64,000 nt of DNA, from positions 35,350,304-35,414,303 of the forward strand of contig NC_092671.1 in assembly GCF_964355755.1 (NCBI RefSeq), read 5' to 3'. Within the stretch, counting starts at the first letter, position 1; every line of letters starts with the position of its first letter. The position numbers and the translations under genes are program-made. The stretch is from Antedon mediterranea (lineage: Eukaryota; Animalia; Echinodermata). Below are positions 1-64,000 of the stretch, piece after piece. The notes beneath the pieces are model-generated. The model was not told the origin of the DNA and searched no databases. It saw only the letters and a list, made by a program, of their open reading frames with translations.

Positions 1-11
1 TTTGCTCTTAC

Positions 12-3000
12 GGGTCCACTGATTGTTCCTGAGCCTAGTAGGTCACCAGGTTGAATGTTGCAGCCTGTGACGGAGTGATGGGCCAACTGCTGCTTCATAG
101 TCCAGTACAGGTACTATCAAATGATGATATAGAAATGTTACAAAACAATAATATGAAAGGATATAATATAAATGTAATATAAGTGTTTTATGTTGACAAA
201 CATATGTAATGTTACAAACAAATCAGTCTTACGAGAGTCTTCTGGGATAAGGACTATAATCCATAGGTTCAGTGTACACATCTAGCTCATAGTACACCTA
301 GTACATCTTTTGAGATGAGTAGGGGGTTACTCCGGTGTACTAGTACATCACGGCCACTGATCATAACTGGGCACTCTGGGAGACCAGTCTTTGACTGAAG
401 AGGTCGCCAAGAATAAATAAATAATAATAAAAAAAAGATCTAGTTTCTGGGGCTGCAGTCAATTATTGAATAAATGATTACCTTAGCATTTGAATTTGAG
501 ACCACCTTGCCTTCGCTCATGCCATCACCTGAAAAACAAAATGTAGATATACTATTAGACAAGGGTTATTTATATAAAGATTAACTTGAGATGCCCCAAA
601 ACAGACATAGAACACCACATAAATTATAATTCTATCTGGCTAGATTCTTAGATTTACAGCCACATTGTTGTGGTATGGATAGAATAGAAAAAAGAATTAC
701 CTTTGAGTTTAACTGAAAGATTTATATCAAAATTGTAGTCATCTTCATGGTATAGATATGGAAGAGGTTTAGGATCCTGAAAAACAACATAAAAACGGTA
801 TAACAAGCACTGTAGTTTATAAACTAGAGTGTAATCTGTAAATCTAGACCTATAAGATCTGTCTACACTATAAAATTAGTTTTACAAAAAAGTGTGATGT
901 ACCCAATTATGGTAAGTGCTATTCCTAAATATGGTAGTGATATGACATCATCAGGGACACACAAACATTGCTTTAGATGTCCAAGATCAAGGTAAATCAA
1001 GATTAAATTAGCAAGAAGTCTTGAGGCCCCAAAATATGTTGTGAAAATGTGACCAGGGTAACTATGTCCATATTTGGGCACATCAAATTTGTTTGTCACA
1101 TAAAGTTTGATAGTGTGGACAGAGCAAAAGTAGCAGATGATGGTGTTCTACTTAAGCTCTGTCTACAAATCAAACTTGTTTGACTAAAAAAGTGTGATGT
1201 GTCCAAATATCGTAGTGATATGGCCAAATATGGTAGTGATATGACATCATTAAATATGGCCACACCACATTCTCACATATCACTACCATATTTAAGCACT
1301 TACCTGTGTTTCATTAGCAACCGTGTATGGGGCAAGTGCTTCCATTGTTACGATCCATGGCGAGATGCTTGTGCCAAAGTTCTTTGCTAAGAAAGGTCCA
1401 AGGGGTACATACTCCCACTTCTGAATATCTCGGGCTGTAAAAAAATATCATGACAAACTACATTACAATTAATTAGTTGGGCAACACACTTACGCACATG
1501 CAAGTCATACACCATGTACATTTGTCTAGTGCAACTATGGTAGTTACCCAGATTCATATCATCTACTGAAGCTACAGTAGTCAACTTGCACTTTTTTTGG
1601 CCTGTAGTTTGGGTTATAGATCTTACACCTGCCCTTACAGATCAGTCAATCAAATAAAAGAATATTAATCCATTACTAAACACGCCATTTGAGCACTTAT
1701 TATCTTACTCCTAGCCTTACAGATCAGTCAATCAAATAAAAGAATATTAATCCATTACTAAACACGCCATTTGAGCACTTATGATCTTACTCCTGCCCTT
1801 ACAGATCAGTCAATCAAATAAAAGAATATTAATCCATTACTAAACACTCCATTTGAGCACTTATGATCTTACTCCTGCCCTTACAGATCAGTCAATCAAA
1901 TAAAAGAATATTAATCTGTTACTAAAAACGCCATTTGAGCACTTATTATCTTACTCCTGCCCTTACAGATCAGTCAATCAAATAAAAGAATATTAATCTG
2001 TTACTAAAAACGCCATTTGAGCACTTATGATCTTACTCCTGCCCTTACAGATCAGTCAATCAAATAAAAGAATATTAATCTGTTACTAAAAACGCCATTT
2101 GAGCACTTATGATCTTACTCCTGCCCTTACAGATCAGTCAATCAAATAAAAGAATATTAATCCATTACTAAACACCCCATTTGAGCACTTATAATTTTAC
2201 TCCTAGGCTTACAGATCAGTCAATTGGATAAAAGAATATTAAACTGTTACTCAACACTCCATTTGAGCACTTACCGCTCCAATCATTCATGACAACACAA
2301 CCAAATATATGATCCTGTGCTTTATCAATGGCGATTGGCTCTCCTAACTTGTTTCCTGGTCCAGTGAAAAATGCCTACAAAAAAGGTATAGAAACCAAAT
2401 GGACCAATGACAAATAAATACATCATGAAAACAACATCAACACTGCAGCACTTGGATACTACCTCTGCAATAAAGCTCTGTCTACACTCTCAAACTAGTT
2501 TGACAAAAAAAGTGTGATGTGCCCAAATATGGTAGTGATATGCTCAAATAAGTTACTGAAATGACATCATTGTGTCCATAGGCACATCACATTTTGTTGT
2601 CACATAAAGCTTGATAATGTAGACAGAGCTTAAGCAATATTCTGTGCAACTTAAACAATTATATCACTGTACCATTTCTAGCTCAAAATCCATCAACTTG
2701 CAGGCTCCCAAAACAGGAGGTTCTATTGGAAAAGGAATATAAAAACATATAATAAATGTTTGTTTGCATATTTTACAGGACAAGCAAGAACTATTACAGG
2801 AAGAGAACAAGAACATGCTTTCAAACTCTTGTTAGCAGTGCTGTTTTAGTCCTGTCATAGTCCGGTATTTGGCTTAGTACCCTTTTTAACCAAGCTCATC
2901 ACTACTAACTTTACTGAAATATTGTTATTGACATTTTACTAAGCTAGCTAAAATCAATTTACTTACTGTCCTCTGGTTTCTGCTGTCCACAAGGCCTCTT

Positions 3001-6000
3001 TAATGGAGTGCCAGAAATGACAACAGATGATGCACGGCCATGGTAACCAACTGGAAGATGTCGCCTAATAAACAAATTTATACTTTGATTAAGCTCTGTC
3101 TACACTATCAAAAATATAAATATGGACATGACGATGTCATATCACTGCCATATTTGGGCATATCACTGCCATATTTGAGCATATCACTACCATATTTGGG
3201 CGTATCACTACCATATTTGGGCGTATCACTACCATATTTGGGCGTATCACTACCATATTTGGGCATATCACTACCATATTTGGGCATATCACCTAGTACC
3301 ACTTGATTCAATATTAAATGTTTATTGTTATTATATCATCTTAACCAGTTGAGACAGAAAGATGGTCTTACATCGAAGGTTTAGATTTTCTATTTGACTT
3401 TTTTTATTTGACTATTTAGTTTTGATATTTGTTATGGACCTTCTTGTGGTCATTAAGCTATGTTTGTCTGCTAGATACAGTTCAATCTTTTTTCTTTCTA
3501 TATACAACAATGTCTACATTGTTTCTATCAAAACTAGTGCAGTGTTAGATATTAACAAAATGCCGATTGTATCCTAGATTCTCCATGGACACTTCATATT
3601 GCCACAAATATGTTATATCTTACCAGTTAGGTTGGAGGGCGTTGTCCTTCCCTCTGAACATCGTCCCAACATTTGTAGCATGATATCGAGACGAATAGAA
3701 GTCGGTGTAGTCTCCAATTCTAGCTGGTAAATGCATTGTTGCTTTGTCCTGGTCGACAAAAGCTCTAAAAAAAAAGATTATTATTTTTACTACATCACTA
3801 AAAACATCTTTTAACCACCTCTGGTGATAAGATCCTTTTAAAAAATATGGACCCTCTGGAATGACCTACCAAGTAATATTTGTCAATCATCAATCATCTA
3901 TTCTGTAAAAAAAAAATAAATTACATCCCTGAATCTAATTTCCTGAATAGCCTGGTAGTTGATTTGTGGAGGACCATGAATTATTTTTTGGGGTATTTAA
4001 TTTATTATCTATATTTGGTACAACTTAACCGGGTTATACGAACTAAGCCTGTATCGGCCCACAGATTTATTTGTACTGTCTCGGAAGATATAAGTAAGAT
4101 AAATAAAATACAAGCAATGAATGTAGTTTACTTACTGGGATCTTAGTGTGCTGTTGTCTCGCAGGGTTGGTTCATCAGCTGACAGCAGTTTGGTTAGCGT
4201 CACTCTTGCTTCTTGCCAGGCTGGCTTTCCCAATGCCATGAATGAATTCAATGTGGTCTATCAACACAAAATGAAACATCTTTAAAATGTATTAATTTAC
4301 TCATCAGATCAAGACATAACTTTGCGCTGATTACTACTAGCTGCATTATTATTGTTTCCGTACCTGTTTGATCCAAAAAATGACCGGGGTAATAATGTGG
4401 AGCGCATTGAGAGCTTGCTAATATATGCTATATAAAAATGAACTATTATTAATATTATTAATATTATTATTACTATGTTACGATTATTTTAATTTGAATA
4501 TTCTGCATTGCACAAGGTTTTAATGATTTAGGAACATTTAATGTACTAATACACATTTGAATATGAAATCTTAAAAAAAAACCAGTAAATTCCACATGAA
4601 CACTTACCTCCGAGAAAACATGGTTGCACTCTGACATAATTGGTCCATTGAAAAGATCCTTGACGACACTCAGGTCAAGAATCTTGTTGCCGATAGCAAC
4701 TCCAATACGATGTTGAGCCTAAGATAAGATACCAGAATTGGGAATAAGTAGAGTTAAGAATAGTAAGATGTAAATGAATGTAACAAGGTGAAGAACCTAT
4801 ACCACTTGTGACGTCACACACTGCACACCTTACCTCTTGATAATAGATAGAGGGTGCTGTTGACCTAATAAAACACCACCCTTCATTTGTTTAACTTCCG
4901 ATGTTGGCATGTATATATGTATATGCCTAATAACGTACGGTGATCGTTCCTTTAGTGTCTGCGCTCCATCTATATGTGAAACACTCTTCCGATTCACATC
5001 ACGAAATCAAAATCTACAAACTTGTTTAAAAGGCATCTGAAATCATATTTATTCCAACAAATTTACGAGTGCTAGCGGTTCTGGCGTTGCGCCTTACAAC
5101 TTATCTTTTTTGGAAAGAATTTGGAGCGTTATAAATACGAATTGAATGTATGACCGCCATTACATGAATGTATGGTCGCCATGTGTTAGTTGGTTCTAGT
5201 AGTAGGCCTAGTGTCGATTGATATTACTTTCGTTTATTTATTAAAAGTGTTCATATCTTTGTGAAGTTGAATAGTTTTTATTACCGTGGTGGCAGCGCAT
5301 TACCCACTACCGCGAAATCGCTTCAATAAACAGAAGACAGAGACTTTTCATACCTTTACAAATCACTGAACATTTTTTCTAGGCTACCGGACTCGATCCT
5401 GAAGTCTAGCTCGCATAGATAAATCGAACGCCCTCTCAGCCGACACGCGAGTAAAGCCTAGCCTTGTTACGTTACCGTCAGCGTCTACCGCTCACAACAT
5501 GGCTACTGCGAGAGCCTCAAAACAATGGCAACTTACCAAAAATGAAACAGTTAACTCCTTTGAAAACTGGCGACAGAATTTATTATATATTTTTTCTCTT
5601 GATGCCAATCTTTCACCATTCCTTGCGGACGCATTCACTTGGAAAAAGAAAACTGCAGGAAACCCCACAAGGGGAATACTTGACGATAAGGACACTGTCT
5701 CAGCCACATCGAGAAAAACATAGCACCAAAAAAATGCTCAACTTGAATATATGTTAAGCCAAATCGCCAACTTTTGCCCAGTTTTATCCAGGAATTCTAT
5801 TATAAAGCAATCGACATCTCTCTCTGATATTTGGCAAACAATTCGCCAGCATTTTGGTTTCCAGTCTTTAGGAGCGCACAACTTGGATCTCCCAACAAAC
5901 ATCACAACGCTACCAGCTAAAAAACCTCAGGCCGACTCCAAAGCATGTCTCGCAGCTATTTTCAACAAAGCACACTGGCCACAGTATAACAATTTTTCCA

Positions 6001-8405
6001 AACAAATGGCTCCTAACCAAGCTTTTAGTAAATCTTGCATTTTGTGCCAATCTTCTCAACGACCACACACTTCACACTCAGTAAGTCAGTGCAGATTTCT
6101 TCCAGCAGCTGATAGAAATAGTCTCGGCAATTCACATTTCCAGAGAAAAATTTCATTTAAAAATTTTGTTATTATTGCTATTATAACAAAACTGATTTTT
6201 GAGTCAAGAAACATAGTTTTCTATTGTATTTTTTGCTAAGCAATTTTAGAAATGTATATAGCAATAAGGTTGTTTTGTATAGCTTTTTGCTATGCTACAC
6301 TGGCGAAAATATTCACTGCATTTCATACTCGCAGAGAACGACTATACTACACTCCCTGACGAAGAACTCTGTATCATAGAGTGACCTCACTCAAGGTCCA
6401 CAACATGATCTGCCCACCGGCCTTATCGACAAACCAGCTTCAGCCGAGTCAATGTTATTCAAGCACCATCTCTACACTATTCCTATCATCATTTCCATGT
6501 GAAGGCGACACTTGACATTGATGCCACTACCAATTTCATTCAAGCATCACTTGATTGCCCAATTCTGTTTACCATTGGACTTTTATTTCTGTATTCCTGT
6601 TACCTGTCCACATTCTTTTATTTTGCTTTCATTGTGTTTTTTATTTTTTAACTTTTTGAAAGAAAGGTGGAAGGAAGAGGCGGTTGCGCCATCACACTCG
6701 CACGTCCTATCGATCGACATTGTGGTCGCCATGTGTTAGTTGGTTCTAGTAGTAGGCCTAGTGTCGATTTATTTTATTAAAAGTTTATTTATTAAAAGTG
6801 TTCATATATTTGTGAAGTTGATTAGTCTTTATTGCCGGACTATCTAATATTTAATTTTTTATTATAATTTATGCCCTACTTTTCCAGGTTCTCTGTACTA
6901 CAAGTATACTAAATATTCAATCAATCTTGTTTGAACATAAGGACTGAACGCCTGTAGTTCATTAGCAATTTCATTGGACAATTAAACTGCCAGCATATTT
7001 CTTTTGTTTTCACAGTGAAACTATAATTTGGACGAAGATCCGATGATGGTAGAGAATGCAACATAGTTACTGTAATATAATACCAGCAAAAATTGTTGTA
7101 GATGTATCATATGTACGAATAGGTATAAATCAATGAAACATGCTGGGGCACATTGCTTATTGGGAAGGGTAGTCAGGCCATGGAGGAATCTTATTTTTAC
7201 CTCCATGGTCAGACAGGATGATGGTATTGGTACAGTCAACCACTTCTGATCAAATCAGAGTCAAACATAATTTGCATATACCAAATAGTTAAAAACAATA
7301 GGATATTTTTCCAAACTACAGGACAGCAGTTTAATTTTACGTTATGTCTATAAAGATACGGTACCGTATCCATACTTTTAAAAACTAAAGGTACGGTAAT
7401 TATAGAGGGCGCTATGTAATGTGGATGTTAATCAAATAGGTTATTGCATGGGTTTTCTGCAAGCCAGCTGTGTAGCCTAGTGGGCATGTGATGAGGCTTT
7501 GGCTTAAGGGGTTGGGGGTTCGATACTCTTCCTGACGTCTTTTTATTTTTTTTTTTAGTTTTTAATTTAAGAGAGATTATTTAGAGGATTAGGTTTTTAA
7601 TATTTAGGAAGGAGTTTAATATTTAGGAAGGAGTTTTATATTTAGGAACGAGTTTTATATTTAGGAACGAGTTTTATATTTAGGTACGAGTTTTAGGAAT
7701 GCAATTTTACCGTACTTTTAGCAAACGGAAGCGCCCTCTATAATTACCGTATCTTTAGTTTTTAAAAGCATTGATACGGTACCGTATCTTTAGCAACGGA
7801 GTTAATTTTATATTCTAATTAAAATATTACCGATTCTTATAATATCAGGGAACATTTTCGCCAGTGTAGCATAGCAAAAAGCTATACAAAACAATCTTAT
7901 TGCTAAATTGTGTAGCAAAAAATACAATACAAAACTATGTTTCTCGACTTAATTAAAAATCAGTTTGATTAGCAATATTGGTAAACAAAATTGTTAAATG
8001 AAATTTTTCCCTGAATATGGTAGTAGGCCTATGACTTAAATTATAATTTGTTGGTATAGGCCTAGGCTAGGCCTACACTGAATGAATGAAATTGATATAT
8101 TTATATTCCTAATTCTTTTTGTTCATAAAAACCAAATAAAAACAGGCACACCGGCACACCTCCAATATCGACCAATCAACGTGCTCCAAACGCCGCCTCC
8201 CACACCGTTTTAAACCGTACACACTCTCTCTTATTATAGTACTAGTAGTAGTAATGGTGTAGGCCCATCAGCAGGCCTAGCTATTACTGGCCTACACATC
8301 CAGACAAAGCATGATGATACTTACATTTTCTGCAGTAGAAAATACGCCGTATGGAAGATTTTGAATCGGGAAGTGGCAATCCTTGTCGTATACAATATAT
8401 GACAT
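12..8405 (-). CDS. FAH: Fumarylacetoacetase (fumarylacetoacetate hydrolase); 3' exons lie beyond the left edge
   Basis: GT-AG exons 8405-8325 ([27 protein letters not shown]), 4718-4608 ([14 protein letters not shown]), 4257-4136 ([17 protein letters not shown]), 3764-3624 ([24 protein letters not shown]), 3064-2967 ([19 protein letters not shown]), 2722-2673 (MDFELEM), 2374-2275 ([12 protein letters not shown]), 1434-1304 ([14 protein letters not shown]), 776-701, 528-482, 113-12 ([32 protein letters not shown]). The frame is continuous over 353 codons and the motifs match vertebrate FAH. Confidence 0.97.
1619..2273. repeat. 82-bp tandem repeat, 8 copies, in an FAH intron
   Basis: ACAGATCAGTCAAT recurs at 1637, 1719, 1801, 1883, 1965, 2047, 2129, 2211. 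Confidence 0.97.
2473..2631. mobile_element. MITE family A (TIR AAGCTCTGTCTACACTATCAAACT), full copy
   Basis: TIRs at both ends, TAA flanks, internal GCCCAAATATGGTAGTGATAT motif. Other partial or diverged copies at about 853-1124, 1154-1297, 16391-16481, 26467-26623, 34967-35121, 47435-47549, 49229-49345, 51841-51995, 56915-57034. Confidence 0.9.
3091..3291. mobile_element. MITE family A, one-ended copy with about 7 tandem 20-bp units
   Basis: TIR at 3091, then (ATCACTACCATATTTGGGCRT)n. Confidence 0.9.
4930..5145 (+). mobile_element. Decayed L2-type LINE 3' end
   Basis: Translates with a frameshift to [24 protein letters not shown]. Confidence 0.7.
5173..6836 (+). mobile_element. Internally deleted Gypsy-like LTR retrotransposon in FAH intron 1
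   Basis: Direct repeats 5173-5285 and 6723-6836; PBS-like TGGTGGCAGCG at 5287; purine tract about 6658-6683 before the 3' repeat; broken gag-like ORFs (5499-5723 and from 5751) with a Cys/His motif CILC..H..H....C; no pol. Confidence 0.78.
6141..6319. mobile_element. MITE (CAGGGAA-type TIR) nested in the LTR element
   Basis: Flanked by a CATTTC duplication; related copies at 7847-8013 (inverted) and about 25005-25127. Confidence 0.75.
7350..7793. mobile_element. Inverted-repeat element with internal tRNA-like promoter and 19-bp repeats
   Basis: About 62-bp IR (7350-7412 / 7730-7793); internal TAGCCTAGTGG...GGTTCGATAC; (ATATTTAGGAACGAGTTTT)n. Confidence 0.7.
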
Positions 8406-9497
8406 ATTTGGATGTCGATAAACTAAATTATTATTTTAAAATGATAGCAAATGGGTAGGCTAGAAATCTCTCAAACCCAGCTAAAAACCAACAAGATTCA
8501 AGAAACACGTTTTGTTGGAAAGAGCTGCTGCATGCTGAGGGAGTCTTTTTTTTTTTATTCCAGCGCCCTCTAGAGTTCATAAAGGATTTTGTTATTTTTC
8601 ATTACCACCAAAAAGGAAAATTAATATACCAAGTGATCAAATGAAAAAAAACCCATTATGTTTTTAATCGTTTGTACTTATTTATTTGTTCTACAGTTCT
8701 ATTAAAATTATATACAATCATATAATTCTTATCCCTACTATTCAAAAAGATTTTTATAAAATGGAATAAAATAATAGGACTGTATTCCATGCACCAATGG
8801 TACAAATTGTTATTTCTATACAATCATTGTAAATATAGTATTATTAAACTGTATTAAAAAAAAAATAGAAAATAACAAATCAAAAAGAAAAAAAATCAAT
8901 TTGATATTTTAGAACCCTCACTCTGCTGGAAACATTTCCACCCAACCCCACATATTTCCTTAACCACACCCATGTAAAATTTAAATATAAATTATATATT
9001 TTATTAATAATTATTATGAAAGCACATGTAATTTGTAAAAATACACAATTCATAATTACTTTTTTACTCATTATCCTAAATATATCACTTATTGATCAAT
9101 CAATCAATCAGTATGACATCATTATTAACTAACAACCTCAACATTTACAGTGAAATATCAGTAATGATAGAGATATAATAAATCATTATCAAATTAATAC
9201 CAAAAAAATCACAGAAAGTAGTTATGCCTACTGTATAACCTTCAGAATTGTAGTTAAGTAATAAAAAAAAACAGAATTGAGTGTGTTAAAATTATGATTG
9301 TAAATCAAATAAAATAGGCATGTATACAAATCTAAAATGTTTTTTTTTAAATAAAATTAAAAGTGAAGAGTTCTAAACACCCACACATACAAGTTTTAAA
9401 AATAACAAACTAAAATTGCATAAAGTAAATTCAATACATCCAAAAACACAAGAAACAACTCTCTCTTTAAGCAAGAAATTGGAGGATACTTATATAT

Positions 9498-9930
9498 CCG
9501 TATTTATTCGAATAAACGCACCGCCCTGAAAAATGCCTCCCTCGAATATATGCCACCCCCGCCCCATAGAACAAAATTTTGAATAAACGCCCCCCCCCCC
9601 ACCCCCACCTCGAATAAACTCCTATTTATTTATGTCCTCAAATAAACGCCCTGCCATATGCATTATATACACAATATTATATACACATTTCTATTTGTAG
9701 TAGAATTCATTGATTGACATGATCTACAATTTACCAAGCATTTTCATACAATTTTTACTGTATTTTATCACTTCTCGATATTAATTGTGTTGTATTTTTT
9801 CATATCTAGGGGTATTTATTAGATAATACATGTTACCATTACACCAAAAAAACACCTCCCTGAATAAACGCTCCTCTAAAAACTCTCCTGAACAATAAAC
9901 GCCTCGGGGTGTTTAATCGAATAAATACGG
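9498..9930. mobile_element. pogo-like MITE
   Basis: TIR CCGTATTTATTCGAATAAAC; repeated subterminal GAATAAACGC. Confidence 0.82.
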
Positions 9931-10082
9931 TTTATACTGCTCTAAATATAAATGGGTCAGCCTGTACCCACGTTTTACAATCATCAATATGGCAAATAGT
10001 ACATCAAGAATGTGTGAAATAATATAGAGAACATTTCTCCTTCGCTACATGCTATCATATGCCTAAGCCCAATACCATACTA

Positions 10083-10214
10083 AAGCTCTGTCTACACTAC
10101 CAAACTAGTTGACAAAAAAGTGGTAGTGATATGCTTAAATATTGTGATCATCATGTCTATATGGGCACATCATATTTTTTTGCCACATAAAGTTTGATAG
10201 TGTAGACATAGCTT
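10083..10214. mobile_element. MITE family A copy
   Basis: Both TIRs present. Confidence 0.88.
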
Positions 10215-10520
10215 TACATTGTCAATTCCATATTAAGTTTTCCTTTTCCCTAATATATTATAATAAAGTGTACAAATAAATTGCATCATCCCAAGAAGTA
10301 TACACAAGGATGGTAAAATATTTTAAATAGCTTTTTAGCAACAAATATTTAATAAATTAACTTATTTTACAAGTTTTCCAAGACATCTACACAACTTGCT
10401 CAAAAGCATAGCCAGAGACCCTATTTGTTTGCAATTTTTTGTTATACCAATTTTTTAACTGTGGAGAAATGCATAGCATAGAGTTACACAATTACTTTTT
10501 ATTTATTTCAATTATTCAAG

Positions 10521-10673
10521 TTAAGCTTGGTTCTCAATTGGGAAGATACAACGACATAACGCAAGTACGTAACGCTACATTAAGTGACCAATCACAAGTC
10601 GCTTGTCATTGGTCAACTCGCTTGCTTTGGGTCTACATCCTTGCGTTGCGTACTAGTGGGAACCAAGCTTAAG
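10521..10673. mobile_element. Short MITE (AAGCTTGGTTC TIR)
   Basis: TTAAGCTTGGTTC...GAACCAAGCTTAA; decayed relatives at about 15635-15770 and 43355-43463. Confidence 0.75.
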
Positions 10674-11186
10674 AACTCTAATCTCCACTAATGATATTAT
10701 ACTGTACTGTATATGTAAACAAAAATCATTGGACTAAACCCTGAGCTGAGCATATGAAATCTGGCTATTGGTCTCCTGAGCTAATTGTAGTCTGCTGCCC
10801 CCACATAGTAAATAAAAAAATAATTTAAATAGACGTATTATTAACAATGGTATTGGTCTCCAACTACAAACTTTGTTTGCACACAGAGAAATTAAGTCTA
10901 AACTAATTTCTTCATGGTTTAAACTGACAATTTGTCAAAATACTGTGCGTTTTTTTAAAAATAAATAGTCACTCATGCAAATATGGTGTATAGTACAAAA
11001 ATTAATTATCTTGTTTTTTTTTTCTATATTAGCAAAGGTAGAAAAATTGACAATTGGACGATAAAGCACCAACAATGGCTGGGGAAACAACTATGATATC
11101 ATTGGAATGATAAAAGCAACCCTATAGCAGTATAGGTTTGAAAAGAATTTTATGCAATTATTTCAAGAGAAGACGATGACAATATA

Positions 11187-11615
11187 AAGGCTGGTGCACA
11201 CTGAATAATCACATGTGAAGCGGCACGTATCAAGCGCCAAAGCAAAGCGAGTCACGTGCAGCTTTGAAAAAGTTAGACCATCGCGAACAAAGTGTTGCGA
11301 TCTGAATATGTTCCCATTCATTGGAAGCTCAGGGTCACGCATCATTTTCGCCAGACAGTTCCGGTTCGATCTGGTGATAGAGAGAGAAGCTAATAGCTAT
11401 AGGCTAGTAGGCCTAGAGAAGCTGGGCCTAGGTATTTACAAATGTATCTCCAATACACTTTTTTTTAAATACACGCATCCACTGAAAAGTTGAAAATCAA
11501 ACGATGCCTACAAGTTTGATTTGATACACTGAAATCGTCCGTCGCTGCAAAATCACGGTCCGCCGATTTTATGTTTGCCGCTTCGCATGTGAATTGTTCA
11601 ATGAGCACCAGCCTT
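11187..11615. mobile_element. PIF/Harbinger-like MITE
   Basis: About 40-bp imperfect TIR AGGCTGGTGCACACTGAATAATCACATGTGAAGCGGCA; TAA flanks. Confidence 0.8.
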
Positions 11616-11836
11616 AACATAGCTGTGGTGTGATAAAGTATATTGATAACAATGAATTTGACAATGATGATGATCATTGTTGGTGCTAATCACAATGATG
11701 ATAGCAGGGTTATAAGTAGCACGGATTGTGGTGAATGGTATTATATTAAATCTTATTAAATACTGTCAATGTTAAGTATTAAAATACTGTACTTTTATTT
11801 TAAGCATTAAAATTCAATTTAAACTTGTCTTTCTTT

Positions 11837-14800
11837 TCAAGAGTCCTTCTTTCTGCCATTTTGTAATCTTTTTTTCCGGTAAACTTCATCTGTAAATGGT
11901 CTTTCATATGTCAGTGCTATCTGGTAAGACGTCCACACTAATACAGTGAATACAAACCCTATGGGACTTGCATGCCTGTTGAGTTCAAGAAATCAAATTA
12001 GATATTTATTTCAGAGCTCAATTTAGTGCTATTTACTACTACTACTATAGCCAATTCATCCACTTTTGTTCTATTTTATTTCAACTTATTTATAGGGTGA
12101 CTCTAAATAGCATATCCTGACAATCAAGGGGCCCTCTTGATGAGTGACAGTGTGTATACTAGCACACTGTCACCCCCTACTCGTCTCGATGTACTAGGTT
12201 CTTTAAAGTGCACATGAGCCAGATGTGTACACTGCACCTACAATTTATAGTCCTTATCCGAGAAGACTCGTTCTACCACCATGGAGCGAATGAGGCTCAA
12301 ACCCTTGCCGATGTTAATATGGCAAGTTATTATGGTTCCAGTGTCTTAACTGCTTGGCCACTCACCGCTATTTGGGCTAGAGTTCCACAATCATTATCTG
12401 GATCTAGACAATATATATGTACTTTTGAAATATAACGCACTGTACATGCTAGTATGTATTGACTATAAGTTTAATTAAATGACAGGGGCTGGTCAAGCAC
12501 ATCACAAGATGACAGTTTTATACTTTTGCTTTTCCGCTACTACCCTGTTATACTTATATGTTTGTTTTTTTGCTATGTAGAAAGATTGAAAATAAATAAT
12601 AATAAATAAATAAATGGAAAAGGTACGATTCAAAGTAAGATAAATTCATCCTTAAATTTCATTGTTGTGGTTGGGCTTTTAACTATGAGTCTCAGGAGCT
12701 TATCCCTGCACCCACACAAGTTCTCTATTTTGGACGATACTACTTACCAAATGGCTAGTCCAAGCCAGTTTAACGTTGATCCCAAATACATCGGATCATG
12801 TGGAATGTTAAATGGAAATTTTGTAACTTTTTTATCCAAAAGAATTCCAAAATAATCACCTGTAAGAAAATAACCATTTATGTCATTTATGATCAATTTA
12901 ATTTATATGAAAGATGTGTTAATTCCAAGCCATATTCTATAATGAAAGATGAATCATACACCCAGTTTTGTAAAAGTCTCGCCGGTTTCTGATTGACTGT
13001 ACCTACCATAGAAACCATATATGTAGATAAAGGAACTCCTTGGTCTTGGGAGCCTATTTCCTGTTTAAGTCAATAATGTTGATCGATAACACGCATAAAG
13101 CTCTGTTTACACTATCAAACTAGTTTAACAAAAAAAGTGTGATGCGTCCAAATATGGTAGTGATATGACATCATCATGTCTATATATGGGCACATCACAT
13201 TTTTGTTACATAAAGTTTGATAGTGTAGACAGAGCTTTAGACTGCCTTTTATAACAACTTTTGTATTATTCAAGCTCTGCTTATAAAAAATGTGATCAAC
13301 TATCGGTACCTACCAAAGAATGTCCCTGTAAATCCTAAAGTCCAAAAGCTCCAAATGACTAAAGTCATTCCAACAGCTAAGAGCACCGAGGCAGCCGTCT
13401 TTGACATGGGCATGGCTTCCAAAGTCTCCCATTTAGGCTGTGATTGTAGAGTCGTTTCATACCTGTGATGATAAACAAATGACCATGAGCCTATTGTACA
13501 TGGATGTTATCAAACAAGAGATAGGTCGGTTTTAGAATTTTCATTTTGAATGCCAGTGCCTGTCTACACTATCAAACTAGTTGATTTGATGTGGTCAAAT
13601 ATGGTAGTGATATGCTCAAATATGGTAGTGATATGACATCATCATGTCCATATATGGGTACATCACATTTTGTTTGTCACATCATGGAGGTATAACCTCC
13701 ATGGTCACATGAAGTTTGATATTGTAGACAAGGCTTAAGCTGTGTTGTCTGTGACATATTTACATAGGCGTACACAAATATACTATTATATACAGTGTTC
13801 AGCAATGGGTCTTCTGATAATAAAGCAAATAGTGCAATAATTCAGCATTGACAATGTTTGTGCATCTTTTTTTAACACTGAGAACACATTGACAATGTAA
13901 AAACTTTAAAAACTTACTGGATATCTCTAAGACATACTAAAAGCAGGATAGGGAGTGCTAGTGCTACACAACCTTTGAAGGGACTACCAAACAGAGTGCT
14001 TAACTTCTTGGTATAAAACTCCCATCGTGCAATCTGAAAGACAATAAAGTCAATGTAAATTTGACATGAGGCTCATTGAAGGTGACAGACATAGTTGCAT
14101 CATTAGAAAAGCCAGAGGTTGAAATCTTGTCAAACATTTTTTTAAATTTTTATTTTTTAAAATTTTATTTTATTCAACCAACAGCGATGAAACCGCCACT
14201 AACCGGTTGAATCTAAACATAATAAATGTAAAATGTATTCAAATAAACAGCACAAACATAAACAAAGATCACAGCATTAAAGAAATTTAACAATTTTACC
14301 CTTAAATACAATCATAAAATAAATCAATATCCAAACAAGTAACAAGTAACCTATTAAATGTGTTAGGTAACCGCTGAAAAATACCAAATTGAACTCGGTT
14401 TTTATACTGCACGGTACATCCCGCGTTATCATCAGTATTATTCAGGAGACAGTCTACTGTAAAACAAACAAAAATCTCTATTTTCCCGCAAAATGTTTAA
14501 CACTACAGACAATGCCTATGCAGAGGAGGACACTCCTATACAGAGGAGGACACCCACATTCAGAGGAGGACACCCACATTCAGAGGAGGACACCCACATT
14601 CAGAGGAGGACACTCCTATCCAGAAGAGGACACCCCATTCAGAGGACACACCTCATTAAGGCAACATTTTGTTGGGTACTAAAATGGTGTCCTATTAATA
14701 GGGGTTCTACTGTACTTAAAGACCACTAGTAAAACCAATGTTGTCAGAATAATATCAGGTATTAGTATTAGTAGAAAAACAATGCAATGCAAATTCAATA

Positions 14801-17800
14801 GTTAAAGTCATAGACTGACATTGGACATATTCTATGACTGTCAAACATTATAATAACTTTTCTATGTATCTTCAGACGGATTTTACTTTCGTTCTTGAAA
14901 CATTTGCTTGAGCGTGGCCCGACAGATATTGCTCTAGATACTTAATATAAATCTATGTAAATTTAATTATATAAAATGTCTGAGAAGAAATACACATTTG
15001 TAATTTGAAATTAATTTTGGATTAGAGAGACGATACATTTGGGAAGTGTATATGGGGAGTTTTTAATTGAGGATAACATCTATTCAAGGTTAGTTTAACT
15101 TTAGTCGGACATAACTTCTCATGCCATTCAAAACAGAGATCAAGGAAATTCTTGCAAAAATTGTTCATTTGTTGGGTAATTGTCAGATACCGGAGGGCAA
15201 ATGCAAGAACGTGTGCACATCATTTATTTTGTCTTTTAAGCATATTTTTTTTTATGCAAAACCGTATAAATAAATTGTATAAAATAATTTTGAATATTGC
15301 AGATTTCGAAACAAAGGGAATATAAAAGGCTGTAGCTTAAAGGTACGGTAAAGGTCCTATGTTCAATTCTGAACATAGGGTATTAGAAGCTCATTTTACT
15401 TAAGTTTTGGCATTATGTGGTAGGGTGTGGCCTGTTCCTTTCCACGCCGCTTTATTCTCCCTAGTATTTTCAACCAGGTACTCATTTACTGGAAGTGCTT
15501 GGAATTGAACCCAGGTCTCTCTGTATGACCGTCAAGTGTTCTAACTAATCGACTACACAACGCCAAATACAAATATTCCAAAAATGTCTTCTCAATGGCT
15601 ATGTACATCATCATAGAGATTTTTATAACTGCTAATGCTCGATTCTGACTTCGCAAAGTAACAACGTAAGGCACGATAACAGATGGTAATTGGATGATCC
15701 ATCATGTCATGATTGGTCATACTTGTGGTGTATCAACATCCTTGCGTTGCATCCAAGTGGGAACCTTAATATAGTGCACTCTCTAATGTGTGTAGTTGAC
15801 TACTTGCATTCACTGTTAACATAGTCTGTCTTGTATGTATATAGACAAATCAAATGTTTGATTCAACATTGCTAAATCATGTACATATATTTGCACTGTT
15901 TAATAGCCCCCTAATACTAGGTCTAGTTTACCTATCCGATGGGACATGCTGACAAACACACTATTAATGTTAACATTGCCTGTCTATTGCAATTGCAGAC
16001 GAATCAGATACTTAATCCAACATTGCTACATACAGTACTAGCAATGTTTATCAGTGCCCTTGTCTAGTTTATCTATCCGATGGGATTCTAACATGCAGTT
16101 TCAACTCACAGTAATAAGTATGAATGTTAACATCACTTGTCTTGTCACTGGCTGGTTAAAAAGACATCGTATGAAATATTTATTTATAAAGCATGAATTT
16201 GTACCGTTCCTAGACGAATCCTGTCTAGATACGTATCTCCAGGGAACTTAACAGTCAGAATACTAGCATTTGCCATGTAGCTGACAATTTTTTATGGGTT
16301 GTTAATAAAATGTTTACACACAGTATAATCCAATGATGATATTGAGGAAAATGCGACTTGTACTAATTTTAATAATAACGCTCATGGTGTAAAGCTTTGT
16401 CTACACTATAAAACTACAGTAGGATGTGGTAGTGATATGACATCATCATGTCCATATATGGGCATATCACATTGATAGTGTAACAGCCTCCATTATCCTG
16501 AGCTCTGATTCTGTAATGCTTGACATTAACACCTCCACCCAACCACACATTAGATAGCAAAATCATATGCCTTAGGAAATTACCTTGGGAAATCCAAAAC
16601 TTTCTGAACCTAGGTCAACCCATGTCTACACCAGTGAGTTTGACATATAACTATTTGTCTATGTACTTGTATTCAGGAAGAGAGCCATTATTTTTTTACC
16701 ACGGACAAATGATAGCATAATATTTATAGTATGTCAACTATGATATAAAAAAGTAGTTCATAATTTAATTTTAGCTGTCAAAGTGAGGAGCATGCACCCA
16801 CCCTAGCGCTACCCCTGGATGCACCCTAGCGCTACCCCTGGATGCACCCTAGCGCTACCCCTTGATGCACCCTAGCTTGATGCACCCTAGCGCTACCCCT
16901 GGATGCACCCTAGCGCTACCCCTGGATTCACCCTAGCGCTATCCCTGGATGCACCCTAGCGCTACCCCTGGATGCACCCTAGCGCTATCCCTGGATGCAC
17001 CCTAGCGCTACCCCTGGATGCACCCTAGCGCTACCCCTGGATTCACCCTAGCGCTACCCCTGGATGCACCCTAGCGCTACCCCTGGATGCACCCTAGCGC
17101 TATCCCTGGATGCACCCTAGCGCTACCCCTGGGATGCACCCTAGCGCTACCCCTGGATGCACCCTAGCGCTACCCCTGGATGCACCCTAGCGCTATCCCT
17201 GGATGCACCCTAGCGCCATCCCTGGATCCACCCTAGCGCTATCCCTGGATGCACCCTAGCGCTACCCTTGGATTCACCCTAGCGCTACCCCTGGATGCAC
17301 CCTAGCGCTATCCCTGGATGCACCCTAGCGCCATCCCTGGATCCACCCTAGCGCTATCCCTGGATGCACCCTAGCGCTACCCTTGGATTCACCCTAGCGC
17401 TATCCCTGGATCCACCCTAGCGCTACCCCTGGATGCACCCTAGCGCTACCCCTGGATGCACCCTAGCGCTATCCCTGGATGCACCCTAGCGCCATCCCTG
17501 GATCCACCCTAGCGCTATCCCTGGATGCACCCTAGCGCTACCCTTGGATTCACCCTAGCGCTACCCCTGGATGCACCATAGCGCTACCCCTGGATGCACC
17601 CTAGCGCTACCCCTGTATGCACCCTAGCGCTATCCCTGGATGCACCCTAGCGCCATCCCTGGATCCACCCTAGCGCTATCCCTGGATGCACCCTAGCGCT
17701 ACCTTTGGATTCACCCTAGCGCTACCTCTGGATCCACCCTAGCGCTACCCCTGGATGCACCCTAGCGCTACCCCTGGATGCACCCTAGCGCTATCCATGG

Positions 17801-20800
17801 ATGCACCCTAGCGCCATCCCTGGATCCACCCTAGCGCTATCCCTGGATGCACCCTAGCGCTACCCTTGGATTCACCCTAGCGCTACCCCTGGATGCACCC
17901 TAGCGCTATCCCTGGATGCACCCTAGCGCCATCCCTGGATCCACCCTAGCGCTATCCCTGGATGCACCCTAGCGCTACCCTTGGATTAACCCTAGCGCTA
18001 TCCCTGGATCCACCCCTGGTATGTGTTTCAGAGCAAACATAATTTCTATGTATCACACTAAAGTTGAATGATGGAAAGACAGAGTTTATTATCGTCGGGT
18101 CTAAATGTAACATCTCCAAAATCAACATCACACATATCAGAATCGGAAACTCTAACATCGCTCCATCATCGGTGGTCCGGAATCTGGGAATCATGCTGGA
18201 TAGTAATCTCACTATGGAAGCACAAATAACAACTGTATCCAAAGCAGCATGCATATCGATTAGGAACCTTGGTCGTATTCGCGGTAATCTTAACAAGAAA
18301 ACAGCTGAATTGATTGTACACTCATTTGTCACTTCTAAAATTGACATTGGTAATGCCTTGTTGTTTGGCATACCAAAATCTCAAATACAACGTTTGCAGC
18401 GCTTGCAAAATATGGCAGCTAGAATTGTAACTTATACAAAATCAAACGCTCACATAACTCCTGTCCTGATGGATTTGCATTGGTTGCCTGTTCAACAACG
18501 TATTAAGTACAAACTTGCGTTGTTTGTATTCAAGATCCTAAATGACAGTGCTCCTGCTTATTTATCTGACCTTGTGGATCGTTACGAATCATCCTGCAGA
18601 GGCCTACGATCATTGTCACAAAACCTTCTTCAAGAGCGTAGAGCGAAAAATCAGTGGGGTCAGAGATCTTTTTACGTTGCGGCCGCAAGTGTATGGAACA
18701 GCTTACCAGCAACAGTTAAATGCTCAACTAGTCTAAACAGTTTCAAGACCAACCTAAAGACGTCGCTATTCGCTGATGTTCTCGCACGTTGTTAATGCAC
18801 AAAGCGCCATGAGCGCCACATGGGTGGAGGATACCGGCGCTATATAAGTTTTCATTTATTATTATATTATTCAATGATACTTTGAAGTTTGAATTGAAAA
18901 GAGTCATTTGCTCCACCTTGTGTAAATAATGGAAGTAACATCTTATGACACAATTATAAATAGTCAGACACTCGGGAAAGTCCAGACACTTGCGTGACAA
19001 AATCATGTGAACTTCAGATGATGATTCTGGCTTTGTTTTATTTATCACAAAACGGAACAATGTGAACTGAAAGATAAAGCTGAACGACTAAGTGCTAAGT
19101 GCACATTGTAATCCCAATTTCACAAGCAAATCTTTAAATTAAAATAATTCAATTTTTGTAAAATGGTTAAATTAATGATTTAAATTTTAAAGATGAAAAC
19201 ATAATTTTTTTGTTGAATATGCCATTTTAATGTCACATAATAGTTATTTACTTTAAAAAAATTTTTTTATCGAAAACAAATTTATTTACCTGAAAAACTG
19301 TAATTTAAAGCAAAACATAGTCAAATTGGCTGCCAGGTTGGTTGAACTTTATTTTGTCATTTATTTTGTCATTTATTAAGAGAAAACATTATTTTTTTTT
19401 ACTGATGGAGACTTTATTAAAACTACAAAATAACCTATTCAAAGCCTGATTTAATTAATCTTCATTTTTCATGATTTTGGAGGATCGGGCATGAAATTAT
19501 CATACCATCTACATTCACATTTGTTCAGCAATATATAGTATAATTACATTGAATGTTACATACAATATTGCAAGCAGGGATCTACAGAGCAAAAGTTCAT
19601 GTAACCCTGAATGTTCATTGGTCATTCCAGATCACATGAACATTTAATAGCCTTAAGAGGGTTTTAAACATTAATCTATTGGCTAAAAGGAGTAACTGTA
19701 AAGCTATGTCTACACTATCAAACTAGTTTGACAAAAAAAGTGTTAAGTGCCAAAATATGGTAGTAATATGCCCAAATATGGTAGTGATATGCCCAAATAT
19801 GGTAGTGATATGACACCAATATGTCCATATATGGGCAAATCACATGTTTTTGTCACATAAAGTTTTATAGTGTAAACTGAGCTTAAGTTGTTTTTAGTTA
19901 TCACAGAGTCATTAATATTAATTGGACAAGCTTAATCAATAGAACTATTCAATTAACTGTCCATTGTTATACGAGTGGACTGTTTGACCATTCGGACATT
20001 ACAGTTTGGCTAACTTACCACTGGGTTTTTAAACTATCACACTGTTTAAAGTAGAAAGTTTCTGTCACTTCCCAAACATGAAATCTTCTATCATTCGGAA
20101 AAAGAAAAGTTCTTAATCTTATACTAGTTGCTACTTAAAGACGACCACAACAAATTGTAAAATCACATTTTCATTCTTTTGTTGGTTGTTAATATACAAG
20201 TTTATTTAATTTAGTCCTTATATGACAAATATGATGGCATTACCTCCATTAGAGATTTTCTACTGTTTCAGTAGGGCAGTGTTTGGACGTTGGATTACTG
20301 ATCGTGATTCGAATCCAACTCTCGCCGCATTGCTTGTATTCTTAGGCAAGATACTTTACTTACTTACTCTCTCCACCCAGGTGTATAAATGGGTACCTAG
20401 TTAGATCAAGACACAACTTTGTGCTGATTACTGGCTGCATTATGGGAGTATGTTTCCTTACATGTTGCAAAAAAAAATTATCGGGGTAATAATATGCAGC
20501 GCATTGAGAGCTTTCTAGTATACGCTATATAAGAATGAACTATTATTTTTAGTAGCCTTAATGGAAGTGGATTTTATAGAATGCAAAGTTGATTTTATGG
20601 ATATTTAAAAAAAAAGAAAGCAAGTTTTCAATTAATGTGGAAACACATAATTCTATAAGGATTTGTACAAAAGACATCATTTCCTTTCAGTGTATTAAGA
20701 CAATATTTAAGATTGTAATGCTCTCAATTAATTCATTACGTCTTCGGACGTCATAAAAATAATTCTTGAAAATTCTTTTTTTTCAAATATAAAGATATTA

Positions 20801-22749
20801 TAATTTTATTAAACTATGAAATACTTCTTGAAAACCAAATTCCAGAATTATTTCTTTTTTTTTCAAATATAAAAATCTTATATTTATATTAAACTATGCT
20901 ACACTATCCAAAATATAATCAAACTTTTTCTTTTAGTTTTATGAATTATGAAGCATACATTACTACTGTATTGAATGGAATGTATAGTTTTGGGGTTTTA
21001 ATTGGACCAACATAGCAGATGGGACTACCTTGGTTCAGGAAAAAAAATGATTGGTAAGCATTTCTTGTAAAATCTCATCTAATCTGGTTAGAGAGGCCTA
21101 CTGTACATCCAGACCAAAAGTCAATACTGGGACTATACCCGGGGACATGCCTGTTTGTGAAATCTGACATAAAGTAGGGGAGTGGGATTAGACCTGAAGT
21201 GGGATTAGACCTGAAGTGGGATTAGATCAGTAGAATAAAAATAGTATTGAAAATAAAGTACAGTACATGTTTAAGTGTTTAAATATTAAAAACCATAAAA
21301 TTCATCATTGTCAATGCCATAGGTAAACTTCAGACTCTTAACTTTAAACCACATGACCAGACGTATTTGACATTTAAAATGTTGGCAATAGTCAACTGAT
21401 TGGCAATTAAAATAATTTGTGACATCAAATGATTAGTGCATTTTCCTATGGATGGTCTGGTCAGATCATACTTTAATACACCCTCCCAATTCTTACTTAA
21501 TTTTGTTTTCTTTTTCTTTCTTTTCTTACGATTAATTATAGCTCTTCATAAAAATTCACTTGAATGCAAAATTATTGGTGCTGATATTCATTCATCCATC
21601 AATCATAAACATAGTGTTAATAAACTATTATTTTAAAAATATTTAATGATTGTTACAGATGCATTTGTGTATGTGCACATCCAAAGAGAAGAACACGCAT
21701 AAGTTGATCTGGGCCTCCATGGTTAAATGTGATTTATTTTTTGTGATTCTGATATTTTTTTTTACTCTTTAATTATTTTTAGGTCTAAAATTGTGAACAA
21801 GTTTTAAATAACTTGTAATTTTTGTATATATTGTTACTGTTTCATGTTTATCAACTTTTTAGGTTTTCATCTCTGTCAGTTGATTTAAAATAAAATAGAA
21901 TAACAATAAAAGTGAGTTGTATTCTTTTGCTGGACAAATTTGGTGAATGCATGGGTAATTCAAAATGTCAAAAGGGCAGGATATTAAACAAGTCTTGTGG
22001 CCATAACTGGAACCGCCCAATATTGTCCAATAGAAACTTGATGCAGTGATCAGGGATTACCATTACAAAAGATTAAGCAATCTTCATTTTATAAGAGGTC
22101 CTCAAACGTATTGTCCAAGCCTTCCACCAAAAACAATGGGATTTTAGGTAAGGTCAACTCAAACCCTTTTCTCACAACATGCTTAACAGAGTGCCTATAA
22201 CTAATTATAGGGATACGAGAAACAAGTCAAATTTGAGTACAAGAATTAGCTTTTAGCTAAATTTAAGTAGGAAAGATCATAGACTCTTGTATTTAGCTGT
22301 TTTCTTCAAAGAAGATAAAGTTGTATTGGCTGTACATAGGATTAAAATGATACAGACTATACTAAACATCATGTAAACATGATAATCTGTATTTAAATTT
22401 AATTTAAAATAAAGGATTAAAAAGAAGCCCCTAAAACCAAAATAAATAAAGATTCTTCCAACAAAACAGTACATAATACATAACAGTGTCTTAACATGTT
22501 ACAAATGGAATAATCCTGTCATTAACCAAGGGGTTCGAATAAACCTCCTTTTTATGAAGCGCCTTTTTCAAACTAGACGCAGCAGATATTTTTCATTTTG
22601 TCTTGAGGCACATGTGGCCAAGGATTACCAATAGTAAATTAATCACTGTCCTATCAGATAGGTAATCACCCTGATACAGTAACCCCCTACTCGTCTTGAA
22701 TGATGAACTGTGTTCTTTAAAGTGCACACAGGTTATAACTGTGTACACT

Positions 22750-22783
<34 letters not shown>

Positions 22784-25700
22784 TTGTTCCACCACCAGAA
22801 CTAGGAGCGAGTCAGCCTCGAACCCTTGCCGTTATAGTTGGCTCTTTAGGTACGGTAAATGGCTCCTGGACCATTTTGGAAAGCAGTACTGCGTTACTGA
22901 AAATGCAATCCAGTCAAAAGTAAGAATAAATAAATAAATAACGGCTCGGCCATTTGACTCACTCAGATTACTGTAGAATACTGTATACTGTATTGTATAG
23001 TGGCCTAACTAGTATAGATATGAGGATTTTTGTCAATACAGAAAAGTATCCTTTTTGTAGGGAAAAAAACTTGAACAATAAGATCCTACACAAAAATGTT
23101 GATATCATAGTATATTTTTGACATCTTTATTTCAACGTGACAATTAAATAGTGTGTCACAAACAAATTTACTCTTTCCAAAAAAATGTAGACTAGATCTG
23201 ACAGACCCAGACATCTAAGAGCTAGACAAGTGATTACCAAGAAGTTGGCCAACACAAGTTGACGGCATGGATCAAATACAAATAGAACACAAGCAGAATC
23301 TAAATATAGACATGATGTAAACAATATAAACAAAGACACATGTTGAAGATAAAATTAGCCTGTTCACAATTTTAATCTCCAGAGAGATTTAATCATGTCT
23401 ATACATGCAGTACAAAATTTACACTGAAAATTGAAAAATAGCAATGTAGTTGAGGGCGCATTTCATCTGTACTGTATTTTGCTGCCAAATTTTAAATCCA
23501 AAAAAAGGATTGGTCCATTAGACATCTGGGGTAATAAGCACAAAATAAATCAGTATGTAGTGTAATAGGAAGTACAGTATGTAAATAATAATAATAATAA
23601 TAATAATGCCTGAGTGTCCTTGAATAAATCATGGAATTTCATGAGCTATCCCAATGAATGAATGAATACTATTATATATGAGACGAGATTCCCGACGGAA
23701 TAACACTATTTAAGTAAATATTATGAGTAACCTTCTGTACAGAAGAGGAAGATGTATTATTATTCTTGGCCTAACAACCTTGTATGACAGAAGAATTCGA
23801 GGTGACCTGATTGAAGCATATAAAATTGTTAAAGGTTTCGAGGGTGTAGCCAAGGATGACTTTTTCCAAATGAGAAGTAACATTAGCAGAATTACTCGAG
23901 GGCATCACCTGAGATTTTTCAAGCCTACTTTCCATAAAGGATTGAACTGTAGAAGACATACCTTCTCGCAACGAGTAATAAACCATTGGAACAGTTTACC
24001 AGCCGACGTTGTCATTTCTGAGACCGCTAATACCTTCAAGAATCGCATCGACACAATGTAGTTGATATGGGGTTTAAAAAGGCACATCGCCTAAACTTTC
24101 CCATTATAACTAAACTAAACTAAACTAAACTATGAAAATTGTGCTTTGTTCTTTAATTCAACATTTTTGTTTAGATTTTAACCTTTTGGCTTATTTTATT
24201 TGTACCTTCATTAGGTCCAGCCAGCGATTTTTTTTTCGTACATAAGTTGGGGACCCCTTATTGGACAGATAGCCGAACTACTTTCTAAATATAACTAAAC
24301 CTAACCATCTAAATAATCTCTCTCACTCCAAAGTAAAAAGAAGTTGCTCATGGGATTTGAACCTCATACATCGACATTCCATAGTCAACTTGACCAAACA
24401 GACGGCTCAATTCTTACCTCATGGATATGACTAATTAATTTTTTTTTTTGACGTTTCATGAGGGGTCCCCAACTTATGTATGAAAAGAAATATCGCGTTC
24501 AGCCACTGATACCCAAAACATTGTAATTTTTTAGCAAAATGGCCATAGTTTGTTAAGGCTGACATGGCTATTTGTTAAAAATGTATAAAAATCTCTTTAG
24601 ACAGAAGGTGACAAGACACTAATTGAATATGACGTATTGAAAGTATATATCATATTTTCCGCTTTGCATGCTAAAAAACGGAAACACTCGAGAAAAGGTT
24701 AAACGACTGACCTCATTATCATAAACTTTTTCTCCGGACAAAATTATTTTTGAAATTTCCGGGAGTAAAAATAGTCTGGTAATTGATAGAAAGTGAAATT
24801 AAAGGAACTAAAATAAAGTTATATAATGATGGAAGTGTTTTTGTTATGTGACTTTATTCTAATTTGTAAAGAGGTCAAAATCATCTTTAAATTTTAAGCT
24901 GTTTTGGAAAGATGATTAATAAAAAGTAAATTAGTCAGGTCACCAGTAATTAATACTATCACTATTAATTAATAAACAAAGTTTAATAATAAATTAAATT
25001 TTGGCAAGAAAAAATTTTATTTTAAAATTTTGTTTAGCAATAATGCTAATCAAACTGATTTTGTTTAGCAATAAGGTTGTTTTTGTATAGCTTTTTGCTA
25101 TGCTACACTGGTGAAATTATTCCCTGTTTTTGTACAAATGTTTTTTGCTCTTAAATACAGTACATTTTATATTTTTAGGCAAGTTAAAGTTTACATTATA
25201 TTTTATAACCTTATCAATTTTTTTATATTTTTTTTTTTATTTTATTTTTAAAACCAGAAACAGCAGCAGAAACAAATCCGCCACTTACAGCTTGGTTTAA
25301 CAGATACAATACAATTACAACAACTCAGAAACACTTAAATTACGACGAAACAGATAAAGGTTGGAATTAAAAATGTCAATATGGGGATGGGCCTGCACTA
25401 AACTATTATAATATAAACTTAATCTGCTGATGTAACCATTTTTGAGAACATTGACTCTACAAAAGGGAACACAAAGGATATTGTTGTTTCTTAAATTACG
25501 GGCGGGAACACGAATACCGAAATTTGTCCTTTAATTAGACTTTGAGGGAAAATAATTAATTATTCATAGTGAGAAATAACAAAATTACCTTGGGTCCAAC
25601 TTTATTAGTACAATACATTTCTAGCTTTAATTTAACACAAAATTGATTTTCAGTATAATGATAGCAAAGGATTAGTATACAAGGACATGTAGATGAAGAT

Positions 25701-28700
25701 GGGCTAAAGACACAAATCAATATTCAAGGTTGACAATAATATTAATAGTAAATGCTATCTTATCATGTTTAATGTTTGCATGAAGCTCTGTCTACACTAT
25801 CAAACTTTATTTGAAAAAAAAAAATGTGATGTGCCCATATATGGAAATGATGATGTCATATCACTACCATATTTGGCACATCACACTTTTTTGTCAAACG
25901 ATTTTGATAGTGTAGACAGAAACTTTGAAAACAACAAGTATACACTGACATATATCTGCCACTGTCTCTTGAAATCGGTATCAGTGTTACAGTGCAATGT
26001 TCTCGACAATGTTCTAATATGAAAAATACAATCAATCAGTCTTTTGGAATAAAGCAGTATTTTTTTGTAGTATTGTCAATGCAACATTAACAAATAATAT
26101 ATACAGTGATATAGCATCAATGGTAGTTAGCCTTTTGGAATAAAGCAGTATTTTTTTGTAGTATTGTTTATGAAACATATTTGACAATGTGCTAATTAAG
26201 GATGAAACATAATTATTATCAATGGCTGTTATTTTTACCATATTATTTTCTATTCTACATAGGTTCAGTTATAATATCAGTAGGCCTACCAAAATGTTGA
26301 GAAACTCAACAGTTCTTTCAGAACTAAATATATGTGGTATACCACAAATTTTACATTAACATATCAAGCAAAACAGCAAACTTTTAAAACTAGAAATCAT
26401 TGTAAAATGCTCTACTAACAAGACGGACTAAAAAGTAAAGATTACTTTAAACCTTTCCCAGATATAAAGCTCTGTTCACACTTATCAAACTTTATATGAA
26501 AAAAAAAAATGATGTGCCTATGGATGTGATGTTATATCACTAGCGTATTTGGGTATATCACTACCATAATTGGGCACATTACAATTTTTTTTTCAAACTA
26601 GTTTGATAGTGTAGACAGATCTTAAGGCGAGTAGAGTAAAGCAGATTAACACAGTTAATGATGGACGTTACATTGGGTCAGTTAAATCAATACTTAAACA
26701 TTACAAGTAAAACCAAGTAATCCTACTGTTTTTCGGATTGTTGGATCAAAATATTATTAGAGAACTGTCCATTGAACAAGCAGATTACAACGGATAATGA
26801 TAAATGCTAGATAGTTAAACCTAATCAATATGTTACAGTTAGAGTTAGGTTGAGCGGGATATAGCATTGTAAAGTAGAGGTACAACAACAACAATAGGAT
26901 TACCTCTCAAGAATTAGTAGGTTGAAGTTAATGAGAAGTAATCCATGTTTTGTACAGTGTCTTAAGTGGTCGCCATAATATGGTATTACCTTGGTTGTGA
27001 ATTAAAGCTTTGTCCTTTTCCCTCCAAAACAAACGGAAGAGTAAGATAAAAAGTTGTTCTAGTTCTAGATGTTTTGTGGTTGTCTGGGTTTCATTTCTTA
27101 GTTTTACAATGTTACAAATAATTTAACTGTATTGTATCATGCTTGAAGTGAAACAAAATAAATATCAATATAAATTCTTCTTAAATTAAATAAGAGTAAT
27201 TCTACATTTTTTTCCAAATTATCTGGATCATGATTTCATGTATTGAGTAATGCTTGTTATCAGAACAAAATGTCTGTGGCATAATTTGACACAAGACCCC
27301 TCACTGATCATCATACATTGATATATTTTGTTAATGTTTTTATAAAAATTGTTTGTTACTTATAGTAAAATATAAATACAGATTTTGATAGATGATCTGT
27401 TGGTAAATCTAAATCTATAAAAATCAAACAAAATATAAAAAAAGAGCGAGCAATGTGCTGTTGGAATGATAATGTTATTAATGTTATTATTAATCACCTA
27501 AGGGTGGTTCCATAGACATTCTCATTTACATTTTATCATCTTTAAGTGGTATGTTCACAATTTCTAAAGGAACACAGATGGGTGTTGTTCTTTTTATCAA
27601 GTATATTTTTTAGTATTTTAGTATCTTTTAAACTATGGTATTTAATTTCTTCACACCTCTTTTAAAAATAACCTTGTTTCTTTTCAATTCATTTTGTTCA
27701 CACCTTATTGTCTTTCCTTTTGTCATATTCTAGGATGCATAATTTTACTAGAATATTGGTACTTTTAGTAAATTAGAACTATATATTAGTTTTATGCATA
27801 CTTTTTAACATTGGCCATAATATGATTTTTAAATGTATCCATTATATATTTTTTGTATTCTATTTGAAATGTAAAATATTGAAATACTGTAGATATAAAA
27901 AGATCCTAAGATATTAAATTTAAACTGAAATGTGTGCTTTAATTTATTATTTAATAATAATAATAATAATAATAATAATAGTAATAATGCTAGCATAGTA
28001 TTAAAAAGCTAATAAAATTGAATATATATAAATAAAAAAAAAAAAATGAAATTTTATTTTAAAGGTAATATGAATATGTAAAAAATGAAACTAATTTGGT
28101 AAGTTGCATTTTGTGGAAATATTTTTGTTCAATATATTTCATAAGATGAATGAAATTATTTCATAAAATGAATGAAATGCATGAAATATAATAATAAAAT
28201 ATAATATAATATAATATAATATAATAAAAAAAAATAAAAGTAATGATTTATCACAGTAGTACATACAATTTCTAACAGTGTCCTTAATTTTAAGAAATAA
28301 CATGTAAAAATATTAAAATAAAATCCATTTAAAGCCCCCTTCCCTACGTTTTTTAGATCTAATTTAAGATCACAAACTATATTTAATGTAAAAATAATAC
28401 TGTATGGTCCTATTGCGATACCTTTTTTCGTCTTTAAACGGTTAAAAATGTGAAAAATAAGTCGATTCTAATAATTATAGCGGCCCGCTATAATTCCCAA
28501 AATGCATTGTGCGCGGATTGATATTTTTGTTTTTCACCTGTAATTCACCCACTTTTCGCTCGATCGTGAGGCCAAAACAAATGGAAGACTCCTAACTTTT
28601 CAGCGAAAATACCGGGTTTTCCCCAATTTGTATCAACGGAGTCTGGCAAAAATAGAAAGACAATTAATGCAGCAACTACTGTATACAACGTCAGGCTAGG

Positions 28701-31700
28701 TATATAGCTAGCGTATGATGTTCGTACGTTACCGATGTTTACCAGCTAGGCCTACAAAACTAAGCCTAGCTAGGCTAGGCCTAAGACCGTCCACGAGAGG
28801 TCGATCGCCGCGAGCTACTTAGGTAGTGCATTGTTTCTCACTTTTTATCATAATTTACCATAAAACGTACATTTAAGACAAGGAATGACATGGTTTAATG
28901 TTTTTAAAGTGATATATATGTATTATTTTCCAAAAAACGTCCAAAATTGCAGGGAAGGGGTCTTTAAGTATTATATAAAGTACCTTGAGTGAATTTAAAC
29001 ATATCATATTACATATAATATTGCATTATTTAATATAATTTTATCATAAATGCCTATTATGCCAACATGAAAATAAAATATATTATATATATATTCTTTA
29101 AAAATCCATCAATTCAAATATATTGACCAAAAATAAGATGGAGCCATATTTAAAATGATTTAAAAGCATGGGAGGACCTAAGGTAAATATTACTTAGAGA
29201 AGTTGTGAATGGGTAAAAAGTTCACAAAAGGCATTCCATTGTACAGTGTAAAGAAAAGCCCCATGTCGGTTCACACTCAATTGTTTTCACAAATCCATTG
29301 TCATCAATTGTCAGCAGGGGAAACGAAAAGCTACCACCAGTAAAGACACAAGCCAATTTACAATAAGGTCCTTTTGTGTCACCTAGCCTTGTATCATTAA
29401 ACACACCCCTAAATTATTCATAGGGGTGTAAATATAAAGGCTGTGGGACACTTGTAGAGTCATTCAGTTCCTGTCCTGGTGGCAAGAAGGTTCTAACTCC
29501 ACAGTTGAGTTTTTTTGGTAGGAATTCTGAGAGGTGAATATCAGAGCTGAAGTTTTAACAGTGCATAGAGTAAGTACTTAGTGTTGTCTCAATTTACTTA
29601 GACTGTGTTTTTATGCTTGTACATCTTGTCAGATGTACTGTACCTTAAGTATGTATGTTGTATGTAATCTATATTGTAGTTGTTTGTACCACTCTCCAGT
29701 ATTTCTTAAGGACACTAACTAATGTATACATTGATGAATGTTTGATTACAAAACTTTAGAACATTAATTGCATGTTGTTTTAGGGTCTTTCACAGACCAT
29801 ATTTAAAGGGTTCAGTACCTCTATATAAAATTAATAGTAATTCTAAAATAGGACATCTTAATACACACTAAGCATTAAATATACTAAATTAATTCAGATT
29901 CGGCTAGACTTGATTAAAGGTACAACTATCTAATTTTTCTTAAAAATTACTAAGTAGTTATACATTGATTGAAGTTTAAATACAAAACTTTAGAACAGTA
30001 TATTGTCTGTTGTCTTTAGGGTCTTCCTCACACCATCTTTAAAAGGTACGGTACCTCCATATAAAATTGTTTTCTTAAAGTAGGATAGTTATATATTTCA
30101 TTTTATTACATGCTAAGCATTGAATATATTAAATTAATTCAGATTCGGCTAGACTTGATTAAAAGTACAAATTAAATTTGTCTACCATTTCATTACATAT
30201 AGCGAAAACACACTTAGACAAATTCAAACACATAAAACATCTATTTTAATTCTCAAATCATTTCTGTGTTGTCAAACATTAGGGAATAGATGATATTGAT
30301 AAAACCATTCTACATAATTAATATTAATTCTCTGCTTGGCTTATATTACTCTATCTAAAAGGTAAATTTAGCACGGCTGAACTTGATCCAGCCAGACAGA
30401 GCAGGAAAGAACTCTCAAAAGTCCACTAGACGAAAAAAAAAACAAAACTCGCAATTTAGAAATAGCCCAAGATTTCATCCTAACAAGTCATTTCCGAGTA
30501 CATTTTTATTTAAGTCTAGGTGACACGTTACTTTTTTTTTAACCAGACTAAAAAAATTGCAATATAAGTCTAGCTTTTTTCTTTAAAAAAATAATAATCT
30601 TACTCATATTTTGATTCAAGTTTGAGTCATTCTTTTGCAAAGTTTTTGGTAGTTATGAAAAAGTGATATGAATTGTAATGATTGGTTAGACATCTGGAAC
30701 GCAAAGGTAGTCTCAGTTGATTTAAATTGACTAAGGAACATCCTCTTTGCCCAACCCATCCACTATTATAGGAATCATCTAATTATAACACATCTCAGAC
30801 TTAACAATTATTTTATCACCTGATGACTGACAGTGACATGTACTTAATAGTTGGTTAAAACATTTATTAAATTCGTTAGGAAGTCTCAGTTCGCAAACAC
30901 CGTTTCAAAGAATTGCCAACCTGCTCCTATTCTCTAGAGGTCTCAACTTCCCGAATCATCACTGGTCATTTTGCGTATGTAGCATGTAATCCCGGGGGAA
31001 CAACACTTAATAATGTATGAATAAAAAAAACAAAAAGGACAAGATTGTCTAAGATAGTAGAGTGAATCACTGCACAGTAAGGACAGACAGATTTTAACCG
31101 CATTTAATTTGTCTTTTTTCCCTTTGACTCGCCCTCTAAACCCCGGGAGGAAACTTTGGATATTGCGCTTAATATCTGTTTTCTTATAGTTAAAGTGTTG
31201 AATTAAGCACTTGTGGCTATAAGAGCGGGTGACTTTAGACCACGGGACAAGACAATATAAATAGGCTACTACCGGGTGTCAAATGACAGAGGGGACGAAC
31301 TTTGATAGCAAAGACACGACTGAGCGTATACTGCTTGTAATATCTGGAGGATTAGAGACAATATGAATTTTCTACTAAGTATATTTGGGTAAGTTAGTTG
31401 TATACACTGGCTGGCTTTGTGTTGGGTCTGTGTACGTATGTGGGATACTTGGTATATGGTGTGTACACTTTAGTTTTTAGTACTGTTTGTTCTATTGTAT
31501 TGCATTAGAGGCACACAAGCAATGGTGGATGTGGCTAAGATATAGGCTATACAGTAGGTAAGTTGTACACTTTTGTAGCTTCCTAAGGTGTATGAGCTAC
31601 AAATATTAAGATATAAGTACTTAATTAATTATTTATTGTACCTTTAACCTATGCCCTTATAACACATTATGTGTATATATGATGTATCATGTATTATGTG

Positions 31701-34700
31701 TGTTAGACTTAGCCCCTCTAACATCTATCTATACAAAACCATATAGATAGTAGTAGTTAATTAATTATATGTATATTTATTTATTGTACCTTTAACTTAT
31801 GTCCACTATGTGTATATATGATGTATTATATGTGTTTAACCTTTAACCCCTATAATATCCATCTATAACAAACCATATGTAAGATTATATGTGATGACTT
31901 AATCAATAAACTTGATTTTATACAGGATATAGATTAAACACTAACTAGTGACTGTGGATTTAAAGAACTACGAAATGTAATTTTTCCGGTGATTCTTGGT
32001 TTTTGTAGAACAGCTCATGTAAAATCTATACCATGAGTTGTCCCACAAAGAACAAAAATCATTTAACAACAAATACTTGAGCAGTGGACAATACCTAAGG
32101 TGGAAATAACTTTTTCAGTTAGTGACTATATGGATTTAAAGAAATACTTATGTAATTTTTCCGGTGATTATTGGTTTTTGTAGAACAGCTCATGTAAAAC
32201 ACATAACGATGAGTTGTCCCACAAAGAACAAAAATCATTCCTTCGGAATAAAACGGATTTAACAACAAACCGGATACTCGAGCAATGGACAATAACTGAG
32301 ATGGCTTCAACTTTTTAATATTAATAATGATTTTTGGTTTTTGTAGAACAGCTCATGTAAAATCCATAACCATGAGTTGTCCCACAAAGAACAAAAATCA
32401 TTCCTTCAGAAATTGGATCAAGAACAACAAGACTATGCTTGCATTTAAACAGTGGATACTTAACCAAGATGACCTCAACATTTTAACAATGATTTTTGGT
32501 TTTTGTAGAACAGCTCATGTAAAATCCATGTCATGAGTTGTCCCACAAAGAACAAAAATCAATTGTTCAAGACAACATGATTCTGCTTTTCAAGACACAA
32601 TTGATATCAAGATTTATTCAAACAAGATGGCATTAATATTTTAACAATGATTTTTGGTTTTTGTAGAACAGCTCATGTAAAATCCATGTCATGAGTTGTC
32701 CCACAAAGAACAAAAATCATTTCTGCAGAAAATGGATCAAGAACAAACAACAAGACTATGCTTGCATTTAAAATGGATTTAAAAACCAACAAGCTACTCG
32801 AGCAATGGACAATACTACCAATATACTGTAACACCAACTTGTTAACAATGATTTCTGGTTTTTGTAGAACAGCTCATGTAAAAAAAATAACGATGAGTTG
32901 TCCCACAAAGAACAAAAATCATTCATTTGGTATAAAAATGGATTTAAAAACCAACAAGCTACTCGAGCAATGGATAATAACCAACATAGCATTAACTTTT
33001 TAAAAATGATTTCTGGTTTTTGTAGAACAGCTCATGTAAAATCCATACCATGAGTTGTCCCACACAGAACAAAAATCATTCCTTCAGAGAAGAAGATGGA
33101 ACTATTTTCAAAGACACTGGCAGTTAAATATTTACCAAGATTTATTCAACAAAGGTGGAATTAACTTTTTAACAATGCTTTCTGGTTTTTGTAGAACAGC
33201 TTATGTAAAATCCATGTCATGAGTTGTCCGACAAAGAACAAAAATCATTGTGAATTCATCAAGATTTTTGAAGAAGAAATGTAAAAGAATTATTGGTAAA
33301 GTGATATTCTCTCAAATGCAAAAACTAAAAGATTAAAATAATAACACTTGGTACAGTACTAATGAAAGCATATTATTCAATACTACTATTTAAAGATGTA
33401 TTTGTCCTCCAAAAACATGAAAAATAAAGAATTAAAAAAATCAGATTTTAAATAGGCCAATTTGCAGTTTTAATAATGTTATTCACTTCTGTAGACCAAA
33501 AATATAACAAAAATAATTATCTCACTTATAAAAAGAAAAAAGAAAACCAATGTCTGACAGACAATTTAGGTATTTTTTGCTTTAAATTAGTTATTTTCAG
33601 GAAAATATTTTTTGAATAACTATTATGTGTCATTAAAATAATGTTTGTAGGGGAACAAAATATCTTATATATCTATAAATCATAAAAGCAATAAATAAAA
33701 TGTTTTGTGTAATCTCTTTTATACATTAATGAGAAAACAATTCTTAAATATCCTTTAGTTAAACAAGTTTTAGTTCAACGAACAATTTCTATGACAACTC
33801 ACAACAATAACCTTTCTTCTTGGTATGCATAACAAGACATGTGTATTTCAATGCTAAATTCTTAAAACCCCGCCAAGTTTTACCATCCAATGGTGACCTC
33901 AACACACAGGCATTGAGCACTGTGAATCATCACACCCTATTGTTGAAAGGTTACACAATGGGAACATGTTTGCCTCCTAGGTTTTAGTCTGCACAATAGA
34001 CTTATAAAATAAAACCATTATAAAGGAATTGTTTGGATTAAGATATTGAATGCAAAAAAACTTGTTGCACAATCCAGCTATAATGAGCATCATTTATCAT
34101 CACCTAGGTAACTGTACATTATTATGATTACATCATAGGGTTTGTTTCTGCTGCATTGCGCCGAATAAACCGTTTTTGTTTCTAAATAGATTTAAAATGT
34201 AATTTTTATAGTGACTGCATTTCGACTAAATTTTTACTCCAAAATAACCATTTAAATGAGTGGGTGGTCGTTGACAGAAATCGTTAGCATTACCCGAAAT
34301 GCAATTGGTCCTGGCGGTTAATTCAAACGTTACTGCAGTGTAGGTGACTCGAGGTCAATCAAATAACAGTTATTTTGTGTTGTAGCTAAAAATTGCCCAG
34401 TAATAACTGATTAAATGGTTGTTCTAACTTCTAACAACAAACTGAATGTTATTTTTGCGCTGCCATTGAGTACCAGTTACCGGTACTCAAAAATTGTCCT
34501 GTTTCTGCTCCTAAGAAATTGGGGTTAATTTATTCAAACCGTTTTTTTTTATCCAGCAGAAACAGGACAATAGATAAAGTTCCAGCTGAGCTCTTACAAA
34601 ACGAAGGTTAAAAACTCATTATTCCCAAAGACAAATGTTTAGGTTGTTTACTTGGACACTACTCAAAGGTTGACCAAGCTAGCTAACTGTGCGTTTATTA

Positions 34701-37700
34701 ACTTAAGTTCAACTATTGAGGGCAGCAAACAGAAATTTATATAATTATGTACAGTCAACTATATTTTGGAATAGATAGGATGAGTGTACAGTAAAAGAAT
34801 GAAATATTGTACTAAAATATATCAGCTGTCAATTGAATGTTCTTTAGCTACTTTTTGATGTTAAATACTTTTACTTTAAAACATTGCAGAACTCACGGTG
34901 GTCAATTAGACAATCACTGGCAGCCAATGTTCATGTATACACTGAGCAAATTATTTCACAATCTTTAAATCTTTGTCTACACTATCAACTTTATGTGACC
35001 AAAAAATGTGATGTGCCCATATATGGGCATGATTATGTCATATCAGTACCATATTTGGGCATATCACTACCATATTTGGGCACATCACACTTTTTTTTGT
35101 TAAACTAGTCTGATAGTGTGGCTTAGTGTGTGACGCTGGATTAAAGATTGTGATGTCGTGGTTCGAATCAAACTCTCCCGCACATGCTTGTATTCTTATT
35201 AGGCAAGACACTTTACTTACATTTGCCTCTCTCCACCCAGGTGTATTAAATGGGTATCCAGTTAGATCAAGACACAACTTTGCACTGATTACTAGCTGTC
35301 TTATGGGAGTATGTTTCCGTAAGTGTTTGATCCAAAAAATGATCGGGGTAATAATGCTTTTAAATAAATGTGGTATTATTATGTGGTATTATTAGTTATC
35401 CGCTTAGTAGCGGATAACTCCTTGTAACTGTATGAAATCATCTTTTTTTTTTTTTTCTGTATTATTCTTTCTTTCTGTCAATTTTGTGTCTCGCGTATCT
35501 CAAAAACTTAAACAAAACATTTTATAACTTTGTCAACATGTGGGCATTCACGTGAAATTGTGCACCTCCTATTGTGAATGACGTCAGAATTGCGCAACGT
35601 GATTTACGCGCGTTTTAACGAATTTCGCGTATTTAACATAGATCGAAAACCATATAGCAATTTAAATTGAAACTTAACAAAAGTTTAATTTATATCTTGC
35701 GCTAACTGACTGTGGAAAAAAATGGCATGTTTCACACGAAGTTACGCGCGCACGGGCGTTTAAAATTTCAAAATGCGAAAAATCAATTTCTAATCAACTT
35801 TCTACGCGTTTCATGTCATTTTGAGCATGTCAAAAATTCCTACGCGCGCGCATATTTTTACTCGCACGGTGCGCACGTGGCATTGAAAATAAATTTTTTT
35901 CGCGTGATTCATGTTTTTCCAGCCTTTTCTAGTAATTTTACCAACTTTTGAACAATTTTGACCTAAAATTACGTCGTACGGGCACATCCAATTGGATAAT
36001 TTACGTGCGTTTTTGATGAAAAAGTTCAAAAATTTAATTCGTCAAAATTATGCCTTTTTTTAAACATTCATAGATTTTAAACTACGAGGTGAACTTTTTT
36101 TAAATTATATATTTTGGAAGTTGATGAGTTGTAGATATGGAATCATGCATTAATATGGGTAATCGGACATTATAACGTCATCGTATGGCCACGCGAATAT
36201 AAAATATAGGATTTTTATATCTTTCGTCATAGCGCATCACATTTAATAGAGCGCATCTCCACTTATCCGTTTTTTATTTTCACCCCGATTTTGATATTGT
36301 CTAGGTGAATGAACTATCTTTCGCATGAGTTAAAAATATTTTAATTTTTATGACGTCATCATGTCTAAAAATGTAAATAACGTGGGTCAACTATTTTCAT
36401 CTTTACAGTAACTTTCAATCTGTTATAGCTCGTCAGAATAAAATGTGATAATCATGATTAAAACGTTTTCTGGAAGCTATTGAATTGTAGATACGAATTC
36501 ATGTAAACATTTTGCCAATCGGATGTTGTGACGTCATCATATGGCCAGTTGAATAAAAAAAAGGCGTATTTTCATATTTTGCGTAATAGTTCATCACATT
36601 TAAAAGGGCGCGCATCTATATTTTACGTATTCAAATTTCTTCTACACGTTAATATGTGGTTGCTGAGATAATTTCCTTCCAAAATTACTACTGTACCTTC
36701 GCGTTTCCTTTTGAAAATTAAAATAAAATACGGGTCCCGTAATTTCACCTATTTTACACTGTTTGTGACATGTATACAGATTATACTGTGTATACTATAT
36801 GACAGAAAATATACAGCATTCAGCACTAACAACATATCATATTCTTCAGTTCAGGTCATAATGACATAATCTTTTTCGGTGTGCAATATTCCAACGTATG
36901 ACGTGCACGTGGCGTTTGTCGTGCGGATAACTAACTCGTCAAAGTGACGAGTTTCATGTCTAGTTATTATAGTGTGTTTACTGAGCTTTAGAAACAAATC
37001 AATTGACTTACCACGTTCCAGAAGACAGGAGTTAAAAAGATACATATGATAGTAACGTAAATATTGACATCTTTAAGGTCAATGAACTGTGATGTTCCCA
37101 TCAGGAATGAAACATCAACCTAATAATATATAAAAATGTACACAAAATATGAAAAACAATACAAATTTGACAAAAATATCATATTTTTCGTGGCTAATAG
37201 TAGTACCAGACCAATTGTAATCATGTTAAAGGGCCAACTGAGACAAGTTAATATTAGGTTGGTCCTCATTTTGTTGTTGAATTTAAACGTAAAACCTCCT
37301 TGCCTGTAGGGCACCTTTATTGAATGAGGTGTAAAATGAACATGGGGCAATAAATGTTGCAGTTCAGTTTCATTTCACACAACATTACATTATATATACA
37401 TTTATACTTATAAATAAATAATAAAACATTGTGTATGGAGATTACAATAAGCCATAATGGCTTTCTGAACTTCCAGATAAAACAAACAACAAATATGGTG
37501 ATATATAGGTATTTATTCATAAAAAGTACAAACAGGTGCATTGCAAAATCTACTTAATGAGTCCAGATAACCAAAAGAAACAATAAAAAAAATCAACATT
37601 TATATCTTTTACGATTTATTTACAAAGTGTGTTTACTAGAAATGTTTGCAATTTGCCAGACTTTGCCAGAAAACTCAATACGTAAATTTTGAGATGCACC

Positions 37701-37925
37701 TGTGACGTCACAGTAATTTACGGCAACGACGAGAGTGTGCGGCAATATCCTTAATTTCGCAGAGGTTCTGAAATCATATGTACATCAATAATACGTTGTT
37801 AAAATATGGTCCTCGGTCAAGTTGTCCTTTAAACGTGGAGGCCTGTATACTACCTTATCTAAATCCAGATTGCCAAATCCGTCACAGCAAGACAGAATTT
37901 TCTTCCTGTAATCAGTCTGTTGCAT
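11837..37925 (-). CDS. PEMT: Phosphatidylethanolamine N-methyltransferase, about 231 aa
   Basis: Exons 37925-37854 ([24 protein letters not shown]), 37119-37012 ([17 protein letters not shown]...TPVFWNV), 14033-13918 ([18 protein letters not shown]), 13462-13314 (LGFTGTFF), 12859-12748 ([31 protein letters not shown]), 11975-11837 ([11 protein letters not shown]...[13 protein letters not shown]). All introns are GT-AG with consistent phases, and the motifs match human PEMT. Confidence 0.96.
13098..13237. mobile_element. MITE family A copy
   Basis: Both TIRs present. Confidence 0.9.
13560..13736. mobile_element. MITE family A copy, left tip replaced, with a 21-bp insertion
   Basis: Family body sequence; right TIR intact. 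Confidence 0.88.
14520..14650. repeat. 20-bp tandem repeat (CAGAGGAGGACACCCACATT), about 6 copies, inside a Tc1-like MITE remnant
   Basis: Direct reading; the element ends GGTTCTACTGTA near 14714. Confidence 0.9.
16791..18018. repeat. 23-bp GC-rich minisatellite, about 53 copies
   Basis: Unit GGATGCACCCTAGCGCTACCCCT with recurring variants. Confidence 0.98.
18020..18872 (+). mobile_element. 5'-truncated L2/CR1-clade LINE (C-terminal ORF2 plus 3' UTR)
   Basis: 243-aa ORF with [64 protein letters not shown]; ATT-rich tail. Confidence 0.93.
19701..19885. mobile_element. MITE family A copy with three 20-bp units
   Basis: Both TIRs, TAA flanks. Confidence 0.9.
20268..20547 (+). mobile_element. 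tRNA-derived SINE family 2
   Basis: B-box-like ATTCGAATCC, core CTCTCCACCCAGGTGTATAAATGGGTACC, tail CGCTATATAAGAATGAACTATTATT; copies at about 35115-35357, 62978-63272 (-), and a 3' part at 4305-4470. Confidence 0.82.
23765..24131 (+). mobile_element. CR1 LINE 3' fragment
   Basis: [36 protein letters not shown]; (TAAAC)n tail. Confidence 0.9.
24224..24497. mobile_element. Inverted-repeat element with internal B-box
   Basis: IR TACATAAGTTGGGGACCCCT / AGGGGTCCCCAACTTATGTA; internal AAACCTAACC and GGATTTGAACC. Confidence 0.7.
25783..25924. mobile_element. MITE family A copy
   Basis: Both TIRs present. Confidence 0.88.
28329..28967. mobile_element. TTAA-flanked MITE (Kolobok-like)
   Basis: TTAA|AGCCCCCTTCCCT...AGGGAAGGGGTCT|TTAA. 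Confidence 0.78.
29403..29470 (+). promoter_or_regulatory. Candidate Pol II core promoter of the miRNA host transcript
   Basis: TATAAA at 29433-29438; Inr-like TCATTC/TCAGTT at 29460-29469 about 30 nt downstream; inverted repeat ACACCCCTA-N9-TAGGGGTGT at 29403-29429; GTAAGT donor at 29570. Confidence 0.6.
31990..32061 (+). ncRNA. mir-2009: pre-miR-2009 hairpin copy 1
   Basis: Hairpin; mature-like arm starts at 32034. Confidence 0.85.
32165..32237 (+). ncRNA. mir-2009: pre-miR-2009 hairpin copy 2
   Basis: Hairpin; mature-like arm starts at 32210. Confidence 0.85.
32327..32401 (+). ncRNA. mir-2009: pre-miR-2009 hairpin copy 3
   Basis: Hairpin; mature-like arm starts at 32373. Confidence 0.85.
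32485..32567 (+). ncRNA. mir-2009: pre-miR-2009 hairpin copy 4
   Basis: Hairpin with extended basal stem; mature-like arm starts at 32534. Confidence 0.85.
32647..32720 (+). ncRNA. mir-2009: pre-miR-2009 hairpin copy 5
   Basis: Hairpin; mature-like arm starts at 32692. Confidence 0.85.
32848..32922 (+). ncRNA. mir-2009: pre-miR-2009 hairpin copy 6
   Basis: Hairpin; mature-like arm starts at 32894. Confidence 0.85.
33006..33079 (+). ncRNA. mir-2009: pre-miR-2009 hairpin copy 7 (A15C variant)
   Basis: Mature-like arm at 33051 reads TGAGTTGTCCCACACAGAAC. Confidence 0.82.
33172..33251 (+). ncRNA. mir-2009: pre-miR-2009 hairpin copy 8 (C11G variant)
   Basis: Mature-like arm at 33220 reads TGAGTTGTCCGACAAAGAAC; the 5' arm has a C>T change that keeps pairing as G-U. 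Confidence 0.82.
35391..36965 (+). mobile_element. Non-autonomous Helentron/DINE-1-like element
   Basis: 5' TTAGTTATCCGC followed by its partial inverse GCGGATAACT; 3' GCGGATAACTAA (36923-36934), hairpin AACTCGTCA-AAG-TGACGAGTT and terminal CTAGT; CpG-rich body with an internal duplication. Confidence 0.75.
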
Positions 37926-38077
37926 TGATAACTGAAATAAAATGAGAATTTAAAATTCTGCCAACCAGCTGGTCAAACAAATCGGTATTTAACTTTGTAT
38001 ATGAATACTGTGAGAAAATGTATTATTCATACTATTCTAGGTCATTTTAATTTCTTTGGTTACTAAAAATAGTTGAT

Positions 38078-39830
38078 AAAATGTGCATATTTTGATTATT
38101 TTTATACAAAAAATGAATATTTTGTAGCGTAATTGTTATGTTTATTTATATAATATTAAATAATTTAAGTGTTTGGAAAAACTATTTGGTATCAAATGAA
38201 AGCCCACAAAATATTCTATCCATTACTAAATACTACCCAACTTGTATTAAAAATCTGTAATTATGATGCTAATTTTGTTAAAAATGTGCATATTTTATAT
38301 TTTTTTTTACTAAAATGAGTATATTAAATACCGTACTGACGCGGGTATAAGCCCATCCCCCTTGAACATGAAATCACGTCAAGTTTGGGGGGTGGGCTTA
38401 CACCCGAGGATCCAAAAATGCAGATCGTCAAAAACAGCACATTTACACTGTGTATTCCACCATGCGAGCGAGCGCCCTCACGTGTACGACGTTGCCTCTA
38501 AATACACGAGGTGTAGAGTGTCGGAAATCAATCTTATAGTTTGTGTAATTTATTGTAGAATATCTTATTTTAAACATCAATTGAACAAGAATTTATCAAG
38601 CAGAAAAGCAAGTATACAATGTTCGTTAAATAGAAATGTACCAAAGAAATTTAATAAGCTTGTTTATGGCAGCCGATACCAAATAGTGGTTTTCTGTTTT
38701 GGCGACTTGTAGCGTCGTGTGTGAAGCGATCTTCGACCGCGATGGAGTGTAAACAAAACAGGACCGCTAGGCCTCATATGGCCTAGAGTATATTAGCCTA
38801 GCTTGGTTATGATCAAAGATAGGTGTATTCGGTGCATGGACGTCGCCAAATACTGTACAAAATAATGTATTACGACACACACTGTAGATCTTCGAATTAA
38901 TGGGTGGGCTTTTACCCGAGTGCCTCATTTTTCATGAAAATTAGTCAAAAGTCGGGGGTGGGCTTATACCCGAGTATGTGCTTATACCCGCGTCAGTACG
39001 GTAGTGTAAATTTATTCTGGTTTATTTATAATATTAACTAATTCAAGTGTTCTTTTGGTATCAAATTGTTCAAAATATACATATTTATATTCGGTCTAAC
39101 ACAACTTTTAGCGAAAAAAATGACCAGAAATGCTTTTACTGACTTTTTACCCAAAAATGACAAAAAATAATACACAATATGCTACCTATTTTCCATACAA
39201 TTAACTTCATAATTAAAAATTCTCAATACAAGTTGGGTAGCATATTGTGTAACTGTATGCTTTCCTTTGATACCATACAGTTTGTTCATTTGGAATTTTA
39301 AAGAATAATTCAAAGGTCACTTGAATTATTTAATATTATAAATAAACCAAAATAAATTTACACTATTTAATATACTCATTTTAGTAAAAAAATAATAAAA
39401 TTTTAAACAAAATTAGCATCATAATTACAGATTTTTAAAACGAGTTGGGTAGCAATGGATAGAATATTTTATGGGCTTTCATTTGATACCAAATAGTTTT
39501 TCCAAACACTTATATTATATAATAAACATAACAATTACGCTACAAAATATTCATTTTTTGTATAAAAATAATCGAAATATGCACATTTTCCATACAATTA
39601 GATTCATAATTAAAAATTCTCAACACAAGTTGGGTAGCATATTGTGTATGCTTTCATTTAATACCATACAGTTTGTCCATTGGCATTTTAAAGAATAATT
39701 TAACCTGAAAATGTGTTTTTGGGTCATTTTTGGGTCAAAGGTCTGTAAAAGCATTTCCGGTCATTTTTTCGCTAAAAGTTGTGTTAGACCGAATATAAAT
39801 ATGTATATTCTGAACAATTTGACACCAAAG
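38078..39830. repeat. Foldback-like complex of long inverted repeats
   Basis: 38078-38330 plus 39002-39050 is the reverse complement of about 39316-39590; about 39050-39160 is inverted at 39715-39830. Confidence 0.8.
38331..39001. mobile_element. pogo/Tc1-mariner-like MITE
   Basis: TIR CCGTACTGACGCGGGTATAAGC with TA TSD; the empty site is visible in the inverted copy of the flank near 39360. Confidence 0.88.
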
Positions 39831-40384
39831 GTAAATCTGTACGACAAGTGGTTGTCGAGATTAAGAACATTTTTAACCTTTGACCGCGATTTTGGGCATG
39901 TTCGTCCCGGATAGCAAATTTAGCACACATTTCATGTTGTTCGTTGGGGCCAAATTAACAGTTGAGATATTCTCTCCTAAAATAAATGCATACAAATCTG
40001 ACCCAGGTCCTAGACTATAAATAACTAACGGTTTAGCTTTAGATTTTTGGCCCGCCCTTGTTTTTTTTAAAACAAATATTTTATGAAGAAATGCGCCTGA
40101 CAATGACAAAGAAAAAAATCACTTCAAATCATGCACGGTTATCGTTACTGGTGTTTTCAAAGATCATTTGCTTGTAATAATAAGGTATTATTGTTAAAAT
40201 GCATCATGTTATATTTTGTCCTTTTTGGAGTTTTATGAATTTGGTCGTTCCGTAACCGGCGGCCGAAATGCACTGTGACCAGGCCCTCTCCCCTGCTTTA
40301 CCTTTATCTTACTAGCCTAGGCCAACCTAGAGCTCTATTTAGGCTAGCCTAGGCCTAACCAGCAGGTGGGAGGGGTAGGCTAGC

Positions 40385-41449
40385 CGATTTCGATCCAAGT
40401 CGGCCCTAAACCGTCTTGGCCAAAGTCAAGTCGGCCCCAAGTCAAGTCGGCCCCAAGTCAACTCGGCCTCAAGTCAACTCGGTCTCAAGTCAACTCGGCC
40501 AAAAAATAATCAGTCAACTCGGCCCCGTTAAAGTATGGAATGCAAAAGTTGCAAAGGAAGGGGATTGATAAAATAATTTATCTTCACATTTTTTTACCTA
40601 TGAATAATTCTGACTTTTAATGAATATTAATATTTAGACAATAATACATTAGCAAAAAAAATAAGAAGGATTTCACCAACTTTCCTTTATTTACGTTTAA
40701 TAAAATTTCAAATTGCACAAATTGTTCTGAAATTGCGCATACAAACAATTGATTAATAAGCTAGCATTCATACTATTGTTAATGATTACGATATAAACAC
40801 ATTGTAGGCCCAATAATGATGATGCACGTACGTAGGCACGTATGTTCGTTCGTGCGTCAAAATTCAATAAACATTTCCGATATGCGAGGACATTTATTAG
40901 GTGTAATAAGATTGTTTGGTTGGATTGTTTGGTTGAATCATTGAGGTATTAAATAATGTTAACTCCATGGTTGAATCACGCGTAGATTTCTTCAGTGTAT
41001 GCATTTGATTAGGCGACAACATCTGTAACCAATTCGTAACTGCGCCTCCCTGCGCCTTTGGCAGCTATTTCGATATTACAACTGCTACGTGTTTTCGCTG
41101 ACCGGGGATTCCCCTTTTTTTAAAACGCAAATCATGGACAAAAACGGTGTGTACGATCATTTTTCTATGGCCAAATAGTGGAACCATGGAGCTATAACAG
41201 CTTCATGGTGGAACGTAGGCCTACGTCTTCGATTTACTAAAATGTGGTACGGTACCTGCACGTGTTTTTGTAACACGCGAGTACTTCTATTCATATCGGC
41301 AATGTGCGTTCCATACTTAATTATGGCCGAGTTGACCGATTAGTTTTTGGCCGAGTTGACATGAGGACGAGTTGACGTGAGGCCGAGTTGACGTGGGGCC
41401 GACTTGACGTGAGGCCGAGACGGTTTGGGGCCGACTTGACCTGCACCCG
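40385..41449. mobile_element. Non-autonomous DNA transposon with 17-bp subterminal repeat arrays
   Basis: (AAGTCAASTCGGCCYC)n at the left, inverted array at the right; GCTAGC on both sides. Confidence 0.85.
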
Positions 41450-41455
41450 GCTAGC

Positions 41456-42333
41456 CGGTTTACGATGAAATCGGTCGCGATAAAATCAACTTCCGGTATT
41501 TTGTATGGCGCGCCGCTAGAGCTATACGTTTGAAATCGGTCGCGCTATTTTGTATGGAGCGAGATGCATGCTAGCGGGATTTACATTTTCTTCGTTTATA
41601 TAGTCTAGATTTAATTGATATTTTTTAGGAACCAGATTATTTATGTGGATATTTTTTATTTTGGTTAATAAATATTTATTATCAATCATTTTTTTTTTAT
41701 TTCACAGGTCTCGGAGAAGGACTGTATCTTTTCAAAATGGCCATTTCTAAACACGTTTAAATATTTTATTAGGCATATAATAATTTACCTCTATTTTATT
41801 ATGTACTGTAATTAATATATTATACTGTATAGGAAATATACGTCTGTGTCTTTTAATAATATTATGCAAACAATTACGTAAAAGAGAACAATTTACGTAT
41901 ATACGTCGGCGATACTATAGTTTTTAATTTGAATATCTTTTATTTGTTCATTTATAATAATCACTTAATGTGTCTCACATCCGTACGCCGTTCGTAAATC
42001 TAAATGTTTAAATATCAAGGTGCAAGATTACCTCTTTGAGAATCGTGCCCACCTTTTAATATCCATCCATTATTATTCTCACATCTAGGCCTATCATTGT
42101 ACAGCATACTGCATAGTCCTACTGTATAGGCCCGGTGATTTATAACGGCATATTATTTTATTAGTATTCACTATTATCCTAAAACCATGCTCACGTAAGA
42201 GTGGCGGATACCCATGCAAAATAGCGCTACCGATATCATTAAACGTATAGCTCTAGCGGCGCGCCATACAAAATACCGGAAGTTGATTTCAAACGCGACC
42301 GATTTCAGACGCGACCGATTTCATCTGACACCG
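41456..42333. mobile_element. Non-autonomous DNA transposon with about 75-bp TIRs
   Basis: GATGAAATCGGTCGCG...TTCCGGTATTTTGTATGGCGCGCCGCTAGAGCTATACGTTT and its inverse at 42240-42326; GCTAGC on both sides. Confidence 0.87.
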
Positions 42334-42559
42334 GCTAGCCTAGCCTAGGCCTAGCCTAACCAGCAGGGGAGGGGGGAATAGCCTAGCTAGAGTCTAGCTA
42401 CTAATAATTAGTAATTATAGGTTATGTACCTAAATAATTAAATGCTATGTTTAATACATATTATACGTACAACTTCAACAAATACAATTCACTCTATTTT
42501 TATTAAAAAAACAATTGTTTTTGTTTTACAAAACATACCCTACATACACTTTCTTCTTT

Positions 42560-42800
42560 TCTGTCAGTGATGAAGCCCGCCCTCTCTTACTCTTGTTCTT
42601 CTCTTTCGTATACAGAATTGCCCACAGAACTGTTATTGATCCTGCGAAGAAGTGTATATATGCGCCGGTCAAAGGTTGAAAGTTGTTGCTACGCGAATGG
42701 AAACTTTAGATTTTTGTAAATAGAGAGGTAAACAAAGTTGGAAATGATAGTGTTTTGTCTAAATTATGTTCAGGTTGATTAACAAAAGCCATAGCTTACT
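42560..42800. promoter_or_regulatory. Probable bidirectional promoter region of PEMT and MYCBPAP
   Basis: Lies between the divergent genes. Minus-strand donor (GTAAGA, 42590) and plus-strand donor (GTAAAC, about 42728) point in opposite directions. Both first coding exons are preceded by acceptors, so non-coding leader exons are implied. Confidence 0.5.
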
Positions 42801-42857
42801 TGTTCGTGTGTACAGTCATATGGTTTATTTATTAATCAGAATGTTATTAACGAATTT

Positions 42858-43248
42858 CTAGGCCTAAAAAGGGCCTCTCTAGGCCTAGGCCTACTACTAG
42901 CCTAGGCCCTAGGCCTACTAGCCTACTAGTACTAGCTAGGCCTAGGCTAGTAGGCCTAGTCCTAGTCAGGCCTCTAAAGTTTACAGTAAGAAGGAAGGGC
43001 CTACCTACCTAAGAGTCCAACCTAGCCTCTAGAGCCTCTAAGCCGGATTGCCCCTACCTATCCTCAGTCAGGTCTACCTAGCTAGGGCTAGGCTAGGCCT
43101 AGACTAGGCCTACTAGATAGAGTAGGCTACTACTAACTAGGCCTAGCTAGCTAGAGAGAGGCCTAACTAGGCTATTCGCTATGATGGCTAGGCCTATAGC
43201 CTAGTAGGGCCCCCTAGCCTAGTCTGAAGATAGGAGGAGGCTAGGCTG
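42858..43248. repeat. TAGGCCTA/CTAG low-complexity tract
   Basis: Dense irregular TAGGCC/CTAG words downstream of the putative MYCBPAP leader exon. Confidence 0.85.
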
Positions 43249-43609
43249 ATCCTCACTTATCATGTTGTAAATTATTATTTTTTATGCCAACAATTTGTAG
43301 TCAGCTTAACGTTATTTTTGTGATCCTAAGACTTGGCGAATGGGTATCAACTATCCCTAATTCCCAATTGGTTGGTTAAAAAAACACATTTCGGAGTATC
43401 CATACCAAAATTAAATTTGATACGTCGCTGCGTTGCGTTGCGTTCTACTAAGAACCACGCTTTAGTACAACAATTGCTAGGCTGTCTTATTAATTACTCA
43501 CAATTTCTTTCTTAATCTTAGTAATATCACAGAAATATTGTGTGTACTTAATTACACTCTCAGTTGTTTTGTATTTTTTTTTAAAGATTTGTAAGTAAAT
43601 AGAAGAAAA

Positions 43610-46600
43610 ATGACAAGCAAACTATCTTTCAAAGCATCAAAGAAGGATCGGCCACGTTCCACAGGTAAGGAATTGCAGGGAGGAACCAGAGAGGTATAGT
43701 AACATACATGCCAACAATACCAATTTGGCTTGGAGACTCCCGTATTTCAGACTCATCTTCCGGCCTAGGCTAATATTGTGCTCACGGTTTTCCACAATTT
43801 CTCCCACATTATAAAGATAAATGAATTTTTATGTATCTGTGTGGTTTTCTGCATTAAAATATAACAAAAAGGCTAACAGTTACACACAACCAAATTTATG
43901 ATATTTAAGCCATTAAATTGTTACAACCATTTGCGGCCATAATTTTCTGATTTTGTTCTGAACAGAAAAGGGATTACCCTCAAATAACCACAATGCGATA
44001 ATGCTTGTGACGTCACACACTGCGCTCCTTACTTCACAATAATAGATAGAGGGCACTGTTGACCTAAAAAAAACACCACCTCCCTTTTATTTTTAATTTC
44101 ATGTTGGCATGTATGCAGTAATAGGTGCAGCCAGGTGCATTTAATAGGTTAAACAATTTGATCAAGTTTAGTAAAATTCAGAACCTAAATATCATGCCAA
44201 CCTGTCATTGCAGTCATTCTTTTACAAACAGTTTTGCTTTTGATGTTATCACTGAAAAGATTCAAGGTTAAAGGTTAGACTGATTTCCATTATTACACTT
44301 AAAAAACATAAAGAAGGGCTTTGTAATACTGTCACTGTCAATTGACAAAAACTACTTTTGACAAATCAAAGAACTACAATATTTTATTTCAACATTGTTT
44401 TTATCACTATAATAACATATAACTTGCTAAATTCATAGACATTTTAATAAGCTTTTTTCACAACATCAAAACACTTTTAATTTGATGAGAATATGTATAC
44501 AAAGGGCTAACAAAAAACGTGACCTTCTTGTTGCCCTATTTACACAATCCTTTACAATTTTACTTTTCAAATCATCTTCAACTGAAGTTTGTTTAGATGA
44601 GGTCAGCGCACCTAAAATAAAGAGACAATCAAACTTCCTAACAAAAGCATTCTGCTACAGGTGTTTGTTTGCAAAGCATCGCTAAATGTTTAGAAATGTC
44701 CTTATATTTTAAAAATTGTGGTAGTTGGTCAGTATTTTGTACAATATCTAACAATATGGATTCTACTGAAAGCAGTCTCTTAAGTTTTAGGACTAACAAA
44801 ACCCGTCGCAGAAGTTCTTCAGTTAAGGGCCTTGGTAAGAAATTATTCTAATAGTTTGGAAGTATTTTTCTGTGGAATGTCTTTATTTCTAAAAAAAATG
44901 TAAAAATTGCTATTTTGTGTATTGAATTAAACTTGTTTCTTTTTTGTGTAATTTTCAGGAGACCCGGGCCACATTTTTTGACAAAGCCTAATATTCAATT
45001 AGGAATAAGTAACTTAAGATATTAGATGTATTTCAATGTCTTGGAAGAGGCTGTATGAGGCACGTTACTTAGTTTAAACTAAATACTGTTTTTATTGTTA
45101 TGGTCTATTGACGTTAAACTTGTAATACACAGCTAAGCTAATACGGTAATTATTAGAGGGTTATCCATCATTTCTTAATGTAAAATCTGTCTTGAGTCCT
45201 ATATAAAGGTCTCAGCCAAAGTCAATGTTAAAAGATCCTAATATCTAGTACTTTATTTAAAATATTTTCCTCAATGTTCTATATACAAATCTGCTTACAA
45301 CTTATTCATAAATTCATAATATTAAGGTCGCACCCTCTTTTCACAGCAGAAGAATTCACCAAAGATACCATTAAAAATCTATTGTCCCCCTGAAAAAATT
45401 AATTTGTACAATCATTGTTTTTGTTGAATATCCCATTTTAATGTCACATAACATTTATCCATTTGAAGAAAATGTGAATCTAAAAAATATTATTTACCTG
45501 AAAAAACACTGTATTTTAAGGCAAATTATCCAAATTGGCTGCCAGCCAAGTTTTTGTTTGAATTTGACCATTTATTTGTCATTATATATGAGAAAACATT
45601 TTTTTTATGGAAGGGATTAACTTTATTAAAACTACAAAATAACCTATTCAAATTCTGATTTAATTAATAATTTTTCATGTTTTTTGGGAGACAATATACA
45701 GAAGGCAAACAATAAATACATTTTTAAATAATTTAGGTTAATTTTTATTAAAAATGTAGTTATAAATCAATTATTTAAATTAATTATACTTGTTATTAAA
45801 ATGTTAAAAATGATATTTTATGTAAAGCCGCCCTCAATTTTTTATCACCATAACAAGTGGCTAAATCCAAATTTACATTGCAATAGAGTGGAACAGGTTG
45901 AATAAATACTTTCAGTATATTAATGTTGCTGTTTCTTAGTTACCACATTATCAGAAAACAGACTCGTACACAGTTTAGTTTAAAGGTAAACACAAATCAA
46001 TGAATAACAACCGACATTAAATTGCGCTACTGTTGGCGTTGTTCAAACGTACGTTAAGTAGTTTGATACAGATAAAAACATGTTTTCATCTTCGTTAAAA
46101 GATATTACAGTACTTGCAACGTTACAAAATTGTCTGGTGCATAATTACCTTTCGTGATGATATTTATATATTGGTGATTTACAGCAGTTCTTTTGTTGCA
46201 AATTTTGAGAATTTGTTTTATGTACGACATGGACTTAAAGTATACAATAATAGATAGAACTCAGTCGAGATTGTCGACAACTCGCAGTAATAATAGTAGC
46301 AGTGCGTCAAGTGTAAAAACTAGAGTCCGATCAGGATCTACTAATACGTCAAAACATTCCAATCGTAAGTCAAGCCTATGAAAAGTTGTTTTATTTTATA
46401 TTTTAGATTAAACTTTACCTAGTTCAACCGTCTTGTGTTTCTTTTTCAGAGTATTTATCTTAAATTTTTAGTATGTAAATTAGTTTTTCTGGTTACAATA
46501 CAATATTTGTTAAAGTTTTAAATTGAAGTTTTGGGTATATAGTGTGATGCTTAACTACCTGTACCAGTCCTTGGTTCATTTTTAAGTCCTGCTCAAAGGC

Positions 46601-49600
46601 TTTCTCTAAAAAAAGAAATATAGAGAGTTTACTTTTTTGTTTGTTTTGTGAAGAAAAAAAACCATATAGTGATATAAATGATTAGTGATTACACTTGTTT
46701 GTAATAATTAAATTTTAAAAAGACATTCAGTACAGTATGTAAAACATTTCTTCTTTTAGTCATATGCTAAAACAATTTCCTTTTCAGATTCAATAAAATA
46801 AATGTCTACTTAATTCATTGTTGATGCAGTAATTGAAACCTATTTACTTCGAAGATTATTATTCTTTTAATAATTGAATTTTAACTAGAATAACAGTCTG
46901 TGAGCTCGATATGCAGCCGTAACCTCTTGAATACAATTTGATAAATGGCTTTACTCTAATCAGTCAATTATTTGTAGTTGAAGATCAAACAACACACACT
47001 CTTGAACGCTGATCGATCAATAGTCTCAGATTAAATTGAAAATAAGACGTAGATAAACATTTGGAAAAAAAGTAGTATCTCTGCCCTTTAACTCTCATCT
47101 TGTTTAAATATTAACATAAGTAGAATACAGTCTGTTCTTTTGAATTTCAAGTGGTCTAATGTTAGATAAATACAGTATATTAAAAATATAGTAGACTGTT
47201 GAATACTTCATTTAAACTATGGCATCAGTTATCAGCATTGAACAAAAAGTTTGTTTGGTGTGAACAGTGTTTAACTGGCTATAACTGGATATTGAATTTC
47301 TTCACGTTTTATGATTGGTGATTTTTTTAGTATTGTATGTATGCAGTCAGTTAATTCCGAATAAGACTTTTACAAAAGGTTGTAAATATTCGTCCCTACC
47401 AATGTTAAGGATGGTATTGGGACCATTGACTGTAAAGCAGTGTCTACACTATCAAAGTTCATGTGATGTGCCCATATATGGACACGATGATGTCATATCA
47501 CTACCATATTTGGGTACATCATATATTTTTGATAGTCTCGACAGAGCTTTAGAGAGAAACAATGAAAGGTTTTCTTTTTATTTAGAGACTCATTTTTATA
47601 CTCACTAAAACATGTATTTCTGCAGAAGCTGTGTTGATTTCACAGATTTCCTAAGTTTATCAAAACACTTGTTTAGGTTATTTGGTAATAAACTTATATA
47701 TTCTTTAAATTGACACAGATAAGATGAGGCGGGGCAAACGAGATGGCACACCAGACAAGATGGTGAGTCCCAACAACTCTCAATCACAGACGGAAGAGGA
47801 TCAATCTCTGCAAAGCAAGCAAGTCATCAATGGTGAAGACATCCAAGCTCTTGCCATTGACCTTTCACACTTACAAAAGGTAGTTGAACCGTCAATGTTT
47901 TCTGTCATCACGATCAAAGAAAAGAGAATTGAACTAAAACTAAAAGTGTTTTCTTTTTAAAGGTACGAGCACCTCGACCACCATCAGGTGATAAAGCCAA
48001 AACTGAGGTCACACGAAAGGTTATTGTGAAAAAGATAAAATCCAAGATGGAATTAGATGCTCTGAAAACAAAAACAATAACTGTAGCAAAGCCTGCACCG
48101 CCAGGTGTACCTCTAATGGTAGATGACTACTCAGGTAACCCTCTAACTTACTTTAAAAAAAAAACAAAAAAACCCTTTAACTTGCTGAAAACAAAAACAA
48201 TAACTGTAGCAAAGCCTGCACCGCCAGGTGTACCTCTAATGGTAGAGGACTACTCAGGTAACCCTCTAACTTACTTTAAAAAAACAAACCTCTAACTTAT
48301 TGAAAACAAAAACAATAACTGTACAGCAAAGCCTGCACCGCCAGGTGTACCTCTAATGGTAGATGACTACTCAGGTAACCCTCTAACTTACTTTAAAAAA
48401 CAAACCTCTAATTTACTGAAAACAAAAACAATAACTGTAGCAAAGCCTGCACCACCAGGTGTACCTCTAAAGTTAAAAGAAAGATAAAAACACCACGTCA
48501 GTTTTTAAACGATGCCGATATTTGTGAATACTTATACTTATTATAATTCTAGGTTGCAGTGGGCTTCGATTTGATGTCAATGGTCAGATCATACCGCACA
48601 GCATTCTTGGAACTATAGACGACTTCAAATATGAAGCAATGATTCGAGGGCATATGACGGTAAAAGAGAATTATTTTGTTTTTTGTCACACCTAAAATAA
48701 TGGGTTATATATGATTTGAACCCAAGAAATAGCGATAGAACTGGAAAGCATATGTATACATTAAGTGGCAATCTTTGTATCATTTGTTTTTTTTTTCAAA
48801 AAGTACCGGTGAATGGTAATATTGTTTTAATTTCAGTCGCCACATAATTTAGAACCACCAGACCGCCCTCAAACTCCTAAAGTTAAATTTGAAAAACCTG
48901 AGAAGGAGGTGACGCCAAGAGACGCTTTTCTGAACGAGAACAACGCCCTCAGAAATTGGCAGATGAAAATGTTGGAACGGAAAAAGACACAGGGATACAT
49001 ATCTAGTATGTTACATTTTTATATTTTAAGCCTTATAGATAATTATTAACTAATAATTATCTATAAGGCTTAAAATATAAAAATGTTGGATATCTATGCA
49101 TAATTATATAAAACTTCAGTAGAGTATGGTATGGTTTATGTGACAAAAAATTATCTATAAGGCTTAAAATATAAAAATGTTGGATATCTATGCATAATTA
49201 TATAAAACTTCAGTAGAGTATGGTATGGTTTATGTGACAAAAAAAAATGTGATGTGCCCATATATGGATATGATGTTGTCATATCACTACCATATTTGGG
49301 CACATCACACTTTTTTTGACAAATTTGATACTGTAGACAGAGCTTTTTAAATTTATATTTATCTATTTGATGAATACCGACAGAACAAACATGAATCTAA
49401 CTATATTTCAACTTTTTCCAGAACTGCTTTTGAAGCCAGCAGACACATTAGTGATGAACCAAGCCAAGGATTACCGTGAAACACAAGAGGAACGATACCG
49501 ACTTGATAGAGCTATTCCTGCAGTACAATATGGCAAAGGATGTAAGTGAACATCTATCTCTATTACATTCTAAGAAGGATTATTTCATTCTGGAAATTAC

Positions 49601-52600
49601 CTCACATACATACATTGATTAAACTACTGTATAACATGAGTTGAATTGAAATATATATTTATACTGGGTAACCTCTTCAGTCAAAGACTGGTCTCCCAGA
49701 GGGTGATCAGTGGCTGTGATGTACTAGTACACCGGGGTAACCCCCTACTCGTCTCGAAAGATGTACTAGGTTCTTTAAAGTGCACACGAGCTAGATGTGT
49801 ACACTGAACCTACGGTTTATAGTCCTTATCCGAGAAGACTCGTTCTACCACCAGAACCATGGAGTGAGTGAGCCTCGAACCCCTGCCGATGTTATGGCTA
49901 CGTAATTACGGTTCCACTGTCTTAACCGCTCGGCCACTCACTCACTCTAAAACATGTTTTGTAATAGCCATTATATTAACTTTGCAGATCGAGTTGGAAG
50001 TGAATTCTGGAAACAACAGGAAAGAGTAGGAGATGAGCTCTCAGGAATACAGTAAGTAGAAATACATTAAATAAACAGTTAGTTAAACAACATGAAAACA
50101 CCCCTGGTTTAATGGTAGAGCATCATGTCTCAGTTGTGGCAAAATCTTGTTAAATTTGAAGAAAAATACAAATATTTTTGTTTTACCTTTTTACCTAACT
50201 TTATAATTGTGCTTGATTTGCAGTATGACCTTAACTCAGACAGAGCGTGGGTATCCACCACCAGTAGAGCATATTGGACATCCGGATGTTATCAAACAAG
50301 AGATAGGTCAGTTTCAGAATTTTCATTTTAAATGCCAGTGCCTCCAAAAGATCCATTTGAATTTGAGATTTTTTAAAGTTCTAATCAAATTTTTATTTAT
50401 TTTTCACACCAAGGTGTTCAACTTGAAGGCGTTCGCTCATCTACACCCGTTAACTACCCATGGAAGAAATCAAGTTACTTTAAAGATTGGAAGAATACAC
50501 TAAGGGATGTTGATATTGATCTTGATGAGTTCAAACCGGTAGGTCACAGGTCAAAATAATTGTAGTGCTATAACATCTGATAAACAGTGACGGTGACAGA
50601 ATTGGTGGTGATACATTGAATTAAAAGTTACTTACATTTATTTGATAGGATTTGGCAAATTTACAAGTAATTGGTCGGAATAACTCTATGTTGATGGCAG
50701 AAAACGAATATCGAGAATCACTTCAAGAGAGCTCCCTTCCAGAATATATACCTGAAAATGAGGAAAATATGTGAGTGTGTTGATTTTAAAACTCTGTCTA
50801 AACTATTAAACTTTATGTGGCAAAAAAATGTGATGTGCCCATATATGGTGATGTATACATGATGATGTCATATCACTACCATATTTAAGCATATCACTAC
50901 CATATTTAAGCATATCACTACCATATTTGGGCACATCATACTTTTTTTTGTCAAACTAGTTCAATAGTGTAGACAGAGTTTTAGGATTTATATACATACA
51001 TTTGACCACTAATCGTATGAAAAATTCTTTTTCTTACTAGTGACCCATTGGCCGGACAACCAGATATTGAACAACCATTTATCGGACCATCTCTACAGTT
51101 CAACGATTTCACAGCACGCTGGGGTGGTGACAGCCATAGCATGAAGGGAAAGCTTGCTAACTCAGCGAGGGTGACGTTTGAAGCATTTGCAGGTGTTCGC
51201 AATACCTCACACCTGTATCTTGTAAATGATGGTACTACCACGATCTATTATAATTGGAAGGTATTGTTTTTGTTTATTTTATGCTTAGAATATTTGCATT
51301 TAATAAGTAACAAATTCCGAGATTTAGGTCAAACATTATTTTACAACCTCTGTACCAAGTTCAGGCCTAGTTATTTACCCAGGTAAGTTGGTTTCATAGG
51401 CCAATTATCACTAACTTGGGTGGGTAGGATAAACAAAGTATGAACAGGCCCATAAGTTAAAGGTACTTATATCTCCCACAATTCCCTTTTACCATGATCA
51501 TGTGATAGCATAGTACTAAAGAACAAGTAGACAAGTATTGTTTTCTTTCCAGAAAATTCCAAAAATAAATCCATTTGAGGGTTGTGCAACGCCAAAAACA
51601 CAGCGGTTCTACTTCAACACAAGTAGTGGCGTGCTTCTGCCCGGAGACAGCCTCAAGTTTCCATTTGTCTTCAAGTCACCAAACTCTGGCATCTTTACTG
51701 AGAAATGGCATCTGGAGACCAAACCTGTAGTCTGCAATGGTGCTGATCTGGAAGTGGTACTCCGAGGAGTTGCTCTAAAGGAGGATAAAAACAAGAAAGC
51801 TAGAAATGAACTTGAGGTAAGTCTTTATAAGGTTTATATAAAGCTCTGTCTACACTATCAAACTTTATGTGACAAAAAGGTGTGATGTGCCTAAATATGG
51901 TAGTGATATGCTTATGGTAGTGATATGACATCATCATGTCAATATATGGGAACATCACATTTTTTTGTCAGATAAAGTTTAATAGTATAGACAGAGAAGA
52001 AGTTTTATAAGGCAGGGAAATTTTGAATGACATGGGGACCTGTATAAAATACTAGGGAATAGATAAACTTTGGCCCATAGCATTTCATTTCTAAATCGAA
52101 TTACTTAATCTTGAAATCTACTTTTTAAATGTATTATTATTTAAACAGATGGAGCTACTACACAAGCAAGCCGTGGCAAATATTCGCATGATTGTTGACG
52201 AAATTATAGCAGGTGTTCGCACCCCTGACAGAGCACGGTCTCCGGTGGATGCTTACATTACTGATGAAGAAGTGTTTGAAAGACAAAACCCAGGGGTATG
52301 CACATGTGAATACACTTTATGTATTATGTTTAGTTTTGTATTTGTTTTGAATAGGCTAATATGAAAGGCATTCAACCATAGAAAGGAGACCAAAATAGGG
52401 AAATGAAATATGTGGAGACAGATGGTTAGAAAAACACTTCAGTTTTGGCCGGGAGACTCCAATACTTTAGACTTGTCTCCCACCAAATTCCAAATTTTCT
52501 CAAAGATAACTGAATTTTGATGTATATGTTTGGTTTTCTGCATTAAAATACAACAAAAAGGCTTACAAGACGCAAGCAAATTTACGATCTTTAAAGCTCA

Positions 52601-55600
52601 GGTACAGGCATAAATTTTTAATAACATTTTTGGTTAATTGTACATAAATCAAATATTTGTAACAGAAATCAAGACTAAAAAACATGAATTTCCCTTAATA
52701 TGGTCAAATACAAAATTTGGCAAAATTCTTCCATAAAAACCAGGAAGACTTTATTTCAGTAGTTAGGTAGTTAACCTAATGTAATAACATATCTGGTGAC
52801 TCCCTAGAAGGTGAAAAAAGATGGTGGATATACGGTGGATAATTTTTGCTGTAGCATGAAAATAAAAATCTGAAGTTTAATAAAAATACCAGAAATGTAA
52901 TATTCAAGTTATATTACCTATATTTATTTTTTACCACACTGTTTAGTTTTCATAGCTTTTTAAAATGCCTCTCTATTTACAAAATTTGTGTACAAAAGAA
53001 TAGAGATTTTACTGTGTAATTTAAACTATCCCCCCACTGATAAGAAAGTGCTTATTTTCAACAAGCTCGTGTAACACAAATTAAATCCCAAAAATTATGA
53101 AACATAGGGGAAACTATAGATCGATAATTATTGGAATGTATGATCAATAGAAATGTTGTGCCCGCACCTGGCCTAAAGCCATCTGCAGCCATAATTTGTT
53201 TGTTTGTTTTTCTCAATGGAAAGGGGATTTCCCCATTACTCTCAATAATAGATAAAGGCCGCTGTTGATCTGGAAAACACCACCTCTCAGTTTTTTAACT
53301 TCAGATGTTGCCATTAGAAAAGTAAATAACCAGACCTGGATTTTCATTGTACAAAGATAGTTCTGTTGTTAATTGTTATATTGACCTATATTCATTTTGT
53401 TAAGCTCTGCACAGTTTAATAAAAATATATTTACTTTGAACAACATATATATGATTACTCTTCCGATAAACCTTCCCATCATTTTATTTCCTTATAACCA
53501 CTTGTATAAATGTTCAAATGAAAAAAATCTGTTTTTTGTAGATGCATTTCTCAAATGATGTCATCAACCAGTTAAAAGAAGTATACCTGGAGCAGTTTCC
53601 TGAGGAAGAAAAAGAGGGAGTGAGTTGGGATCTTTCAGTGTCCAATATGAAGAAGGAATTAATGGCTTTAGAAGATGAAGATCTCAGAGAAGAACTACTA
53701 AATAAGATGAACATGGCTGTTTCTTCTTTGTACTTTCCTCCCTTTACTCCAGCACAATCAAAGATGTACACAGTAGGGTGAGTGCTAATTATAGACTGTT
53801 GGTATAATTTGATAATAATACTAATTAGTTATTTATATTTAATGCATAACTATTATATAATCTTTTTTGCAGATATAATGTGCTCAGTGAGGTAATGGAT
53901 AAAATGGTGACACATGCAATGATCCTTAGGAATATGTTAGGCATGCCAGAGAAAGAAGAAACCATGCCAGAGACAGACCAGAGTAAGTATTAATAATACT
54001 CCTTTGACAACACCTAGCAAAAATCTGGAATTTTACACACATCAGGGTGTCAACACAGCGTTTTGTTTGGTGTATGTAAACTCTGGTGTCTAACTATGCG
54101 ATGTGAAAGGGTATAAAAGAAGTGCCAGAAATATCAATACTGTCAATTATAAAGTGAAAAATTATTATTAAACATTGAAGTGGAGTTGTGGCTTGGTGGT
54201 TATGATGCTTGGCTACCAAACCAAGGATCCGATTCAAGTACGGTCATAATCATAATGTCAGGATTTTTTCTAATGACAAATTACAGCTACGCACACCAAA
54301 AGACTTGTAATAAGACTTTGTTTATGTAAAGCATCTTGTGTATATATGTTTGTCTTGTGAATGGGATTTGCCACCTTTAAGAAGGATAGTGAATAAATTC
54401 GCTTATGGTTATCCTTGGCAATTTGCCTAAATATATAAAAACAAAACATTTACAGTAAAACCCCTTTTTTTGGATACCAAAAGTGTTCCCTTATCAGGTT
54501 CTACTGTAAAAGTGAGGAAGTGAGGTGTAATATACATATCTCTTTATTGTCAAAATGTAATATAATAATAAATAATATTAATTAAATTGCTCAACTTTTT
54601 GACAAAAAGACCAAATAAAAAGCTTTCGCTTGTCTGGTTTTTGCCTTGTAAGTGAAATATAAAGAAATGATTTAACAGACGATAGTTATTGAATGAACCA
54701 CTTGTGAAAACCCTAGTTCCACCTCACTTTCCTTCTAACGTTTCATTGATACATTTTGATTATAATCCAATAATATCATTACAAGATAATTATGTGTGCC
54801 AAAACATACTAATTGATTATTCTCTCATGTTTCAGTTCTTGCAGCAAACGAGAATCTACGTGGCTTAGGTAAGTAAGATGAACCAACGTTATGTTATCAT
54901 GTTCCTATCGTTACAAATACATTTGACACTTGATATCTAGCATGTCGGAACTATCGGTCGACAAATAGTCTAGCGCATTAAAGTGAGTGTTCAAAAAAGT
55001 CTCTAAAAACATTAATAATTTTAATTCATTTTGATAAATGGTATTGTATTCATTAAACATGTGTACGTTAATTTAGGGAATGCGTTCATTTGCATAAATT
55101 AAAATTAAAGAAAGTGGAAAGTCAGTGTTTAATAAATTATTGAATAATTGTTAGTTTGTTAGGGTGAATTTCGAGCCGCGACTTCTACAAGCAGATCAAT
55201 AAAATGTATATACATTACATGCTATGGTGCTTCACTGCGCAAACTGACACGAGGTGTTACTTTCATTTTGATTATGTAGAAATAGCAAAAATGTTCGCAT
55301 ATGTTACTTTATATAGATTAAAGCACATGAACAATGTATGCAGTGCTGTGTGCTGTTTGCCAAGTCTCAAATAATGTTATGATGTTTATTTCATTTGCAC
55401 ATTTTATTTTCACAATTTTAAAAATCACCACTAAATCTACCAACAATGGCGCTACACATTGCTACTGACAGTGAAGGATAAGAGTAAGTTACTGATGAGG
55501 ATACAAATGATTATTTTCTAGTTCATGCCTTGCAAACATGTACCTATCATTCTAACTACCTCATGAATCTTGCCATCATTAGTATAAATATACCAGTCGC

Positions 55601-58600
55601 TCTAATTAAAAACTTACATTTAGCATTTTTCAAGTCCAGTGCGAACAAGGCTTTAGTGACTTGTTCTAACTTAAGCTCTGTCTACACTATCAAACTAGTT
55701 TGACAAAAAAAGTGTGATGTGTCAAAATATGGAAATGATATGACATCATCATGTCCATATATGGACATGTAATAGCATTTTTTTGTCACAAAAAGTTTGA
55801 TAGTGTAGACAAGGCTTTAGAGAAGCATTGTCGAAGAATCCAGTAGTAGTCAATTTTTTGCAAGCACAAATTACGATACTGTTCTTAAAAATGCATAATG
55901 ATTAGCGCCAAAAGTGAGCTGGTTTTGGTTGGTATTTTCTTTTCTTTTTTTCAAATTTATTTCCACTTTTTCTCTCTTTATCATTCATAGTCATCTTCAT
56001 AGATAAACAATTTATTTTGTTTGATGTGTTTTTTTACTTCCCAATTGAATCTTTAATTTCAAAATTACTAATTATAGAATATTGACATTCATATAGAAAT
56101 TCCTAAATTAATTAAATCTTATTTTTAATATCTCGATTGCTGTGAAATTCATTTATTAATACCTTTTTCAATTAATTTTTATTCATGATTTTTTTTATTG
56201 CCATAGTGTGGAAATTTCAGTTTAATTTTGCAATGAGAGTTTTTCATTCCCTTATTTGCCAAATTTATCTTTTTTATTATAATGTACCTTATTTCATATG
56301 TCCTTTTATTTTGTCAAATTTGTGCTTTATTTTATCAAATTCCAAAACATTAATAATTTTATTTAACTTTTAAAAATTATATACAGTACCATATTTTCAT
56401 ATTATGTGACCTTATTTGCATATGTACCCTTATTTGCATATGTTACCTTATTTGCATATACTTTACCCTTATTTTACCATATTTATTAACATAATCATGT
56501 ACCTTATTTGCATGTGTTTTACACAGTTTGCACTATACAGTTTATAATATCAGTTTGGGATTGTAAATTTATCACTATGATATCATTTCATTGCAAGCTA
56601 CAAAATTCAGTTAGAACGTGATGTTAAAGTCATTTTATTTAATATTGATTTTTAGTTCCTGACCTATAATGGATTATCATTATTATTATTGCTATTTTCT
56701 AAGCATGATAACAATATAATTATTAACTCTGCATTGGAGTTTATTGTAAATTATATCAAGAAAGTACAATGACAGTACAGCATGGCAATTTTGTTTGATG
56801 ATGACTTGCATGGCAATTTTGTTTGATGATGACTTGCATGGCAATTTTGTTTGATGATGACTTGTATGGCAATTTTGTTTGATGATGACTTGTATGGCAA
56901 TTTTGTGGTCGAAATATGATGTGCCCATATATGAACATGAGGATGTCATATCACTGTCATTGGGCATATCACTACCATATTTTGGCACATCACACTTTTT
57001 TTGTCAAACTAGATAGATAGTGTAGACAGAGCTTTAGTTCATGTTCCTCCTTTTATAAATAACAATGAATCATGTATTAAATAATATTTAATAAAAATGG
57101 TAGTCTTATAGCGCCTAATACAAAGGTTAAAGTGCTTTACACAAAAAAAATGATCCATAAATATCATAAGATACCGGTAACCAAACAAAAAGAACTAAAG
57201 CAGAGAAACCATTTACACCGCTCCGTTCTCCAGCACTTTGAAGCTCCCATATGAGAGCTCGCCGGAACAGTATTCACAGGAGCTTGAGTGAAAAAGGCAT
57301 CTGTCTATCCTATCCTACCAAAATAAGATGAAAAAAGATCAGCATTAATTATCAATAAACAGAAGATTACAAACAAATATACTCTTACATAAATATAACA
57401 AAATATATTTAATATATTGTTTAAGCTAAAAGTATAATGATTTATAATGCTCTGTTGATTGATTGCTTTTTGCTAGTAATATTGTTTCCTTTTTATTATT
57501 CATCAATTCTTATTTCTGTGAACGCTAAATTTAGTATCATAAATTGAACGACTGGAAAACATTTACATGCGAGTGCAGTAGAGAAAGTGTGAATCGCACG
57601 CTTTCAATTTGTTTACAGAGACAACTAAAAATTGCCTAATGACTTTCAGAAAGTGCATTCTTCTTATATTTCCATATAATGTGTTTTTTTATTGCTGAAC
57701 AATAATCTTAATCAGATACACGACCCAAGAGGCTGATACAGATATTGAATTAAACAGCATTGTTGAAAATGACTAGGAGCTTGCTTGTGTTTTTTATATT
57801 ACCAATTATTATGAATTGTTTGACAGACAATGTGGCTACTTATTTTTCATATAGGTTATGTCTTCTAAATTTTATTAAAACATGTAATGTCAATTGTTAA
57901 AGATGTATTGTCCCCCTGAAAAAATAATTATTGACAATTTATTGTTGAATATGCCATTTTAATGTCACATAATAGTTATCCACTTTGACCAAAAATTAAA
58001 TCGAAAACAAATTTATTTACCTGAAAAAACTTTAATTCAAAGCAAGAAATAGTCAAATTGGCTGCCATTTTGGTCTTTATTTTGTCATTTTATAAGTGAA
58101 AACGTAATTTTTTTCGTTTTTTCTCCTCTGGAAGTGATTAAATTGATTAAAACTACAAAATAACCTATTCAAAGTCTGATTTAATTAATCTTTTTTTTGT
58201 TTTTGGGGGACAATACATCTTGAAATTACATGCAAAATAATTCTACAGTAATACACAACAATCTAAATGATGTAGAAGTGTGTTGTAATATATTCATTTT
58301 GTTAAATATTTAAATTAGTGACGTCCAAAATGTTGTTAGGTTTGCACTCAATTTGATATATTTAATTGAAGTATTGTTATTCTTATCTATATATATTTTT
58401 GCCGTAAGCTATATTTGCGTTAAAAAAATCATTAAAAAGATATCGGATACATAGTGAAAGCATGTTAGAAATCCCTCGTAGTAGATCATCTTCTTACGAA
58501 TGTCGTTTCCACTTTAATTTACAGTCGTCTCTGCTTTGCCACATTAATGTTTAATTCCCAAATTGACTAAAACTCTTTCCATCGTGATTTCAAACATGAA

Positions 58601-61600
58601 AACAGGAAACCTTGTTTTGCATACTTGCTACAACTTGAGGAAAAAAAAACTGAATAAAATTCATTATTTATTTTAGAAAGTAATAACTTTTAATATTTCT
58701 TATAATTTCTATAAGTCTTCCATTAAAAGAAATAACATTGTACTTTTGATTATATTAAGTAGAATTAATATCATTTATAGTGTCCCCCTGAAATATATAT
58801 TTTTTAAAAAATGGGTGTTCAATATGTCATTATAATGTCACATAATAGTTATTCACTTTGGATTAAACACAAATTATTACCTGTAAAATGTAAGTTAAAG
58901 CAAAAAATACCAACATTTTCTGTCAATCAGTTTTTGGTTAAAATTAACCATTCTATTTTTTAGGTGAAATTTTTTTTTCTAAAGTGAATAATACCCAAAA
59001 TTATGTTCTAAAAGTCTAATTTTATTAGTCTTCATTTTTCATGTTTTTGGGGGACAATACATCTAAAGGTTTAACCATCACTTTTTTTTATGAAATTATA
59101 ATTTATTTACTTTAGGAGAAAAGAAGAAAAAGAAAGACAACAAAGAGGAGGACAAAAAAGATGGAAAGAAAGACAATAAAAAGGGAAAAGGGAAAGAAAA
59201 AGAGGTAAAAAATATCATCAATTTACTTGTTAATCTGTCATTTTTACAGAATCCATTTCATAAAATAATACATTTCATAACCTTTAATAATATTAGTAAT
59301 TTTGTTTTAATAACACTTTCATGGGCATTTAATTTTTGTGATTAACATTTTATTTGAAGATAGTACGGTTACCCCATTCAATGCTTAAGGCTAATTCAAC
59401 TAGCACGAAATAGCCAATTATTACTAACCAATAAATCATTCAATCCAATTCCAAAACACTGGAAGTTTTTTTTCTATAAAAAACGAAATACAGATTATTG
59501 ATCTCGTTGAGTTCCGACTGACTGCATTATGGGTAATGACATGCAGTCATCGCCCACAGAATACCCAATTATGTATAATGATTTTAATAGTCGCGACACA
59601 GACACGTTTTTGTGTTTAAGTGTAATTTTACTTGTCAACAGTTACCGGATCTTTGCACTGACTGCGCATTGTGAATTAATTTTAAAGTGTCTATTCCTAA
59701 AAGCCTATTATAACCTAATGACAAACATAGTAGAATGATAGAATGACCTCTGCTTTCCAATAAACCGCCGTCACATGAAGTTGGCATCTTCAGTTTAATA
59801 ACATTAGCTCATACAGTACAAGTTGTGGTCTGTCCGACAAATCGTAACAAATTTCCACGTAAACATCAGGAATTTATTACAAGGGATAACTATGAATTAA
59901 CGTACGAAAAACAAAGACAGAAAACACATCAGAAATCATAAAAATAACACATTTGTCAGCAAAAACTGTGCTAAAGTTGAAACACACCCTTATGCTTATT
60001 CTAAACCTAAACTAAGACTCAACCACCAAGACTTACAATAAATAAACCACTTGAGTAAATACACTATATTATCCACAGCCTCTGGAGCTAATTACTTTAT
60101 TTTATATCTACACTTGCATTAGTTTTATTTGCAATATGTATTGGATAATGGTAATATTCTATTCTGAATTGTATAATGAATTAGAAAACCTCTTTGTTAT
60201 ATTGTAAATACGTTTTATAGTAAATGATTCTTCACACAATGCTTCAAATATTATTCAATATCACCATTTTCAATAAGAGCAATTTTTTTTTTTGTAGTAA
60301 TTGTACTTAAACTCAACATGAATTTGAACCATAATATAGTACATTAGTAAATGATATGTCATGCAGCTGTTTATTTGTCTTTTTTTCTGTTTAGGGGTTG
60401 GTATAAGACAAGTTATTGTACTTCTCTTTCTGATCCCTGAAACAGCTCCTATTTATTGTTATTTATTGTAAATGTATGCTTGTTATTTTTTTTCTTGGAC
60501 GGTTTTAAATAAATGTGAATGAAAATTAGTTATAATACTGCATTTCACAGGATAAAGAGCGACCCAAAAGTAAGAACAAAGCGAAATCAAGAATGGCCGC
60601 AAGCCCCACTCCAACAAGAGAGAAGAAAACAACAGTCATAAAAGCACCACCGTTACCAAAAGACATGAACCCAGTCAGCTGTGGAGACCCAGTACTAGAT
60701 ACAAAGTTTAGGTCTAAGCTTTATATACAGGTATGGACAGCTCAACCCGTTATACCCTGGCTCCTCAATTTAGTTATTTAATTTAATACATTTAATTTTG
60801 ATTGAAACTTATAATGTACGTTTGAAAACAGAAATTGGAAACCGCTACATTTCATTTAAGAAGACCAAATTATTGATATTTCATATAAACAATTGCAATT
60901 CGATTCGGTCATAATATGGTTTATTATTAAAATCAAATTATGCATTGCCTCCAAGGCATTATTTTGATTTGATTTCCTATATGAATATTTTATCAACTGC
61001 AGTAAAAGCAAAATGCAAATAACAGATCCACAGAATAGTCTAGTGTATAATTAAGTACTGTATGTCAAGTTGACTAGATTTGGTAGATACACCAGAAAAA
61101 CTCTCTGAAAATCTTCTTCTTTTCTTCTCCTTCTTCCTCTGAACGTATCTAACTAATATCACATAAACTTTCTTAATAACAAGCATTCAGTTATGGAATT
61201 CACTCCCCTATTTTGTTCAAAGCTCCTCTTCATTACAATTATTTAAACAGAGATCAAAAGGTTATTTTTGTGAAATTCTTAGATTAAGAGAAATTTAATT
61301 TGCTATTTGTTTGTGTATTATGTTTAAGTAATTGTGGTTTTCCTTGTTTATTCTGTTATATTTGTTTAGGACCACAATGGAAATAAGTTTGCCGTCTCGG
61401 TACTTTTTTGTGTATTTATCCTATTGATTTTATATCAGAATAAAGAAATAAAAGATTCTTGCCTTTCAAGCTCAAATGTAGTACAGGGAAACCCCTCCTT
61501 TGGGACACCCCTATTGAGGGGGGGGGGGGGCAGTTTCCTGTGAAATAAATGGGTGAAATACAATATTAAATACTATATATAAATCCAAAGGAAAATTACG

Positions 61601-62678
61601 GAAAAAATGACAATGCTATGGGTATCAGTGGCTGGATCTGAATGGAGATACAAAATAAAATAAGCACTGAAAAAATGACAATGCTATGGGTACCAGTGGC
61701 TGGATCTCAATGGAGATAACAAATAAAATACCTGAAAATATGACGATGCTGTGGGTATCAGTGGCTTGATCTCAATGGAGATACAAAATAAAATAATCAC
61801 TGAAAGAAATTACAATGCTGTGGGTATCAGTGGCTGGATCTCAATGGAGATAACAAATAAAACAAGCAAAAAGCTGAATCAAAACGATAAAGTAAAACAG
61901 CCAGAAAATTAGCAAAGCTTTCAGGCCACTAGCCCTTCATCAGTACTATAATGTATATAAAGAAAAGGGTGTTCTTCTATGGCCGTGGTTAACATAATAC
62001 AGTATTAAATTAAAACTATGGCAAACACCTATAGCTATTCAGGGGCTAATTAAGGTGTACACTTTCTTGTGTACACTGTGTTCTCCCATAATAGTGTTCT
62101 ATTGTAGTTAGTTAAAGTTGTGATAGCCAGGAAGAATTGAAGATGATTTGGATGAGGATAATCCAGCTCCTTGTTCACACACAAGAATGTGTATTTTGAA
62201 ATAATTGTCCCCAAAAACATGAAAATGAAGATTAATAAAATCAGACTTTAAATAGGCCATTTTGCAGTTTTAATAAAGTTATTCACATTTGTATAAGATT
62301 ATTTCACATACAAAAAGACAAAAGAAACGTTTAATTTTAACAAAAAAAAAACCCCCATTTTCTGACATTTACTGTAAGTACTTTTTGCTTTAAATTACAT
62401 TTTTTCCAGGTAAATAATTTTCGATACAGTTTTTGGTCAAAGTGCATAACTACTATGTGACATTAAAATGGCGTATTCATAAGAAAAAAAAATGTTTAGG
62501 GGCCAATATATCTTTATAAAGAACTCAATCCATTCATATACAGACATTAATTATGCATGTATTGTCATAATATATTCAGGTGTATGGTCTTCTTGGTGAC
62601 ATGATGGAGAATATGGTGGGGATGTTTGAGGACATCAAAATGGAGGAAGATCAGATTATTATGAATGCATTGTCATAG
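43610..62678 (+). CDS. MYCBPAP: MYCBP-associated protein-like (cilia/sperm protein), about 851-888 aa
   Basis: Exons 43610-43664, (46254-46364 uncertain), 47719-47879 (GEDIQALAID), 47963-48134, 48553-48659 (QIIPHSILGTIDDFK), 48837-49005 (ALRNWQ), 49422-49541, 49988-50051 (GSEFW), 50224-50306, 50414-50538, 50649-50770, 51041-51260 (NDGTTTIYYNW), 51553-51816 (QRFYFNTSSGVLLPG..F.FKSPNSGIFTEKW), 52149-52295, 53542-53777, 53873-53982, 54836-54868, 59116-59204, 60551-60730, 62580-62678 (TAG). Phases are consistent. The first coding exon is the least certain. Confidence 0.88.
43706..44114. mobile_element. MITE with TACATGCCAAC termini
   Basis: TACATGCCAACA...TGTTGGCATGTA; right-end copy at 4804-4913; interrupted relative at about 52440-53315. 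Confidence 0.75.
48062..48470 (+). repeat. Tandem duplication (about 117-123 bp, 3.5 copies) of a MYCBPAP exon end plus donor
   Basis: CTGAAAACAAAAACAATAACTGTAGCAAAGCC...TACTCAG|GTAACC repeated; donors after 48134, 48257, 48374. Confidence 0.95.
49013..49086. repeat. Perfect 36-bp-arm palindrome
   Basis: 49013-49048 is the exact reverse complement of 49051-49086. Confidence 0.95.
49660..49945 (-). mobile_element. tRNA-derived SINE family 1
   Basis: Minus strand starts with A-box TGGCCGAGCGG and B-box GGTTCGAGG; related copies at about 225-435 (+, AAT tail), 12125-12370 and 22665-22960. Confidence 0.82.
50789..50981. mobile_element. MITE family A copy
   Basis: Both TIRs present. Confidence 0.88.
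54180..54448 (+). mobile_element. Probable tRNA-derived SINE (third family)
   Basis: A-box TGGCTTGGTGG, B-box-like GATTCAAGT, A-rich tail. Confidence 0.55.
55673..55817. mobile_element. MITE family A copy
   Basis: Both TIRs, TTA flanks. Confidence 0.9.
56781..56906. repeat. 28-bp tandem repeat, about 4.5 copies
   Basis: ATGGCAATTTTGTTTGATGATGACTTG(C/T). Confidence 0.92.
57897..58222. mobile_element. TTAA-associated MITE family (AGATGTATTGTCCCC TIR)
   Basis: TIRs at both ends; homologous copies at about 19190-19490, 33390-33670, 45380-45700, 58780-59065, 62205-62517. Confidence 0.82.
61602..61872. repeat. About 65-75-bp tandem repeat, 4 copies
   Basis: ACAATGCTATGGGTATCAGTGGCTGGATCTCAATGGAGATA repeated. 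Confidence 0.9.
61910..61948 (-). ncRNA. Minimal type I hammerhead ribozyme motif (Penelope/retrozyme-like)
   Basis: Minus strand TAGTA-CTGATGA-AGG(GCTAGTGG)CCT-GAA-AGCT-T-TGCTA: catalytic boxes, stem II, palindromic stem III, 5-bp stem I. Confidence 0.6.
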
Positions 62679-62823
62679 CAACCAGTTCAAGATGGATAAG
62701 TCACAGAGATTCTTCATGCAGAAATGACAGTGAGGCTAGAAAATGAAGAATGTCAGGGAAGAAATGATGGAGAATGTGGAACACAAATTTAGTTTAGGAT
62801 TTAAAATTCCGTCCATTGTATAT

Positions 62824-62960
62824 AATAAAAATAGTAAACAAAAGGTGTTTATGAGCCAAAAAAAGAAAAAAAAAGAGTGAATGCTGTTTGATGTAAGATA
62901 AACAAAAATATGAATTATTTATGGCCTTATTTTAAATTCAATAAATGTATTTACAATAAA
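62824..62960 (+). terminator. MYCBPAP poly(A) signals
   Basis: AATAAA at 62824, 62940 and 62955 downstream of the stop, followed by TGTGTCTTTGTT. Confidence 0.6.
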
Positions 62961-62977
62961 AGCAATGTGTCTTTGTT

Positions 62978-63272
62978 ATTAATAATAATATTAATTCTTA
63001 TATAGCGCATATAAGCAAAATACCTCAATGCGCTGCACATTATTACCCCTGTCATTTTTTGGATCAAACACATGGAAACATACTCCCATAATGCAGCTAG
63101 TAATCAGCGCAAATTTGTGTCTTGTTTATAACTGGGTACCAATTTTATATACCTGGTTGGGGAGAGGCAAATGTAAGTAAAGTGCCTTGCTTAAGGATAT
63201 AAGCAATGCGACGAGAGTTGGATTTGAACCTCATGATCAGAAATCCCATGTCCAACACACTGTACCACGGCC
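62978..63272 (-). mobile_element. tRNA-derived SINE family 2 copy
   Basis: Reverse complement of the 20268 element; B-box GGTTCAAATCC. Confidence 0.82.
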
Positions 63273-64000
63273 TCAATGATGTTATCTTTATTGCCCCAAA
63301 AATAGGCAAACATTTAAACTCTGCCAAATACTGACAATAAACAGTTTTATTTTCATGAAAAATTTACTAATAGTGTAGTAGGGAATTGTATAGCTATAAC
63401 CTTTTCCTATCTGATGTCTTTTTAATGTCATCAAAGACATAAACTGATCGGCAATATTATCTTCTTAGATAATGAAATAAGCTCATTGATTATCTAAACA
63501 AATTCTTAGAAAAATCAATCAAAATTGTTCATCGAAACATGTTTTCTGTTTACAAAACATAAAATGAAACCTTTCCAATATTCTTTTTAATCAATGGCTA
63601 TTAATGGCTATTCCTTGAAAATATTCAAACTTGTGTAATGGTAATAATTTTGACATTAAAATTTACAAAATGACGTTGAGTAATTTTACTTGGAAGCAAA
63701 TATATCCGTAATGTAATCTCACACCAGCAATTGTCAGTATTTTGAATTTTAAATTTTGAATATTTCCACGAATTACTGTATGTTGGCATATTCTCTAATT
63801 TTATTAATAATCCTTTTCGTTTTATTTAGAAATATAATTACCGACAAACCATTAAGCATCATATCCGTGATATGAATACAAACGTGTTTATTCCTTAAAA
63901 TGCAATTTTCTCAATTTTGTGTTTTTCAATTAATTTAAAGAACAAACACCCAAATGTATCATTGCAGCCTAACGTGAATTCGCAATTAAATTTCGAAGAA

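Follow-up and report, generated by a model that had tools for sequence, protein, structure and literature searches.

The 64,000-nt stretch of Antedon mediterranea DNA analyzed here (contig NC_092671.1, positions 35,350,304 to 35,414,303 of the forward strand; hereafter the window) carries a plus-strand array of eight hairpins inside an intron of a PEMT-like gene that is read from the minus strand. This arrangement raises the question of whether the array is transcribed as a gene of its own and, if so, where its transcript begins and how it is processed. An earlier, sequence-only reading had described a TATA-driven non-coding pri-miRNA gene with the hairpins in its last exon. The plus-strand cluster, its nesting, its need for transcription of its own, and the TATA/initiator match were supported in the present analysis, while the proposed exons and poly(A) site did not rise above chance.

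Identity and strand of the hairpin array

The array is composed of eight mir-2009 hairpins arranged head to tail on the plus strand (31986-33251) at a spacing of about 160-200 nt. All eight matched the Rfam family RF03590 (mir-2009) over its full length (model positions 1-83 of 83), with plus-strand scores of 53.1-72.4 bits and E values of 1.4e-10 to 2.4e-16. The gathering score of 90 bits was reached by none of the eight, nor by any match in the whole window, and a scan of the window at E<=0.01 identified no family other than the mir-2009 array matches. Hairpin 1 (31986-32065; 3p arm at 32034-32054) scored 67.1 bits (E 9.1e-15) with a predicted fold of -25.5 kcal/mol (z -4.6), and hairpin 2 (32165-32241; 3p 32210-32230) had the lowest score, 53.1 bits (E 1.4e-10; -23.7 kcal/mol, z -4.19). 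Higher scores were observed for hairpins 3 (32324-32404; 3p 32373-32393; 72.4 bits, E 2.4e-16; -29.1 kcal/mol, z -7.46), 4 (32486-32566; 3p 32534-32554; 71.4 bits, E 4.6e-16; -31.2 kcal/mol, z -7.77), and 5 (32644-32723; 3p 32692-32712; 70.4 bits, E 9.4e-16; -29.9 kcal/mol, z -6.34). These were followed by hairpins 6 (32845-32925; 3p 32894-32914; 63.9 bits, E 8.2e-14; -23.8 kcal/mol, z -4.54), 7 (33003-33082; 3p 33051-33071; 65.8 bits, E 2.2e-14; -22.3 kcal/mol, z -4.26), and 8 (33172-33251; 3p 33220-33240; 71.8 bits, E 3.5e-16; -24.1 kcal/mol, z -3.68). The plus-strand folds thus ranged from -22.3 to -31.2 kcal/mol, and for each hairpin none of 200 shuffled sequences was as stable.

Both the Rfam alignment and the mapping of the arms assign the mature RNA to the 3' arm. 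When compared with the mature spu-miR-2009 sequence, taken from a table in PMC4669494, the 3p arm of the array agreed at 22 of 23 positions, the seed among them. Its 21-nt core (positions 1-21) is identical in six copies, the exceptions being hairpin 7 (A>C at position 15) and hairpin 8 (C>G at position 11), and the 23-nt 5p arm is identical in seven, with a C>T change in hairpin 8. The mean pairwise identity was 0.893 among hairpins and 0.599 among spacers, which points to a constraint on the hairpins. The occurrence of six identical 3p copies amid diverged spacers argues more specifically for selection on the 3p RNA.

On the minus strand, the same model scored 29-47 bits, leaving an excess of 16-31 bits (about 25 on average) for the plus strand. 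Folding energy was also considered as a test of strand and was dropped, since the minus-strand hairpins (-19.0 to -33.5 kcal/mol) are as stable as their plus-strand counterparts or more so in seven of the eight copies and the energies cannot choose between the strands. As read from its sequence, the array is thus supported as a true plus-strand microRNA cluster of the mir-2009 family. Among the papers searched on mir-2009, Antedon, and crinoid microRNAs, where crinoid loci were judged by title, no description of this array was found. The one metagenome locus that matched the 21-nt 3p-arm pattern was rejected as a chance match, as it had no Rfam hit at E<=0.001 and looks like ordinary coding DNA.

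Nesting within PEMT and a probable separate transcription unit

The PEMT-like protein of A. mediterranea (P0001) was mapped with tblastn to six minus-strand exons at 100% identity. Exon 1 (37851-37925) encodes amino acids 1-25 and exon 2 (37012-37119) amino acids 25-60, the latter bounded by a TTAG acceptor and a GTAAGT donor. Exons 3-6 lie within 11840-14033, in tblastn pieces at about 14033-13917, 13464-13306, 12860-12747, and 11974-11840, whose inner boundaries are approximate. The PVFWNV|IARWE motif across the junction of exons 2 and 3 is conserved in a mollusc PEMT, and the array is flanked by these two minus-strand exons, which have canonical splice sites. The exon map confirmed that the array is nested opposite to PEMT, wholly within the 22,978-nt intron 2 (14034-37011). 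In the miR-2009 orientation the array cannot be derived from PEMT pre-mRNA, and a separate plus-strand Pol II unit can therefore be soundly inferred. Transcription by Pol III is unlikely, because the array contains 18 runs of at least five T. The further suggestion that the array gene interferes with the transcription of PEMT is conjecture.

A Pfam search over 146 ORFs of at least 50 aa found no recognizable plus-strand exon upstream of the array in the window. Among ORFs overlapping 29225-33672 on either strand (minimum length 38 aa for the minus and 50 aa for the plus strand), no family was found, and there is a weak indication that the predicted host unit lacks protein-coding potential.

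The sequence-only reading had recognized no dispersed repeat family in 29200-33350, and a self-BLAST agreed, with no dispersed intra-window match in 26633-33387. Its description of the surroundings as full of repeats was borne out in part: 22 of 30 bins of 22001-42000 had very deep contigs, whereas only 12% of the window had a dispersed match elsewhere in the window. The repeat-free block is bordered on the right by a dispersed repeat copy (33388-33639) that is 67-75% identical to five further copies in the window. On the left it is bordered by a possible transposon of about 1 kb (28120-29135) with 32-nt inverted ends that are 81% complementary, a region covered by very deep contigs over 28004-29337. 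Four sequencing runs over 22001-42000 appeared to be genomic, as unique parts had a flat, low depth, repeats were very deep, and contigs were collinear over 29569/29570 and 31925/31926. In three DNA runs, baseline-depth coverage by single contigs extended over 28961-29900 and over 30319-32025. Two tandem duplications upstream of the array (29725-30170 and 31609-31829) show that changes are tolerated in part of this block.

Candidate core promoters and the predicted start of the transcript

The array is probably read as a polycistronic Pol II primary transcript from a promoter of its own. In the proposed mechanism, Pol II would read the eight plus-strand mir-2009 hairpins as one transcript, from which Drosha and Dicer would release up to eight copies of the miR-2009 3p RNA. 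The promoter would most likely be located within the repeat-free 2.85 kb or so upstream of the array, the foremost candidate there being the TATA-initiator pair at 29433-29466.

This candidate (promoter A, predicted, plus strand, 29433-29493) includes the TATAAA at 29433-29438 and the initiator some 30 nt downstream that had been noted earlier; both are present. The initiator consists of two overlapping matches, TCATTC with its A at 29462 and TCAGTT with its A at 29466; counted from the T that opens the TATA box, these adenines lie 29 and 33 nt downstream. A DPE-like GGTTC (29489-29493), sought post hoc, lies at +28 of the 29433/29462 pair. The composite TATAWA+TCAKTY+RGWYV occurred once in 128 kb of strand, at this site, and Markov simulations gave an expectation of 0.013 per 64-kb strand. 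These motifs were defined in studies of Drosophila and human. For a TATA box with a strict initiator but no DPE requirement, the expectation is 1.7-1.8 per 64-kb strand, or about 0.08 in the 3 kb upstream of the array. TATAAA alone occurred 1.21 times per kb per strand, and TATAAA followed by GTRAGT at 60-300 nt occurred 11 times on the plus strand and 10 times on the minus strand of the window. By motif, the 29433/29462 pair ranks first among the core-promoter matches of the window, and its surroundings are nearly CpG-free (o/e 0-0.15). A transcript start at 29462-29466 is tentatively favored from these motifs, and a start elsewhere within 29136-31985 is a lesser possibility.

A start farther upstream carries a comparable, modest likelihood. 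The array would then belong to a long plus-strand transcript begun outside the repeat-free block, perhaps within a transposon or from a distant promoter upstream of 29000, and the TATA motifs near the array would be coincidental; this explanation also has a limited chance of being correct. It is consistent with the chance frequency of the local motifs, the triple composite excepted, and the repeats that flank the block could bring promoters. In addition, the plus-strand exon scan covered only ORFs of at least 50 aa. However, that scan recognized no upstream plus-strand exon in the window, FAH and PEMT, the two genes upstream, are both read from the minus strand, and the TATA/initiator/DPE-like composite is unexpectedly rare.

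A promoter close to the array appeared to be rather unlikely. Candidate promoter B on the plus strand is a second TATA box, TATAAATA (31256-31263), which lies just 730 nt before hairpin 1 and matches TATAWAWR, although this consensus is common (0.96 per kb per strand) and neither a YYANWYY nor a TCAKTY initiator was found at +26 to +33. A transcript starting about 25-32 nt past this box would be about 2.2-2.5 kb long and either unspliced or with small introns removed through one or both of two downstream GTAAGT donors. The first of these (31389-31394) matches 7/9 consensus positions. The second, at 31558, matches 8/9 (TAG|GTAAGT) and follows a candidate 49-nt mini-exon (31509-31563 with the donor) whose acceptor G at 31508 is preceded by 13/19 pyrimidines. 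Within the block, CpG is most abundant at 30801-31300 (o/e 0.76), the patch that holds candidate B, but this value is below the 90th percentile of the window (1.09; median 0.50). CpG o/e was dropped as a promoter mark, as it showed no peak at candidate A or B.

Possible minus-strand products and the proposed exons

The remaining explanations concern the use of the minus strand and the exact structure of the transcript. An array without any plus-strand expression is improbable, and so is a two-way array. In the latter, the plus-strand TATA/initiator would yield miR-2009, the minus-strand hairpins from the PEMT intron would yield antisense miRNAs with other seeds, and the outputs of PEMT and miR-2009 would be coupled by convergent transcription over 1.3 kb. 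It is even more doubtful that there is no independent gene at all, with the hairpins cropped solely from the minus-strand PEMT intron or the array a silent relic. The minus-strand hairpins necessarily lie within PEMT pre-mRNA, and their stability in seven of eight copies would suit such a source. In contrast, the Rfam scores, the conservation of the 3p copies relative to the spacers, and the match of the plus-strand 3p arm to a sequenced sea-urchin miR-2009 all favor the plus strand.

An independent plus-strand unit, the preferred reading, may have other exons than those first proposed. The GTAAGT donor, the acceptor, and the AATAAA signals 3' of hairpin 8 are all present on the plus strand. 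The donor (29570-29575) lies 108 nt downstream of the predicted start, the acceptor AG (31924-31925; ATACAG|G) ends 61 nt ahead of the Rfam start of hairpin 1, and an overlapping AATAAA pair (33690 and 33694, within 33690-33699), a candidate poly(A) signal, is followed by the GT-rich stretch TGTTTTGTGT. However, such motifs are frequent in the window: GTRAGT occurred 0.47 times and AATAAA 2.21 times per kb per strand, and the donor matches only 7/9 consensus positions. The acceptor, with 10/19 pyrimidines, is poorer than all five PEMT acceptors (11-14 of 19). On the plus strand, 565 of 929 YAG sites (8.8 per kb) are at least as pyrimidine-rich, and 24 sites within 29576-31990, itself included, score at least as high. 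In addition, the candidate exon at 31509-31557 is better formed, and an AATAAA already occurs past hairpin 8 at 33423-33428, within the dispersed repeat. Hence, despite the composite at its proposed start being unique in the window, the exact predicted model (start at 29462-29466, exon 1 to 29569, intron 29570-31925, a final exon with all eight hairpins, and polyadenylation near 33710) is highly improbable, its donor, acceptor, last exon, and poly(A) site being indistinguishable from chance motif occurrence.

Significance and comparison with known systems

The mir-2009 family is already known in echinoderms, and the crinoid eight-copy array is an added member. Crinoids are sister to every other echinoderm class, so miR-2009 was already there when the living echinoderms began to diverge, provided that the cluster is expressed in the predicted way. 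Under the same proviso, miR-2009 would have been amplified eightfold in the lineage sampled here, and the 4.4-kb repeat-free block would be a compact test case for what drives an antisense intronic miRNA gene in a non-model deuterostome. The array leaves the current picture of miRNA biogenesis unchanged. There are many antisense-intronic miRNA clusters that have promoters of their own, and the arrangement of the array is ordinary for microRNA clusters.

Several known systems share individual features with this locus. BIC/MIR155HG is a spliced, polyadenylated non-coding miRNA host gene with an exonic hairpin, and the sequence-only model resembles it in being a Pol II non-coding unit with a TATA-type promoter, a short exon 1, and hairpins in the last exon. 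In contrast to the single hairpin of BIC, the array has eight, and its exons are predicted from DNA sequence. The Drosophila mir-iab-4/iab-8 locus is a sense/antisense miRNA locus; the array units likewise form stable hairpins on both strands, and, provided that the gene model is correct, their minus strand is transcribed within PEMT, whereas the sole known mature sequence for the array belongs to the plus strand. Zebrafish miR-430 is a same-family tandem array, and the copies of the Antedon array are similarly near-identical paralogues from tandem duplication, although only eight in number. No promoter in each unit of the miR-430 type was found in the array, where the spacers share no TATA-type motif and a lone TATAAA occurs at 32931. 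The polycistronic miR-17~92 cluster (MIR17HG) likewise has several hairpins, and those of the array, about 160-200 nt apart, presumably also share one primary transcript. The closest relative is spu-miR-2009 of Strongylocentrotus purpuratus (RF03590). The two have a common hairpin architecture in which the 3' arm carries the mature RNA, but the Antedon locus belongs to a crinoid and comprises eight tandem copies, which score 53-72 bits, below the gathering threshold.

A mir-2009 Cluster on the Plus Strand

The array is a real eight-copy mir-2009 cluster, located antisense within intron 2 of the phosphatidylethanolamine N-methyltransferase (PEMT) gene of a crinoid. The composition profile described the window as AT-rich animal DNA (GC about 0.32), in which eight head-to-tail hairpins occupied 31986-33251 of the plus strand. 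A 24-nt piece of the hairpin 5' arm had eight matches in the window, seven exact and one with a single mismatch, and none of 100 shuffles contained a match. A search of Rfam at gathering thresholds returned no match anywhere in the window. Under E-value reporting, all eight hairpins matched the full length of the mir-2009 model (RF03590) on the plus strand, with E-values from 1.4e-10 to 2.4e-16 and scores of 53.1-72.4 bits, which lie below the gathering score; the minus strand of the same eight sites scored 29.5-47.1 bits. Rfam gave no match besides these hairpins in the whole window at E ≤ 0.01. The plus-strand hairpins were predicted to fold at -22.3 to -31.2 kcal/mol each (z -3.7 to -7.8).

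Position Within PEMT

On the minus strand, 318 stop-to-stop ORFs reached 38 aa or more, and Pfam domains were searched in 300 of them, ORFs beyond 61186 being excluded; on the plus strand, all 146 ORFs of at least 50 aa were searched. The scan identified exons of fumarylacetoacetase (FAH; 1295-8435, minus strand), exons of the PEMT domain (11840-13506, minus strand), and exons of the MYCBP-associated protein MYCBPAP (48831-52361, plus strand). The genes of the window were hence ordered FAH(-), PEMT(-), and MYCBPAP(+).

One PEMT exon query was 100% identical to a 231-aa Antedon mediterranea protein (P0001), named phosphatidylethanolamine N-methyltransferase-like by NCBI, which assigns the window to this crinoid or to a source that cannot be told apart from it. 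This protein was mapped by tblastn to six minus-strand pieces at 37925-37851, 37119 to about 37012, 14033-13917, 13464-13306, 12860-12747, and 11974-11840. Exon 2 was bounded by a TTAG acceptor and, at 37011, by a GTAAGT donor. A TTTCAG acceptor at 14034 preceded exon 3, and the motif across the junction of the two exons (PVFWNV/IARWE) is conserved in a mollusc PEMT. Based on these splice sites and the conserved motif, intron 2 was delimited to 14034-37011 (22,978 nt). The sequence-only reading had described the array as nested opposite to PEMT, and the exon map and splice sites confirmed this, with the array inside intron 2 on the other strand.

Intron 2 also included a minisatellite at 16800-17990 (GC 0.62), in which a 24-nt GATGCACCCTAGCGCTACCCCTG-like unit is repeated about 50 times; this minisatellite accounts for the GC spike of the composition profile. 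When compared with the window at 13917-14042, the Anneissia japonica PEMT isoform X2 (P0002) began with another short N-terminus, attached to exon 3. In crinoids, the large intron may hence contain a further first exon of PEMT together with a promoter; a counterpart of this N-terminus was not located in the window. Just past the PEMT 5' end (37925), initiator (Inr) and DPE-like matches occurred together on the plus strand at 38044 and 39288. Six such matches were seen in the window versus about four expected, and these two could represent a divergent promoter region or chance.

A Repeat-Free Block Around the Array

The earlier observation that dispersed repeats are missing from 29200-33350 held over a longer interval, as self-BLAST found no dispersed intra-window match in 26633-33387. 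In three DNA runs, 28961-29900 and 30319-32025 were each covered by single contigs of baseline depth, and the bins 28004-29337 and 33340-34006 included very deep contigs; these depths were read qualitatively only, and summed contig depth does not equal copy number. An inverted pair of 32 nt at 28120 and 29104 suggests a putative transposon of about 1 kb ending at 29135. Upstream of hairpin 1, the block continues for about 2.85 kb, and past hairpin 8 it ends after only 137 nt, an asymmetry that is compatible with functional upstream sequence but no proof of it. Two local tandem duplications, at 29725-30170 (period about 245 nt) and 31609-31829 (period about 140 nt), were observed upstream of the array, both within the intron proposed by the sequence-only reading.

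Probable Independent Transcription of the Array

Because the strand that yields miR-2009 is antisense to PEMT, the PEMT pre-mRNA cannot supply it. No plus-strand coding exon was recognized upstream of the array in the window by Pfam among ORFs of at least 50 aa. The array contained 18 runs of at least five T on the plus strand, and RNA polymerase III is stopped by such runs. Taken together, these observations make an independent plus-strand Pol II transcription unit a well-founded inference for the array.

Antisense hairpins may conceivably be cropped from the PEMT intron on the minus strand. Read on that strand, the hairpins at 31986-33251 folded at -19.0 to -33.5 kcal/mol and were more stable than the plus-strand versions in seven of eight copies, and folding energy therefore cannot assign the strand.

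For the independent plus-strand unit, a TATA-driven, spliced gene at 29403-33700 had been proposed, with the hairpins in its last exon, and all of its motifs were recovered at their positions on the plus strand. Two strict Inr matches, TCATTC at +29 and TCAGTT at +33, came after the TATA box at 29433. TATAWA and TCAKTY pairs occurred at five loci in 128 kb of strand, with 1.7-1.8 per 64-kb strand in simulations. Relative to the first Inr, positions +28 to +32 read GGTTC, which fits the DPE-type motif RGWYV; the chance of this match given a TATA/Inr pair was about 0.034 (RGWYV frequency 0.0168 per position). The resulting triple was unique across both strands of the window, with 0.013 expected per 64-kb strand. 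Its rarity raised the estimate for this start site from unlikely to tentative, and no higher, because the DPE search was post hoc, made once the TATA/Inr site had been seen, and because the core-promoter motif definitions originate from fly and human work. A start at 29462-29466 is the best single candidate, predicted from these motifs as possible rather than probable. The surroundings of the 29433 site were nearly CpG-free (observed/expected 0-0.15), which was counted against it. The ratio reached 0.76 in the patch that holds the alternative box, TATAAATA at 31256, versus a window median of 0.50, and a consensus Inr at canonical spacing from this box was absent.

At this base composition, most of the proposed motifs were uninformative, with rates per kb per strand of 1.21 for TATAAA, 0.34 for GTAAGT, 0.47 for GTRAGT, and 2.21 for AATAAA. 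TATAAA was followed by GTRAGT within 60-300 nt 11 times on the plus strand and 10 times on the minus strand in 64 kb, and two of the 11, namely 29433 to 29570 and 31256 to 31389, preceded the array. The donors at 29570 and 31389 each matched the consensus at seven of nine positions, and the donor at 31558 at eight of nine. The candidate acceptor at 31925 had 10 pyrimidines out of 19, with scores of 11-14 among five real PEMT acceptors. At least as good were 565 of 929 plus-strand YAG sites, and 24 sites between 29576 and 31990, the proposed one included, scored as high or higher. The earliest AATAAA past the array (33423) was within a dispersed repeat (33388-33639) that recurs at five further places in the window. 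On motif statistics, the predicted splice pattern, the proposed position of the hairpins in the last exon, the candidate poly(A) site, and the conjectured interference with PEMT were indistinguishable from chance.

Within 31363-31557, a short ATG-initiated frame started at 31363 and continued into the GTAAGT sequence that forms the donor at 31389. When it was joined by eye to a candidate mini-exon at 31509-31557, a stop came after only some 20 codons, and the frame gives no indication of a coding gene.

Comparison With Known mir-2009 Sequences

The mir-2009 family is not known from outside the echinoderms. Compared with the Rfam consensus, the crinoid 5p arm carried a G-to-A change, which weakens pairing on the plus strand and would stay a G-U pair on the minus strand. 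Mean pairwise identity was 0.893 among the hairpins versus 0.599 among the spacers; constancy is kept in the hairpins and not in whole repeat units. A 21-nt core of the 3' arm was identical in six of the eight copies, and copies 7 and 8 each had one change in this arm, outside the seed. Relative to the mature spu-miR-2009 sequence given in a table of PMC4669494, the hairpin 3' arm was identical at 22 of 23 positions.

Follow-up and report, generated by a model that had tools for sequence, protein, structure and literature searches.

An eight-copy tandem array of mir-2009 hairpins, antisense within a PEMT intron of the feather star Antedon mediterranea

MIR-2009 is a microRNA family that the MirGeneDB 3.0 supplement places at the Ambulacraria node. 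An identical 22-nt miR-2009 is listed for Strongylocentrotus and Patiria (PMC3247247 supplement), and a 23-nt form has been tabulated as well (PMC4669494). The curated annotations of PMC11848845 (Dataset S1/S2), which could miss paralogues, give one locus each in Apostichopus, Patiria, Strongylocentrotus, and Ptychodera and one member in Lytechinus, with precursors of 59-62 nt. The Patiria miniata gene is intragenic and antisense to its host, pemt; the loci of Apostichopus and Strongylocentrotus are intergenic, and that of Ptychodera lies in the sense orientation in tcf12 (PMC11848845). The mature miRNA has been detected by northern blotting in urchin and sea-star embryos aged 1, 2, and 3 days (PMC3247247), and a value of 0.0000 is tabulated for it in each of three coelomocyte libraries of Apostichopus (PMC4669494); together these observations point weakly to a role in development. 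No function of MIR-2009 is known in the literature searched. Crinoids, the lineage considered here, are the sister group of all other living echinoderms. Their miRNA complement appears to be uncurated, and the MirGeneDB 3.0 supplement returns no match to Antedon, Anneissia, or crinoid.

A stretch of 64,000 nt from Antedon mediterranea (the window) carries, at 31986-33251 on the plus strand, eight tandem mir-2009 hairpins spaced 157-202 nt apart. The mature-type 3' arms start at 32034, 32210, 32373, 32534, 32692, 32894, 33051, and 33220, so that the start-to-start spacings from copy 1 to copy 8 are 176, 163, 161, 158, 202, 157, and 169 nt; the arm positions and the intervals reported in the first-pass annotation of this DNA were reproduced exactly. 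The predicted pre-miRNAs of copies 1 to 8, all on the plus strand, occupy 31998-32055 (5' arm 31998-32019, 3' arm 32034-32055), 32173-32231, 32336-32394, 32498-32555, 32656-32713, 32857-32915, 33015-33072, and 33184-33241. The seven linkers between the stems (32062-33175) are 85-129 nt long and are mosaics of common blocks that are 75-87% identical to one another, and the upstream flank (31946-31989), which is co-duplicated with copy 1/2, is 85% identical to 32120-32164. A profile search of the 64-kb window with nhmmer found no ninth copy (next match E 0.56).

The Rfam family mir-2009 (RF03590) matches all eight copies on the plus strand over model positions 1-83 of 83, with scores ranging from 53 bits (copy 2) to 72 bits (copy 3) and E values of 4e-11 to 8e-17. 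Matches to the minus strand score 30-47 bits, that is 17-32 bits lower, and other families reach at most 25 bits. Every copy nevertheless falls under the RF03590 gathering score of 90 bits, a curation threshold, and a search of the whole window at the gathering threshold gives no matches; standard Rfam annotation therefore misses the whole cluster, an illustration of how such cut-offs can hide an entire miRNA cluster. In six copies the mature arm shares 21 of 22 positions with Spu- and Pmi-miR-2009, the sole difference from the urchin and sea-star sequence being at position 22 (A instead of C); copies 7 and 8 share 20 of the 22. The seed (positions 2-8) is the same in all eight. In copy 3, three lower-stem pairs (model positions 4, 5, and 9) are changed on both sides relative to the Rfam consensus with pairing kept. 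By sequence, predicted structure, and position, the array belongs to MIR-2009, pending reads. The 3' arm had been described as echinoderm miR-2009; the database match and the published mature sequence bear out the identity, but "echinoderm" is too narrow for a family that is ambulacrarian. An exact scan for the 21-mer gave four metagenome and no viral loci, which were rejected as chance: the four represent one ORF-dense sequence of 46-48% GC in which the match lies inside long ORFs and is accompanied neither by a corresponding 5' arm nor by an Rfam match.

All eight plus-strand units fold into stable hairpins (z -3.3 to -5.9), none of 200 dinucleotide shuffles reaching as low an energy. The RNAalifold consensus has 28 predicted pairs, and the stem of copies 3 and 5 holds three mismatches (mature positions 9, 11, and 19), so that the earlier figure of 27 paired positions out of 30 is a fair description. 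If the cut sites are set by the mature 5' end known for miR-2009, each copy would yield a 22/22-nt duplex with 2-nt 3' overhangs and 17-19 of 22 positions paired, a loop of 14-15 nt, a precursor of 58-61 nt, and about 8-9 pairs in the lower stem. MirGeneDB-type structure criteria for canonical miRNAs ask for at least 16 pairs, 2-nt 3' overhangs, and a loop of at least 8 nt, and the predicted hairpins lie within these limits. When the whole 1.3-kb array is folded, the arms pair within their own hairpins at a probability of 0.98-0.99, which, with the close spacing and the single strand, is the configuration expected of a miRNA cluster. The basal UG, apical UGU, and CNNC motifs recognized by Microprocessor are optional. 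An apical UGU closes the 5' arm in all eight copies, and none of them has a basal UG. A CNNC is present at the usual distance (+16 to +18) in copy 4, which has the longest stem and the sole CNNC at +17/+18, and in copy 8 for the 22-nt form only. The predicted duplex-end energies favour the 5' arm over the 3' arm, and homology is therefore the basis for taking the 3' arm as the guide.

Departures from the common hairpin are concentrated in a few copies. Copies 2, 6, 7, and 8 carry pair-breaking changes, and copies 2 and 6 have an extra unpaired base at the loop. In copy 7, mature position 15 is changed from A to C with the loss of one pair; in copy 8, a C-to-G change affects mature position 11, which was unpaired before it, and a C-to-U change in the 5' arm creates a wobble. 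The seed is intact in both, and both variants are covered by contigs of sequencing run X1 with no differences. Some of these four copies may, to judge from the folds, be weak or decaying. Compensatory change is absent within the array, where not one pair differs at both of its bases and the covariation term stands at +0.42, a point against the interpretation favoured below.

The near-invariance of the arms described in the first-pass annotation is evident at several levels. The 3'-arm 22-mer is the same in six of the eight copies, with a single substitution beyond the seed in each of the other two, copies 7 and 8; the 5'-arm 22-mer is identical in seven of eight. Between copies, arm regions are 95-97% identical, loops on average 78%, and linkers on average 55% (pairwise 45-74%), a shuffled control for the linkers giving 47.5%. 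The heavy divergence claimed for loops and linkers alike thus holds for the linkers, whereas that of the loops is only moderate, with six distinct sequences among the eight copies. Variable columns number 3 of 44 in the duplex and 7 of 15 in the loop that it encloses (Fisher p 0.0015). Since gene conversion would homogenise the loop along with its arms, conversion alone is an unlikely cause of arm identity.

A second organism offers a further comparison. Seven public sequencing runs contain the stretch, five from organism A and two from organism B, and contigs from runs X1, X3, X5, X6, and X7 were used. Organism B, which is about 5% divergent in flanking intron DNA, has contigs across linkers 3-4 and 5-6, from the upstream flank into copy 1, and over four distinct loop-spanning hairpins. 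It too has a tandem array, with at least five orthologous positions; its contigs do not include several linkers or copy 8, gaps that are no proof of absence. In three of the 16 listed B records, those that overlap arms and in which every difference can be placed, there are 0 differences in 174 arm positions and 14 in 238 loop and linker positions (p 0.0005). With two more records added, each having one unplaced difference counted against the arms, the figures are 2/273 and 14/259 (p 0.0016); arm sequence common to the copies is over-represented at the ends of unitigs, and the bias that this introduces makes the comparison supportive rather than exact. Purifying selection on the arms, as proposed at first pass, is thus supported both within the array and between the two organisms.

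The linkers bear on the origin of the array. With the hairpins masked, self-BLAST finds 10 matches of 67-87% among linkers and flank: linker 5-6 joins a block like that of linker 3-4 to one like those of linkers 2-3 and 6-7, linker 4-5 resembles 7-8, and the upstream flank is similar to a portion of linker 1-2. Such mosaics are consistent with repeated unequal crossing-over. In an unlikely alternative, only one or two copies are functional and the others are a drifting tandem expansion, alike through recent duplication and conversion and of no consequence for dosage. Recent exchange is evident from three loops of identical sequence and from linker blocks that in some cases match exactly over 27 nt, and the substitutions in the mature arms of copies 7 and 8, the extra loop base of copies 2 and 6, and the scarcity of flanking processing motifs are what drifting copies would show. 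Mere drift after recent exchange, however, does not readily account for loops that vary between invariant arms, for linker pairs that mostly stand near random identity, or for organism B, in which the arms of copies 3-6 are unchanged and the adjacent linkers differ. Retention of most copies by selection is the reading preferred here.

The host gene was placed by tblastn with the A. mediterranea PEMT protein P0026 (231 aa), which aligns to the minus strand in six exons between 37925 and 11837; splice sites are canonical at the nine junctions inspected, and Pfam PEMT matches three exons downstream of intron 2. That intron (14034-37011, minus strand; 22,978 nt with GT/AG ends) lies between coding exon 2 (37012-37119; P0026 residues 25-60) and coding exon 3 (13918-14033; residues 61-99) and contains the hairpins on its opposite strand, which confirms the antisense intronic position suggested earlier. 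Being opposite in strand to PEMT, the array cannot arise from PEMT pre-mRNA and would need a promoter of its own. A TATA-like box at 31256-31263 (+), about 740 nt upstream of copy 1, is a weak candidate, five boxes of this kind being present in 3 kb of the AT-rich sequence. The first AATAAA downstream of copy 8 (33423-33428, +) is likewise a weak candidate poly(A) signal, there being eight AATAAA or ATTAAA matches in 1.25 kb and such signals being frequent in AT-rich DNA. An X-box scan found nothing near the array, and a sigma-70 promoter scan was set aside as inapplicable to animal DNA. Scanning of the window found no miR-2009 seed sites within PEMT exons or just past the PEMT stop codon.

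Antisense placement in pemt is common to Patiria and Antedon, a case of positional orthology. Because a crinoid and a sea star share it, the site is probably ancestral; it is already tabulated and so not new, and with loci elsewhere intergenic or in tcf12, the PEMT position is shown in two lineages only. The eight-fold amplification is another matter: relative to the one locus catalogued in each of five other species (PMC11848845), eight copies are new, in agreement with what the first-pass annotation had proposed.

The same intron has other features. An Anneissia PEMT isoform, X2 (P0027), starts just before exon 3 (window position 14033) and has no counterpart to what exons 1-2 encode here, which hints that PEMT may use another first exon within the large intron. 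At 16799-18795 a 23-bp GC-rich satellite of 49 copies lies beside a 250-aa open frame that has no Pfam match and is presumably a LINE C-terminal remnant. Very high-copy dispersed repeats occupy 34964-37235, with summed contig depth up to 10^6. Two-copy direct repeats of about 140 and 245 bp (31609-31878 and 29725-30170, respectively) lie just upstream of the cluster, which indicates that local duplication is common in its vicinity. Among the high-copy repeats is an element with an internal tandem unit of 21 bp, which recurs across the whole window at 1194, 3138, 13587, 19748, 26533, 35039, and 50869. Elsewhere in the window, MYCBPAP (43610-62675, +) is divergent from PEMT and is represented by 18 tblastn pieces matching P0001; one of its exons is 100% identical to the Antedon mediterranea protein, 93% to that of Anneissia japonica, and at most 80% to those of other named echinoderms. 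Just behind a MYCBPAP exon, a 117-bp tandem repeat (48166-48470, 2.7 copies) repeats part of the coding sequence of that exon and possibly consists of duplicated exon pieces. Fumarylacetoacetase exons (3620-4718, minus strand; Pfam FAA_hydrolase_N in one ORF) lie downstream of PEMT on the same strand, and an 82-bp tandem repeat of eight copies with 94% matches is found at 1614-2273.

The iab-4/iab-8 locus is the model for a miRNA gene read in both directions. By analogy, the PEMT intron could give rise to a second small RNA by way of a mirror hairpin, or the antisense transcript could act mainly to regulate PEMT. Minus-strand hairpins are significant in seven of the eight copies and at least as stable as those of the plus strand in six, and the arrangement antisense in pemt is held in common with Patiria (PMC11848845). 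Stability of the minus strand is, however, to be expected, because A-C mismatches become G-U pairs on the opposite strand; its Rfam scores are the lower ones, its stem is interrupted by a symmetric internal loop of 3 nt, and in copy 8 the fold is lost, its energy being reached by 13 of 200 shuffles. A bidirectional locus of this kind is accordingly a very improbable reading, and the plus-strand array is preferred.

Contigs from the sequencing runs address whether the array is real and confined to its locus, genome-wide copy number being judged from the contigs rather than from contig depth. In the deep DNA run X3 (one of the runs X1-X4, which are possibly the source of the assembly and hence not independent), 24 contigs fall on 31500-33300 at 80% likeness and 21 of them are at least 99% identical; the wider stretch 29000-37500, with true dispersed repeats, draws 27,237 contigs in X1. 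The concern raised at first pass, that the unit might belong to a transposon family dispersed through the genome, is thereby answered, since nearly all of the 24 contigs are the locus itself and the window holds no other copy. All seven linkers are recovered in contigs, six of them in X3 and three (2-3, 4-5, and 5-6) in X5, a run from a different sample and study. Run X5 was also considered as RNA evidence and rejected, its even intron coverage being DNA-like. A satellite, MITE, or assembly artefact that resembles a miRNA by chance is thus largely refuted and almost certainly wrong, even though Tandem Repeats Finder calls parts of the array a 158-169-nt repeat and very high-copy dispersed repeats share the intron, for it would have to coincide with contigs nearly confined to the locus, linkers recovered from two studies, identity to a known miRNA, and a host gene in common with Patiria.

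Copies, identity, position, and substitutions that avoid the arms are observed. The reading that best accommodates them, to which we assign a probability of about 80%, is that a mir-2009 array grew by unequal crossing-over from a single gene, is transcribed as one plus-strand RNA, and raises the dose of miR-2009. According to this model, repeated rounds of unequal crossing-over would have turned one ancestral gene into eight copies, and a plus-strand promoter independent of PEMT would produce one primary RNA. Drosha and Dicer would then cut from it up to eight miR-2009 molecules of the same seed, through 22/22-nt duplexes with 2-nt overhangs, and the 3' arm would serve as guide, as in urchin and sea star. 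Total output would be what selection acts on, so that most copies are preserved; the embryo or larva, where miR-2009 is detected in urchin and sea star, is the most likely setting. By analogy, then, the array most likely serves to raise the dose of one seed during embryonic or larval life. That an old address should carry an eightfold amplification under selection points to some stage or tissue in which the dose of miR-2009 matters, and the contrast of eight copies with one is a natural means of finding miR-2009 targets.

Feather-star development is yolky and non-feeding. A more specific proposal holds that feather stars converted a single-copy miRNA into a high-dose cluster of the early embryo, tied to this mode of development and convergent with miR-430/427 or mir-35-41 despite an unrelated seed. 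We regard it as quite unlikely; if it is true, the array would rank as the first echinoderm dosage cluster of this kind.

The first-pass annotation had called the cluster possibly undescribed, and so it appears. No report of a miR-2009 cluster was found in the literature searched, which comprised open articles and some of their supplements. On miR-2009 copy number, nothing was found in the available portions of PMC7351957, PMC13079724, PMC11076791, PMC6039759, and PMC5638244, nor were there supplement matches in those of PMC8789304 and PMC11521371. The closest described relative of the array is MIR-2009 of Patiria miniata, which has the same seed, the same (3') arm, a mature sequence identical at 21 of 22 positions, a precursor of similar size, and the same position antisense in pemt. 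Catalogued MIR-2009 has one locus per species, whereas Antedon has eight tandem copies with A rather than C at position 22 and scores under the Rfam cut-off. The miR-430 genes of fish and miR-427 genes of frog are, like this array, same-seed hairpins amplified in tandem, with a different seed and a far higher copy number. A likeness to them, drawn at first pass, holds for the architecture but not for seed or family: the seed of the array is that of miR-2009, and no mir-430 is found among its 61 Rfam matches. A miR-430-like role is speculation; a zygotic burst and maternal clearance are traits of miR-430/427. In urchin and sea star, miR-2009 persists through days 1-3 (PMC3247247). The C. elegans mir-35-41 cluster is likewise a tandem array within an intron, with seven related hairpins in a host gene, its own intronic promoter, embryonic expression, and members more than 100-fold apart in abundance (PMC4462753). 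It belongs to another family, and the Antedon array has six of eight predicted matures identical over 22 nt. Tandem duplication of a conserved miRNA is also documented in an echinoderm by the 12 copies of miR-92 in Apostichopus (PMC5638244), and the multi-copy mir-2 family shows it to be a known route in invertebrates (PMC3384581). Tandem clusters of one seed are therefore a familiar design and the surprise is moderate; miR-92 and mir-2 are multi-copy across many species, whereas MIR-2009, eight-fold in Antedon, is catalogued elsewhere as single-copy.
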